DNA of 63,891 nucleotides, counting the filler. It is 16 parts of 16 records of this genome, joined end to end, with 100 filler letters (N's around TTAATTAATTAA, not from the genome) between each part and the next. Parts side by side here need not be neighbours in the genome. Positions count along the whole stretch, not along the records: positions 20,672 to 23,930 come from SRR7504441_16033; 15 more parts are not named here. One strand, 5' to 3'. The notes below the pieces were generated by a model. It searched no databases and had not been told where the DNA came from. It saw nothing but the letters and a program-made list of their open reading frames with translations. This document shows, in pieces, positions 1-63,891 of this stretch. How positions within the stretch are numbered: the stretch's first letter is position 1; each line of letters opens with the position of its first letter. A program made the position numbers and the translations under genes.

Positions 1-1082
<1,082 letters not shown>

Positions 1083-1320
1083 TTTCAAGGGCTTCAGTTA
1101 CTATTTCATTAATTAACAGGGACGAGCCGCCGGCAGCTGCACCGTAGTTCGCGCGGAGAGTCCCGACCAGAAATCAACGGGCACCCACCTCATGGCCTAC
1201 TCAGGGTCCACCTCCCAACAGCAAATTAATTTAGAAAGCCACATTATAAGAGTCTATTCGGCTACTCATTCAAATCATGATTGCAACAAAGAAACCGATC
1301 ACAGCCCAGGCATCTAGCAG

Positions 1321-2068
1321 CTAATCGTACCCTACCAGCTCCACCTCGAACACCAGCGTGGCGTTGGGCGGGATCTTGGCCTCTGGGTAGCCTTTCTTGC
1401 CATACGCCCACTCCGGGTCTATCGTGATCTGCGCCTGCTCACCTATCGACATCGTGAGCAGAGCCTCGTCCCAGCCCTTGATCACTTTGCCCATCCCCAC
1501 CTTGAACGACAGCGGCTGCGACTTTTTGCCCGGCTGTTTCTGGTCAAATATGGTCCCGTCCTCCAATCGGCCGATATAGTAGCACTTGACCGTGTTACCT
1601 TTCTTCGGGATAGAGTCCTTGCCCCGGCCCTTCTTCAGCACCTTCTTCTTGTACAGCTTCTCCTTGGGCTTCTTCTTCTTCTTCTGCTCCCCGTCCTCCC
1701 CGGCCGCCGCCTCCTCCGCCGGCGCGGCCGCCTGCTCCGTGCAGTTGGCCTGCTCCGGCCCGGCCAGCATCTCCGCATATCCGGCCAGCGCAAGCTCTTT
1801 GGGCAGCTTCTTGATCGCCGAACGGTTGATCTTGTGCTTCAGTCGGAGCGGCTCCGGCATCACCTGGCGCCCGGTCAAGCCTGGCGGGGGCGGGCCGCAC
1901 CTCGAGCATGTACTCGATCAGCTCCCGCTTGGTGAGCTCGGGCTCCCGCGCTTGCTCCAGGGTCCACTTGTACCCCAGCCCGCACCCCGCCTCCAGCTCG
2001 CCGGCCAGCCCCTCCACTCCGGCCGCCGGAGCCTCCACGGCTGCCTCAGCTGGTGCACCAGACGACAT
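1321..2068 (-). CDS. FKBP3: FKBP25-type peptidyl-prolyl isomerase (N-terminal BTHB-like domain plus FKBP domain)
   Basis: Exons 2068-1901 and 1863-1321, 37-nt GT-AG intron 1864-1900. N-terminal WTLEQAREPELTKRELIEYMLE resembles the FKBP25 basic helical domain. C-terminal PLSFKVGMGKVIKGWDEALLTMS...PEWAYGKKG...IPPNATLVFEVELV. Confidence 0.85.
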
Positions 2069-2157
2069 GCTCTGCTGCTGTGCTCGGGCCTGAAGGGGCT
2101 GCGCTGCCGTTACGAAGCCGTTATCCAGGGAAGGGCAGGCCGCCGCGTTCTGTGGAG

Positions 2158-3201
2158 ATGAGCACCAGCGTGATGAGGCGAAGAGCGCAAGGAGGAGGAA
2201 ACGAGCCATTGAGCACAACCCGCGACTGGCGGGGGAAGGGCGAGGTGCCGCTGGCCCAGGTGGACAACCAGAAGGTAGCCGGGCTCCGGCGCACCCAGTC
2301 GAAGCCCCCCACTTCGAACGTTGCCCCCGGGTTCACCGGCTGGCGATGGCAAGAGGAACTGGAGGAGCTGGAGCGCCGGCTCGCCGTCAAGAACGCCGAG
2401 CTCTACGCGCTGCAGGAGACGATGCTCGGCTCGCCGCGGAGCTCCCGGACTAACCTGAAGGAGCGGGCCAAGCGGCTCGACGCGGAGGTCGCCGAACTCC
2501 AGGCCGCGCACCGGCACCACACGACCAACAAGCCCAACCTGGGCCGGGGGGCCAGCGACATTGATCTGTACCTGGCGGCCCAGTTCGGGCACGATCGATC
2601 GATACAGGCGCTAATCGAATGCGGCGTGGACGTGAACAAGGCCACCGAGAACGGCAGGACCGCGCTGCACTGGGCAGCGCAGTATGGGCACGCCAGCATC
2701 GTCCAAAACCTGCTCGCGGCCGACGCCGATCCGAACCGGGCCGACAGCTACGGCCGGACGCCATTCTACTGGGCGGCAAGGTATGGGCACGAGGATGCTG
2801 TTGCGGTGCTGCTGGGCGCGCCTGGGGTAGACGTGAATAAGGCAAACAAGAGGGGCTGGACTCCTCTACACAACGCGGCGAGGTACGGGCACGAATCGAT
2901 CTTCGAGGCGCTGCTCGACGCCAACGCCGACCCTAACCACACCGACATGTACGGACAGACTCCTCTGCACTGGGGAGCTTACAACACTCCACTAAGTTTT
3001 GCGGCGCACCAAGGACAGAGCAATGCAGTATCGGCGCTGCTGGCTTCGGGGGCTGACCCGGGCCGGCTGGACACGCTGGGCCGGACCCCACAGCGGTGGG
3101 CGACTCAGCACGGCGGGCGTACCAACCGGGTCACAGAGATGCTGTACAATGCGGAGCTCGAGGGAAGCAGGCTTTCGGAGAGAGACGAGTTTGAATATTG
3201 A
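2158..3201 (+). CDS. Ankyrin-repeat protein with N-terminal coiled coil
   Basis: Intronless ORF with about 6 ankyrin repeats (GRTALHWAAQYGH, GRTPFYWAARYGH, GWTPLHNAARYGH, GQTPLHWGA, NTPLSFAAHQG). Confidence 0.9.
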   Translation: MSTSVMRRRAQGGGNEPLSTTRDWRGKGEVPLAQVDNQKVAGLRRTQSKPPTSNVAPGFTGWRWQEELEELERRLAVKNAELYALQETMLGSPRSSRTNLKERAKRLDAEVAELQAAHRHHTTNKPNLGRGASDIDLYLAAQFGHDRSIQALIECGVDVNKATENGRTALHWAAQYGHASIVQNLLAADADPNRADSYGRTPFYWAARYGHEDAVAVLLGAPGVDVNKANKRGWTPLHNAARYGHESIFEALLDANADPNHTDMYGQTPLHWGAYNTPLSFAAHQGQSNAVSALLASGADPGRLDTLGRTPQRWATQHGGRTNRVTEMLYNAELEGSRLSERDEFEY

Positions 3202-3399
3202 TTATTGAGACACAACGCGGGCCGTTACCCGTTTGAATGCGAGGCGAGGCATTGTCGTAGACCAGGAACCCATCGAAATGGCCAATCGGATCGCTTGTAC
3301 GAGTACGTACGTACCAGTATGCCTTTACCGTGATAACGCGATTGGGGAGAACCGTTAAATGGCGAAAGCGTCTAAGAATGCGTATTGGGATGCGCGAGT

Positions 3400-3499
3400 N
3401 NNNNNNNNNNNNNNNNNNNNNNNNNNNNNNNNNNNNNNNNNNNTTAATTAATTAANNNNNNNNNNNNNNNNNNNNNNNNNNNNNNNNNNNNNNNNNNNN
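3400..3499. other. Artificial contig spacer N44-TTAATTAATTAA-N44 (first of 15)
   Basis: Identical 100-nt spacers at 3400, 7105, 10445, 13800, 20572, 23931, 27411, 31104, 34665, 41060, 44978, 50293, 53696, 57057 and 60206. The 12-mer gives stop codons in all six frames. Confidence 0.99.
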
Positions 3500-3508
3500 A
3501 GCAGAGGA

Positions 3509-6500
3509 ATGGTCCAGCCGCCGGAGGAGGAGGCGGATCAGCCGGATCGGCTCGGGATCTCGTCCAGCGAGCGCACCTCGGCGATCGAAAGGCTCCGGCA
3601 CAAGCTCATCTCGCGCTCCTCGTCCAAGAGCCCTACCCCGGCCCGGTCGGACCACAGCACCGCCCGGCTACAGAACGCCATGCGCAACCTGAGCAACCAG
3701 CTCCAGCCCCGGCCAACCCGCGCCCCCACCCGGTATCTGTCGGTGGACCTTGTGGACCTCCAGCTAGAGCCGGTGCCGACCGATCGGCTGCCCGAGCGGA
3801 AGATCCAACGCCGGCCACACAGCCCACCTGCCCGAGGGCGAGCCGGGCCCCCAAGCAAGACCACCAGCACCATCCGGGCGGCCGTGCTGCAGCGCTCAGC
3901 CACTCCGACTGATCGTGCCCTCCGCCAGCCGAGCAAGCGGCCGCAGAAAGGTGCCCGAGCCGCCGCGACCGGCTGACGGTGTGCGCAGCTCGGAGCGCGA
4001 GCGCACCCAAGAGCCGAGTATACCTGGCGGTGGACGCGACCCGCGGTGCGCTTGAATGACTGGCCGGCGGGAGGGCCGGGACAGGGGCGGCCGCGTTGAA
4101 GCGGGAAAGGCGGGTGCAGACGAAGAAACAGCTGGAGAGGCAGCGGAAGCAGAATGAGGCAAAGGCCGCCGGGCAGCGGCGGCTGGAGGCCAACCGGCAC
4201 TTTGCGCAGCTCACCCGGATGCGGGCGCGCAAGCAGCGGCACGTGGCCCGGCCTGAGCCGCCAAAGGTCTACTTCTCTCTCTCAGGGAGCTGGAGGATTG
4301 AGCCGCAGTGCAGGCGACTGAGCGAGCGGAGGAGGAACCAGCGCCGGACGGCCTTTGGTGGGACGACGAGGCGATCGACCAGGCGTTAGATAGCCCTGCC
4401 CGCGCCGGGGCCGGCAAGCCTCCCAAACCACCGGCACCGAGGGCGCCCAGCCCAGCTGCAGCCTCGCCAGTTGCCCACAGCCCTAAGTTTGAGGAGGCGG
4501 CCGCGGAAGGCCAGGGCTCGTGGGCGCTGGGCGTGTCAGTGATGCGAGCCACTGGGGTGCCGGGCAAGCCGGGCCGGGTCAGCTGCCAAGTCTCACTCGC
4601 TGGCCAAACTTTTAAAACTGGCGCTACTGCAGTCACTCCGGTGCGTGCCACCGCCGCGGCCGCTGATTGAGGCCAGGGCCGGGATGCTGGCTGGAAGGAG
4701 TCGTTTCGGTTCTCCGGCATCCTGCCGGACCAGCAGTTGAATGTCAGCTTAGCCGGCCCGACAGGACAGGCCGTCTCCCCGGAGTCCTCGCTGTCGCTCT
4801 CGGGGTTGGTGTGTGGTAAGCCGCAAGAAATCTGGCACACAGTTGGGACCAGCAAAATCTGCCTGCACCTGCTGTTGGTCGGGCCACTGCCGGATTTGGA
4901 GGTGGAGCTGGTTGGCTGCTCCGGGGGCTCGGTCGGCTGCAGCCTGCAGTGTGTAATCAGTGTTGGCGTCGACCGGCGTAAGAGCAAATGGCGGCCGGTG
5001 CGCGGCCCAGCGCCGGTGGAATGCGTCTGGCAGGAGGCGTTTAGCTTCGAGCAGGCACTCTAGTGCCATGTTTGCCGGTTGATTGGGCTCGGAAGGTGGA
5101 CTGTGGCCAGCAGCTTTGCCTGTCTGTTTACAGCATCCAGGTGCAGTGTGAGCCAGGCTGACTCACTGAGCCGGGGCCAGGCCGGGACAGAGGGCCGCTG
5201 CGACGCCGAGGGGCAGCAGGTGGTGGGCCGGGGCAGGGTGCGGCTGGCCCAGTTTGAGGACGGCCAGTCACGGCCGGTGGAGATCTCGCTCGCTGGCGGG
5301 AGCGGGACTATTAGCTTGAAGGGCCATCTGCTCAATACTGGGCACAAACTAGTTCGGGAGCAGTTGGAAACGCGACGGGAGGTGGCGTTGTCGTCGATGG
5401 GCCAGCTGCTGTCACCCCGGGGCGAGGACTACCTGAGTGACGAGTTTGATAGCTACCAACAGGACGGGATGCACGTTGAGGAGAAGGAGCTGGAAAGAGC
5501 TGCCAGCCCTCAGCCCGAGCAGTCTGGCACCTTCGCGGAAGCAGAGGCGGCGCTCAAAGGGGCCAACGAAGTGCTGGCCGCCTCGCGAAAGGGAGCGGCC
5601 AAGGCTATTACTAGGCAGCGCGAGGCGGCTGCCAAGTTGGAGGCGGCTCGGAGGGAACTCAAGGTGGCGTTGTCATCCGATGAGGAGCAGGCTGTGGCGC
5701 GGGCTCAGCAGGCCGTGGGACTGGCCGAGGCAGAGCAGCTGGAGACTTCCAAGGCAGTGCACAGCTTTCAGCAGGCCGAGATGGCGCTGCAGGAAGCCAA
5801 AATGATGCTCGAGGCTTCCAAGCAGGGCACGGTAAAAACTGTTTTCGATAAGCCTACCGTTGCGCCAGTGCCAGCAGCGCCTGTCCCCCAGATACCGAGG
5901 AGCCGGAGCAGCACTCCAGTCGCCGCGAGCTTGCCGCGCAGCCTCACTCCGGTGAGGTTCGCCAGCCAGCAGAGAAGCGCGTCGCCAAACCAGTCGATTG
6001 GACCGATCACCGGTGGCGCAAGGCCGGCACGGAGTGTCACGCCGGTCCGTTCAGCAGACGAGCAGATACACACGGAAGGCGCCATCAGGGAGATCGAGAG
6101 CCTGGTCCAGATGATGGACACCTGCGGCGACGGCCAGGTGCTCAGCGCTCTGCTGCGGAGCCTGAGGGCTGGCTTAGGTCGACTGTGTGGCGTTAGAAGC
6201 CACAATGCGCAAGTTGCGGCAGCAGGGGCCCAAAGGCCAGCTGCTTGTGAGCCGGCTGCAGAGCCAGATATCAGCTCGGCGCATGCCGCTCAAGCAACTG
6301 TATTGGTCGCTGGGCGGCAAAGACGGCACCATCTCCGGGTTTGATTTCCGCTGCAATCTGCCCGAGCTGTTCCCAGGCGCGTCCCCCGCTAGCCTGCGTG
6401 CTCAGAGGCGCCACAGGGGTGTTCAGCAGCTCGGAGGTGGCGCAGCTCTTCAAAGCGATCGACGTCCGGGGGGCGGACGCCATCGAGCTGCTTGAGCTTG

Positions 6501-7104
6501 AGCAAGCGTTGGGACCGCCGCTGAGCGTGCAGCATCAGAATCGGGACAAGGCTGCGATGGCGCTCAGCTGCATGCTGGAGGGCGAGATGCGGCGGCAGCA
6601 AGCCACAGTCAAGACGCTGTTCAATGTACGGCTGGCAGCCGACCCGGCTGATCTGTTGCTGCTGGCAGGACATCGAACAGGACGCCAATGGCCGAGTGTC
6701 GACGCAGGAGCTGAGCAGAGCGTTCAAGGGCATGCTGCAAGCTGGAGTTTCGAGCCCAGCCCTGCCGACCTCATCGCATAGCCGGAGCGGCACCAGAAGC
6801 CCTGAAGGCCATAGTTGGCGCAGCGCGACACCGTCGCAGGAGCCGGCGGAATTGATGCGATTTGCCAGGAGAAATCTAATTTCCCAGCCGAGATCTGGCG
6901 GACCCAGCACCACCCAGCCTCAGATGGGCAAGCCGAAGCCGCTTCTGAAACATTCGGAGAGCGGGCAAGGCAAGCCGCATATGCGGTTCATTAGCCACCG
7001 CCCTGAGACCGGTGTGCTGCAAGGCAGTGGGCGGACTGAGGGTGTGCAGGCGAGCTCTGGTGGGGGTCCAATCCAAACTCGATCAAGCCGCAGGGCAGAC
7101 TTTT
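3509..7104 (+). CDS. Large multi-exon protein with two C2-like domains, coiled coil and EF-hand-like motifs (3' end open)
   Basis: C2-like segments WALGVSVMRATGVPGK...WKESFRF and LEVELVGCSG...VWQEAFSFEQ. Ala/Glu coiled coil at about 5530-5830. EF-like loops in LFKAIDVRGADAIELLEL and DIEQDANGRVSTQEL. Several short introns, e.g. GC-AG 6377-6416. Exact exon structure is partly uncertain. Confidence 0.6.
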
Positions 7105-7204
7105 NNNNNNNNNNNNNNNNNNNNNNNNNNNNNNNNNNNNNNNNNNNNTTAATTAATTAANNNNNNNNNNNNNNNNNNNNNNNNNNNNNNNNNNNNNNNN
7201 NNNN

Positions 7205-10200
7205 TAGCATGAAGTCCACTGAGGCTAGACTGGCCGACGCGAGATCTGGTGCTGGCCAGTGCAGCCAACCTGGTGAGCAGTTGAATCAGAAATCAGCGAC
7301 TGATTGCTTGTGTTTCAACGTGCAGGAAATCCCCGCTCTCAGCCAGGGAACTTTTCTCAGCAGAACCATAGGCAGCAGGAGAATCCGACACAGCGGTGAC
7401 TGTCAGCCTGAATTAGTCCTTGAATCAATTTCCCTCAATCAGCCTTTGCGCCCAAGCTGCCTCAAACTTATGATTGTTGAGAGCCTCGGTCTGGCAGGGA
7501 ATCGTTTGGGGCTTGGCACGGCTCGCAGCAGGGAGCGTCTAATGGCTATGCGGCCCGGTCCAGCTTTAGCCCGGAGCCGCACTACTCACAGCTCAATTCG
7601 CACCAGCAGCCGGAGCCAGTCAGGTCTTGCTTGCTGCCCTCACGCCACCCGAGTCCGATGCAGGGCTCAACCCGAGTATCGCCCAGATTTTACGCGCGGC
7701 TCCAGGCAGAACCCGCAGCCTGTCGAGACTGTGCGAGTGCCGGCTCCGAGCAGGATCGACTGCCAGGTGGTGAGGGCTAGGGTTAGCTTGGAGCAGCACT
7801 GCCTGCGCTGTGAGTCACGGTCAGGCTGATCCACTGCTTGTTGCAGGGGCGGATCACAGGCCCTGCGCCTCGACTGCCTGATGGGGCTGAGAAAGACTTG
7901 GATCTCTGCCTCAAAGAGAACTTTGGGATCCACCGCGGGTTTAGGACGAACCAGCGGGAAGCGATCCGGGCGAGCATGGCTGGGTTTGACACCTTTGTGC
8001 TGATGCCAACAGGAGGCGGGAAGAGCCTGTGCTACCAGCTTCCCGCAGCTCTGTGCTCTGAGCAAGGACTCACTGTTGTGATTTCTCCTCTGCTCTCTCT
8101 GATCAATGATCAAATATCTCAGATCAGAATTAGTAACATCACAGTTGCAGAGCAAATCACTAGTGGCATGGGCGGCGACCATATCAGAGACATCTACAGC
8201 AAAATACATAAGCCAAATTGCAGCGACATTCGATTGCTGTACTTGACCCCTGAAAAGGTAGGCTGCCCGCAGTCCTGCGAGATGAGATGTGTGGTGGCAG
8301 ATCAGCGGGGTTGGCTGCAAGCTAATGGAACATCTGGAGGGCATCCACCGTGAGAACAGGCTCTCACGCTTCGTGATTGACGAAGCCCACTGTGTGAGCC
8401 AATGGGGTCACGACTTTAGACCGGCATATCGCCAGCTGGGAGTGCTCAAGGAGAAATTTCCTGATGTTCCTGTGATGGCTTTGACTGCGACTGCTACTCC
8501 AGAGGTGCGGGACGATATTATCCGGCAGCTTAAGTTGCCACGGGGCCATACTGGTCCTCCCGGGCGATGTCACACCATGTTAATCCAGAGCTTCAACAGA
8601 ACCAACCTCAACTATGAGCTTAGGAAGAAGGAGAAGAAGAAATGCGTGCAGGACATTAAAGCGATGATTGAGCAGCGATACGCCAAAAAGCCTGGCATCA
8701 TTTACTGCCTGTCGACTAATGAGGTGGATGATCTTGCAGCAAAGCTGAACCAAGAGTTCAAGTCGACGACCAAGTTCCAACCATACCACGCCAAGCTGCC
8801 AGTCAAACAGAAAGAGCAAGTGTACAGCGATTGGACTTCGTACAAGACTGATGTCATTGTGGCAACCATTGCATTTGGCATGGGCATAAACAAGCCGGAT
8901 GTTCGGTTTGTGATTCACTACTGCATGCCAAAGACGCTCGAAGGGTATTTCCAGGAGACAGGCCGGGCGGGCAGAGACGGGATGGCTGCGGACTGTATTT
9001 TGTATTATTCATATGCCGACAAAGCAAGGCTCGAAAACATGATCAACAAGTCTGACTATCCATCTTGGCAGACCAAGAAGCACAATAAGGACATGCTCTA
9101 TAGAATGGTCGCTTTCTGTGAGAACGTCACCGACTGCCGCCGGAAGCTTGTCCTGCGACACTTTGGAGAAGACTTTGACGAGAAGCAATGCAATGCGAAG
9201 TGCGACAACTGCAGGAATGAAAATGCTGTTGTCGAGATGGATGTGACAGCCATGGCCCAGCAGACTGTGCAAGCAGTGGACGAAATGAACTCCGCTTCAC
9301 AGCAGCCCTGCACCCTGAAGGATGTGGTTGATGTGGTGTGTGGCTCGACAAGCAAACGGGTCAAGGAGCGGGGCTGGCTGAATGTTTCACATCACGGTTT
9401 GAGCAAGCGCCATCAGCAGATGAACAGGAACAACGTCGAGAGGCTGGTCAAGCAACTGGTGCTAGAAAACTACCTTGAAGAGGTCGGAGAACTCAATGCG
9501 ATGGGGTTCTCCAATACCTTTATCAAGACACACCCCGATGACGGAGTTCGCAGGGCCCAGTCAGCCAGGCACACTCTCAAGATCAGGGGCAACCGACCTG
9601 CCAGACATAACGCCCCTGTGCTGCCAACCTCGGAGACCCAGAATTTAGTCTCACCCATTCGGCCAAGCCCCGCCCCTGCTAGCAAGCGCAAGCAGCCAAG
9701 TGTGCAGCGACAGGCACCGCAGCAGCAAATGCACGCACGACAGCAACAGCATCGGCACGTCTCACCTGCGCCACCCCCGCAACCTGGACCGCAGATATCC
9801 TCACAGGACGAGCAGATGATGGCAGAGCTGCACCAGAGACTGTTTGCCAAACGGGGCGTAATCTGCGATGACATAAACAGCGTTCGTAAACCAGGCGAGG
9901 GCGAAGCGAGCCTCCATTTCTTGTGTACAAACGACGAGCTGAGGAGGATGGCGCGGCATCTTCCCACACAGGAGGGCCACTATAATTTGATTGGGATCAG
10001 GATGGGCAAGGGTCGGATGACCACTTGCGGACAGAAGTTTTTGGACGAGATCAAGAACTTTTTGACAGAACGTGGATTAAACGAGGACCAGGTCCGAGTC
10101 CCCTTTGAGCAAGCTGAATTGAACGAAGCTGCTGTCGAGCTGGACGCATCACAGTGCATGGATCAAGAGGATTCAGACTTTGACGACTTCAATGACAATG

Positions 10201-10241
10201 ATTTTAGTGCCTATTCATACAAGAAGCATAGGGCCCACTAG
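7205..10241 (+). CDS. RecQ-family DNA helicase (BLM/Sgs1-like) with RQC Zn module and HRDC-like C-terminus (5' end uncertain)
   Basis: [21 protein letters not shown] (intron 8258-8300), [62 protein letters not shown]...CDNC. Another intron at 7810-7846. Confidence 0.95.
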
Positions 10242-10544
10242 GGATCACGACGCTTGCCTTACGCGAAGACGTGCACCGTGGAATCATCTGCATCTAGCTG
10301 ATTGATTGATTGATTAATCAACCCAGAGCGGCTAGTGCCTACCGGACCCTTGCTTGTAACTAGCTCCTAATGATAATTTTAGAACGTGAGCAGTGACTAG
10401 AACATTGAATAGATCGATAGAACTACTATTTACTGTCGTTCCGCNNNNNNNNNNNNNNNNNNNNNNNNNNNNNNNNNNNNNNNNNNNNTTAATTAATTAA
10501 NNNNNNNNNNNNNNNNNNNNNNNNNNNNNNNNNNNNNNNNNNNN

Positions 10545-12636
10545 TAGCCAGCGCGTGGCAATCTGTGGCTGAGAGCGGGGCCAGGACCAGTACAAGAGCG
10601 GCACTTCCGAAGTGTTCAGGAACACCGGCAACGGCAAATTCGTGAAATGGGCCGAGACCAAGCCCAAGCTGTCCACCTCGTGCTGGGGGATGGTCTGGGA
10701 TGACTTTGACTTGGATGGCGACCTGGATGCTTTCATGTCGCGCGGCGGGTACGAGGGCCGAGACAAGGGCGGGTACGCCCCGACGCTCCTGATGAACAAG
10801 CTGAAAGAGACGGGCAAGATGACGCTGACCTCGACGATGAAGCTGATGGCCGCTGTCAAGAATCCCAACCGGCGGCCAGATGGGAGCTTCCCCTGGGTGG
10901 ACGGGCTCATGATGGCAACGGCAAACGTCATGGAGTTGGCCAAGCAGGAGGCCCGTAAGGTGTTCCGACACAAGGAGGTACGCGACCAGATGCACCACAC
11001 CATCAGGGGGAACGTCTCGAGGATCATGGAGCTGGCTCTCCCACCCAGCGTGAGGATGGACCGGCTGGTCGACTTTTATGTTCGGCTCTGGAAGGCGCGG
11101 AGGATCAAGCCGACTACTGTCCAGCAGATGGAGACTAATCAGCGGTGCGTGGACTCATTCTGGAGCTACAAGCACATCTACTGGGGCGCGGCCACTGCCG
11201 ATTTTGACCAGGACGGCTGGCCGGATCTGATCGCCACCTCTTGCGAGCCGTTCAACAAGGCGATTCAAGGCGCACGGCCAGGGGAGAACAAGTGCACTCG
11301 GCCGTGGGTGGTCTGGAGGAATGTCAAAGGCCAGCTCAAGGACGTGAGCGCGGCTGTTATGCCGTACGACGTGGACATGGGGGAGCTCAAGGGACCGCTG
11401 TTTATTGATTACAACCGGGACGGCTGGCTGGACCTTTTGCTGCCAGGAGCCCCCACCAAGCTGTTCGTCAACACCAAGCACATGGCGGCCCCGGGCGGCC
11501 GGCGGTTTGTGCCGAGTACTGGGCTGAACTGGCAGTTTGAAGGAGCACCACAGCTGCAGGACAAGAACGCTACCGACCTGTGCAAGGACGGTTGGCTGGA
11601 CGCGAGCATGCGCGGCGTGAGCTGCTTTCAAGAAAACTTGGTGTTCGCGGCATGCAACGCCGACTTCAACCAAGACGGGCTGGACGATCTGCTGCTCGGT
11701 TACTGGAACTATCACGACTTGGTTATGCTTGGCCAGCCTGACGGGACCCTCCGGGCGCACCAAGTGATAGAGAAACGGAACGACGAAATCTCGGACCCGC
11801 GCACCTCGGCCTACACGCTCAAGGCTCATGAGAACACGATGGCGCTGGTCTGCGGCGACTTCACGTCTGACGGGTACCCTGACGCTGTTCTCGGGAGTGG
11901 GGCGCCCCTCTGGGGCTACTACGACATCCCGCTCTGCAATCAGGGCGCGGCGGCCGATGGTTCATGGGGAGGGCTCCGGCGGTGCGACCAGCACAGCACC
12001 GACGATCAAGGGGTGCTCCGGCGGGGTCACGGAGAGACGCGCACACACGGGATGGCGATGGGTGACTTGGACCAGGACGGCTCGATGGACGTTATTGTCT
12101 CCAATGGCGGGTTCGCGCTCGCTGACCAACAGCTGGCACCGGTGGCATTCCAGCAAGCCAAGATGGGCGCAATGCCCGAGATGGGTCTGGAGGAGTTGTC
12201 TCAGGACGCGGACCAGCTGCGCGAGGAGGCGGTGCAGATGGTGCTGGACCAGAACAACTGCTCGATGCACGCAATGCTCAAGGAGCGGCCCGATTGCGAC
12301 ACGCGCGAGACCACCGTGGTTTACTCTGCCGCACAACCCCCAGCCGACGCCAACATGGCTTACGTACGGCTCCAATGGCAACGAGGCGTCGGGCCAGTGG
12401 TGGGCGCCCGGCTGACGCTCACCGCCTCTGGTGGCCACACTCGGTACCACACTGTACCGTCAGCACAAGGGTTCCAGAGCCAAAATTCGCTTTGGTCGCC
12501 GTTGGCGCTTGGACCTCACAAGAGCGGCGCACTGCAGGTCAGCTGGCCGGGTGGCGGGGTGAGTGCGCACACGGTGACGGCGGGAGATAGAGTGGTAATC
12601 AAGCAGCCGACTGACGTGCAGCGGACCGACCTGTGA
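10545..12636 (+). CDS. FG-GAP repeat / ASPIC-UnbV (CRTAC1-like) protein, 5' truncated
   Basis: Six Ca-binding DxDxDGxxD loops (DFDLDGDLD, DFDQDGWPD, DYNRDGWLD, DFNQDGLDD, DFTSDGYPD, DLDQDGSMD). C-terminal VGARLTL...GFQSQNS...VSWPGG is typical of ASPIC/UnbV. Intronless. Confidence 0.85.
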
Positions 12637-12924
12637 TCTGTTTCACGTGATCTGCCTCAGTCTAGCCGTAGCATGCGTTGAAGGTTAGGGCTCACAAGAC
12701 ACATTCGAGATTGTGACATGTACCGTGATGATGGCAGTCATGCAATCAGATATCGGCAGCTGCTAGACAGCTGCACCGTGCATGTAATAAACCGCAATCC
12801 CTGAGGCAATCATTGATCTAGCGATTCATTTACTATTCATTCATGACTTGTAAGTTGTTTGTATTGGGGCGACAACTTGTCGTGCCATACGTAGAGACAG
12901 TGTGTTAGTTACAATTATGTACAT

Positions 12925-13799
12925 TTATTGGCCATCCTCGGAGTCATCGGAAGGCTTTTGGATCCTCACCCGGCGCGTTCTGTGGTCAATCACCTCTGTG
13001 GTTCCGTCCTCACGCCTTCGCTTGGCAAACCTCTCCAGGCACCTGCTCCCATCTGCAGCCTGCCGGATCCCCTCGGGTTGCAGCTCCAAGTCTCTCACCA
13101 GCCAGTCCTCGTCCCTATGCACCAGCACAGTACATCCCGTGTCCAGCCTCACTCGGTACGGGACTACCACTCCCTCGCGGCCCGACCCATCCACCTTATC
13201 ATCTACTGTCAGCACGCTCCCCGCGGCCCACACGCTCAGGTCGCCCGTGGCATCTTCTACAGCGCAGGTCACCCGGTCGCCTGGCCCAAACCTGCGCGCT
13301 GCAGGACGGCCGGCCCGTTGCTGAGGGAGGCAGGCCAGGCTGAACTCGAGCGCTGATTCGCGCTGACCAAAGCACAGCTCGGCGCGTATGCTAAAGCTGC
13401 TGTCCTGCGCAATCGAGACCATCCGGGGCTGGGGGCCGCCGTCGATTCTGACCACGTACGGCTGCTCCCTGAACGCATCAGCAGGGTCTGGCTGCTGCTG
13501 GTTGACCTCCTGGATCGCCCCCGGGGCCCAGAGCCCGCCGCCCAGCTGGCAGACCACCCTGTCCATCTTCTGGAACCGGCGGGTGGGCCCAGATTGCAGA
13601 TCCCCGGGGCTCTCCAGCTCCAGGATCATCCAGGCCACCCGCCGCCGGATGAAATTCAGGTCCTCGGGACCCAGCGCCGTCCGACCGGTCGAGGCAAGGC
13701 ACTCGAGCACTTCGCCAGCCACCGCGGCCAGGATCTGGTCGGCAGCGGGCGGGCTGAGCTGCTGCTCCTGGTCCACCCGCCCAATCCCGTCCAGCACCG
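12925..13799 (-). CDS. Hypothetical protein with two tandem SH3-like beta domains, 5' truncated
   Basis: Two copies of RF..xDRVxC...W..G.[IV]...PY.VR[IL]D.G (RFQKMDRVVCQ...PYVVRIDGG and RFGPGDRVTCA...PYRVRLDTG). Confidence 0.65.
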
Positions 13800-13899
13800 N
13801 NNNNNNNNNNNNNNNNNNNNNNNNNNNNNNNNNNNNNNNNNNNTTAATTAATTAANNNNNNNNNNNNNNNNNNNNNNNNNNNNNNNNNNNNNNNNNNNN

Positions 13900-14543
13900 C
13901 CAAGCCACCAATTAACGCGCGAGTCCCGGTTGCTGTCCAGACTGGACCACAGTGCGTTAAAGTCCTTTGACGAGCCTTCCCACACCCCGAGCCGGGTCAG
14001 CCCCTCCTTCATCTCCTTCTTGCTCAGCCAGCCGTTGCTGTCCTTGTCCATTTCCCGGAAAGTGGCCTGAACGTTCTGCTCCATTGCGCAGATCCGCTCG
14101 AGCAGCTCATCCGCCACCGCATACGCACTCCCTCGGCTGGCCGCCGCCCGCCGGTGGGTCCTTACCTGATCAAACTCCAGGATGAACTCGTTGTACTGGA
14201 GCAGGCCGTCGTGCGAGCTGTCGGCCGCGTCGAAGATCACTTTGGCGTGCCTCTTGCTCACGCCGATGTGGTCCAGCCCCGCCTCAAACTCCTTAAGATC
14301 CAGGTTGCCGCTGTTGTCCACCTGCCCGGGACGTCACCGCGCCCAAACCCGGCCGGGCACGTCCAGACGGACGAAGAAGTCGCGCAGGCTGCACCGCTGC
14401 TTGAAAATCTGGTGCTTCACAGCTTTAAGCGAGTCCTGGTACCGGAGCTCGCTGTTCACGCGGGCCAGGTCCGCCCCGAGCTTGCCATTGCACTGGGACA
14501 GCTTGGCCCGCTCCTGGAGCGACGATGATGAAGGCAGAACCAT
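13900..14543 (-). CDS. Multi EF-hand calcium-binding protein, 3' truncated
   Basis: Loops DNSGNLDLKEF, DSSHDGLLQYNEF, DKDSNGWLSKKE and DSNRDSRVN. Short introns near 14322-14360 and 14128-14166. Confidence 0.85.
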
Positions 14544-14892
14544 GATTATTGGCTGTTTCGTGTTGAAACATTTGCACAAACGGCTTTGTACACCGTCGAC
14601 TGCACTGGCACAATCGAGCACGGCACAGGGACTGGCTGGACGGATGGCTCTACTTCGGGAGAGGGGCTGAGGCGTGTATCGTATCGTTAAGCCGGTTCGG
14701 AGACACTGTTGGTCGATCACCGGCTAATGATTACCCGGCGACTGGTCGCTCCGCCGAGGGCTAACAGAGCTTCGAGAGCTTGTAAAACTTTGTAGCAGCT
14801 TTGTAGCCGTTGGAATTATACGTAATTATGGTACACACTGCAAGGCCCGGTCCCGATGCCTACAACAGCGAGCTCGAAGTCTCATAGAACTC

Positions 14893-15561
14893 TCACATGA
14901 GCGCACAGATGCAGCACGCCTCTTGATCGCTCGTCAATGTTTGCGCTCGCACCCGCGGCCCTTTGGTCCGCTCGTCAGCCAGGGGCTTGATCCCCGTCGC
15001 AAACGGGTCAGCCTTCGCGGTCACATCCTGCTCTGCCGCCACCGAAACCGCCTGGCCACCACTTGCCGGCCCGCCACAGCCCGGATTCACCTTAGCGGCC
15101 AGCATGCCGCCCAACGAACACATGCGGGCCGCATAGCAGACTTGTCGGCGCAGCGCCTCCGGAGGCACCAGCCAGCCCAGCCGGGCCCAGGCCTCCCCCG
15201 GCCCCCACCGATTGTACGCCCGCCGGACTGGCCGGCTCCGCCCCGCTTGGCTGCGCTCAGGCTTGGCGGCGCTCTTGCCCGGTGTGCGGCCGGCGCTCGA
15301 GTGCGACCGGTTGGTTCTCTCCTGGAGGGCCTGGGGCGTCCGGCTGCGCTTGGGAACCAGATACCGCCCGCCCTCCCGACGGATGCGAAGCTTGGTGCCC
15401 GAGACCGCGCTCGCCGAGGTGCCGAAGGAGCCCGGAGTCGCCGGCGACGGAGTAATCCCGGCCAGCCAGGCGGCGTTGAGGTGACCCTGCCGGCTGGGCA
15501 GCGGCTGAGCCCGCAGCGGCTGGGCCGGCAGCGCGTGAAACGAGCTAGACGACGTCTCCAT
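14893..15561 (-). CDS. Hypothetical protein ending in a CaaX-like motif (CCICALM*)
   Basis: Open frame from ATG 15561, head-to-head with the 15634 gene. Likely in-frame short introns. No recognisable domain. Confidence 0.4.
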   Translation of the reverse strand: METSSSSFHALPAQPLRAQPLPSRQGHLNAAWLAGITPSPATPGSFGTSASAVSGTKLRIRREGGRYLVPKRSRTPQALQERTNRSHSSAGRTPGKSAAKPERSQAGRSRPVRRAYNRWGPGEAWARLGWLVPPEALRRQVCYAARMCSLGGMLAAKVNPGCGGPASGGQAVSVAAEQDVTAKADPFATGIKPLADERTKGPRVRAQTLTSDQEACCICALM

Positions 15562-15633
15562 GCTCCGACTCCGCCCTCCGCGAAATCAAAAACATCAGAA
15601 TCGTGAATCCTAACCGCCAGGGCCCGCCGTAGT

Positions 15634-17088
15634 ATGGCTAGGCGTTTGTCTTCAGGGGCCGGGTGCAGCCCGAGGAGGGGACTGCTCACGCTGTGGCTCT
15701 GCGCCGCGGCCACCGGATTGACCTCCGAGCACAACGCACCGCCCTGCCGCCCTGAAGCTGTCACTGGCGGCGCCGTGCACAGGTTGAAACTCGGGTGGAA
15801 CGTGGGTTACCTTCCGGACTCGGCCTACTACCGCAAAGCCTTCCGGCGGCTCGGACTCGACGGCCACGTCACGCACACGCGGCTGATGGGCCCGTTCCTG
15901 CACCCGCCGGGCCACGCTGCGGAGCGCCGCGAGGAGTTTGCCGCTGGGCTGGTCCACAACATAAGCGCGGCTGTTGGGGAGCAGTCCACGATCACGGTCA
16001 CGCTCTCCGACTTCCCGTTTGATGTAGCGCCCGATTTGCTCGAAGCTCCGTCTAAGTACCTGTCGCACTGGGTGGGGCAGCCCTCCAACGCCTCCCTGGT
16101 CGACGCCCTGCGCTACACCAATCGGGCCCCGCCTTTCCGCGGCGCTTGGGCTGGAGGCGCCACGCTGGCAGACTACCTCAACGTGCTAAAAGGACTGCGC
16201 AGGCTGCTACCTCCGACCGTCGATTATGAGATTGCGAACGAGCCGAACTCGTTGGGCTACTTTTGGGGCGACGCGGCGGACTTTGAACCGATTGCCGCGG
16301 GGACAATCAGGGCGCTTGGGGACCAATCACTGCCCTTCCCCCCGCCCCGCGTGACATGCTGCGCGTTTGCTACTGAGATGGGCTGCCAGAGCATACCCGC
16401 AGGCTCAGACAATGGCTTCATCAGCTTGGCGCACCGCGTGACTGCCGATCAGCGGCAGGCAGCGCACGGGATGTTCCCGACTGCACTGTCGTGGCACTTC
16501 TACCGCCGAGTAAGCAACGACTCGGATCCACAGCGCTCGACCTACGCCAACGCCACAGCTTTCTACGGCCGTGCGGCGCTGAATGGCTCGGTGCTGTCGG
16601 AGTGGGGACTCTCTACGTTCAACTCGGCCGAAAGCTCGGCCCGGATAAATTCGCCTGAGCTGATGCTGGAGCTAGTGCGAATGCTGGTGTTTGCTGCAGA
16701 TGTTGGGCTGGCGGAGTTCAACGCTCACTGCTTGATGGACAATCCCCACAAAGGCGGCCACGATTGCTTTTTTGATCGATTTGGGGAGCCGCGTGCTGCG
16801 TATCATCACTATGCGCTCATGGCTAGGACGATTGCGGGTGGCTACACAGTGGCAGGCGGGGGATCTGCCCTCACGAACATCAGCGGGGTGAGTAGCGGGC
16901 TCGAGATCATCGCTGCGGCTGGGGACAGTGATGGGCGTTACGCTGCCGACGCATCATTCGTTATGGCAGCTGGCCGAGGGGTGGTGGCCGCATCGAGCGG
17001 CGGTGGGTTCGCAGATGCCGGGCACGTACTAAAGGCCGGCGAGTGGGTCGTCACACAGGCTGAGCCGTACTTGCCGGAGGGCGGTTAG
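15634..17088 (+). CDS. Clan GH-A glycoside hydrolase (GH39-like), secreted
   Basis: Signal-like N-terminus, acid/base motif YEIANEPN, LSWHFY, and nucleophile-like VLSEWG. Intronless. Confidence 0.7.
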   Translation: MARRLSSGAGCSPRRGLLTLWLCAAATGLTSEHNAPPCRPEAVTGGAVHRLKLGWNVGYLPDSAYYRKAFRRLGLDGHVTHTRLMGPFLHPPGHAAERREEFAAGLVHNISAAVGEQSTITVTLSDFPFDVAPDLLEAPSKYLSHWVGQPSNASLVDALRYTNRAPPFRGAWAGGATLADYLNVLKGLRRLLPPTVDYEIANEPNSLGYFWGDAADFEPIAAGTIRALGDQSLPFPPPRVTCCAFATEMGCQSIPAGSDNGFISLAHRVTADQRQAAHGMFPTALSWHFYRRVSNDSDPQRSTYANATAFYGRAALNGSVLSEWGLSTFNSAESSARINSPELMLELVRMLVFAADVGLAEFNAHCLMDNPHKGGHDCFFDRFGEPRAAYHHYALMARTIAGGYTVAGGGSALTNISGVSSGLEIIAAAGDSDGRYAADASFVMAAGRGVVAASSGGGFADAGHVLKAGEWVVTQAEPYLPEGG

Positions 17089-17477
17089 GGTGTATATACC
17101 CGTATACATGACTGTACACGCCTATACTCGTACACGGTCAATAACGATCATACAATTATTAATTCCACCTACCTCTCTTGACCAATGCTCACGGCACCAC
17201 TCACTACTGTAAACCACTCACGGAACCACCGCCCGGCGCACGTGCGCGCCCTCCGCCCTAAGCGCGTTGGCTATGCTCAGCGTTGGCTAACTCTCTACTC
17301 CTGACCAGCCGCAGGTCTCGTAAGAGACACTATGGTAAGCTCGAGAAGAATGCCCAATCACCACGCAAAGCTAGAGCTGATAGCGGGGAAGATCGATGAC
17401 CCCATATCAAGGACTATTAACCAAATCGCATATAAAATCGCATACATGTCCGAGTCGCTTATCCAGTTGTGGCCAAA

Positions 17478-17732
17478 TCAACGAATCAAAGATCTTTCAG
17501 ATTCTACCGCTTCACCGAGAAGCTGCTTTGCGACCTCCTTCTTCCCGCCTGCGAGATTCTTAATAGTGTCTGGCAGTGATAGGAGTCCACTGCAACCCTT
17601 CAGAGCCAGTGTGCTCAGCGCTGTGAGCTCCCCAATTCGATCAGAGAGAGCTGCGAGGGCATGACAGTCAGTTAGATTGAGCGAGACAAGGCCCCTGAGA
17701 TCTCCAATCCTGTCAGGGAGACAAGTCAGCAC
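17478..17732 (-). pseudogene. Short leucine-rich-repeat fragment (24-aa LxxLPxxIGxLxxLxxLxL type)
   Basis: LTCLPDRIGDLRGLVSLNLTDCHALAALSDRIGELTALSTLALKGCSGLLSLPDTIKNL. Only about 2.5 repeats and no clear ATG. Confidence 0.55.
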
Positions 17733-17987
17733 ACCTTCAGCGCTTGCGAGGAAATCACAATTGGAACGAACATGTCGGAACTTCCCTCTGGGCTCTATCT
17801 GGGCTCAGTAACCTGCGGGTGCTTAGAGCATTGACAATGGTCGGGCACACTCAAGCAGTACTTCCACACCTCTCTGCCCTTGGACAGGTTGTCCAGTTGA
17901 AATCAAGCGTAGACGGGCGCTAAACTGTTTGCAGGGATCTCAAGCAGTGTGCGCTGGAGCGAGACTCGAAATAAGCTTCCGATATAG

Positions 17988-18350
17988 ATGTGGATTGAAG
18001 CATTCCGACAGGTTGCTGCTGCTGCTGCTGCTGCTGCTGATTTTGACCAAAATGGCGCATTGACAGGTGATGAGTGTATTGCAATGGCTCAGTTCCAACT
18101 GGGCTGCAGCGATGGGGAAGTGCTCGGGAGGTGGATTGCAGATATGGACGTGAACAGCGATGGCCGCATTGAATGGCATGAGTACATGGACAAACTATTA
18201 GGTCCCGGCTGGGTTGTTGGCGATGAGACAGCTGATGGTCCCAGCAACCTGATCGAGGGTGCTGGCAACCTGATCGGCAACCTGATCGAGGACGCAGGAA
18301 ACCTGATTGACGGTGCTTGCAGTTTGTTGTGGTCCGAAGAACAAGCTTAG
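17988..18350 (+). CDS. Small two-EF-hand protein with poly-Ala tract and C-terminal GNLI repeats
   Basis: DFDQNGALTGDE and DVNSDGRIEWHE loops. NLIEGAGNLIGNLIEDAGNLIDGA repeat. Confidence 0.7.
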   Translation: MWIEAFRQVAAAAAAAADFDQNGALTGDECIAMAQFQLGCSDGEVLGRWIADMDVNSDGRIEWHEYMDKLLGPGWVVGDETADGPSNLIEGAGNLIGNLIEDAGNLIDGACSLLWSEEQA

Positions 18351-18596
18351 AACAAACACATGTGCGCGTATGAATCAATTCCATCCAGTGGTGATTTGCT
18401 CGATCATGAGCCAGTCTATGCTGGCAGAGCTTTGCCAGTGGCTGATTGCATTGGGCACCGAATAAAATGAGAACCGCAAACGCAGCTCAAAGCAATGTGG
18501 GGCCGCTCCTGTGATATGTGATATATATATAATTATGTATCTCTATAGAAGACGCTTGAGCAGCCGTTGTAAAGCTGTTGTAATGCAAAATTGATG

Positions 18597-20030
18597 CTAT
18601 AAAGAGCCAGCCGGCTTTCGGCCTACATGGATGTGTTGATTAACTTGTTCCGGTTCGACTCGCGCGATTCCGTTGGCGTCTAAGTATTCGGCCAGCCGCT
18701 GCCAGTGCGGCTCTTCCCGGTGCAAGATCCCTGCCACAAGCTTAGGTCAGCAAGCCCGGGCTCAGGCACCGAGAGGGTCCCTCCAAGCCTTCAGAGAGGC
18801 GAAACTAGCCTGTACTTGCGCGGTATGTCTCAGGGTCCTCGCGTCGGCCGCCGAGCACAGGCGGTCCTTCATCGCCCACAGCCGCTGACCCACTAGGCTG
18901 GCCCGGCCCGCACCAGCCCGCACCCTCGCCACAGGCTTAGGCAACTCCATCGCATGCAGGCTCATGTACATCCTAGGCAGCTGCCAACCGATCGCGCAGG
19001 CCAGCCGGGCCCGCGGCACCGTGCGGTATTTGGTCACGATTTTGGCCACCCTTGACTTGGACAAGCCGGCCGCTGCCCTTCGGTCAGAGTATCCCAACTG
19101 ATGGCTTTCTCACTGGGCGGCGGGCTCCCTCCGGTCCGGTGCCCTGTGAGAGTGAGCAGCGCGGGGAGCAGCCTGGGCTCGACCCCGTACTCCGCGAGCA
19201 CCTGCCGCCGGGATGGGGCGCCAACGGATCACCGGACACCTGGTCTCTGTGGACTAGCCTCTGGGACCACGGGTCAAACACCGCGATGGGCCCGGACCCG
19301 CTCCTGTTGTCGGAGTTCCGAATCAGCTGGAGCATATCCTGCAGGCCGGATCGGCCGGATCGGTGCCCAAGCCGGACCTTATCCGGAGAGATGACGGTCA
19401 CCCGGCAGCCGTTGAGGCTGGCCATGCCTGTACGGGCTCAGGGAGGCCTCGAGGCTGAGCCACTAGCGTACGAAGCGATCATGTCGCCAGCGTCAGTCTT
19501 GGGCATCCTCAGGCACGCCAGCTGCACCCCCAGGATCCATCCCCGCCCGTCAGCCCCAGGACGGCACCCCTGACCGCTGGAGGGCCTCCGCTACCATGTC
19601 CAGCTGCCCCCCAGTCAGCCCCGCGCCTGCCGCCTGCCCGCACCTGCCGGTACAGCTCTCGCTGCTCAATCATGCGGGCCTGTCCGTTGCTCAGCCTCGG
19701 CCCTGGCTAACGCGCACCGCCGGCTTGTGCGATGGAAGGATCGCTCGACTCCCACCGCCGCCGGGCGGATCCATAAAGCATCCGAGCAGCCTGCCAGCCG
19801 GTCGGCCTGGGCTGAGCAGCGGCTCACTCGGCCGATTGCCGCGCGGGGTGCGCCACGATCCGAAGCAGCTTGCGCACCGCCGGCCCAACCGCCTTGACCG
19901 ACCGACCGTCGGCTGTCGGGCGGTCAGCAGCCGGCCGGGGCCGGTGCACATACCTCCGAGCCGGTCGGGCGCGGTGCTGTGAAAGGCAGCGTGCACCAGC
20001 GGCGGCACATCCAGCAGCAGCTGTCCCCCG
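18597..20030 (-). CDS. Pol I-type 5'-3' exonuclease (PIN/FEN-like) homologue, about 12 short introns, degenerate active site; 5' end unresolved (may reach 20571)
   Basis: Spliced peptide LLLDVPPLVHAAFH...LACLRMPKTDAGDMIASYA...VTVISPDK|DMLQLI (intron 19339-19377)...VLAEYGVEPRLLPALLTLTG...GLSKSRVAKIVTKY...PHWQRLAEYLDANGI follows the motif order of the DNA Pol I 5' nuclease domain. Confidence 0.75.
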
Positions 20031-20671
20031 GCCTCCCACGCGCCCGCGCCCGCCCTGCCCACCGCGTGCCGCCGCGTCATGGGTCGTCTGCCAGCGTCGT
20101 GCTACCGTCCGGTCGTGCCAGTCCAACTGGACTCTCATCATCACTGCGCCACCGGCACTGGGCCAGCCGCAGCTCGGGGCGCGGTAGGCCATGCCGGTGC
20201 GCCGACCAGTGGCACACTCGCCGGAGAGCCGGCTGCCGCTCCGGCCCCGCCGGCGAAGGTCGGCCTTCCCGGGGCCGTCGGTCTTGCCGGCCCCGCCATC
20301 GCTGCGGGCCGCGCCGCAGTCCCGGCCGGTTGTCCGGGGAGACGAGCACCGGGCCGGGCTGGGCCGGGCGCTGAATCTGTGCTGGTCCGAGTGGGCCGAG
20401 GGGCTGGAGGCCCGGTTGTCGATCGAGCCGGGGCGCGGTCCCCCGGGGCTCGAAACCCGGGAGCCGGGAGGGAACTTCCGAAGAAGCCTCGAAACGCTGG
20501 CGGCAATGCGTTTCGAGGAGGCGGCAAAGAGGGTAAAGGCAGAGGCCAGGAGTGCAGGACAGGCGGCAGTGNNNNNNNNNNNNNNNNNNNNNNNNNNNNN
20601 NNNNNNNNNNNNNNNTTAATTAATTAANNNNNNNNNNNNNNNNNNNNNNNNNNNNNNNNNNNNNNNNNNNN

Positions 20672-22817
20672 ACCGCGTTGCAGTGGGCTGTCAGCGCGCC
20701 CAGGGCCTGCGGAAGGCAAGGCCCGGTGCCTGCCGCACACGCCGTCGGCCTCTGGCTGGCTCTGTCGGCAATCACCTGCTCGCGACAGCTCGGCTCTGGC
20801 ATCGGCCAGATGTTCATTGTGCATCATCTGCAACAGAGCTCCCTCACAGGGCCGGTGGGTTCACCTCGGTGTATCTGGGCGGCAGCCCATCCATGTATAC
20901 TTGAATGGCCTTACTGTTCATGCTCTTGCACCGTGCCTGCAGCCCGGCGGTTTGATTCAAGGGCTGCGGCTGAGCGACCTGTGAGACGGCGGCATCTGGA
21001 GGATTAAACTCGGCAAGCACTGCAGCCACCTCCGCTGTGCTCACTGTCTGCTCGTTCTGCGACTTGGTGGTCTTCCGAGAATAGGACTCCCACTCGCAGA
21101 TCAGCCGATCGATCTCGTATGCTGCAGCCTCGTCCTCGCCTTCCCCGAGCCACCCATAGTTCTCGGCCGCTGCCGCCTTGGCCCTGGCCTTCTCGATGAA
21201 GCTATTGACCTTTTTGTCTATTTTGAGCTGCCAGCACCACTGAGCCCGGCCCTGCCCGGACGGCACACCAATAGCTGACCGCCAGGCACCCATCTGCCGT
21301 GGAACAGCCGCATGCACCGGAGCACCCCCGGCGCGTCACTGTAGTGCGCGAATCCAAACGGTTTCTTCTTGCCAGTGCCTGGCTCAATCACTCGCTTCCA
21401 CTGGACCAGGTTCCCACATTGCTGCCCCGACCAGTCAGCCCACACTGCCGCCACAGGCAAGCTGCCTCGAACATCTCCTGCAGCAGGTCATCCGGCAGCC
21501 CGGGAGGGATCTTGCCAACATACACCGTACCTCCACTTGTATTCACATCCTTCTGCATCTTCTCCTTTTGCGCCATCGACTCCGGCGCCTCCCAGTACAC
21601 TATGGTGAGCCGCGCCAGCCCTGTCATCAGCTGCCGGTGCGACGGCAGCCCGTGCTTGGGGCCCTTCTTGGCCCAGTTCTCCAGCGCCACGTAGCCCGTC
21701 TGCTCGATCTCAGCACACACACTTTCGAACATCTGCCGCAGCTGCATCTCCGCCTGCCATCCGTCAGACTGAGCCAGCCCACTGATCTAGCTACCGCCGG
21801 CGGCTCGGGGGAGCGCAGAATGGCCGCCAGTCCGTAGAGCGGGTCGGCTGCGGATCGGCCCACCTGCAGGCAGTTACCATGACTGCTCTAGAGGCCAGCA
21901 ACCCCTATGCAGAGCATGCTCGTGTCGTAGCAGAAGAGCGCCTGCCCGGGCCCGATCTGCCTGCCCTTTGGCCCGCGCTTGTGCAGCCGGTCTTTTGGCA
22001 CGCCGCCCAGAAACGCTTGGTTGTACACTGTCAGCAGCTCCCGTCCCACGGTAGCCACCGCTGGGCAGTCCGGCTCGCACCCGAGCGCCACTACCATCTG
22101 CGGAATGCACCGGCCCGGCTTGAGGCAGATCACGTGCGGCGCCTTGGGCCCCTCGACCAGCGCCTCGAGCGCCGCGCTGTGCCGTGAGCTGCGCACTTGG
22201 AGCGCCACTTGGAGCGCTCGCATCATCCCGCTGCTGAGCCGGGAGCCGGGCCCTCCCGAGTACAGCACAAAGTGGCTCACGCTGAACACAAACGCCAGGT
22301 TCCTATATTCCTCGAGCTCCTGCCGCCCGCCGCTCACCCCGGCCGCCCGCGCCCGCACCCGCGCGGTGAGCCAGCCCCACCGCCGCTCGTCCGGGGAGCC
22401 GGACGCGACCTCGGCGGCCCAGCCGGCCGCCATCACGTTAAAGTCGCCGGGCGAGCTGACGCACAGGTACAGCCTGCAGGTCTCGCTGTCGTAGTAGCCC
22501 TGGACGCCGCACTCGTCCGGTTCCGGGTTGGGCAGGCAGCCGCTGAGCTTGCGCAGCAGCTCGGCCTTGCCGGTGGCTGTCGGCCCGACCAGCCCGATCA
22601 CCGTCACCTGCACCTGCCCGCCGGCCGTAAGGCTGGACCGGCGCGGCGCGGCCGCCTGCTCGTCCAGGCCCTCGGCCTGCCCGGTGCTGGTCTGCTCGCT
22701 CCAATCGGCGTCGGCCAGCCGCGTGAACCCGAACACAAAGTCGAGGTAAGGCTTCTTGAGCTTGAACTCCGGCGCCTGGTCAAAATGGAACCCGGTCACC
22801 CGCAGCGGCCCCTGCAT
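20672..22817 (-). CDS. SMG8: SMG8-like NMD factor with an internal RBM25/Snu71-type RRM, 3' truncated
   Basis: SMG8-like motifs VIGLVG, QGYYDSETCRLYL, LAFVFSVSHFVL, RCIPQMV, and after the RRM, RCKSMNSKAIQVYMDGLPPRYTEMMHNEHLADA...GPCLPQALGALTAHC. Introns 21864-21902, 21754-21794, 21422-21465 (GC-AG) and 21228-21268 keep a single frame. Confidence 0.75.
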
Positions 22818-23349
22818 GAAGAGGCCCGGCTCTGCCGCTGTCAGCTGTTGTTGTTGTCGTGTGATGAGAGGGTTGTGCGCTGCATGTCAGGTGTGTCGAG
22901 TTTGATGGGATAATCACTGTGAAGCGATAGGCACGTGATGACAGGTTATTCACGATCTCTCGCATTGCCCCCTCGTGTTGAGTCAGTCATTGCCAACGTC
23001 ATTGCATCTGCATCCACTACTATCTTCACCTTTGCTAGGAAGGTTGCAGCCTCTCAAACCACAATTCTGGATACGGGCTGGCTCGGCATTGCCAGAAAGT
23101 CCGCCAGAAAGGTATGGAACACTCGATGATCGCAGGTGGATGACGTCGTTGGCTTTAACCTCGCCTGCCGGTTGTAAAATCACCTGTTGGATCTTAGGCA
23201 GCTCTTTCATCATGATCTTTGCACCATCGAATGGCAATTCGGCATCCTGACAGGCGCGCAAAAAGGCTAGGCAGGCGAGTCTGAAGTCCTCGCGAGCGCA
23301 GGCGAAGTCAGACGCGCAGCCACTTGAGGGCGGAGACCAGACTGCGTCT

Positions 23350-23930
23350 TTGAAAGCCCACAAAGCCGATAAAAAGAAGCTGAAAATGGTCCAGGGAGTC
23401 AGCAATGCACAGCAAGCTGTGAAGAGAGCTCTTGGGGTGATGAGCAAGGCTCGTGGACAGATCACGAAGACACGGTCTCAATTAAAGCGATACGAGGTCG
23501 TGCGGAAGCAGTACAAGTCTCACCTGAAGCATTTAAAGGAAATGTGCGTTGGGCATCACCCAGCTGGCCACGCCTCCAACTCGTCCTCCCTACCTCCAAA
23601 AACTATAAGCATCTCCGAGCTTCTGAATCAAACCCAAAGCTTTGCCAATGCCTCGCAAGCTGCTGCAAAGGCAATGCGTAAAGAGGTGGCTATGAAGCAA
23701 ATTGCAAGGAAGCCTACCAGTGTAGTAGATGCCGTTCAGAAGCACCTAGATGCCCAAAAGGAGCTGGAAAAGCCTAATGCCACGAAAAAGACCACTGTGG
23801 ATGCCAAGAAGGCGCTAGCTAAAGCTAAGATATGCAAGGTAGCCTCCGATGGTTTGAAAGAGATATGCAACCATTATGGAAACGAGAGTGGCCAATGCAC
23901 CCAAGGCAGGAAAGCTTATGTCAAACAATG
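23350..23930 (+). CDS. Hypothetical Lys/Ala-rich coiled-coil protein with Cys-containing C-terminal part (partial)
   Basis: Long open frame running into the contig end. Upstream exons probable. No family recognised. Confidence 0.45.
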
Positions 23931-24030
23931 NNNNNNNNNNNNNNNNNNNNNNNNNNNNNNNNNNNNNNNNNNNNTTAATTAATTAANNNNNNNNNNNNNN
24001 NNNNNNNNNNNNNNNNNNNNNNNNNNNNNN

Positions 24031-27000
24031 CCCCCCCCCCCCTCCCCCCCAGTCGGCTGAGCCCGTGGCAGCGACCCGGGCGCTGGCGTCACCCAGCTGC
24101 ATCATTCGTTCGTCCTAACAGAATCGTCGGCCCGGCGCAAGTACGGCTGCTGCCTGCGCTACCCCCATCAGCGCGGTTCATAGCCCGGCGCGCCGGGTGC
24201 CAGCCGGGCGGCCAGGCGAGACTGCGCTGTCCATAGTGCCTGAGTGCGTTGTGGTGCTCTCACGGCACCCCTGGACAGCACTGCTCTACGCGGTGGCGGA
24301 GGTGAAGCCTCTGCCTGCTAGCCGGCGAGTACCGGCTGGTGTCTAGGCGGTGGCAAGTCTGCGGGCGCTGGGAGCGGACTACGAGAGGCAGTTTCTGACC
24401 GCGCTCGCAGCTAAGCCGCTCCCCGGCCCTCGCGAGAGCGTTCAAGTGTCTGTGACGGTCGCTGCCGGTGCCTGTGGGGGCGTGGGCCAGAGTAATTGAC
24501 AGCGATGTGGGGCAGGCAACTCGGATGAGGACTTGCTGGGGGGGGCGGAGCTCTCGGAGCGGCTGTTTACACTGGAGCGACCGGATAGTCTTGGGATGAG
24601 CCAGGCTGACGGTGAGCTATCGTGTGAAGAGTCTGACGTGACGGCTCTGGCGGTGCCGCTTGGGGGGTTTAATACGGTGTCCGTTGTGGAGGTGGGCAGC
24701 ATGCGGTGGCGGCTGCTGAGCAGGGCGGGCAGGCGCTGCTGGGTGAGTGCAGAGTTATAATTAGCAGTTCGGATCTGACAATGCTATCTGCAGCAGTCCA
24801 GGCACTGTTAATCATTAGTATTATTTATTCTGATTTATATTCTCACCCTCTGCTTTGCAGGCGGCCGCTGGGCTGCTCCACCCGCTGAGCTGGCAGCACA
24901 TATTCGTGGCGGTGCTGCCCAGAAAAATGCTCGAAATGGTCTGCGCTCCCGTGCCGTTCCTGGTCGGCGTCATGAGTCCGCACATGGAGTTTGTGCTCAA
25001 AATGCCGTTAGAAGACGTTGTGGTGGTCAATCTGGACGACGGGTCCGTTAAGAAGAGCCGGGGAAGCAGCCTGGCCTGTCTGCCGGATCGGCTTGAGCGA
25101 CAGCTGGTAGCATCACTCGAGCAGGTGAGACGAAGGCTGCTGCTATGGCCGGTGTCTGCTCATGCGAATAATCGCTGGTTGGTGACTGCAGGCAATCACT
25201 GAGCACAAGGATGGCACCTCAGACACTAAGGCGTGCAATATCGCGATCAGCGCCGCCTTTCTGGAGGCATCCGCCTCACAGCTGTGCTCTAGTCAGCGTG
25301 TGGCTGTAGGTTTTCGTGTCTATTTTGGGCTCCTACCGGCTTCACATCCACTGCAATTCTATCTGTGGCGCCTACTTCGACCAGAGACGGTCGGAATGTT
25401 CCGCCTAGTGCTGGAATGTAACGGAATATGCAGGATGGTCGAGAGCTCGCCGTCGGATTTTAGAGAATTTCTCCAGACAGTCAGCCAGTCCCAGCTCTAC
25501 AAGCAGTGGTACGCCACCGATAGCTTAACATAGCTTAACATAGCTTAGCGCCGATAGCTTAACATAGATTAACATGCTTCATGATGACTGAACATCTCAC
25601 CGGTCTGCTGTGTCACAGGGTGGATACAAGAGTGGCTGCTGTGGCCGAATCGCAGCAGCAGGACTCGTCGCTTTGGTTCGACCAGCCGTCCAAACTCTCC
25701 TCATTCGAGCAGGCACGCGGCCTTCGCTAACGGCATTCTAACCGCATTTTAACGGCAGGCCGCTCTCGACATTGAGTCCGACACTGTAGCGCATGAAGAG
25801 CTCGCTGCGTCTAGCCTGCACGCCGGCTGGGAGCAAGCCGACGAGGAGGCGTTGGCGAGCAACGCTGAGGCTCTGGGGGCGATGAACTTCCCAGAGCCAA
25901 ACCACGAGGCCAGCGCGCCCCAGTTACCGCCGAGGCGTGCTGTAACTAATTCAACTCTTATCAACTCGATGGACGCTCAGATGTTTTCGACTGCTCTGGG
26001 CGAGCGATGCAGGTGTGTATCCGCACCTGTGTGATGATAGCGGGATTGGTTGCGGCTGAGCCAGATGTCAGGGAGGGGACCAGGAGCTTTCACATTGTGA
26101 TCAATAATCTGTCCCGGTGCACGCTCAATCTACAGCAGAGCTCAAATTCCCAGGAGTGGGTCGACTCAGTGCCTCCGCAGCAGATCGCCCCGGGCGAGCA
26201 AGTGGCTATCCGTGCTGTCTGTGTGCTCACTGCGTGCCAAGGTGGCGATCGGAGCAGTTTCAGACGAGATTTTCTCCGGGTTAGAAGGTCGGCTGGTGTA
26301 TGCTGTCGAGCCTCCGGGTGGCCAACTAGCATGCGGGTGCGCCTCACACCCCGCGAGCCGTCACAGTTGTGTGTAGCTTGTTCACCGTTGAGTTCGAGGT
26401 TCCGTTGATCGGGTCCAACGACCTCGATCTGAGTGGCCCAGCGTATCTCGAGCTCGTGTGCGCTTGGGTGACCAGCAAAGGCGACCACGCGCAGGTGTGA
26501 CTGTCACTGCACTAAGAGTGCCAAGCCCTGTGCAAGGTGCATGCGCACGTGGACACGATTGCAGATGTGGGGGAGTATGATAGGCTCCGCAGGGAGGAGC
26601 TCGCCAGGCACCGGTGTGACCTCGAGCCTTCAATCATGCCCGGCCTCTCACTACGGTAGTAGGTGTGCTGGCTCCGAATCGGGCATATCGCCACGTCACC
26701 AACAAGCGTTAGTCCCAACCCAACTGACGGTCCCAGCGCAAGAAGAGGGGGTCTCTGTGGTGGTGGGTAGGGCGGTCCAAGCCACGCCTCCAGCGCAGAC
26801 TGTGCCTAGCCCGCGACGGCAGAGGCCGGAGCCGCGGGCGATGCTCGCGTCGATGCAGGAGTGCTGCTCATTAGCTGAAGATATGATAGGGTCTATGGGG
26901 GATGACCCGGACCCTGATCCTGCGGGGCACGAGCTCTTGCTCGAGTTGAAGAAGCGAATCTTGCACTTTCTAGACCAGGCGAGTCGGGCGAGGAGTCAGT

Positions 27001-27148
27001 TAATTTTAATTATGGAGCGGTGTGTGTGCAGGTGCCAAAGTTATTGGAACTGGTGACGGACGACGAGCAGCTGACGATAGATTTGCTCTCAGCTAATGAT
27101 AACCTTTTAGCAGTAATGGGGCGACCCGAGATCAAAAACATAAGCTAG
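24031..27148 (+). CDS. DENN-domain Rab GEF with aegerolysin-like domain and C-terminal GAT-like domain (5' truncated, many introns)
   Basis: uDENN SFVLTE...KYGCCL, cDENN LHPLSWQHIFVAVLP...CAPVPFLVGV, dDENN FLQTVSQSQLYKQW. Beta domain at about 26080-26495. GAT-like ELLLELKKRI...LLSANDNLL ending at stop 27146-27148. Confidence 0.8.
25520..25575 (+). repeat. Intronic 10-bp tandem repeat (ATAGCTTAAC)n
   Basis: About 5 imperfect copies inside the 110-nt intron 25509-25618. Confidence 0.85.
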
Positions 27149-27212
27149 CTCAATCATAACTGATTCATAATGATGCGTATTCTATTGATTTCTAGGCCGA
27201 CTAACTCACTAG

Positions 27213-27340
27213 CACTCCTTGTTTGATTACTAGTAAGTACCTCATATTAAACGATTGACGTAACAGTATACAATCATGTAACACTCCTTGTTTGACTACT
27301 AGTACGAGTACCTCATAAAGCAATTGACGTATAGTGCAAT
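27213..27340. repeat. Intergenic imperfect direct repeat, 2 copies, period about 69 bp
   Basis: CACTCCTTGTTTGAyTACTAGTA...GTACCTCATA...ATTGACGTA...CAAT starting at 27213 and 27282. Confidence 0.85.
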
Positions 27341-27694
27341 AGTTGGGTGGACACTCTCGAGACTCAGGGCCGGAACGCCTGGTGCCGCACATGCGCATCC
27401 ACCGCCCCGGNNNNNNNNNNNNNNNNNNNNNNNNNNNNNNNNNNNNNNNNNNNNTTAATTAATTAANNNNNNNNNNNNNNNNNNNNNNNNNNNNNNNNNN
27501 NNNNNNNNNNGGGCAAGCAGGCCCGAGCTAGGGGCGGGGGGGCGGGGTCGAACTCACGCTCAGGGATTCATCCTTCTCGACCAGAGCGTCGATCCGTCCA
27601 AATAGTGTCTTCAGCTCTCCTTCGCGATCCATGGCTATGCTTTTTCTGTTGGGGCCCCGATGCGATCAACTGCCAGACTACAACGGACACAGCT

Positions 27695-29228
27695 ATGGAC
27701 AGCGCGGAGCTCCTCGAGTACGCGCTTGAGCAGCACGAGCCCGAGCCTGCGCCCGAGCCTGCGCCCGAGCCCGTAAAGTGTAGCCCCGAGACGGAGAAGA
27801 GCCCCGAGCCGGAGGAGAGCCCCGAGCCGGAGGAGGGCCCCGAGGCCGAGCTGGAGCGCAAGGCGGCGGTGCAGCGGCAGCTGGTTTCGGACGTGTCCAA
27901 GGTGTGACGCGCCTCCCTGGCCAGCAGCACCGTGTGTGCCGACGAGCGTTGTGGCGCAGGAGGCTGTGCTGCGCGACACGGTTGCCATTCACCAGGGCCT
28001 GACCTTCGAGGCCTTCGCCAAGGCGGCCCTTCCGGACGGGCCGGCCGAGCCGGGGCAGGTCAAGCAGCTCGAGTCGCAGATTCGCAAATACTACAACATC
28101 TGGGCCGATGACGCCACCGGCACTGAGCCCTTCGACGTGATCGTGCGCAAATGCGGGCGGGAGCCGGTGCTGTGGGCTGAGTGGGGTGGGGCCCAAGCGG
28201 ACGGCAGGCGGTGCGTGGGATGATAGAACAGCTCCAGTCGCTCCGCCAGGTGCCAGTCGACGCAGCTGGCGGCTGAGCCCTGGCAGTCGGCAGCGGGCGG
28301 GGCGGCGGACCTGAAAGCGCTCGGGGGTGCCGGGGCTGGCTGTGGCAAGGCTGACCGAGCGGATAGGACTGGTTCGACAGTGCAAAGAGCAGAGGCAGCA
28401 GCAAGCGGCCAGCCACGCGGCGCTCCGGATCCAGGCGCTGCCGAGCGCTGGCGGTGCAGGCTGAGTGCTCGCAGCCCGGGCAGGAGCAGCTGGCCGTCGA
28501 CGCACGGGTGACAGAGATGATCCGACTGGAGCAGGCCGCGCTAGCTGCGCCGCCCCCGGCTCGAACGGCGGCCGACGAGTGAGCCCGGCGCTGCGGCACC
28601 GCTGAGCGCGCCGCGCAGATATCACGAGCTCCAGGCGATATCAGAACTGGCGCACGAGAACTACATGTCGTCGGCACACAACCGAGTGGCCGGCTACCTC
28701 TGGTCCGGCTCGAGCAGGTTCCAGCCGAGGCTCCGGCAGGTGTGGCCTGGCTGCTGCTTGACGCGAGCCTGATATGGCAGGCCGAGATGGCGCAGCTGGC
28801 CCGGACCTCAAGTGCCTTTCAGCAAGAGCTGGGGGTTCGGGCGGCTGTGAGGTTCTTCACGGATCACCCTTACACGCATAATCCATCGTGCGGCCGGGTG
28901 GTGCGGCCGGTTGAGCTGTGCGGCAGGGCTGCGGCTGCCTACCACGAGAATTCCTGGGCGGCCGACTATAACTTTGGGCGGAGCAAGGCCGTGGGTGGGC
29001 CAATCGCTGAGGCTGAGAGCATTCCGGTGCAGCGCGGCCTGTGCCCTGTGACGCGGGTGCGCAGAACATAGGGTCAGACATCAAGAGCGTGTTTATCACG
29101 CCTTCAGAGACCCCTGTCGCATACAAATATGCCACGGACAGGTGACCCGCGCAAAGCTAATGGGCTGAGCAGGACGCAGGCGAGCGGCAGCACGACCAGG
29201 CTACGCCTTGCCGCCTAGCGGGCATTAA
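27695..29228 (+). CDS. Hypothetical multi-exon protein with N-terminal (E/S)PEP repeats
   Basis: MDSAELLEYALEQHEPEPAPEPAPEP... followed by exons separated by about 40-nt GT-AG introns. No family recognised. Confidence 0.55.
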
Positions 29229-29419
29229 CTCCTAGGAGCTTGGAGCGTGCTACGAATAGATTATCCCTTAATTAAAGGAACTTCGCATCTGCAACTACAA
29301 ATTGTCAATTATGATTTACGAGTATGAATAATCATGATCAAGACTCCTATTGTACATGTAACTTAGCAAATGGGGTGCTCGAGCTCTCTTGCGCGACTCT
29401 CGCGCTTCTTCGGCGCTAT

Positions 29420-30180
29420 CTAGGCTGTATCATTTTGGCATGCTCTTGATTGGCTGATCCTTTGCGGCTCTGCTTCGCCGTTGGCCGCTTGTATTAGTAG
29501 TCCATCAACCCCCTCGTTCCCCGAGCCCACGGGCGGGTGCATACCCGGGGGACGATGGCCGCCAGCGGGGTTACCGGGGAGGTTGAAGTGGGCCATCTGT
29601 AGCAGGCCGGCCTGGTGGCTGACCAGCTGCTTAAGCTGGCCGATTTCCGAGGCCTGCGAGATCACCACCTGCCGGAGAGTGTGAAGCTCCTGGTAGGCTT
29701 GCTCGAGCATCTGTCTCTTAACCACAGTGGCATCCTGGATCTGCTTCCGCTTTTTAGGCCTGCACTTGTCGCAGGTGGCCATTCCTGCCCCCGAGGTGAG
29801 CTGCAGCCCACCGCGCCCGGACCGCTGAAGCCGCTTTTCGGTATATTCTTCTTACAGGTCGAGCACCTTTGATACTCTTCCGGCGGCCGGGCGCCCGGGC
29901 CAGCAGCAGGGAGGTCTGGCGCGGAACGGTCGAAAGACTTGGGCAACCCGCTCGCCAGCGCAGCCAATCCCGTAGGGAGCCAGCCAGATTGGCCAGCCGG
30001 ATTACCAATATGACTGCGCACTGCTTCTTCTCTACTGCCGCCCGCCACCCTATCCAGTGGTCTATCCAGTGGTGGCTCCATGGATGATCCCGGCACGGCG
30101 GATTGCCGCGCTGCTATATCCCTGCACACTGCTTCTTCTCTACTGCCGCCCGGCCTCGGGGATCTATCCAGTGGCTCCAT
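29420..30180 (-). CDS. C4 zinc-finger plus coiled-coil protein
   Basis: Removing intron 29785-29822 gives CSTCKKNIPKSGFS-GMATCDKC, then basic RPKKRK and a leucine-zipper-like helix. The N-terminus has a duplicated PLDR...GGSREEAV segment. Confidence 0.6.
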
Positions 30181-30222
30181 GTGATGTCCCTAACGTCGGG
30201 AGTCGGTTGAGATCGTAACTGC

Positions 30223-31103
30223 ATGGTGTGGTACCCCGGCAAGCTGATCGGGGAGGCTGCCGCCGCCCGCACAGAGCGCCGCAGACAGGGCAAGGACGTC
30301 TGGTACCCGGGCAAGTACCTGATCGATGGTCAGCGCGAGCAGGCCTACCCTCAAGCTCCAGCTCGCGCTGAGGGCGATACCCCGCCTGACTCACCGACGA
30401 ACGCCACAGTCCGGGATCGGCAGAGCGAGTCGGACGGCCGGTGGTACCCCGGCAAGTGCGTGGACGAACTGGCAGAAATGTGCAGGGAGAAGAAGCGGCT
30501 GACGGCCGAGGGCAAGCAATATATCGGCTCCAAAAGCCCGTTGGTGCGGCTCAGGCAGCGCTGGAAAGCCAAGCGCGAGCTGGCCCACCGGGCGGTCGCT
30601 GATCCGATCGGCACGGTGCGGGTCACGGTGCTGCAGCTCAAGAGCCGAATCTCGCATCGGCCGTACGTCATCATGAGCATAGACGGGAACGAGGCCAGGA
30701 CGAGCACCGCGCTCACGGCCGAACCTGGCTGGCCCGAGGATGAATTTGAGCTCCCGGTGGCAAGCCCGGCCGCCAACCTGTGCCTGTATCTCTTTGACGA
30801 CGAGGCCGTGTTCAATGAGGACTGCATAGGGCGAGTGGTGATCCCCATTCAGCAGTGAGCCCCCTCGGCTTTACCCGGGGCGACTCAGTGTGTGGCAGCA
30901 TGTGTCGGCACCCGTTAGCTGTGCGCCCCAAGCCGAGGCACGAGGCGTGGTTCTGGCTCGCACCGCCCACGCAACAGAACAGCAAAATGGAGGCGCAGGA
31001 GTTCTACTATGAGGCTGTGGACAAGGTACCCGGGAGCGGGATGGCCTGGCCCAAAGAGCGCGAGTTCTCGATCGGATTTGTCAAAATCAGGATGGAGCTG
31101 CGG
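30223..31103 (+). CDS. C2-domain protein with three N-terminal WYPGK repeats, 3' truncated
   Basis: GTVRVTVLQL...PYVIMSIDG...FELPV...LYLFDDE...DCIGRVVIPI is a C2 fold. WYPGK occurs three times. Confidence 0.75.
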
Positions 31104-31203
31104 NNNNNNNNNNNNNNNNNNNNNNNNNNNNNNNNNNNNNNNNNNNNTTAATTAATTAANNNNNNNNNNNNNNNNNNNNNNNNNNNNNNNNNNNNNNNNN
31201 NNN

Positions 31204-31260
31204 ACAAACGTGGGAGCCTACAAGTACATACCTTCGTGAGCTGTGGACTAGCTGTGGACG
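31204..31260 (+). pseudogene. Degenerate copy of the 5' end of RPL15
   Basis: AAACGTGGGAGCCTACAAGTAC(ATAC)CTTCGTGAGCTGTGGA versus the real gene AAACATGGGAGCCTACAAGTACCTTCGTGAGCTGTGGA (minus strand, start 34376). Confidence 0.8.
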
Positions 31261-31401
31261 CTGTGATCTGAACCGCCAGCTGACAGCGCTGACAGCTGCA
31301 TGCGCAGGTTGGTCAAGCCGTTGAAAACCGACGTGTTCACTGTTGAGCTCGAGAAATGGCAAACCCGAGGGCCTAGACCGAGCAGCGAGGCAAGGGCGGG
31401 G

Positions 31402-33343
31402 ATGGGCTGCTGCTGCATCAAGGATTCCGACGGCGTGACCGGCTCGGACAAGCGATTCGTCTACCCGTTGGATGACCCATACAACAAGCACGACTACGTC
31501 GGGGGTCTTGGCCCCCCCCGCGGACGGCCCTGAGCCGCCGTGCAGGTATGGTGCGCGGCCGGCGGCACGGGTTCGGCACTCTACGGTGGGCATCGCCGCG
31601 CCTGGGCGGGGCGAGTTTGGGGCAGCTGGAAAGACGGCCGGGTGTTCGAGGGAAGCTTCATCTCGGACCTGGCACACGGCCCAGTGCGGTCCTGACCCGG
31701 GAACGGGCTCACTGGGCGGCAGGGGAGGTTCTGGTGGGACCCGCCGCGACTGGGCCAGCCGGGCGCGGCCGATCCGGAGCTGCAGGCGGGCGCGTGAGGC
31801 GATGGGAGTGAGCGGTGGGACAGGAGTGGAGCTACGGGGTGCGAAGCTACCATGGGCAGGCGGAGCCTGACCAGCTGGAGAGGGACAAGCCGAGCACGAT
31901 CCCATTCGTGCGTCAGGCCCTGGCCAGGGCCGAGCGGGGCTGGCAGCTGAGCAAGAAGCGGGACGTATCTTCGCTCCGGCTGATGCGTTTGCCGTTTGAA
32001 TCGAGCACTGCCCGGGTGCAGCGGCGTTTTGGCTCCAACTGAGCCGCGTGGGGCAGGTTCTCTCCTCCGGGCCGGCGGGGCACTTTGCGGTGGGTCCCGG
32101 CTGGGCGAGCGCCGGATGGTGGCCGGCAGGCCGGGGACGGTGAGTTCGCTTGGGACTTTGGGTTACCGATCGGAGCGCCGATACTCTGTGCCGAGGACGG
32201 GACGGTGCTCCGATACGCGGACCATTTCCCGGAGGGTGGCTGGCCGCTTAGGCCTGCGGGACCGGGGAGCAGGCCGGGCTGAGAAGCAGTTTAGAGGCCG
32301 CGACAACTTCATAGTTATCCAGGCAGCCGGCAGGCCGCTCCGGCTGGGCTCACCGGGGTGGGTCAGCACGCGGACGGGACGCTGGGCACTTACTGCCACT
32401 TGCTAAAGGGCGGGATCCAAGTCAGAACCGGCCAGCAGGTGGAGGCCGGGTGCGTGCTTGGGCTCTCGGGCAACAGCGGGTGAGTGCCGGGCGGGGCGCC
32501 ACCCAGCGTGGGTGCAGCTACTCCAGTGGGCCGCACCTGCACTTCCACGTGGCGACTGAGGCCGACAGCCACATGTTCATCCAGAACCCTGTGGCCTTCT
32601 GCGGCGAAAGACCGGAGGATGTGTTCCTCTGTGAGCTTCAGAATGTTTGTTACGGCTCCGATGGGCCTATCAGCGACCGGTATGAAGGCGGGACCGACCA
32701 GGCTGGCCGGCGGGACGGTGAATGGGTGGTTGGCTGGCCGGGCAGGCCGGGCAGGCCACGGAGTGCTCGAGCGGGCGGATGGGGCGCTCTACACAGGGCA
32801 GTTCAAGGCGGGAGAATTTGACGGTAGCTGCTCGAGCCCGCGGCCGTCACGAGCCCGGGGCGCAGGCGAGGGCACGCTGGTGTATGGCGAGACGGACCGG
32901 CTGCATCAGTACGAGGGCCAGTTCGTGCAGGGGGAACGGAGCGGGGTGCGGCGGGGGATGGGACCGGGTACTGAGGCTTGCGCAGCATGGCGTTCTCAAG
33001 TGGGCAGACGGCCGGCAGTATGCAGGAGACTGGTGCAAGAATCTGATCTCTGGACAGGGCCTGCTCACGTGAGCCTGAGCGGTAGGGTGGGGCACAGCCG
33101 GGCCGTAGGTATGCTCCGGATGACCGGTTCAAGAGGGTCCAGTACGAAGGGCAGTTTATGGCAGACCTGCGACACGGCCAAGGCCGGCTAGAGTGGAAGG
33201 ACGGCAAAAGGCGAGCTAGGCCCCGGAGGTCGCACTGACGGGCAGGCAGCTTTGATGGCGAGTGGCGCCAAGATCAGGCTCCGGCGTTGCAGAAGAAGCC
33301 CAAGCAAAAGAGAGGGAGCAGTCGAGGCGGCAAGCGGCGGTAG
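31402..33343 (+). CDS. N-acylated peptidase M23 (LytM) domain plus MORN-repeat protein, intron-rich
   Basis: Starts MGCCC. Spliced RLPFESSTAR|VLSSGPAGHFA|AGDGEFAWDFGLPIGAPILCAEDGTV...NFIVIQ|HADGTLGTYCHL...VRTGQQVEAGCVLGLSGNSG|YSSGPHLHFHV. Then about 5 MORN repeats (YTGQFKAGEFD, YEGQFVQGERSG, YAGDWCKNLISG, YEGQFMADLRHG, FDGEW). Confidence 0.85.
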
Positions 33344-33678
33344 AATGGGCCGAGTGCTGCCCAGCCGGATAGCCTGACCTTGTTTTCACTGGATCTAAAC
33401 ACCGACTGGCGAATCTGAATCGACACGGCCAATGATAGTCTTTCAATGGGTCGCGACGCCGGTCCAGACGGTCGACTAAATGCACGAAACGGCCGGACAT
33501 AGATGAATAAATTCTTATGTTAATTGTCTGCATTTTGACGACGAGCGTTCAGTCTAGTGCGGCTGACGGTGAATCGTGGACTAACAAAACAGAGGCTCGC
33601 AAGGCTGCCCTGGGAATCTCTTTAATTGAGCGGTTAGACAAAATGGGAGTGGAACTACGGAAGCTCGCTTCGGACCGC

Positions 33679-34376
33679 TTAACGGTACCGCTTGAGCGAG
33701 AGCTCCTGCTGCCGCTTCCATGTCGCCCGACGCGACGGCAGACGCTTGTTGTGGCCGTGGCCCTTGGCCACACCACGGTTGCTGCGGCCGGCTGCGGTGA
33801 GACCACGCAGCTCGCGGTGCTTGTGGGTCGGGTTGCAGATCCAGTTGATCCGCGGGTCGCGGGTGATGGCCTTGTGGCTCGGGTCGACGCAGATCACCTC
33901 GTAGTATTTGAACGTGGCGTCCTGCACCCCCAGCGCTCAGCCCTCTGCCCGTCCAGTCGACAGCCCGCAGCTACAGTGCTACAACTACAGTGGGCGGGGC
34001 GGCGCACGTTGTTGATCCAGTACGAGTTGAGCACACGGAGGTTACCGCACCGGCGGCCCACGCGCTCCTCAGCCTTGGAGCGGATCGACCGGCGGAACTT
34101 GAGAGCGTTCACTCCGGCGTTGCGCGGCTTACCGTACACTTGGCCCTTGTGGATTGGGCGCTTGCGGCCGCCACGGCGGACGCGGGTGCGGTAGATGACG
34201 TAGCCCTGCTTGGCCTTGTAGCCGAGGCGACGGGCCTTGTCGGGCCGGGTCGGGCGCGAGGCGCGGTGGGTGGTGGGCAGCTGCCGCAGCTCCCAGGCGC
34301 GCACACGCAGCAGGAAGCGCATCACGTCGGATTGCTTGCGGTTCCACAGCTCACGAAGGTACTTGTAGGCTCCCAT
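33679..34376 (-). CDS. RPL15: 60S ribosomal protein L15 (eL15)
   Basis: [26 protein letters not shown]...[17 protein letters not shown]...LSLKRYR, with an 86-nt GT-AG intron 33922-34007. Confidence 0.99.
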
Positions 34377-34556
34377 GTTTTTGTCGGCTCGGGACTCCCT
34401 GTTCCCCCGCAAGCTCAGCCCGGCTTTGGCGCGCCGCGCCACCGTGGGGCTTCAACCAGAACGCTGAGACAACGAGCGAAGAGGTCCGTTGATCGAGGGA
34501 GTCCGTTTTTTTTTTTATCAGTCGGGCCCGCCAGAGATCTCCAGGACGCTTCGCAA

Positions 34557-34664
34557 ATGCTGCAGCTCATCATCGCACTTGTATCCCTGGCGGCCGTCAC
34601 GGTCTCGTTGGCCCCGTGCCCACCCCGCGGCGCATGCCTGCCCGACTGCCACCGGCGGGACGGA
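34557..34664 (+). CDS. Start of a signal-peptide-bearing gene (truncated by contig end)
   Basis: MLQLIIALVSLAAVT hydrophobic leader, head-to-head with RPL15. Confidence 0.35.
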
Positions 34665-34764
34665 NNNNNNNNNNNNNNNNNNNNNNNNNNNNNNNNNNNN
34701 NNNNNNNNTTAATTAATTAANNNNNNNNNNNNNNNNNNNNNNNNNNNNNNNNNNNNNNNNNNNN

Positions 34765-35472
34765 AGCCGGAAAGCTTGGCTCCTCAACGGGCTCATCAGC
34801 AACTGGCTCCTCGACAACTGGCTCCTTGGGCTCGACCGGGCTGCCTGTGGAGCCCAGGGTGCGGAAATCGAGCAGCAGGTCAAGCTGCTTCCCAGCCATG
34901 CTGACTTTGTGGTGGCTCCTCACGAACTCGATGAACTCCTTCTTGGTCACGAGTTTGTCGCCGTTGGTGTTCATTTGGCTGAAGAACTGCGGCAACCGCT
35001 CAAGGCTCGGCAGGCCCCGACCGGCACCTCTCGCTCGGCCGCAGGGGTCTTGCTGCTCTCATCGATCCACTTCTGCTCCTCCGCCAGCACCTCCTCGGCC
35101 TTCTTGATCACCTTATCCGCTCTCTCCTTGGCAATCCCTGCGCCGCCAACTCCGGACTCTGCCAGTGCGGACTGCCACCTGGGCCCATCTGGCCCCGCCG
35201 GTCCCGCGCCTCCTCCAGCCGGCGCTTGGCAACGGTCATTCGGGCGGCGTGGTAGTGCCCCCACATGCCCTCGCACATCTCAAAGTTGAGCGCCCCCTTG
35301 ACCATGTTGTCCTGCCGCCCACGCTGGCCCCGCCGCCGCATCTCCGGGCTTGCACCTCATCGTACCGGTCGAAGAGTGGCCCAGTCTGGCTGGGCACCCC
35401 GGTGGCGTCCGGCTCGGACTCAAAAACCTCGACCCACCGGCTCGACATATCCTCGGACGCTGCGCAGCCCAT
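34765..35472 (-). CDS. N-acylated EF-hand protein (multi-exon, 3' truncated)
   Basis: Starts MGCAAS. EF-like segments DNMVKGALNFE and FSQMNTNGDKLVTKKEF. Short introns. Confidence 0.6.
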
Positions 35473-35592
35473 TGTCAAAGTCCAACCCCCTCCCTCTCGC
35501 TCCAACAGACGCTCCCGGTCCAAGCTTTTGCCGTTCACACGAGCTGTCGATCCACGGAGCCGAGCCAGTCACAGTGCTGTTGTGTCACCCCG

Positions 35593-37159
35593 ATGCCCCG
35601 CCCAGCGCTCACCGGTCTGCTGCTGTGCGGCCTTCTCGGCCTTGCCTCGGCTGACGTGCCGGCCGACCTTGTGACCGCGATCCCAGGCTTCAACCAGACG
35701 AGCTTCAAGGTCTACTCCGGCTTTCTGCAGGTGCCCGGCCCGTTCGAGCGCACGGCGTACGACAGCCTCAGGATCCACTACCAGTTCTCGCACGCCCAGG
35801 CCGACCCGATGAGCAAGCCGGTGGTGGCCTGGCACCAGGGCGGCCCGGGCGGCTCGTCGACCCAGGGCGGGTACATAGAGATGGGCTTCTTCCTGGTGGG
35901 CGACCAAATCAAAATCAACCCGCACGCCTGGAACCAGGCGGCAAACATGCTCTACCTAGAGTCCCCGGCCGGCTCCGGCGGCGACAGTGGGTTCTCGACG
36001 TGCCTGAAGGCCGGTAAACCGGTCGGCTGCAAGTGGAACGACCTGTCACAGGCCGAGGCGTACGCACACACGCTCAGCGCGTTCTTCAAGGCTTTCCCGG
36101 AGTTTGCGCAGCACCAGTTTTTCATGGCCGGTGAGAGTTACTTTGGGCAGTACGGCCCGAATATTGCGCACTACATTCTGCAGAACAGCCACAAGTTTGA
36201 GTACTCGCTGAGTGGAATGCTGGTTGGTAACGGCTGTTGGGGAGGGACTAACAGCTCGTTCAACTGCAACGGGCCGCACACGCGGAAGAACGACATTGAC
36301 GCGCTCTGGGGCAAGGGCCTGATGAGCAACAAGCAGTACCAGAATGCGTACCGGGCGTGCGGGTTCAGCGGGGCTGTGAACAAGTCAGCTCACGACTCGA
36401 TCGCGTGCATCGCTGCGCTGGAGCTGGCACATCGAGCTGTTGGGCCGTACAACATCTATGATGTCTATGATAACTGCCCCAAGACCGCAGCTTACCTGGA
36501 GCGCTCGAACAAGGACATGCTCTGGCTGCTGAGCACCGTACGCTCACACATGGACCAGCACCCCTTCGCGACCAGTGCTGAGCGCTCGCGGCTACTAAGC
36601 AACGCCTTGGTGGCTGCTGGGGGCGAGGCTGGGTTCGATTGGAACTGCGGCGGCACCTACCCGCCGGGCAAGGTATCTGACTATTTCAAGCGCAAGGACG
36701 TGCAGCAGGCGCTGCACCTCGGCGAGCCAGGCCTGTCTTCATTTGGCTATGCGACCACCGGCCCGGCTTCGGTGACGCTGTATCCGTACTTGGCTCAGAG
36801 GCTCCGGATGATTATTTACAACGGAGATGCTGACATGTGCGTGCCTTACAACGGCAACGAAGAGTGGATTGAACAGCTCGAAGCCGACGGCGTGCTGGAG
36901 CAAAAGTCTGCCTGGCGGCCTTGGTATTCGATGCGCTCCGTGGCTGGCAAGAGCACCGCTGCCGGCGGTGTCACGACATACTCTGTTACAGGGAGCCGGC
37001 AGGAGCTGACCTTCTTGACTATTCGGCTCGCCGGGCACATGGTGGGTGATCCCATTGACACAATCCTCCTGACCAATGTTTGCCCGGCAGGTCCCGCTGT
37101 TCCGCCCGGCCGCGGCACTGGATTTCTTTGAGGACTTTATCACCAACAAGCCGCAATGA
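35593..37159 (+). CDS. Serine carboxypeptidase, family S10
   Basis: Signal peptide, WHQGGPGGSS, ANMLYLESPAG, AGESYFG, YNGDADMCVP, and AGHM|VP joined across intron 37042-37090. Confidence 0.95.
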
Positions 37160-37386
37160 TGACACCATTGCAATCACAATTCATGACGTCAGTGTCGTAG
37201 TACGAGTAATTTTGATTGCTATTGTATTATTGTAGTTTTCATTTATGATCATCGTTTTGTGATTGCAATCGTTTTCATGATCATTCAAACACCGTGCGAG
37301 CTTCGTCTTACCCTAAAGGCCTAAACCTCTCGAAGACCAGCGACCCTGTCCGTACATGTACATGTTACGCACACATGTATTCTTCA

Positions 37387-39031
37387 CTAACGGCACGAGT
37401 CGCCCGAGCATGCCATTAGCTTGTGCAACCGGGCTTCCAGCGCGGCCAGCTTGCTCTTAGGAAGGCTCTGGGCCGTATTCTTTAGCTCCCAATAGTCCGT
37501 TGATAGGTCGTAGTACCTGAAACTACATGTCACATTTCTGGCCTCCGCACACGGCAAGCTTACTCGGTGAAGCCCTCGTCGTCCATAAAGCGACAATACT
37601 TCTCACTGGTTGTCCTCACACAGTTGTACGTGTTGTTGAGCATGTCGCCCACATCTGCACACAAAAGCGTCATTTGGCACCAGCACGCCCCTCACAGTGT
37701 GGGAAGGAGCAGCTGGCCACTGGCGGCGCCCCACCCGAGTCTGCATTGTCCTCTGATCCGTGGCAGATGATTGCCATGGTGCTCTTGTTGGCGCTGCCGC
37801 CTCCAAGCCGGTCGCCGTGGTATGAGATGAGGAAGTCGTCTCGCCAATCCGCCTGGAGCCTCGCTCTCTGCTCGGCGGGGGTGTCTGACATGATAAGAGG
37901 CTTGACACTCCGGCCGTCCATGTACTCTGGCACAGCCAGGCCCATCATGTCGATCATAGTAGGCGCCCAGTCAATATTCACAACCATCTGGTCCAGCACC
38001 CGGCCCCGCGCCACCCCAGGCCCTGCCACGGCGAACGGCACTCGAATCTCGTGCTCAAAGTGCTGCCGCTTGTCGTCTGGAGCACAGAACTGCCCAGAGT
38101 GGAAGCCATTATCTGAGCCAAACACAAAGAAAGTGTTGTCCGCGGTGCCAGTCTCCTCGAGTGTGTCGAACACGGCCTCTACCAGGTCGTCTACGCTGCG
38201 GAGCGTCCCCAGCCGGTGCTGGTAAATTGTGTCGGATGAATTGATCACTGAAGCGCTCATCGTAGGCTGGTACCGCACCATCCAATGCTTATCTAGACCG
38301 CGCACATTCCAGTTGGGCGTGCGTGGCGCCCGTCGGTCCGAGTAGCTCTGGGCGTACTGTGGCGCCGGGGTGAAGGGCCCGTGAGCGGCTGGGGTGCCAA
38401 TGTAAACAAAGAAGGGCGTGTGTGGGTAGTCCCTGACAGAGTTGCGGATAAACGCGGTAGAATGGTTCTTCAGAATGTCAGTCAGATAGTCCTCCGAGTA
38501 CACCTCCCCATGGCTCTCGGGCTTGCCGTTGTTCGAGAGCACGTAGTTATAATATTGCGAGTTGCCCTTCAGCCCGAGCCACTCGTCGTACCCGGCCGGG
38601 ATATGCGCCAGCCCTCCGACGTCCGGGCTGCCGTACTGGTTGAGGTACTTGCCACCCATCCATGTGCGGTAGCCGGCCTGCTTGGCCCAGTAGCCCAGCG
38701 AGGCGTTGTGCTCGATCGCCTGCTGCCACCAGAGCGAGTTGCAGCCGTGCGGCGAGTCGTTCTTGAGCGTGCGTGTGTTGTGCTGGTACCGGCCCGAGTT
38801 GATTGTGGCCCGGGACGGGCAGCAGATCGGAGTGGTTACGAACGAGTTGTTGAAGTACACACCTTTTGAGAGCACCCTCTGCTTCAGATGGTCCATCACG
38901 TCGAGCGTGCCCAGCGTGGCGCCCTGGTCGTCCGTCAGCAGGAATACGATGTTCGGCTTGGCGAGCGGCGCCCCGGCAGCGAGGCCAACCAGGCCGCACA
39001 GCAGGAGTAGCACCCTCGACTTGAGCTCCAT
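37387..39031 (-). CDS. Sulfatase, N-acetylglucosamine-6-sulfatase-like (formylglycine-dependent)
   Basis: Signal peptide, PNIVFLLTDDQ, CCPSRATINSG, GKYLNQY, SDNGFHSGQF, DDKRQ. Short introns near the 3' end. Confidence 0.93.
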
Positions 39032-39068
39032 GACGGGTGAGCGTAACGGATTTTGATCTCCAGAACAA

Positions 39069-40757
39069 ATGGCCTCTCGGTCACACCAGCCCAAGCGCCG
39101 CATGGGTGTGCTGGCAGCGCACTGCAGTGCCGCCCCGTTCGGGCTGGCCACCGGCGGCCCACCCACCCGACTCTCACCCCGGTACGATCTGGTGGTGGTC
39201 GGCTTGGGCGCCGCGGGGGCCGCCGGGGCCCTCGAAGCGGCCGGGCGCGGGCTGAAGGTATTGGTGGCCGACCGCTTCTCGGGCGGTGGCGCGACGGTCC
39301 GGTCGGGCGGGGTGATCTACGCGGGCGGCGGCACCGAGCTGCAGGCGGCTTGCGGCGTGGCCGACGACCCGGAGCAGATGGCTCACTACATCCGGCAGGA
39401 GAGCGGGGGCTGCGTGCCCGAGGAGACGGTGCGGCAGTTCTGCCAGGCCAGCGCGGACAACATATCCTGGCTACGCCAGCTGGGTGTGCCGTTCGGGTCG
39501 GCCCTGGCCGAGCGCAAGACCTCGTACCCGACCAGTGATGAGGTTGGCTTATATATGAGTGGCAACGAAGCCTCGGCCCCGTACTCCAGTCGTGCGGTCC
39601 CGGCCGCCCGGGGGCATCGGCCGCAGGGCGAGTACCTGACCGGCAAGGTGCTGTGGGCGCACCTGCTCGAGGCTTTGGAGTCGCACCCCAACGTGCAGTT
39701 AATCCGACACGCACCGTGCGAAGCGCTAGACCAGGATGCGGGCAAGGTGAGAGCGGTAAAGCTCCGGGTGCTCCCAGCGCACGTGGCGGGGCTGCACGAG
39801 CAGTTGTACCAGGCCGGCTGTCAGGCGGCGCTGGTTGACAACAAGACGCGGCAGGCCTGCCAGGCGCTCTGCAGGGAGCTGGAGGTACGGCACGGCCGAG
39901 CTAAGCGGATCGAGTGCGGTGCAGTGCTGATCGCTGCCGGGGGCTACTACTTCAATGACCAAATGGTGGCCGATCACGCCCCGGGCTACGCAGGGCTGAT
40001 GCCGCTGGGCAGTCTAGGGGACGACGGGTCTGGCATTCAGCTTGGACAGGAGGCAGGGGGCGAGACTGGCCAGATGGACCGCTGTTCGGCCTGGAAGTTC
40101 CTCAACCCACCGTACGCGTTCATGAAGGCGATTCTGGTGGGCCCGTGTGGTCGGCGCGTGGCCAACGAGGACTTGTACGGCGCCACGCTCGCCCAAAAGC
40201 TGATCGCGGACCACGCTGGGCGCGGCTGGCTGGTCTGCGACCAGAGCTTGTTCGACGAGGCGGCCGCCGAGGCTGGTACCGGTCCGATGCAGCCGGATCA
40301 GGCGATGCGGACCTACATAAACCTGTACCGCAACCGCAAGACGGCAGAGACGCTCAATGAGCTGGCTCAGCTGTGCTCTATCCCGCCAACAGTCCTCGAG
40401 CAGACTGTGCACTCTTACAACGGTTACTGCCAGGCAGGCGATACGCAGTTCGGCAAGCGGTCCGAGTACCTCCAGCCCGTGAGCCAGCCGCCATACTACG
40501 CGGTGGATGTCTCGCTCAAGGGGAATCCCTGGTGGCCGACGCCCTGCATGAGCCTCGGAGGGCTGCGAGTCGACTCAAACGGTCAAGTGCTCCGGAAAGA
40601 TTCGGACCAGCCGATCGGAGGGCTCTATGCGGCCGGCAGGAGCGCAGTCGGTGTGGCGAGCAACTCTTATGTGAGCGGGCTCAGCTTGGCTGATTGCATC
40701 TTCAGTGGACGCCGAGTAGGCCGCGCTGTGCCAGGAAAGCGCGACTACAAAGAGTAG
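39069..40757 (+). CDS. FAD-dependent 3-ketosteroid-dehydrogenase-like protein (Delta4(5alpha)/TesI-type, FAD_binding_2)
   Basis: DLVVVGLGAAG, GGATVRSGGVIYAGGGT, KTSYP...LYMSGNE...ARGHR, SLGGLRVD, GLYAAGRSAVG, YVSGLSLADC. Intronless. Confidence 0.8.
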   Translation: MASRSHQPKRRMGVLAAHCSAAPFGLATGGPPTRLSPRYDLVVVGLGAAGAAGALEAAGRGLKVLVADRFSGGGATVRSGGVIYAGGGTELQAACGVADDPEQMAHYIRQESGGCVPEETVRQFCQASADNISWLRQLGVPFGSALAERKTSYPTSDEVGLYMSGNEASAPYSSRAVPAARGHRPQGEYLTGKVLWAHLLEALESHPNVQLIRHAPCEALDQDAGKVRAVKLRVLPAHVAGLHEQLYQAGCQAALVDNKTRQACQALCRELEVRHGRAKRIECGAVLIAAGGYYFNDQMVADHAPGYAGLMPLGSLGDDGSGIQLGQEAGGETGQMDRCSAWKFLNPPYAFMKAILVGPCGRRVANEDLYGATLAQKLIADHAGRGWLVCDQSLFDEAAAEAGTGPMQPDQAMRTYINLYRNRKTAETLNELAQLCSIPPTVLEQTVHSYNGYCQAGDTQFGKRSEYLQPVSQPPYYAVDVSLKGNPWWPTPCMSLGGLRVDSNGQVLRKDSDQPIGGLYAAGRSAVGVASNSYVSGLSLADCIFSGRRVGRAVPGKRDYKE

Positions 40758-40815
40758 ACTCTAGCTCAATACAAAATTAATACTTGTTGATTCATTTGTA
40801 GTTACATTGCATGTC

Positions 40816-41059
40816 CTAACACTGTGATCCATCTTCAACATTTGATGTCATCGCGTCGGTATCATGCATGCTCCCTGCATCAAACGATCTATTGGTGGTC
40901 CTAGTCGATGCCTTCATTTCAAGACTTGTGTCTGTCTGCTTACCATCAGAAGCAGCCGGTGGAGCCGGGTCCTTGCCCGCTGGTTCTGCCTCGTCATCCG
41001 CCTCTTCCGGTGTGATGAACTCGGCAAAGTTGCCGATCAGATTCGCGAACAAGACCAGC
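40816..41059 (-). CDS. 3' end of an unidentified gene
   Basis: Open frame from the contig edge to stop 40816. Hydrophobic segment followed by an acidic tail. Confidence 0.4.
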
Positions 41060-41368
41060 NNNNNNNNNNNNNNNNNNNNNNNNNNNNNNNNNNNNNNNNN
41101 NNNTTAATTAATTAANNNNNNNNNNNNNNNNNNNNNNNNNNNNNNNNNNNNNNNNNNNNTGCCCCAACGCCCCCCTTGGGTAGCTGCTGAGACGCCATTT
41201 CTTCTTTTTTTTTCTATACGGTTTATATTCGTGTTGCATGAATTACGGTGATAGTTTTCGCTAGGTTGCAGCAACTACATGTAGGTTGCCGCACTTGTCT
41301 AGCACTTGTCGTGATGCTACTCGCATACTACTCTAATACAACTCACAGGCAAGCGACAGGCACTAAGA

Positions 41369-44300
41369 TCACTCCTCTCTCACTCTCTCTTGTAGCACAT
41401 TGAGCGTAATCGGAAACTGCTTCTCAAGCACGTGCGGAGACCTCTTCCCACGCTTAATCTTGCTGCCATCTTCTGACACAAGCGCGAGGCTGTTCTCTTC
41501 CCTGGTATCGCCATCGACATGTTGCAACTCTGCATCCTTAGGGATCTGCAGTACCCAGTTTTGGTTCCTGACGAGCTGCACAAAGCGCACAAACGCCGGC
41601 GACTCCTGCAGTGTTGACAGCGAGCCCAAAATGATCAGTTTGCACTTGGCTCGCGTGAATGCCACATTCACACGTCTCCAGTCTTCCAGCAGTCGGCCCA
41701 CTTTGCGCCCTGAATTGGACCTCACAAGGGACAACAAGACGCAGTCCTTATCTGAGCCCTGATATTTGTCTACAGTTGAGATCTCAAGGCCTGGGCGAGG
41801 CCCCAGACGCTTGCGAATCGCCTTGAGCTGCGACTGATAAGGGGAGATGATCCCTAGTTGCGACATGGAGCACCCAGCTGCGCCAAATGTGTCAATTAAT
41901 TCAGCCAGCACTGCACACTCTGTAGGATTATACAATCCAGAACCGTTGCCTGCCTGTTCGAGTGAGGCTCCGACCTGGTCTGTATCAAGCACCACCACTC
42001 GCCTAGCCGGATCCAGCACCGACAGCAGCCACTTGCGCTGTGCTGTCAACCTGGAGGCTACATTCCTGAGCAGCGGGGGAGAGAGGCACTGCCGTGCCAC
42101 TTGCTGTGAGCCGGCCACCAACTTATGATCGTACACCAGAGTGTTAGACAGCTGCATGATGTCTCCATTCATTCTGTACTGAGTGCACAGCTCGACGGTG
42201 GCCATCGGATGCGCGTCCGACAGCATCTTAAACAAGCTCACATCCAACCCTCGCTGGCGAGCCTCTTGTTTCTGCACTAGTGGCGGGAGCTGGTTGTGAT
42301 CGCCCACCAGCACAAACGTGGAGGCGCAGTGGAGAGGCCCGAGGCAGACGGGCTGAGTTATCTGGCTTGCCTGTGAACCCTCTCAGTGTTGGCCACAGAG
42401 CGGCGTTCACCTCATCCACGATGCAGAAGTCAAACCTTCTGCGGGTGAAGATTGCATGCTCGACAGCAAGGCACGTGCATGCGACCAGCTGGCTGGTTTG
42501 CATCCTTCCGGCCTGCTGCTGGGCACTGGCATCACCGAGCACCAACGGGCGCACCTCTGGATGCACCTACAGACCAAGCGTCACGGCACAAATTGGCATG
42601 CCAGGACACCTTCGCAGGCTCGCCTAGCCTGAGCACATCATGCCGATGCTTAGGAAGCAGCTTGAGCAGAACATTGTCTACTGCGCTGTGCATGTACGAC
42701 ACGAGTAGCACGCTCTTGCCAGCCCTCAGGAGCACAGAGATGATGCATGCGGTGGTAGTCGTCTTGCCTGTGCCCGGCATCCCAAGGATCAGTGCGTAAT
42801 CCTTAGCAGAGAGCACTTTCTCCACCGCGTGTCGCTGATCGCTATTCAATCCACTGTTTCTCCTGATATTGTCGAGCAGTTCCTGTGGAGGAGCTTGAAA
42901 TCTGGGCCGTTGCCTCTCCACTACAAGCTCCCGCAGTCTCACGTTACGTCCTTCTGGCTGGTCATGGAACAGCTTGAGGATATTGCCCTTGCACTGGGCG
43001 AGAGAGGAGCTGAACTCGAGCTTATCGATCCTATAAACAGGCTGGCTGGTTGAGATGTGACGTCGGCATGATCTCACTGGAGCTTCAACCCTTAGCACAA
43101 TCTGCGAGCTGCTGAGAGTCTGGACTCGACCGGTGGCTAGTGCAAACTCTCCAGCCTGTGTGCTCACCACAGCAACTGTGCCGCTAGTCAGTTCTGTCCT
43201 GTCCAGCTGGGCCGACGGATCTAGCGCCTGGAACGTGTACAAGAATCTCCTGGATGGGCCTGGCTGCTCGGTCACGCCGACTATCTCTAGTCGAGAGCAG
43301 CACTTGCCACCACTGGCTCTGGCCTCGCTGCCCATCGTCCAGAGCTCATGCATGCAGGTAACACCGCGGTCCATTTCAATATCGATCGTCTCGATCCAAT
43401 GCATCAGATACTCGGTATGCTCTCTGGTCAAATGTGCAGTATGCAGCTCGAAAGCATTCAGCTCCTCCAGGCCGCTACTAGCAGTGCTGCCACCCTCGGC
43501 CGCCAAGTGATGGATCATGCACGTGCTGATTTGCGGACAGTGCCTGCAGGTGAACACTCTGCCACAGGGCTCTGGAAGAGAACCATGCTGCTTCATCAGC
43601 ACTGCCAGCTCATTGCGGCGCTGCAGCAACCCTCGCACCTCGGCCATCCCAGCGTTAACCCCAGCGGTACTGGTTTCTTGCTCATTCAGATACAGCAACA
43701 GCCCGTACTCGGCCTGGGTGCAGTACCTGCATGAGTAAACCAAGTCAACGTATGGTATGGCCCGAGTGCACTACCTCTCGGCCAGCATCATCGCGTACAG
43801 GATCACTTGGCCCCGGTGCTCCAGGAAGCTCGGCTTGCCTGTCTTCAGCTCAAGTGGCAGCACCACACTCTGCCAGCTGCCGTCCTCTTGCTGGATCTGA
43901 GCCATCAAGGTCGCATCCACCTTGCCTTTGAGCCCAAACGCTGGCGACCAAATGTTCTCCTCAGTGGCTTCGATCGAGGTGATTCGCACTCGCCTGGAGC
44001 CAGCTCCAGACGCACAGGACGACCCTGTCGGCTCGATCACGCACCCGTCTGAGTTATTCAGGTGCTGAGCCTTCCAGGCCAGAATCTGTGGCACTAGACC
44101 CTCGAGATGGCTCCGGGCTTCCTCTGTGGGATGATCGAGTGTGTACAGCCCGAGACGGTGCTGCTCGATCGCGTTGCTGATCAGCTCACGGCAGGCGGCT
44201 TGGTCTGGCTCGGCCTGCTGCAGCATCCCTTCGAATACCTGCGCACGCTCAGCTGCCCTTGCCCGGCCGCTGCACCTGGTGGGCCAATGTGCCCTGCATC

Positions 44301-44977
44301 ATCTTGAGGTTAGTCGAGCGGTCCCGGTGCCGTTCGTTCAGGACCGCCCGCCGCATGCAGCCATAGCTGCAGCAGATGGTGGTCGGTGAAAGCAAAATGT
44401 CCGGGTGCACAATCAGCAGCGCCTGGTCCACCCCGGTCAGCCCACAACCCACGCTTATTTGGACCGTCGAGGTGCTGTTGGGACCATCTTCTAGCACAAC
44501 CCGGCCTTGAGCGTCAAACTGCCCAAAAATATTCACAATGTCACCAGCATTGACTCTCGCATCGGCCCAGCAGCCGCGCAGCACCGCGTATCGCACTGAG
44601 CCTGCACGAGGCTGCAGCTCGAGCAGGGGCTCGCCGCCGTTGGCAGTGACTCCAACTGAAACCACACTGAACCGCGCAAAGTCCATCAGGGAAGGCCGGA
44701 GCCCATGCTGAGATGGCTGGTTGGTGGTGGTGGAGCCTTGCTCATAGAGCTCTAGGGCCTCCAAGAAGCCAGTATCGTCTTCATCAAAGCCAAACGCGTC
44801 GGTGCTGGTGGGAGCTGCTATGCAGGGCAGGGCCACAGAATCAGTGCTGTTCTTGGGCTTGGCATGGGATTCACACTGCTCCAAGGCCGCCAGCAACAGA
44901 GAATCCTCAATTTCACCAGCGAATTCATCTAAAGCAGCTGAGGCCTGCTGCTGCTGCTGCTGCCCTCCCGCCTCGCA
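41369..44977 (-). CDS. DNA2: DNA replication ATP-dependent helicase/nuclease DNA2 (5' truncated)
   Basis: HPDILLSPT...CMRRAVL, GTLAHQ, EENIWSPAFGLKGKVD, PLELKTGK, Fe-S Cys cluster CRHCPQISTC, GMPGTGKT, DE|ASQI, GDHNQLPPLV, STVDKYQGSDKD, RRVNVAFTRAK. At least 4 short GT-AG introns. Confidence 0.97.
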
Positions 44978-45270
44978 NNNNNNNNNNNNNNNNNNNNNNN
45001 NNNNNNNNNNNNNNNNNNNNNTTAATTAATTAANNNNNNNNNNNNNNNNNNNNNNNNNNNNNNNNNNNNNNNNNNNNACGGCAAAGAAATCGAAATTAAA
45101 AGAAATTCTGATCGGTGGATGGAGTAGCGCAGACACAGTACTTGAGGGGAACCACACCACGACAGGTTGCACCGACTCACCCAGTCGGCACACATCCGTG
45201 CCCCGCGAGAGGCAGTCGCCAGCTGCATATGGCTATCAGTAGGCTGCCGCACACGATTGCGTAGTCTGCC

Positions 45271-48140
45271 ATGAACTCGGACGTCTTTGTGGAGACGATC
45301 CTGCAGGGCCGCTTCTCCAGGGTGCCCCCCTCCCCCCTGCGCTTGAGTGACGGCTGGGTGCTCGCAGTACAAGGAGCGGCTCGGGAGCGGTGCCTACAAG
45401 ACTGTCTTCAAGGGTTACGACCATGAGAACGGGATAGAGGTGGCCTGGAATCAGATCAAGTTCGAGCGCCTGAAGGAGACAGAGCGCGCGCGGCTGGACG
45501 AGGAGATCAACATCCTATCGATCCTCCAGCACCCCAATATTATCAACTTCTACGACTTCTATATCGATGACGAGAAGAAGCGACTCGTCATACTGACAGA
45601 GCTGATGACATCGGGCACGCTGAGGCAGTTCGTACTCAAGTCGCGGCAGCCCACCAGACTCAAGGTGATCAAACGATGGTGCGTGCAGATCCTCAGAGGG
45701 CTGTCGTACCTGCATAGTATGAACATCATCCACCGCGACCTCAAGTGCGACAATATCTTTATTAATGGCAGCATGGGAGAGGTGAAAATTGGCGACCTGG
45801 GGCTTTCCACTGTGATGACGCGAACACACGCAGAGAGTGTGATCGGGACTCCGGAGTTCATGGCCCCGGAGTTCTATGACGAGCACTACACGGAGAAGGT
45901 GGACACCTACGCCTTTGGGATGTGCCTATTAGAGATGGCCACACAAGAGTATCCCTACGCTGAGTGCACCAATGCAGCTCAGATCTATAAGAAAGTGACT
46001 GGCGGCCGGCCACCAGCCGCGCTCCTACGGATCGAAGACACTGATGTCCGGCAGTTCATAGAGCTGTGTATTGGTGCATTTGAGGACAGGCCATCGCCGT
46101 CTGAAGTGTTGGACCACAACTTTTTCCGATTGGAGGGCCCCACAGACTCGGAGCCTGTGAGGATGCGCCCGAGGGAGACGCAGGAGAAGGGGGTGCTGAT
46201 GGACGGCAAGGGTGTTGTAGATGGGCCAGCAGCCAACCCAAACATTGCTTCTCCAAACACAAGCAGTGGAATCAGGGTGCCCACTCCCCGAGAGATGCCG
46301 AATGGCCCGAGCTCCAACGTCTCCAGTGGGCGCGGCTCCGATCACAGTTCAGCAGCCCCTAGTGAAGGCGACGGACCAGTTGCGCCATCAGGTGAATGCT
46401 TAGTGTGCTGTATGACTGATCAGGCTGCTGACAGGCCCTAGTCCTGGTTCAGAGAGCAGGGCTCTGAGCACGCCTGCAGAGAGCATGGCTGCTGACAGGC
46501 ACGGTCGGTTCACTCAGTCCGCCCATGTGGACATGGGCGCGTCGAAAGGGTCGGTGAGTACAGCTGTTGTGCCGGGAACTCGCGAAATCAAACTCCAGCT
46601 GGTGATTGCTGGTGCACGTGCAGCTTAGCAGGCTGGCTGACCGACTGCGCAGATGTGCAAAAGGAGGTGACTTTTCCGTTCAATGTTGAAACAGACACAG
46701 CTCAGTCCGTGGCCACTGAGATGGCACACGAGTTTAATCTAACCTGTGAAGTAGAATGGCTTACGAATGAGCTGCAGAAGCGAGGTGCGGTTTATATCCC
46801 CACGCTGCTGAGGCTGGGTGCTGCAGTCAACATGATAGAGTCCACGGATAGCAAGCACTCTGCCTCGCCTCCTGGGGTTCACGGGACTACTCCCCCAAGC
46901 AACAAGAGTCGCAGTCGGGTTGAGATGACGGTATGTGTCACGTTATTAGCCCACTTGCACACCCTCGTTGCACTGCCCCTCTGCCTGATGTGAGCCTTGT
47001 GCTGATCCGGTAGCTCTGTGACAGGACGTGGCACACGACAGTCCTCGGATGAGTGCTGTGACAGTTCCTGTGGATAAAGGTCACCTGAACAAGCAGACAG
47101 AGCAAACCAGTGAAGGAAGTTGGCTGGTGCCAGCAATTACAATGCCCGAAGCTGTCCTGACACAAGCGGCTGCGCTACCAATGCAATCAGGTTCTGACAA
47201 AGTGATGACCGACAGAGGGGTGAAAATAGTTGCTGATAGAGTGGAGGAGGCTGCACACGGTAAGAGGGTCGATCCAATTCCCACTGGCGAAGATGCGACT
47301 GATGATGCCAAGCCTAAGCCGAGCAATGTGCTCGCAGATGCAGCATACACAGGGGCACCTGCCAACCCGCCAGCCGACCACGGAGAACCTTCTGATCCCC
47401 GACGCCGCAAACCTAGCTGGAGTGATGTAGCACAAGAGAAGCCTGCTGTAGCTGCATCCGAAGGGGTGGGCGACGCAGATCCTGTGCGGGCTGATGGGAC
47501 GGACAATGAGCCAGAGCCGGAAGTGCCTGACAAGGAGCCAGACCAGCCGGAAGCGGAGGAGCAGCAGATAGATTTATCGGACGAGCGGGAAGCAAGCATG
47601 ACGCAGGAAGTGTTGGAGCTTGAGACAGAGATCCAACGAGTAAACCAGCAGATCAGCGACCTTCACGCCAAGGTGCAGCAGCTCAACACTCTCAGATCCA
47701 CCAAGTTCAATGCACTGACCGAGCTACAAAAGGCCAAGCGGCATTGGGCGGCTGAAGCTCATGTGGCCAGGAGTGCAGCGCTGGACGGTAAGCCTGCAGC
47801 AACCTCGACTGGACAGAGTGAAGTCATGCCAGCGGACAAGGTAGACAGTTTGCCCAATGGTGTGGATAAGCACGTCGGGGACCCAGAGAGCAAACTTGCT
47901 GCTGATGTAAGCAACAATCAGGCCAAAGTAGATAGTCAAAATAATCAGACAAAAGTCGAAGGTGCACCTCCTGAGCAAGGAGCTGCTGCCGAGCAACGGT
48001 TGGATGTTAGCATGCTGAAACAGCTGGACAAATTTAAACAGAAACCAACACAAATGGGTCAAACAGGTGCAAAACCTACGAATACTAGCTCACGCCCCGA
48101 GAAGGAGGATGATCCATTATTTGGAGACTTTGTTCAGTGA
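45271..48140 (+). CDS. WNK: WNK-family serine/threonine kinase with CCT-like domain and C-terminal coiled coil
   Basis: GSGAYKTVFKG (Lys in subdomain I), EVAWNQ (no subdomain-II Lys), HRDLKCDNIFING, DLGL, GTPEFMAPE, and KEVTFPFNVETDTAQSVATEM. First intron 45322-45367. Confidence 0.95.
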
Positions 48141-48466
48141 CCGTAACCATGACGACGAGAACGGTCTCGCCCAGATTGATGAATTCAAGCTGGCGCATGG
48201 CAATGTTCTCGGGGCGTTTGGAAGGTGGAATTTTTAAACGAGTTTCCTCTCGTGAACACTCCATAAAGTTTTATAAGTAAATGTGTCATTGAATAGAATG
48301 CATGCCGGTCGCAGAGGTACCGAGGTACCATTCGCCCCAAAGCTCCGCTCGCAATCTGCCAAAGCTCCAATACAATTAGCTAACTCCGGGTAAGTCGATT
48401 ACTGTTATTATCGCAACGCAAGCTGCAACGGACGATCATTCAAAAGAGCGCGGCACACCGAAGAAG

Positions 48467-50292
48467 ATGCAGCCAGAGGAGCGTGCGGAAGCGGATCGTG
48501 GGCTGGCCTGCGGCGAGTGCGTCGAGACGGAGGCCCTGCAGGCCCGCGCCTCCGAAGCACAGGCGTCGCCCATGGACGAGTCCCCATCGGAACGGGTCGA
48601 GTCGGGCCCAAGCGCCGGAGGGGTGGCGGGTGAGACTGGGGAGGCGGCGCTGGCCAAACCCAAGTTCCGGGAGCAGCAGATGGTTAAAGCGCGATGGATG
48701 GGCGGAGCCAAGTTCTACGCTGGGATGGTCATTAAGGTGAACGGGGACGGGACGTACAACATCCGGTACAAAGGCGGGAGTGGGTTTGCTGCCGAGGACG
48801 AGGATGATGTGCAGGAGGACATGATCAAGGCCGATCTCGCCAAGAGCGACAAAAAGCTCCAGGAGTTTACGGTGGAGCGCCTCGTGGGCAAGCGGATGTA
48901 CAGGGAGAAGATCAAGGGCCTGGGCTCGCTGGTGCGGGTCCAGTATTTGGTCAAGTGGGAAGGGTACGACAAGCTCTCCGACAACACCTGGGAAGGCGCC
49001 GATGGGTTGCAACACCTGCCGCACCAGATCGATGCATTTGAGGCTGATGTGACTGCTGGGGCGGGCTTTGGTCTAGTGAACAGCGTTGTGCTGGTCAAGT
49101 TTGAGGAGGGCAGCTTCGTCGGGACTGTGATGGAGTTTGAGCAGGGCAGCCAGTATCAGGTGGAGTGGGACGGCAGCGAGGGCCTAGAGGCAATCGAGCT
49201 GGATCCCGAGAAAATTGGTGACGGCGAGGAGGGCTGGCGGATATTGGGTGCGTGACTAGCCGCCCTGCTGCCTGTGCTGAGTGCCCACGGTTGGCAGATG
49301 CCAGCGAGGCCGCCTCGGAGCGCGCCGCAAGGAAGGCGGAAGAGGAGCGGCAAGCTGCAGAGCTTGCGGAACTCACGCGACCCAGAACGCCTGCGGAGCT
49401 TGAGGAGCGTTACACCGAGGCGTTTGCAGACAAGCTGCAGGCAGAGGAACCTTCGGTGGCGTGGCTTCAGACCCAAGAGTACCAAGAACTGCTGGGAAAG
49501 ATGCGGGCGTCCAAAGATTCAATGCAGGAAAGCATCGCTGAAGAGTTCCATCCAGTGATAGCGGTGCTGCTCCAGAGTAAACATGAAAAGCTCAGCAAAG
49601 TGTCCAAGTGGCTGGCCCGTGAGATCTTTGGAGGGGAGGCTGACGAGCTGGAGGATATAACAGACACGCTCACCGAATTAGTGCCTGAGCTGGCAGCTCG
49701 CACCAAGTATTCTGTGAAGGGTAGCGAGGACCCCGCCCATGAATGGTGGCGTTGGGACATCAATCCCAGTAATCTATCTGCATTCCCAAAGGCAGCCAAA
49801 GCCGAGCTGGGTGCACTGAAAAGAGCGCGCGATACCAGGCATATTATCTGCTGCAGGCAGTGTGTTGATGGTGTGTGTCAGGGCAAAGGTTTTGACTCTT
49901 CTGTTCGAGATAAACTCGGAGCTGGCCCGATTCAGTGACAAGGACTCACTCAGCGACTTGCACAAGGTTGACGGCCGTGTTGGCCATGTAACCAGCTTTG
50001 TGTCAGGTGCAGACCCAGCTGGGCAAGCTTGGTGCTCTATGTCCAGGCCTGAGTGGCAACTTGTGTGCGGGCGCTCAGCGCGATTGCGAGCTGCGGGCCG
50101 AGATGAGTAAATTGGAGGCGATCCAGGCCAAGACGCTGGCCAAGGAACAGCGCTTGATTGAGAAACAGCAGGCCAAGGAACAGCGAGAGGTCGAGAAACA
50201 GCAGCGGGCCGAGCAGAAGGAGGAGGAGAAGAAACAGAAAGCACTCGAGAGGGAGCAAATCAAGGAGCAGCGGGAGATCGAGAAAGAGGCCG
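48467..50292 (+). CDS. CAF-1 large subunit (CHAF1A/FAS1-like) with N-terminal Tudor-like and chromo domains, 3' truncated
   Basis: Tudor-like VKARWMGGAKFYAGMVIKVNGDGTYNIRY and chromo FTVERLVGKR...YLVKWEGYDKLSDNTWE. Intron 49248-49297 joins in frame to IAVLLQ...LSKV...RTKY...WRWD (FAS1-like), followed by a K/E/R-rich coil. Confidence 0.65.
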
Positions 50293-50686
50293 NNNNNNNN
50301 NNNNNNNNNNNNNNNNNNNNNNNNNNNNNNNNNNNNTTAATTAATTAANNNNNNNNNNNNNNNNNNNNNNNNNNNNNNNNNNNNNNNNNNNNGTCCATTC
50401 GGCGTGGTGGTGGTGTACAGTACGACTGAGCTAAATGCTTGAGGTGGTCGGAGTTTTTCAAATAAAAATCTACACATGAAACCGAGGTGTTTGATTATCT
50501 AGTTATCATCATCATGAACAGTTAACCGAGGGCCAGCTAGCGCTTGAGCCCGAATGAGCCGCGTGAGCCGCTTGGCGCTCGGTCAAGACAGCTGCGAGCG
50601 AGACGCCCGTACACGGTCGACCGGGCGTAATTCTGATTATTTGCGCGCAAAGGGGATCACATCCCTGGGTGATCGGTGCGGCGGCA

Positions 50687-51990
50687 ATGGGTTGCCGGTG
50701 CTGCGGCGGGTGTCGCAAATGCTGCGCCGGCTTCCGGAGCCTCGGGCTGGAGGACCACGCCGCCAACACCGACTGCCTCCCGCTGAGCCAGTGGTGCTCG
50801 CACAACCCGTTCGGGCCGGCCCCATCGGGCTGCACCCAGTCCATCTGCGTCGTGGTGCCCCGCCGCCGAGTGCCCGCGACCGGGGGCAGGTTACGGCCCG
50901 TCTGCTCTGGCCGCTCTTGGTGCTAGGCCTGCTGGGCATGAGCGGGTTCGGGCTGATGTGCACTGTGAGCGGCGGTTGCGGGGGCGGGGATGAGCATAAG
51001 TGCGAGGCGGTGACGGCCGCCGGGTGCGCGCGTGACGGGCGGCAGGACTACATGATGATGGTGCTCACGTACTACCACGTCGGGTTCTATCTACTCGCCT
51101 TCCTGTCGATGCTCTGGGCGGCCACATGGGAAACCGCCCGGATCCGGAGTGCCCCCCGCTGGTCGGCCCGGCTCAAGTTCGGGGGCAGGTCGGCTGATCC
51201 TGGCGCTGGTGCTGTTCCCAATCGTGTGGACCTGGGCGGTCCATTTCGATATGACCAACCAGTGCGAGACTTACTACGAGGATAAGTGTGCCAGTGTGTT
51301 CAGTTACTCCAAGATTGCAGCGTACGTCGACATGCTCGTGTTCGTGCTGTTCGCGACGCTCGAGATCGCATCGTGCTGCGGGTCCGAGCAGGTGGACCTA
51401 ACGGTGCCGGACCATCTGTACTGGGGCGCCGCTGGCTCGGGCGGGTTTGATGAGCCGACTAAGCGGCCGCTGCTGGTCAGCTCGGATGTGAGCGGGATGG
51501 CCGGAGATGTGCGGGACTGGAAGGGGGTGGTGGACGAGCGGAACCGGACGCTCAAGGAGGCGGTGCAGCTGGCGAGCGAGACCCAGGCCACCTCGGCGGA
51601 CCAAGCGCGGATGCTGGGCAAGTATTCTTCGCTGATCGAAGAGTCCAGTGAGAAGGTCTCGCGGGCTTCCAACCTGCTTGACGAGCAGGCAAGCGGCCCG
51701 GCCGGTGCTGGCTGACGGGAGGGCCAGACGGAGAAGATAGGCGAGCTCAACCAGACGGTGACGGATGTAATTGCTGCGATCGGGGCGACTGGCGAGATAG
51801 ACCTGGGCAGCCTGGAGGGGCTGGTGCGCCCGCCCGATGGCCCGGGACTGACCGGGAGAGGCAGTCGGCTAAGGACGTGCGGCTGTGGTGCTTTGTGTGT
51901 TTCATGTGCTGCGTGATCGGGGTCGGACTGCTGATCGCGCTGCCCAAGTGGCTGCACTTGTTTGGAATCAAATTCGGGATCAATATATGA
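50687..51990 (+). CDS. Four-TM protein with SNARE-like coiled coil and C-terminal TM anchor
   Basis: Cys-rich start MGCRCCGGC, 4 hydrophobic helices, RTLKEAVQLASETQATSADQARMLGKYSSLIEESSEKV, and terminal TM LWCFVCFMCCVIGVGLLIAL. Five short introns, including GC-AG 51689-51727. Confidence 0.55.
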
Positions 51991-52342
51991 TGAGCCGCTC
52001 CTAGTCGATCAGATTGGTGCAAGCTTCCGTGACAACCGAGTTTGTGTGCAATGGCCAATGGCGCGATACCAAAAGATACAGTACAATTCATGTACTTGTC
52101 TGGATACAATATCGATAGATATCTTTCCACGACGTCGCTTCACAAGGCCTGTCGTGTAGGTATACTATTACTACAAGTATATAGATTGGAAAAAGACCAT
52201 TAAATTATCTCAGGTGCTATCCTCGTACTATGTTGTGTATCCTTACGACTACATTTACTAGCCGGCATAGCGGTTAACCCCGGCGCCCTACCGGCGCCCT
52301 AGAGCGCATAGAGTCTGCGGGTAGGGCCGTTACATTGGCCTG

Positions 52343-53482
52343 ATGTCGCCATATGGCGAGTCGATCCTGCGGCCGATCCTGCGGGCCGACAGGCGGGATC
52401 CGTTGGTGGCGGCCGGGATACTAGGCGGCACGATCGGGCTGCTGGCCGGGCTGCCGTTGTTGCCGTGGGTGCTCGCCGAAAACGGGCTGCACACGGTTGG
52501 CTCGGTGGCTTGGTCGGGCACGCTCGGGTTGGCCCCCAGCCAGCTGGCCGGCTGCCTGCTCGCGGCCGGCTGCCTGCTCGCAGGCCTGGCGCTCGCCGAT
52601 GCCTGCGGGCTGAGTTGGCCGGCCAGCTGGGGCCCGGTCGCCGGGTGCTATGCCGACATGTTCTGCGAGCCGGCTAGGGAAGGCCGGTTGGTGTCCCGGC
52701 CGGGCAACTGCTACTCCAACCTGCTCTACCTGGGCGGCGGGCTCTGCGTGCTTCGGTCCGTGGCGCAGGCCGGCGGGCTGGCCGGGTTTGGGCTGCCGGA
52801 CGCGGTTTTTGGAGCGATGCTGCTGCTGCTGGGGGCGACGTCGGTGCTGTGGCACGCGAGCAACAGGGTGGTGACGCACTATCCGGACTTGTTCGCGATG
52901 GACTGCTGCATCAGCTACCTGATTGTCAGGCACGGCGGGCTGCTCCTCCGAGTGGCGCTCGCTAGGCTGGGTGTGCCTGCACAGGCGGAGCTGGCAGGGA
53001 CTGGGTGCCTCGCCGTGTTCGCGTTGGTGATCTGGGCCAATGCGGTCAGCCAGTGGAAGAACGCGGAGTGTGGCCGGTTTGACCACAGTTTTCCCAAATC
53101 AGGGCGAGCTCGGCTGGAGGCTGGCGACATGGACGTGGCTAAGATGTGCATGTTCATGGGGCTACCTCTCTTGTTTATGATCATTCCGATTGCTGCCCAG
53201 CTGGCAATATGGTCTGTTGGCTGCCCTGCGCTCAGTGCGACTGCATCAGCTTACCTAGTGGTGGGGTGGGGAGTCAGGATGTTTGAGCGATTCGTGCTTG
53301 ATGGCTGCGCCCCGATGAACCTAATTGTCCGATCTGGGTGCTCCAGCAGTGCAACCACTTTCTTGGCTGCACTTGTGTCTCCGACTGCAGTACTCCACTG
53401 GTTCACAGGAGTTACTCTCATAACTGGGTACATGCATATCAAGACCTTAGACCGTGTCTTGGACGAACAAATGCACTTCTAA
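52343..53482 (+). CDS. Multi-pass CREST-superfamily (alkaline ceramidase-like) membrane hydrolase
   Basis: FCEP...GNCYSNLLY, SVLWHAS (SxxxH), downstream Asp, C-terminal LHW. Many TM segments. Intronless. Confidence 0.65.
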   Translation: MSPYGESILRPILRADRRDPLVAAGILGGTIGLLAGLPLLPWVLAENGLHTVGSVAWSGTLGLAPSQLAGCLLAAGCLLAGLALADACGLSWPASWGPVAGCYADMFCEPAREGRLVSRPGNCYSNLLYLGGGLCVLRSVAQAGGLAGFGLPDAVFGAMLLLLGATSVLWHASNRVVTHYPDLFAMDCCISYLIVRHGGLLLRVALARLGVPAQAELAGTGCLAVFALVIWANAVSQWKNAECGRFDHSFPKSGRARLEAGDMDVAKMCMFMGLPLLFMIIPIAAQLAIWSVGCPALSATASAYLVVGWGVRMFERFVLDGCAPMNLIVRSGCSSSATTFLAALVSPTAVLHWFTGVTLITGYMHIKTLDRVLDEQMHF

Positions 53483-53795
53483 TGTTGTTCAATGATTCGG
53501 TTCAAAGACCAAACGACAGACATAATTATGGCTTATAAACCGTTTGTTGACCAAGGAATAGCATCATGCTAACTAGATCCTAGTATCGATGCAGATAAAT
53601 TATTACTCTCCATGTACTCTCTAAGCGTCGAAACCCAAGCAATGATACACTCCATGTGTTGTACAAGGTTATGTGGGCCTTAGGGCTCCGACTTTNNNNN
53701 NNNNNNNNNNNNNNNNNNNNNNNNNNNNNNNNNNNNNNNTTAATTAATTAANNNNNNNNNNNNNNNNNNNNNNNNNNNNNNNNNNNNNNNNNNNN

Positions 53796-55107
53796 GGGTG
53801 AGTGTGTAAAACAGTTTCGAGCTACTGCAAACAAGGTTGGTTTGGTCCTAGAGAGCCTTCAAGAGCTCAATTACGTCGAGGCAGGGAAGAAAATCCTGAT
53901 GTGGCAGGTGAAAGCGGAAGCGTTGTCACTGAGTCAGGGGGATTGTGAAGAAGCAGAAGCATGCATGAAGATGTTAATCGAGATTCTTCAGCTAGAGGGC
54001 CACAACGAGGCTGCATCTAGAGTCAAGGACTTCATTAAGGAGCTTTTGAGATCTAGAGTGGAAGAAAAGCTGACCATGTATCATGACTCAGTTAAAGAAA
54101 ACCTAGAGGAAGAAAAGTCGATCATGTATCATGAAGAGAGCGAGTTATCCGAAAGAAGATTGCCTTCGCAAAGCGTCTACGACGATGCACAGGGGGAAAG
54201 AAGGGTTCACAATCTTTTTCCCTGTGACGAGGAAAAAGATTTGCTGTCACAAGGAAGGTCACTAGCTGATCAGAGGACAGGTGTCCACTTTGAATTAGAT
54301 CGACTTTCTGCTTCTAATGATTCATTTTTGCTAACAACAATCGCGGAGGTACTTGCAGCAGGGGAAAAGCGCCTGATTGAAGATATGGCGGCTCTGCCTC
54401 CTAGAATCAAAAGTTTACGTAGCGACGGAGCACGTTTGTCCCGTCAGCTTGTGGTGCTTGAAGATGAGGCTCGGGTCCTCACTAAAGAAGAGGAGTGTGT
54501 TCAACTGCACCTTACACAGCTCTCTACGCGTGTGCAGGCGCTTCGCCGTGCCTTGATCAAGATCCGGGACCGCAAGCAAGCAGTAAGTCAACGGAAAAAT
54601 GCCTTAGTGCAGATGCGTACAGCGCATGCATCAAGCTCGAAGGAGTGTGTGGATCAATTTGCTGACCTCAGCAAGGGCAGGGGCCACTTGCAAGAGTTGC
54701 TGCAGACTGACGAAGCTTCGATGACAAAGCTCGAGGATCGATGGAGTTGCATGGATTGGCTATCGATTGCGCCATCTAATATGCACATCAATTTGCTGGC
54801 AGACCTGTCTGTGAAATTTCAAGAGCGCGTGTCTGCACAGTTACAGGCCTTGCGGATTGAAAGAGATTCCATCTCGGCTGGTAGACCTGTCAATGGCTTT
54901 CTCAGCTTAAGTCACACTCAGCAGCAGCAGCATTCAGAACAACGCGAGATAAGCCTGGCTGGGGTAGAAGAAGTCAAAGAAGTCTGCGAGATTGAGCGAG
55001 CTCTGGAGTGCAGCTCTGTTGACGGGGCTTTGGGTGAAGAAAGTGTGCAACAAATTGGAGCACTGCTTTCCGAAAGTAACAATTTGATTTCTGAAATCAG
55101 ACATTGA
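53796..55107 (+). CDS. Hypothetical helical/coiled-coil protein, 5' truncated
   Basis: Open frame of 421+ aa with heptad-rich sequence. Visibly lower GC than neighbouring genes. Confidence 0.6.
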
Positions 55108-55454
55108 TTTGCTTACACTGTAGAACCCCCATAAGAACCTCCAGACGATGAATGCGGTACAATCAGTACTAGTACAATCATAGTCTAATTATACCGTACA
55201 TGTACGTACACGTACGTAATCTAGATCTAAACGAGGTACGAGTAAAAGTGTACACGCTATCTTAACACTATCTTTGGCAAGCTACCTTGCTCATTCAAAT
55301 GACAGTTGAACGATTGTCTACGATTGTGTGCTTGTTGTGATCTACAACATGCGAACGTGCATCCGCTGCGTTGCCGGAGATTCACTGTCGACGACGCGGC
55401 TGCACGTGATAACGCAGAGGCCTATGCATGTTGCTGCATGCAGCTAGCTCCACG

Positions 55455-57056
55455 TTATCTTCTGAACCCAAAGAATTGACTCATCTTAGGCTGTTTGCCC
55501 ACCTGTTCGGTGGGCTGTGCGAGCCGCCTCTTGCTCGCCGTGGCACCAGGCTTGGGAGTCAGTTTCACCGAGCCGCCGTCCGAGTCACCATCCTCGGCCT
55601 CCGCGCAAGCCACCACAAACTGCTTCATCGTCCGCTGCATCGCATCTCTATCCGCCCACTCACACCAAAAGTTACTCGCGGCCAGCCCAAGCTGCCGGAT
55701 TGGCTGGCATTTGCCGGCCTGCAGCGCCATCAGCAGCGGCACCGTGGCCTTCCCAATCTGATTGGCGGACTGCACCGCACACGCAAGTTCAACCGATTTG
55801 CTCTGCAGCTCAAAGTCGGTCCCTTTAATCTTGAGAGTCAGGTGACGCGCGCTCAGGTCCTCATCAATCAAGTGCTCAGCCAGCACTTCCGCGGTCTCGT
55901 GGAGCTTAGCTACCTGCTCGCCCAGACTGCCCAGCGCCGCGAATGTGCTCTGGTGGCTCATACCCTGCCGCCCGGCCACGCCATCCTTGACCGGGGGCGG
56001 CTTGAACGCCGAGCCGACCCCAAACGCGGCGGCTAGGACAAAGTCCGCCTTAGCCGGCGAGAGCAAGGCAGTGAGCAGTCCGCGCTGCAGGATCGCGTCC
56101 TGACAGCTGCCGCAGCCGAGCTTGGACAGCAGCAGCTCGGTAGCCTTCCCGATCCCCGGGATCTTGCGGAGCGGCATCGGGGCCATGAAGGCTCGGATCG
56201 CCTCTCTGTCGGCGGGGACCGCGAAAACTCCGTCTGGCTTGTTGACCTCCGAGCAAAGCTTGGCGAGCATTCGATTTGGCGCCACCCCCGCAGAGACTGT
56301 CAGCATAGTGCTCGCGTGCACCTGTTTGCGGATCTCTGCCGCCACCTCGCACCCTGTCACCCGGTGAGCGATGCAGTACTCCGTCGCGTCCAAGTACGCC
56401 TCGTCCAGCCCAGCAAACAGCGGTTTCGGGTCAAACTTGCGAAATACTTGCCGAATCGCGTCGGAAGCGGCCGTGTATTTATGGTAATGGGCCTCCACGA
56501 CGCGCAGCGACGGGCAGAGGGCCCTGGCAATGTGTCCCGGCATCGCCGAGCGGATCCCATACTTGCGCGCCACATAATTAGCAGTGAGAACCACCCCCTC
56601 CCCGACAATCATCGGCACATCTCGGAGTGACGGGTCGTCTCGGATTTCGACGGCCGCATAGAACATGTCCATGTCCAAGTGCAGCCACACCCGACCGAGC
56701 TCCCGCCGGGCCTCCAGCTCGCCCAGCCGGCTGACCGCCCGCTGCTCGGCCGCCGCCAGTTCCCCCCCGCTGAGCGCCCCCCTCCTCTCGAGCAGTCGCC
56801 CTGCCTTCTCCTCGGCCTGCTGGTCCAGCCTGGCCTGATGCTGCCCGTACGCCGAGCCCTGAACAATCTGGCGCACCACCTCTCGCACCTTGCCCATGTC
56901 CACGTCCTCCATCCCGGCCTTGGCGTTGGTGAACACACCGTCCACCTCCCCGGCCCCTTTCCCCTTCTCCTCGCAGTCGGCTCTCCTCGCGGGCGACGTC
57001 CCGATCCAGTCAACGCAAGCCGGCGGCTCCTCCCCCTCCTCCTCCTCCTCCTCCTC
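55455..57056 (-). CDS. POLK: Y-family DNA polymerase kappa (DinB), 5' truncated
   Basis: N-clasp NAKAGMEDVD...GSAY, HLDMDMFYAAVE, TANYVARKYGIRSAMPG, GLDEAYLD, AKLCSEVNKPDG, KIPGIGK, and C-terminal PIP-like QPKMSQFF. Confidence 0.95.
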   Translation of the reverse strand, partial: EEEEEEEGEEPPACVDWIGTSPARRADCEEKGKGAGEVDGVFTNAKAGMEDVDMGKVREVVRQIVQGSAYGQHQARLDQQAEEKAGRLLERRGALSGGELAAAEQRAVSRLGELEARRELGRVWLHLDMDMFYAAVEIRDDPSLRDVPMIVGEGVVLTANYVARKYGIRSAMPGHIARALCPSLRVVEAHYHKYTAASDAIRQVFRKFDPKPLFAGLDEAYLDATEYCIAHRVTGCEVAAEIRKQVHASTMLTVSAGVAPNRMLAKLCSEVNKPDGVFAVPADREAIRAFMAPMPLRKIPGIGKATELLLSKLGCGSCQDAILQRGLLTALLSPAKADFVLAAAFGVGSAFKPPPVKDGVAGRQGMSHQSTFAALGSLGEQVAKLHETAEVLAEHLIDEDLSARHLTLKIKGTDFELQSKSVELACAVQSANQIGKATVPLLMALQAGKCQPIRQLGLAASNFWCEWADRDAMQRTMKQFVVACAEAEDGDSDGGSVKLTPKPGATASKRRLAQPTEQVGKQPKMSQFFGFRR

Positions 57057-57414
57057 NNNNNNNNNNNNNNNNNNNNNNNNNNNNNNNNNNNNNNNNNNNN
57101 TTAATTAATTAANNNNNNNNNNNNNNNNNNNNNNNNNNNNNNNNNNNNNNNNNNNNATTAGAACCGGCTGGATTAAACCTCGCGAGGCCCAGTACCGCTT
57201 ATCCCATGACCCCCACGCGCTCTCTCGAGCGTTTTGATACCTCATGTGCAGGCACCAGTAGCCACCTCAATCGCTCGAGATCGGCGTCCGCAGCGTAACG
57301 GCAGCGCCAAGCTGCAAGGCCCAGGACGGCCGAGCTGGCGTCAGCGCTGCGACCAACCTACCAGGCGCTGCTCACCGGCCACACAGGGCCTCGTTTCGGC
57401 CGACTCGACACCAA

Positions 57415-58230
57415 ATGGGTGCCGGTGAGAGCTCGGGGCTCCGCGCGCTCATCTCCGGGCTGGACGGCGCTGGCAAGACCACGCTGCTCGTGGCAGCCGA
57501 GCAGGGCCAGGCACATCCAACGATCGCCACAATCGGCCAGAACCACGCCACGGTGCAGCTCGGCGGCCGCTCGGTGCAGGCGTGCGACGTCGGCGCCGGG
57601 GGCAAGGGCAGCATGATGTTCACTGCCACGCTGGAGTCGCTGCCGCCGCCCAAAGCGCTGGTGCACGTGATCCGAGCCTCCGACCCGAGGCTGTGCTCGT
57701 CGCTGTGGGAGCTGTGCAATCTAGTCTCAAAGCCCGATGACGCTGAGCTGCCAGTGTGTGTGGTTGTCATCTGTGACGACCAGCTCAGGTGGCAGAAAAT
57801 AACTCAGTTGGCCCAGCGGTGCCACCTGCCGCCCTCCGAGTTTATTGAAGATCCCGTGGCGCACGCGGCCAAGTTCCGCGCATTCTTGCAAGGAACGATG
57901 GATCTAAACAGCCCTGTGCATAGGCTGCGTAACAGCGAGGGCTGCCTACAACTGATATGCAAGTTGTACGACCGCACTAATAGAGGGGCATGGGCTGACG
58001 ATATCTGTGACGAATGGCTGCAAGATTGGCGGAATGTGAGGAGTCGAGGCGAGACGAGCTCACATGGGTTTAAAGTATGCCCAGACGAGCGGCCGCCGGC
58101 TCTAAGCCACCGAGGCCCGTGGGGCGTAGTACCAATCGTCGACATATGTAAAGAGCCACGCGAAGCACTCAAGCCGTTCTTATGGTGCCTTGATCATAGC
58201 AGCGACGCACTTTCAAGGAATAATAAATGA
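57415..58230 (+). CDS. Degenerate Arf/Arl-like small GTPase domain with unrelated C-terminal extension
   Basis: MG start, GLDGAGKTT, ATIG, CDVGAG (no Gln), no NKxD. Intronless. Confidence 0.65.
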   Translation: MGAGESSGLRALISGLDGAGKTTLLVAAEQGQAHPTIATIGQNHATVQLGGRSVQACDVGAGGKGSMMFTATLESLPPPKALVHVIRASDPRLCSSLWELCNLVSKPDDAELPVCVVVICDDQLRWQKITQLAQRCHLPPSEFIEDPVAHAAKFRAFLQGTMDLNSPVHRLRNSEGCLQLICKLYDRTNRGAWADDICDEWLQDWRNVRSRGETSSHGFKVCPDERPPALSHRGPWGVVPIVDICKEPREALKPFLWCLDHSSDALSRNNK

Positions 58231-58316
58231 TAAACATTTTTCGTATCAAGGCGTAATATGAGTCATTTGCATTTGCACGGAAATATAAGTCATTGAAGTC
58301 ATTTGCGGAATGTAAG

Positions 58317-59910
58317 TCAAGACATTTCCGTATCCGTCGTCGCGTTGCGGCACCGGAGCCCCGCCCGGATCGCGGGCACCGGGGAGCGGCCCGAGACGTT
58401 GAGGCATTGCATCGACCAGTCAGGCAACGGCCCCGTTCCGCTTGGCCAATCGAAAGCTACGCTCACGTCTGAGAGCTCGACCGCGACTTTGCCGTCAACG
58501 AAGATGCCGTCCACGGGCGCGGGCACCTTCGGCTCCCCGTAGATACCCCCCGCCGGCGAGAAGTCGTGCCAGCCGCCTCGGGAGGTCGAGTTGCCCAAAC
58601 CGCCTGCGATAGTGATCGACACATTCTTAAGCTTTAGCCCCCGGACCGCTCCGCGGCCCGCGATCGGCGGAGTTCCCGGCCCGGCATATGTGGCGAGCAG
58701 CACTCCCCCCTCGGCCCGGGCCTCCACATTCTCGAATGTGACGTTATTTATCCCACGGAGCCCTTGGGTTGCCGGGTCTGGACAGTCGGCCGGGTCTTGG
58801 GTGCACGCGGGGCTCGACACGGGCACCGATGTGACCACAATTGGCTCTCCGCTGCCCCAGAAGTTGGGTTGGTACATGATCTGGGTCTCGCTCCGGACAT
58901 CTCGGAACAGGAGCGAGTGGAAGCTGCCATTGCCGTTGCGCTGCCACAGCCCAATCCCGCGATTCGAGCTGCGGATAGTGATATCCCGGGCCTCGACATC
59001 GTACAAGTCGCCGTGGTTGAGCTGGAAGAGCGCCTCGGCCTTGATCGCCGCCGAGGTTGACGTGAGGGTCAGGTTCCGCAGCCTAATCCCGCGACACGGC
59101 TGGAACCGCCCGCCTTCAAGTGGCCAGGGGTACTGCAGCCGTTGGCAGTGCCCGGAGCGGAGCGCGATGCAGTCGTCGCCGGTCCGGAAAGTCGAGTCCC
59201 GCACGGTCACATTGGTGCACGACTCGATGTCGAGCCCGTCATTATTTCCGTACTGCAAAGCGCCCTCGACCACCACTCCGCTCTCGAGCACGTTGGTGCA
59301 CCGCCTAAACGTCTGCGTCCAGAACGCGCTGTCCGCAATCCGCACATTGGCCACAGTGAGGTTGGTCGAGTCGACTAGCAGCATATTCATGGGCCGACAG
59401 TCGGCGTCGCACCCGTTCACCCCCCGCCAGGTAGTCTGGATAAAGTGGTGCTCGCTGGCGTCCCACCCGGATATCATCTGCCACATTGACCCGCGCAGCT
59501 CACCGCCCAGCCGACCAGGGTCCGGCCCGATCAGCCCAGTGTTGGAGGCGTTCCAGGCCTGCAGTACGTTCCACTGCTCCCAGTCGTGCGCGTAGTCCAC
59601 TGGCCGGTTCGAGCCCTGCAGCACCGCCCCGGGCTCCAGCACCAAATAAACATTCGAACTCAGGTTTAGCGATCCCACCAAGTAGCCCCCCGGTGGCACT
59701 AGCACGTATGCGGGCGCGGCGCCAGTCCCCCGCCGGTAGGCCGCTCCCGCCGCATCGATCGCCCGCTGGATCGCGGGAGAGTCGACGGTCCGGTTGTCGC
59801 CCGCAGCGCCGAAGGCCCTGGCGTTAAACTGGAGCGGGCCACGGACAGGGTAAGGGTTCCAAACTGCCGCGGTCGCCACGGCGGCCGTCGCGAGGGCCCA
59901 CAGCGAGCAT
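58317..59910 (-). CDS. GH28-like pectin-lyase-fold glycoside hydrolase (ATG out of frame by 1 nt)
   Basis: FGAAGDNRTVDSPAIQRAID, VPPGGYLVGSLNLSSNV, NNDGLD, GDDCIA. ATG 59910 is one base off the main frame. Confidence 0.85.
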
Positions 59911-60305
59911 GCGTGAAGTCCGTTAAAATGCCAGTACCCCTCGACGCCCCTCCGCTCTAGTCATGGCCGAGCCAGAGGACCCCGCGGAGGAGCGTGCGAT
60001 GCTCGGGCCGAGCGTGCACGCCCTGGATACCCATTTTGCCGAGCTCTGCGCTCAGGAGGACATCCCACTCAATGAAGAGCGGCTCTTGGCACTTGGGAGT
60101 ACGCGAGCGTGCGGCGGCTGAATGTACTTCTCTCGACCATCGGGTTAGTTAGTATCCTGTAATAAATCTCCTCAGGGAGCTAAAAGGTACTCGAACTAAA
60201 CATCGNNNNNNNNNNNNNNNNNNNNNNNNNNNNNNNNNNNNNNNNNNNNTTAATTAATTAANNNNNNNNNNNNNNNNNNNNNNNNNNNNNNNNNNNNNNN
60301 NNNNN

Positions 60306-61352
60306 GGATGCCCTGGCGATGGGCAGAAGGAAGGATGAAGAAATCGAGGATCTCAGGAGGCAACTGGCCGAGCTGCAGAGGCAGCTAGCTGATCTTCAGA
60401 GGCAGCTGGCGGCTGCTCTACAGGATAGAAGCAAGGATGATGAGCTGGAGAGACTTCGCAGGCAGATTGCAGAGCTGCAACGATTGCTGGAGGACGCTCT
60501 GAGAGATGGGTCAAGGAAGGATGTCGTGATTGAAGACCTGCGGTTGCGGTTGGAAGGATTCAAAGGTAAGGATGCTGAACTGGCTGACCTGAGAAGGCAA
60601 ATAGTGGAATTGCAACGTCTCTTGGACGATGCTCTTAGGCAGGGAAAACGCAAAGATGACGAGCTAGCTAGTCTGAAGCAGCAGACCACCGAGTTACGCG
60701 TACAGCTTGACGATTCTCTGAGCCAGGGAAGAAAGAAAGACAGCGACCTGGCTGCCCTGATGAGGCAGCTAGCCGAGCTGCAGAGGCAGCTTGAGGATGC
60801 CCTGGACGGCAACTGGCGGCACTGCAAAAGGAGCTGGCAGAAGCAAGAGGACGCTCTACCTCACCCTCCCGAGGACGCTCCACCTCGCCGCCCCCCCAAT
60901 CCTTTCCTTCACATATCCCAGGTAAGGACAGCAATTCGGACGACTTGATTGCACAGCTTCAGAGGCAGCTGGAGGAGGCGTTAGCTCAAGGCAGGCGGAA
61001 GGATAGCGAGATTGATGAGCTGGACGACGCTCGTGATTGCTTTATCAAATTCGAGCTCTACGAGATTATCTTGAAAGAGCGGATGGAGTCTGAGCTGCTA
61101 TTTACTAAAGAATGTCCTCCAATGCTATTTCTTCGCAGCTTGATGTCACAGTGGGATCAGTACTCACTAGAGCTGGGCGATGCTGAACATCAGCATAAGG
61201 ACGCCTTCAACTTCACTCTTGATGGAGCGTTCTTTGTGTTCAACGCTCCCAAAATGGAGGACCTAAGGCAGAAATTGCTAGGGAGCCGCATTGAGAGCGA
61301 CATCGCCATGCTTCAAAAGTATGTGGCTGAAGATCCTATCGACGAAGACTAA
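60306..61352 (+). CDS. 28-residue coiled-coil repeat protein (5' truncated, frame disruptions)
   Basis: Repeated G(R/K)RKDxE(I/L)xDLRRQLAELQRxLEDAL units of about 84 nt. The frame changes near 60805. Confidence 0.6.
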
Positions 61353-61654
61353 AAGTTCTAAAAATTAATTAATGCTTCATTTCAGTCGAATTGTATAAAT
61401 TATTAATTACACTCGTACTCGTATCTATGATTTTTGTACTCGACGTACATCTTTTTGGCGATAAATCGGTTCTCATATCCGACAGATCTATTATAAATCA
61501 TAATCAATCCTGAAGTGGACATTGATCAATACGTCAATATTGCAAAAATCAACGCTCTATATATCTGCACTCAACGTAGCGTGGGTGGCCGATTTGAGAT
61601 GAGCCGATTTTCAGATACCCGACCTTGAGATGGAAAACCCGTACCCGGAAGTAC

Positions 61655-63441
61655 TTAGTATCCATGGGCCTTCAGCCACGGGTGTGCCAGAACCTGAAAC
61701 CATACTCAGTGCTAGCAAGGTTGATCAGCGCACCTCCTCGATGCTCGGGCGGTCGGCTTGCTCGCGCATGAGCATCTTGACCACCAGATCCTTGCACAAA
61801 TCAGACCGGCCGCGCCAGTCTGAAGGATTCATGGTATACTCGCCACGAAGTGCCTGCGGATCGAGTTCAGAGCTGGGTCTGGCGGCTATCAAAGCGAACC
61901 TTAGTGTTGTCCCCGAACGGCGGCATCTTCACCATGATAGAGAACATGACCACGCCCAGCGAGAAGATGTCAACTTTGTACGGCTCAGCTCCGTACGAGA
62001 TCTTGTTCCCGACACGCTTGGACATGTCCAGGATCTCGGGCGCAGTGTAACTGCCCCAAACAGTAAACAGTCAGGCTATGCACAGAACAGTGCCACGGTC
62101 ACACTACACAAGCACAGCAGCACGCACCCGGGCGTGCCGGCGGCGAAGGTGCCCGCCTCCAGTCCTTGGTCGGCTTCGATGCCCATCCGCGCCATCCCGA
62201 AGTCTGTCACCTACACAGACTCAACCAGCTGGACACGGCCCAACGCACAAGCAGGTTGTCGATCCCATCGGGCCCAACCAGAATGTTCTCCGGCTTGAGG
62301 TCGCGGTGCATCGAGTGCAGCGTGTCGTTCAGGTACTTGATAGCCACCTGCCCAGCGATGACCGCCGCCGGCCGCGCAGCGCACCGAGACGTGATGAATG
62401 ATTGTGGCAGCATCCTGCTCTGAAACTTGGTTCCCCGAGAGCTGTGGGTTGCAGAGCCAAGTCATCAGATCCGGCTCCTGGTTGGGCACAGTCCGCGGCA
62501 CGAGCGGCATGATGATGTACAAATCCGTCCTGTGCCTGTGAGCGCGGCTCAGTGCGCCGCTGCGGGCCGCAGCGCGTACTTATATGCGTCAGTGATCCGG
62601 ATCAGGTACTGGTGCTTGATGGTCATGAGCACACCCATCTCGTTCTGCAGGAGCGGTCAGCCTGGCAGGGCGGCACGCGGGCGCCTGCAGCATCTTGGGC
62701 GACATGTTCTTGTGCTTGGTGTTGATCACCTAAATCCTATCACGTGAGCGAGCGGCGGCTGGCATCCGCGGACTTTGCACGCGAACAACGCGCCGGAGTC
62801 CTGCCACCACCGTCATCCCCGCATGCAAAGGCCGACTCGCCTTCTTGGTCACTTTGTACACTTTCCCGAAATGACCCTGTGCCCCCGCCGTTGACAACCG
62901 GAGATCCTGTGTTGCAGGGGAGGTGGCACCGCGCCGAGCACTTCGTTGAAGTCGTAGTAACGCTTGGGATCCTCCAGCTTGAGCGCTGCCGACCGGCCGT
63001 GAGCCCTAACCGGGAGGGTGAGGCACTTTCTTCGAAGTCTTGCACCTCGATCCCTTGCGCCCGGAGCTGCCGCCAGGTCCAGACGGCTCGGGGGCTAGCT
63101 AGGTTGGCGCACCCGCCCAATGTCATCGATGTCGTCGTTCAATGCCTTTTGCATGGCCGCGTTCTTCGTGCTATTCGCGGCCTGCCGTCGGCTCAGATCG
63201 GAGCCCGAGGCCAAACCACGTTGGGAGGCGGGCCCTTGGTTTGGTGAGCGCCTCCGGGGGCGTTCGCGGCGGGAGCAGCTTGCTCACTTGGTTGGTTGCC
63301 CTGGCCACCCCCTGGCTTAGATCGGACACCTCGCTCGGACTGGTCACCATCTGCGAAGCGGTTACAGCTGTTGTTGTTGTCGCGAGCCTGCACGTGGAGC
63401 AATGCCCTGCTGCTGCAACTGTTCCTCCTGGCTCTGTTCAT
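61655..63441 (-). CDS. CaMK-like serine/threonine protein kinase, more than 10 short introns (5' end uncertain)
   Basis: Spliced LGA|GHFGKVYKV, FACK|VIN, Q|NEMGVL, HRDLKPENIL, DFGMAR, GTP|GYTAPE, DIFSLGV, RPSIEE|VLAHPWL. Stop at 61655. Confidence 0.9.
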
Positions 63442-63891
63442 CGCGCCCGATAGGTCTTGCCTCCTTTGCGTTTGAATTCCCGACTCGTGCCTTTTTGTTC
63501 CACAAGTACCTCGAGCCTACTAAGGTTTCTCGCATTGTTGTACAGGCTCATGTTCACGTTCATGTCATTTTCCACCTGCCAAACGCACGTTATTAGCTTC
63601 GGCTTTGTATTCACCCGATTCGTTTTGCTGCCCCCGCCGTGGCTGGCCATCGCCTCGATGAACTCGACCTCGCCCGTCCGGACCACGACGGCCCCGTGCC
63701 ACCCCGACCACCAGCCCGCCGTTGCCGGCCGGTCAACGAGAACCTCAGTCCACTTGGTCTTCCCAAACGGCGGCGCACCGGGAGGGAGCAGGAGCCGGGC
63801 GCGTATCCGACCACACGCTCGCAGCGGGCTGGATGTTTCTCACTGCTGGCCCCATGATTGCAGACACTGCTCCCCCAAATCTACAATTCGA

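Follow-up and report, generated by a model that had tools for sequence, protein, structure and literature searches.

A truncated gene of an uncultured marine eukaryote that probably encodes a divergent SMG8-type protein with a built-in RRM

Can a subunit of the kinase complex that drives nonsense-mediated decay (NMD) carry an RRM of its own? In NMD, the SMG1 kinase complex receives its regulatory subunits with a G domain from the Smg8_Smg9 family. A preliminary description of the locus studied here had proposed that it encodes an SMG8-like protein into which an RRM of the RBM25/Snu71 type has been inserted, with SMG8-like sequence on both sides. The locus lies in a window of 63,891 nt, which is the whole stretch of DNA that was analysed and consists of 16 short contigs with spacers of N/TTAATTAATTAA between them. 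The contig of interest (20672–23930, 3259 nt) is part of a fragmented assembly from an uncultured marine eukaryote source. We conclude that the product of the truncated gene on this contig is probably a subunit of the NMD kinase complex, of the SMG8 type but divergent, with a built-in RRM. The case for this architecture rests on one truncated contig, for which neither a transcript nor an orthologue was found in the searches described below.

Gene model and coding signal

The gene is on the minus strand. Its frame starts at the ATG at 22817, and when six introns of 37–46 nt are removed, 632 codons are open up to the end of the contig. As position 20672 is the contig edge, the gene lacks a stop codon and its 3′ end is lost. 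The resulting model (20672–22817, minus strand) has seven exons. Exon 1 (21903–22817, aa 1–305) begins with the first ATG of the ORF and holds the G-like domain. Exon 2 (21795–21863, aa 306–328) is 69 nt long and in phase 0 at both ends, and exon 1 can therefore be joined to exon 3 in frame with or without it. Exon 3 (21466–21753, aa 329–424) consists of 75 strongly coding codons outside the RRM, followed by strand 1 and helix 1 of the RRM in the same exon, with no intron between the two parts. Exon 4 (21269–21421, aa 425–475) gave the RRM matches. Exon 5 (20865–21227, aa 476–596) holds the end of the RRM, a 92-residue Ala/Glu-rich linker (aa 482–573) and then the motif RCKSMNSKAIQVYMDGLPPRYTE. 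Exon 6 (20776–20827, aa 597–613) has a weak coding score, and exon 7 (20672–20729, aa 614–632) is incomplete, ending at the contig edge.

Four of the six introns had been listed in the preliminary description, and we find them exactly as written there. Intron 1 (21864–21902, 39 nt, GT-AG) is in frame and contains a TAG at 21888–21890; if it is retained, the protein stops after 309 residues. Intron 2 (21754–21794, 41 nt, GT-AG) has the sequence TCTGAC 10 nt 5′ of its acceptor. Intron 3 (21422–21465, 44 nt, GC-AG) contains a branch-like GCTGAC motif; its place in the RRM corresponds to the junction of positions 21 and 22 of the profile. Intron 4 (21228–21268, 41 nt, GT-AG) is located within the last RRM strand. 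Removal of these four was said to give one frame throughout. This holds from the ATG at 22817 to position 20865, but the sequence that had been quoted further downstream (RYTE-MMHNEH..., GPCL...HC) is reached only by removing two more introns that were absent from that description, intron 5 (20828–20864, 37 nt, GT-AG) and intron 6 (20730–20775, 46 nt, GT-AG). With all six GT/GC-AG introns removed, exons 1–5 each begin in phase 0, and every peptide quoted earlier is found in the spliced translation.

The coding signal was followed by codon-usage log-odds trained on seven Pfam-supported ORFs from the window. Frame 0 is the best frame throughout exon 1, and the best frame then changes to 2 precisely at intron 2, to 1 at intron 3 and back to 0 at intron 4. 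The frames predicted for exons 1–5 are 0, 0, 2, 1 and 0, and the log-odds follow them exon by exon. For exon 2 the log-odds are weak, at ∼0, and its GC3 is 0.83; GC3 is 0.90 in exon 1 as compared to 0.72–0.82 in exons 3–5. A YTRAY motif is seen in only two of the six introns, and a strict intron-motif scan returned 17 candidates against 9.2 ± 6.2 in shuffled sequences, which is no excess. Three long ORFs on the opposite strand were also scanned against Pfam, and no family was matched up to E 10.

RNA contigs from four public runs yielded five matching pieces. All of them map to 23283–23930, which belongs to the neighbouring gene, they contain no joints, and none of the four runs covers the SMG8-like gene. 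Among the 24 public runs that match the contig by words, 20 share only a small portion of it; the far end of the contig at 23283–23930 (GC 0.51, GC3 0.57) is the only part that recurs. No orthologous locus was found in metagenome contigs (searched with exons 1 and 3), in genome contigs (exon 1) or in viral contigs (exon 1). Within the 64-kb window, tblastn with the spliced RRM, the G domain and the C-terminal part detected only the gene itself, with no paralogue of the G domain.

The G-like domain of exon 1

In a Pfam scan, exon 1 scored 22.4 bits with Smg8_Smg9 (PF10220), a family whose cut-off is 22.5, at E 4.7e-5, aligning aa 70–244 with positions 5–171 of the 882 in the profile. This was the only Pfam family at E < 0.01 for exon 1, which was the one piece out of five exon pieces to match it. 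An exhaustive phmmer search of 1.84 billion proteins with exon 1 returned a single match at E ≤ 1e-3, P0001, with 41% identity. P0001 is a 119-aa fragment encoded on a 744-nt ENA contig. Its sole match in a Pfam scan is again Smg8_Smg9 (13.3 bits, E 0.026), and the N-terminal start MQG..R is common to P0001 and exon 1. In a protein-atlas search, the first two clusters for exon 1 were SMG9, with a score of 0.93, 171 shared features and sizes of 317 and 370 residues. Word-index searches with exon 1 gave no homologue up to E ≤ 10, and an AlphaFold2 model of exon 1, built on a two-row alignment with P0001, had a mean pLDDT of 35.4 and was unusable for the fold.

These matches support a predicted G-like domain of the Smg8_Smg9 family upstream of the RRM. 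The SMG8-like G-fold proposed for this region thus stands at the level of the family, with a Pfam match 0.1 bit below the cut-off and P0001 in the same family. The choice of SMG8 over SMG9 does not follow from these tools, whose resolution stops at the joint family, and in the atlas SMG9 clusters are the nearest to exon 1.

The P-loop region and the length of the frame bear on this choice. The sequence reads GPTATGKA at 22563–22586 (minus strand), a P-loop-like GxxxxGK followed by Ala in place of Ser/Thr, and at this position P0001 has GRSSSSKA. Passages of the paper that presents a crystal structure for the SMG8–SMG9 core from C. elegans describe SMG8 as having a G-like domain without functional G motifs, and SMG9 as having a P-loop serine that touches the nucleotide phosphates and as having neither a stalk nor a long extension at its C-terminus (Li et al., 2017; PMC5473137). 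According to a part of a further paper, in which the human SMG1-8-9 cryo-EM models 6SYT, 6Z3R, 7PW4 and 7PW5 are given, the G domain of SMG8 is followed by a helical stalk and a large C-terminal half of ∼45% of the protein (PMC8592573).

With SMG9 the gene shares the Pfam family, the atlas clusters and the P-loop lysine, and exon 1 by itself is SMG9-sized; it differs from SMG9 by the Ala in place of the P-loop serine and by a frame that runs 320 codons beyond exon 1 if spliced as proposed. The likeness to SMG8 lies in the N-terminal Smg8_Smg9 G-like domain, in a continuation of more than 300 residues past it and in the P-loop, where Ser/Thr is replaced in the gene and the whole motif is degenerate in P0001. 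Because the frame goes far past the G domain, as in SMG8, and because the P-loop of P0001 is degenerate, also as in SMG8, we infer a protein of the SMG8 kind and not of the SMG9 kind. It would differ from SMG8 in its internal RRM and 92-residue linker, as the relevant passages of the two structural papers describe no parts of SMG8 other than the G domain, the stalk and the C-terminal region (PMC5473137; PMC8592573). Furthermore, the identity is too low for a match to SMG8 in the PDB at E ≤ 10, and the C-terminal half would lie off the contig.

The RRM and the sequence that follows it

The predicted RRM comprises aa 404–481 (21210–21528, minus strand) and is spread over exons 3, 4 and 5, with RNP2 (VYVGKI) at 21508–21525 and RNP1 (KPFGFAHY) at 21341–21364. 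Exon 4 matched positions 22–67 of the 70 in the Pfam RRM_1 profile (PF00076) with 15.8 bits. This is below the cut-off of 20.7 because exon 4 holds only two thirds of the domain. The missing ends come from exon 3, which has 21 residues of the domain before intron 3 (VYVGKI...), and from exon 5 (LKI). Since the profile is complete only when both introns 3 and 4 are spliced, the domain supports these two introns. In a phmmer search of the PDB with exon 4, the best match was the RRM of CstF-64 (E 9e-4, 22.8 bits), with 47 of the 51 residues aligned, and the aromatic positions of RNP1 and RNP2 are intact. On the basis of these searches with single exons, we regard the predicted RRM as real, complete and canonical, in agreement with what had been claimed.

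The type of the RRM is another matter. RBM25 is a U1-snRNP-associated splicing factor, and the RRM has WKRV and FGF..Y, which we take to be the RBM25 signature. The nearest solved RRM is however that of CstF-64, which is not U1-associated. No RBM25 RRM is among the 34 PDB sequences matched by exon 4 at E ≤ 10, and a word search with exon 4 gave seven candidates, none of them at E ≤ 1, and no RBM25 relative. Human RBM25 is described, in part of a published study, as having its RRM at residues 87–164, an RE/RD-rich region at 285–664 and a PWI domain at 734–843 (PMC3553564). The gene resembles it in having one canonical RRM, after which comes an acidic, helix-prone stretch, but the 632 residues of the truncated gene contain neither a PWI domain nor an RE/RD-rich stretch; a PWI domain may lie further downstream. 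An assignment to the RBM25/Snu71 type is thus not borne out by the available sequence. The likeness to the RRMs of CstF-64 and Rna15 (PDB 1P1T, 6Q2I, 2X1A), the top-scoring solved relatives of exon 4, is at a generic RRM level. The context of these two is different: they act in 3′-end processing and also have a hinge and a C-terminal domain.

The motif RCKSMNSKAIQVYMDGLPPRYTE at the end of exon 5 (20865–20933) had been called SMG8-like. Its continuation is split off by introns 5 and 6, which shift the frame. Exons 2, 3 and 5 alone, and the complete ORFs in which exons 3 and 5 lie, matched no Pfam family up to E 10. A PDB sequence search gave one chance row and no SMG8 for exon 5 and no row for exon 3, and the protein atlas had no usable match for exon 5. 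The sequence flanking the RRM on both sides may be collinear with human SMG8, in which case SMG8 sequence would resume after the linker.

One gene or two, and what an RRM might do in SMG8

We hold it to be somewhat probable that the locus is one minus-strand gene and encodes an SMG8-type protein, very divergent within the Smg8_Smg9 family, in which the G-like domain and ∼100 further residues are followed by the RRM and the linker, and the protein then continues. Exons 1 and 3 would in this case be joined in one mRNA through introns 1 and 2 alone. A literature search on SMG8 and RBM25 found no SMG8 with an RRM among the papers listed; protist SMG8 models might be included in the supplementary tables of Causier et al. 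An RRM-bearing SMG8-type gene may tentatively be regarded as a plausible new variant.

The DNA fits equally well with a pair of neighbouring genes that share the same orientation, because the TAG at 21888–21890 lies beyond the donor of exon 1 and, two codons into exon 3, an ATG is found at 21747. The upstream gene would then be intronless and encode a Smg8_Smg9 G-domain protein of ∼309 residues ending at this TAG, and the size of the two nearest atlas clusters, both SMG9, is that of exon 1. The downstream gene would encode an RRM protein starting from the ATG at 21747, with the RRM near its N-terminus as in RBM25-type splicing factors. Counted from this ATG the RRM starts at residue 74, and it starts at residue 87 in human RBM25 according to the same partial account (PMC3553564). 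The apparent insertion would then be artefactual, the outcome of a frame-keeping choice of splice sites, which is easily made in this GC-rich DNA, where GT/GC...AG pairs are common. The coding score of exon 2 and the drop in GC3 after exon 1 fit with such a boundary, as does the lack of a family signal 3′ of the RRM in the Pfam, PDB and atlas searches of single exons and ORFs. However, the gap from stop to start would be merely ∼140 nt, compared to a divergent intergenic spacer of ∼430 nt on the other side of the gene, and introns 1 and 2, both well formed (39 and 41 nt), bracket the 69-nt phase-0 segment exactly where the link is required. A collinearity of the RRM flanks with human SMG8 would also speak for one protein. 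Moreover, the 300 residues from the ATG at 21747 to the contig end contain no PWI or RE/RD-rich sequence, and the 75 codons before the RRM are strongly coding and not proline-rich, unlike the region before the RRM of human RBM25 as described in part of its source (PMC3553564). We consider two genes to be rather unlikely.

A single gene with no role in NMD appears improbable. Its product would be a P-loop protein specific to the lineage, dynamin/GBP-like or of another kind, with an RRM fused to it, and the weak Smg8_Smg9 match would reflect nothing more than the shared G fold. The Pfam score below the cut-off, confined to the first 171 profile positions, is what this would give, yet Smg8_Smg9 is the only family at E < 0.01 for exon 1 and the sole match of P0001, and the GBP, dynamin and MMR_HSR1 models did not score on exon 1 in the Pfam scan. 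Similarly, clusters of GBP and MMR_HSR1 are seen in lower atlas rows for exon 1 (0.88–0.91), below the two SMG9 clusters at the top. In favour of such a protein, PDB sequence searches with exon 1 alone and with a profile of exon 1 and P0001 gave P-loop ATPases only, the top rows being ABC ATPases matched through the P-loop, and no SMG8 or SMG9 chain at E ≤ 10. GPTATGKA is also nearly canonical; by contrast, G motifs are absent from SMG8 according to the passages cited above (PMC5473137).

It is very improbable that the gene arose by misassembly, is a pseudogene in decay or lies on a chimeric contig. The contig is short and from a fragmented assembly, and its far end, which alone recurs in public runs, differs in composition. 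Any misjoin suggested by these data would however lie at 22818–23283, outside the gene, in which 632 codons are open, the coding signal is in the predicted frames and the aromatic residues of RNP1 and RNP2 are preserved.

What would an RRM do in a single SMG8-type protein? In animal SMG1-8-9, the stalk of SMG8 is described as solvent-exposed and its C-terminal half as stabilising SMG1 autoinhibition, in parts of two structural studies (PMC5473137; PMC8592573). SMG8 and SMG9 are called ancient in a passage of a paper from 2017 (PMC5709506), and are described as scaffolds and brakes of SMG1 without an RNA-binding module of their own in those portions of the literature (PMC5709506; PMC5473137; PMC8592573). 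A tentative scenario, which we consider possible but doubtful, is that in a marine protist lineage without sequenced relatives SMG8 captured the RRM and the following stretch of an RBM25-like U1-snRNP-type splicing factor and placed them at the exposed stalk by the autoinhibitory C-terminal half. In that case RNA could be read by the decay kinase itself and not only via UPF1, UPF2 and the exon-junction complex; its targets might be tiny introns left unspliced or sequences that resemble 5′ splice sites. An RRM at the SMG8 stalk might tether the kinase complex to RNA. Alternatively, RNA binding by the RRM might modulate the SMG8-dependent brake on UPF1 phosphorylation.

If this were true, an RRM-bearing SMG8 would be a natural experiment on direct coupling of SMG1 activation to RNA recognition, and the stalk region of SMG8 would be able to accommodate a whole inserted domain. 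The 37–48-nt introns of this organism, some of them in frame, provide a setting in which intron retention and NMD would be expected to interact closely.

Short introns are also seen in other contigs of the window, where introns of 37–48 nt with (C/T)TGAC near the acceptor break coding frames, for example at 51149–51188, 51824–51864, 14322–14360, 1864–1900 and 37523–37563.

Introns and reading frame

The SMG8-like gene lies on the minus strand of a 3259 nt contig (20672–23930). As position 20672 is a contig end, the gene loses its 3′ end. The window is composed of 16 separate contigs of ~3–6 kb each, with spacers between them that read 44 N, TTAATTAATTAA, 44 N; sequence that seems to cross a spacer is not contiguous DNA. 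The four introns of the preliminary description were all found, with GT-AG ends in intron 1 (21864–21902, 39 nt), intron 2 (21754–21794, 41 nt) and intron 4 (21228–21268, 41 nt) and GC-AG ends in intron 3 (21422–21465, 44 nt). Their removal was said to give one frame, but the downstream peptides quoted in its support also require the removal of two GT-AG introns absent from that description, intron 5 (20828–20864, 37 nt) and intron 6 (20730–20775, 46 nt). With all six removed, 632 stop-free codons run from the ATG at 22817, the first of its ORF, to the contig edge, and exons 1–5 each start in phase 0.

Codon usage was scored as log-odds after training on seven Pfam-supported ORFs from the window, including those for a RecQ helicase (Helicase_C, RecQ_Zn_bind, RQC; 8286–10241, plus strand), a serine carboxypeptidase S10 (35302–37131, plus), a sulfatase (37670–39316, minus), a Y-family DNA polymerase (IMS; 55455–57104, minus) and a glycosyl hydrolase 28 (58317–59960, minus). 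The best frame is 0 across exon 1 (21903–22817) and switches at introns 2, 3 and 4 to 2, 1 and 0, respectively, as predicted by the intron lengths. The score is near zero in exon 2 (21795–21863) and in exons 6–7 (20776–20827, 20672–20729). A strict intron-motif scan of the gene yielded 17 candidates, no excess over shuffled sequences (9.2 ± 6.2), and recovered introns 2 and 3 only. Splice signals alone thus do not carry the intron calls, which are based on reading frame, codon signal and continuity of the domains. The 39 nt of intron 1 are divisible by three but include an in-frame TAG; if the intron were retained, the product would be a protein of 309 residues with the G domain only, and no frameshift would arise.

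The G-like domain and the RRM

Exon 1 matches Pfam Smg8_Smg9 over residues 70–244 (profile positions 5–171 of 882; E 4.7e-5) with 22.4 bits, the gathering score being 22.5. It is the only one of five exon translations to do so, and no other family was matched below E 0.01. When exon 1 was compared exhaustively with 1.84 billion representative proteins by phmmer, a single one passed E ≤ 1e-3. This protein, P0001, is 41% identical to exon 1 and is a fragment of 119 residues from an ENA contig of 744 nt. Both share the N-terminal MQG..R and the block around the P-loop, and the sole Pfam match of P0001 is Smg8_Smg9 (E 0.026). A protein-atlas feature search ranked two SMG9 clusters highest (0.93, with 171 features in common); clusters of GBP and MMR_HSR1 came next. 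Against this support, PDB searches with exon 1 alone and with a two-row profile found no SMG8 or SMG9 chain at E ≤ 10, and the AlphaFold model of exon 1 (pLDDT 35.4) is too poor for use. Membership of the Smg8_Smg9 family is therefore probable but marginal. The region had been described as an SMG8-like G-fold; SMG8 is not separated from SMG9 by these searches.

The P-loop of exon 1 (22563–22586) reads GPTATGKA, with the lysine retained and Ala in place of Ser/Thr; P0001 has GRSSSSKA at this position. According to Li et al. (2017, PMC5473137), SMG9 binds nucleotide via a P-loop Lys-Ser and SMG8 lacks the G motifs. The altered P-loops thus lean towards SMG8, but do not settle the matter.

An RRM is present within the spliced frame (residues 404–481), as had been proposed. 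The 51 residues of exon 4 (21269–21421) match RRM_1 at profile positions 22–67 of 70 (15.8 bits) and the CstF-64 RRM at E 9e-4, with Hrp1, PABP, RBM42, hnRNP A1, TIA-1 and Rna15 in lower rows. The 21 residues upstream of intron 3, starting with an RNP2-like VYVGKI, fill positions 1–21, and the last strand is encoded just after intron 4. RNP1 reads KPFGFAHY. Only the proposed removal of introns 3 and 4 makes the RRM whole, and both junctions gain support from this. The domain may resemble the RRM of RBM25, and the RBM25/Snu71 class given to it in the preliminary description is putative. A word search with exon 4 gave seven candidates, none significant, and the RBM25 RRM is absent among the 34 PDB sequences that exon 4 matched. 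RBM25 also has a PWI domain and an RE/RD-rich region (PMC3553564), whereas the 632 residues read from this gene, cut at its 3′ end, contain neither.

One gene or two

A single gene, an SMG8 carrying an RRM, is in our estimate slightly favoured. The strongest tool-based point for fusion is exon 3 (21466–21753), whose 75 strongly coding codons (21529–21753) run into the RRM without an intron. Whether exon 1 joins exon 3 hinges on introns 1 and 2, on either side of the 69-nt, phase-0 exon 2; the join is in frame with or without that exon. The DNA equally allows two adjacent genes, which we consider rather unlikely. A TAG occurs 13 codons beyond the exon 1 donor and an ATG (21747) two codons inside exon 3; the coding score of exon 2 is almost nil, GC3 drops from 0.90 to 0.72–0.82, and the atlas matches of exon 1 are SMG9-sized proteins. 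An RRM 74 residues from the N-terminus would also reproduce the RBM25 layout (PMC3553564). However, two genes would leave just ~140 nt from stop to next start on the same strand, and the coding run of exon 3 is continuous with the RRM.

Downstream of the RRM, a 92-residue Ala/Glu-rich linker leads to the stretch 20865–20933, which continues over introns 5 and 6. This part had been called SMG8-like; its motif is short within each exon. Exon 5 (20865–21227) and its entire ORF matched no Pfam family, and exon 5 gave no recognisable SMG8 match among PDB sequences and no usable match in the atlas. The flanks of the RRM are presumably collinear with human SMG8, which raises the odds but has the same basis as the preliminary description. 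Four collection scans found no orthologous locus.

Possible role and surroundings

The sources consulted describe three parts of SMG8, namely G domain, stalk and C-terminal region; in animals the solvent-exposed stalk leads into a flexible C-terminal half that stabilises autoinhibition and is in contact with the SMG1 insertion domain (PMC5473137, PMC8592573). If the single-gene SMG8 reading is true, the present gene would differ in having an RRM downstream of the G-like domain, in the region that corresponds to the animal stalk and the passage into the C-terminal half. The simplest role of this RRM, with its RNP aromatic residues intact, would be to tether SMG1-8-9 to RNA; another possibility is that RNA binding is a condition for release of the SMG8 brake. 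We infer every one of these steps. A literature search of main texts, available in part, found no description of an SMG8 with an RRM. Such a protein would be attractive to the NMD field; the case comes from one truncated protist contig.

The 24 public runs listed as having words in common with the contig come from marine or seawater samples, as metagenomes and metatranscriptomes. Five RNA contig pieces from four of them, with 0–6 differing letters each, were confined to 23283–23930, in the neighbouring ORF (23251–23930, plus strand), and none fell on the SMG8-like gene; this region is the contig's sole part found in public runs. The ORF is rich in Lys and Ala, is cut by the contig end and matches no Pfam family; its GC (0.51) and GC3 (0.57) are far below those of the SMG8-like gene. 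The adjoining contig in the window (13900–20571) has a high GC content, and both of its strands contain long stretches open in several frames. No Pfam family matches the longest ORF there (15607–17088, plus, 493 aa), and the contig shows no continuation of the truncated gene, as tblastn gave weak rows only.

Other contigs also contain introns of 37–48 nt between strongly coding flanks (51149–51188, 51824–51864, 14322–14360, 1864–1900, 37523–37563, 43727–43774 and 62211–62248). They run from GT to CAG or TAG and often carry (C/T)TGAC 8–15 nt upstream of the acceptor. The pattern suggests a single organism or lineage whose introns vary very little in size.
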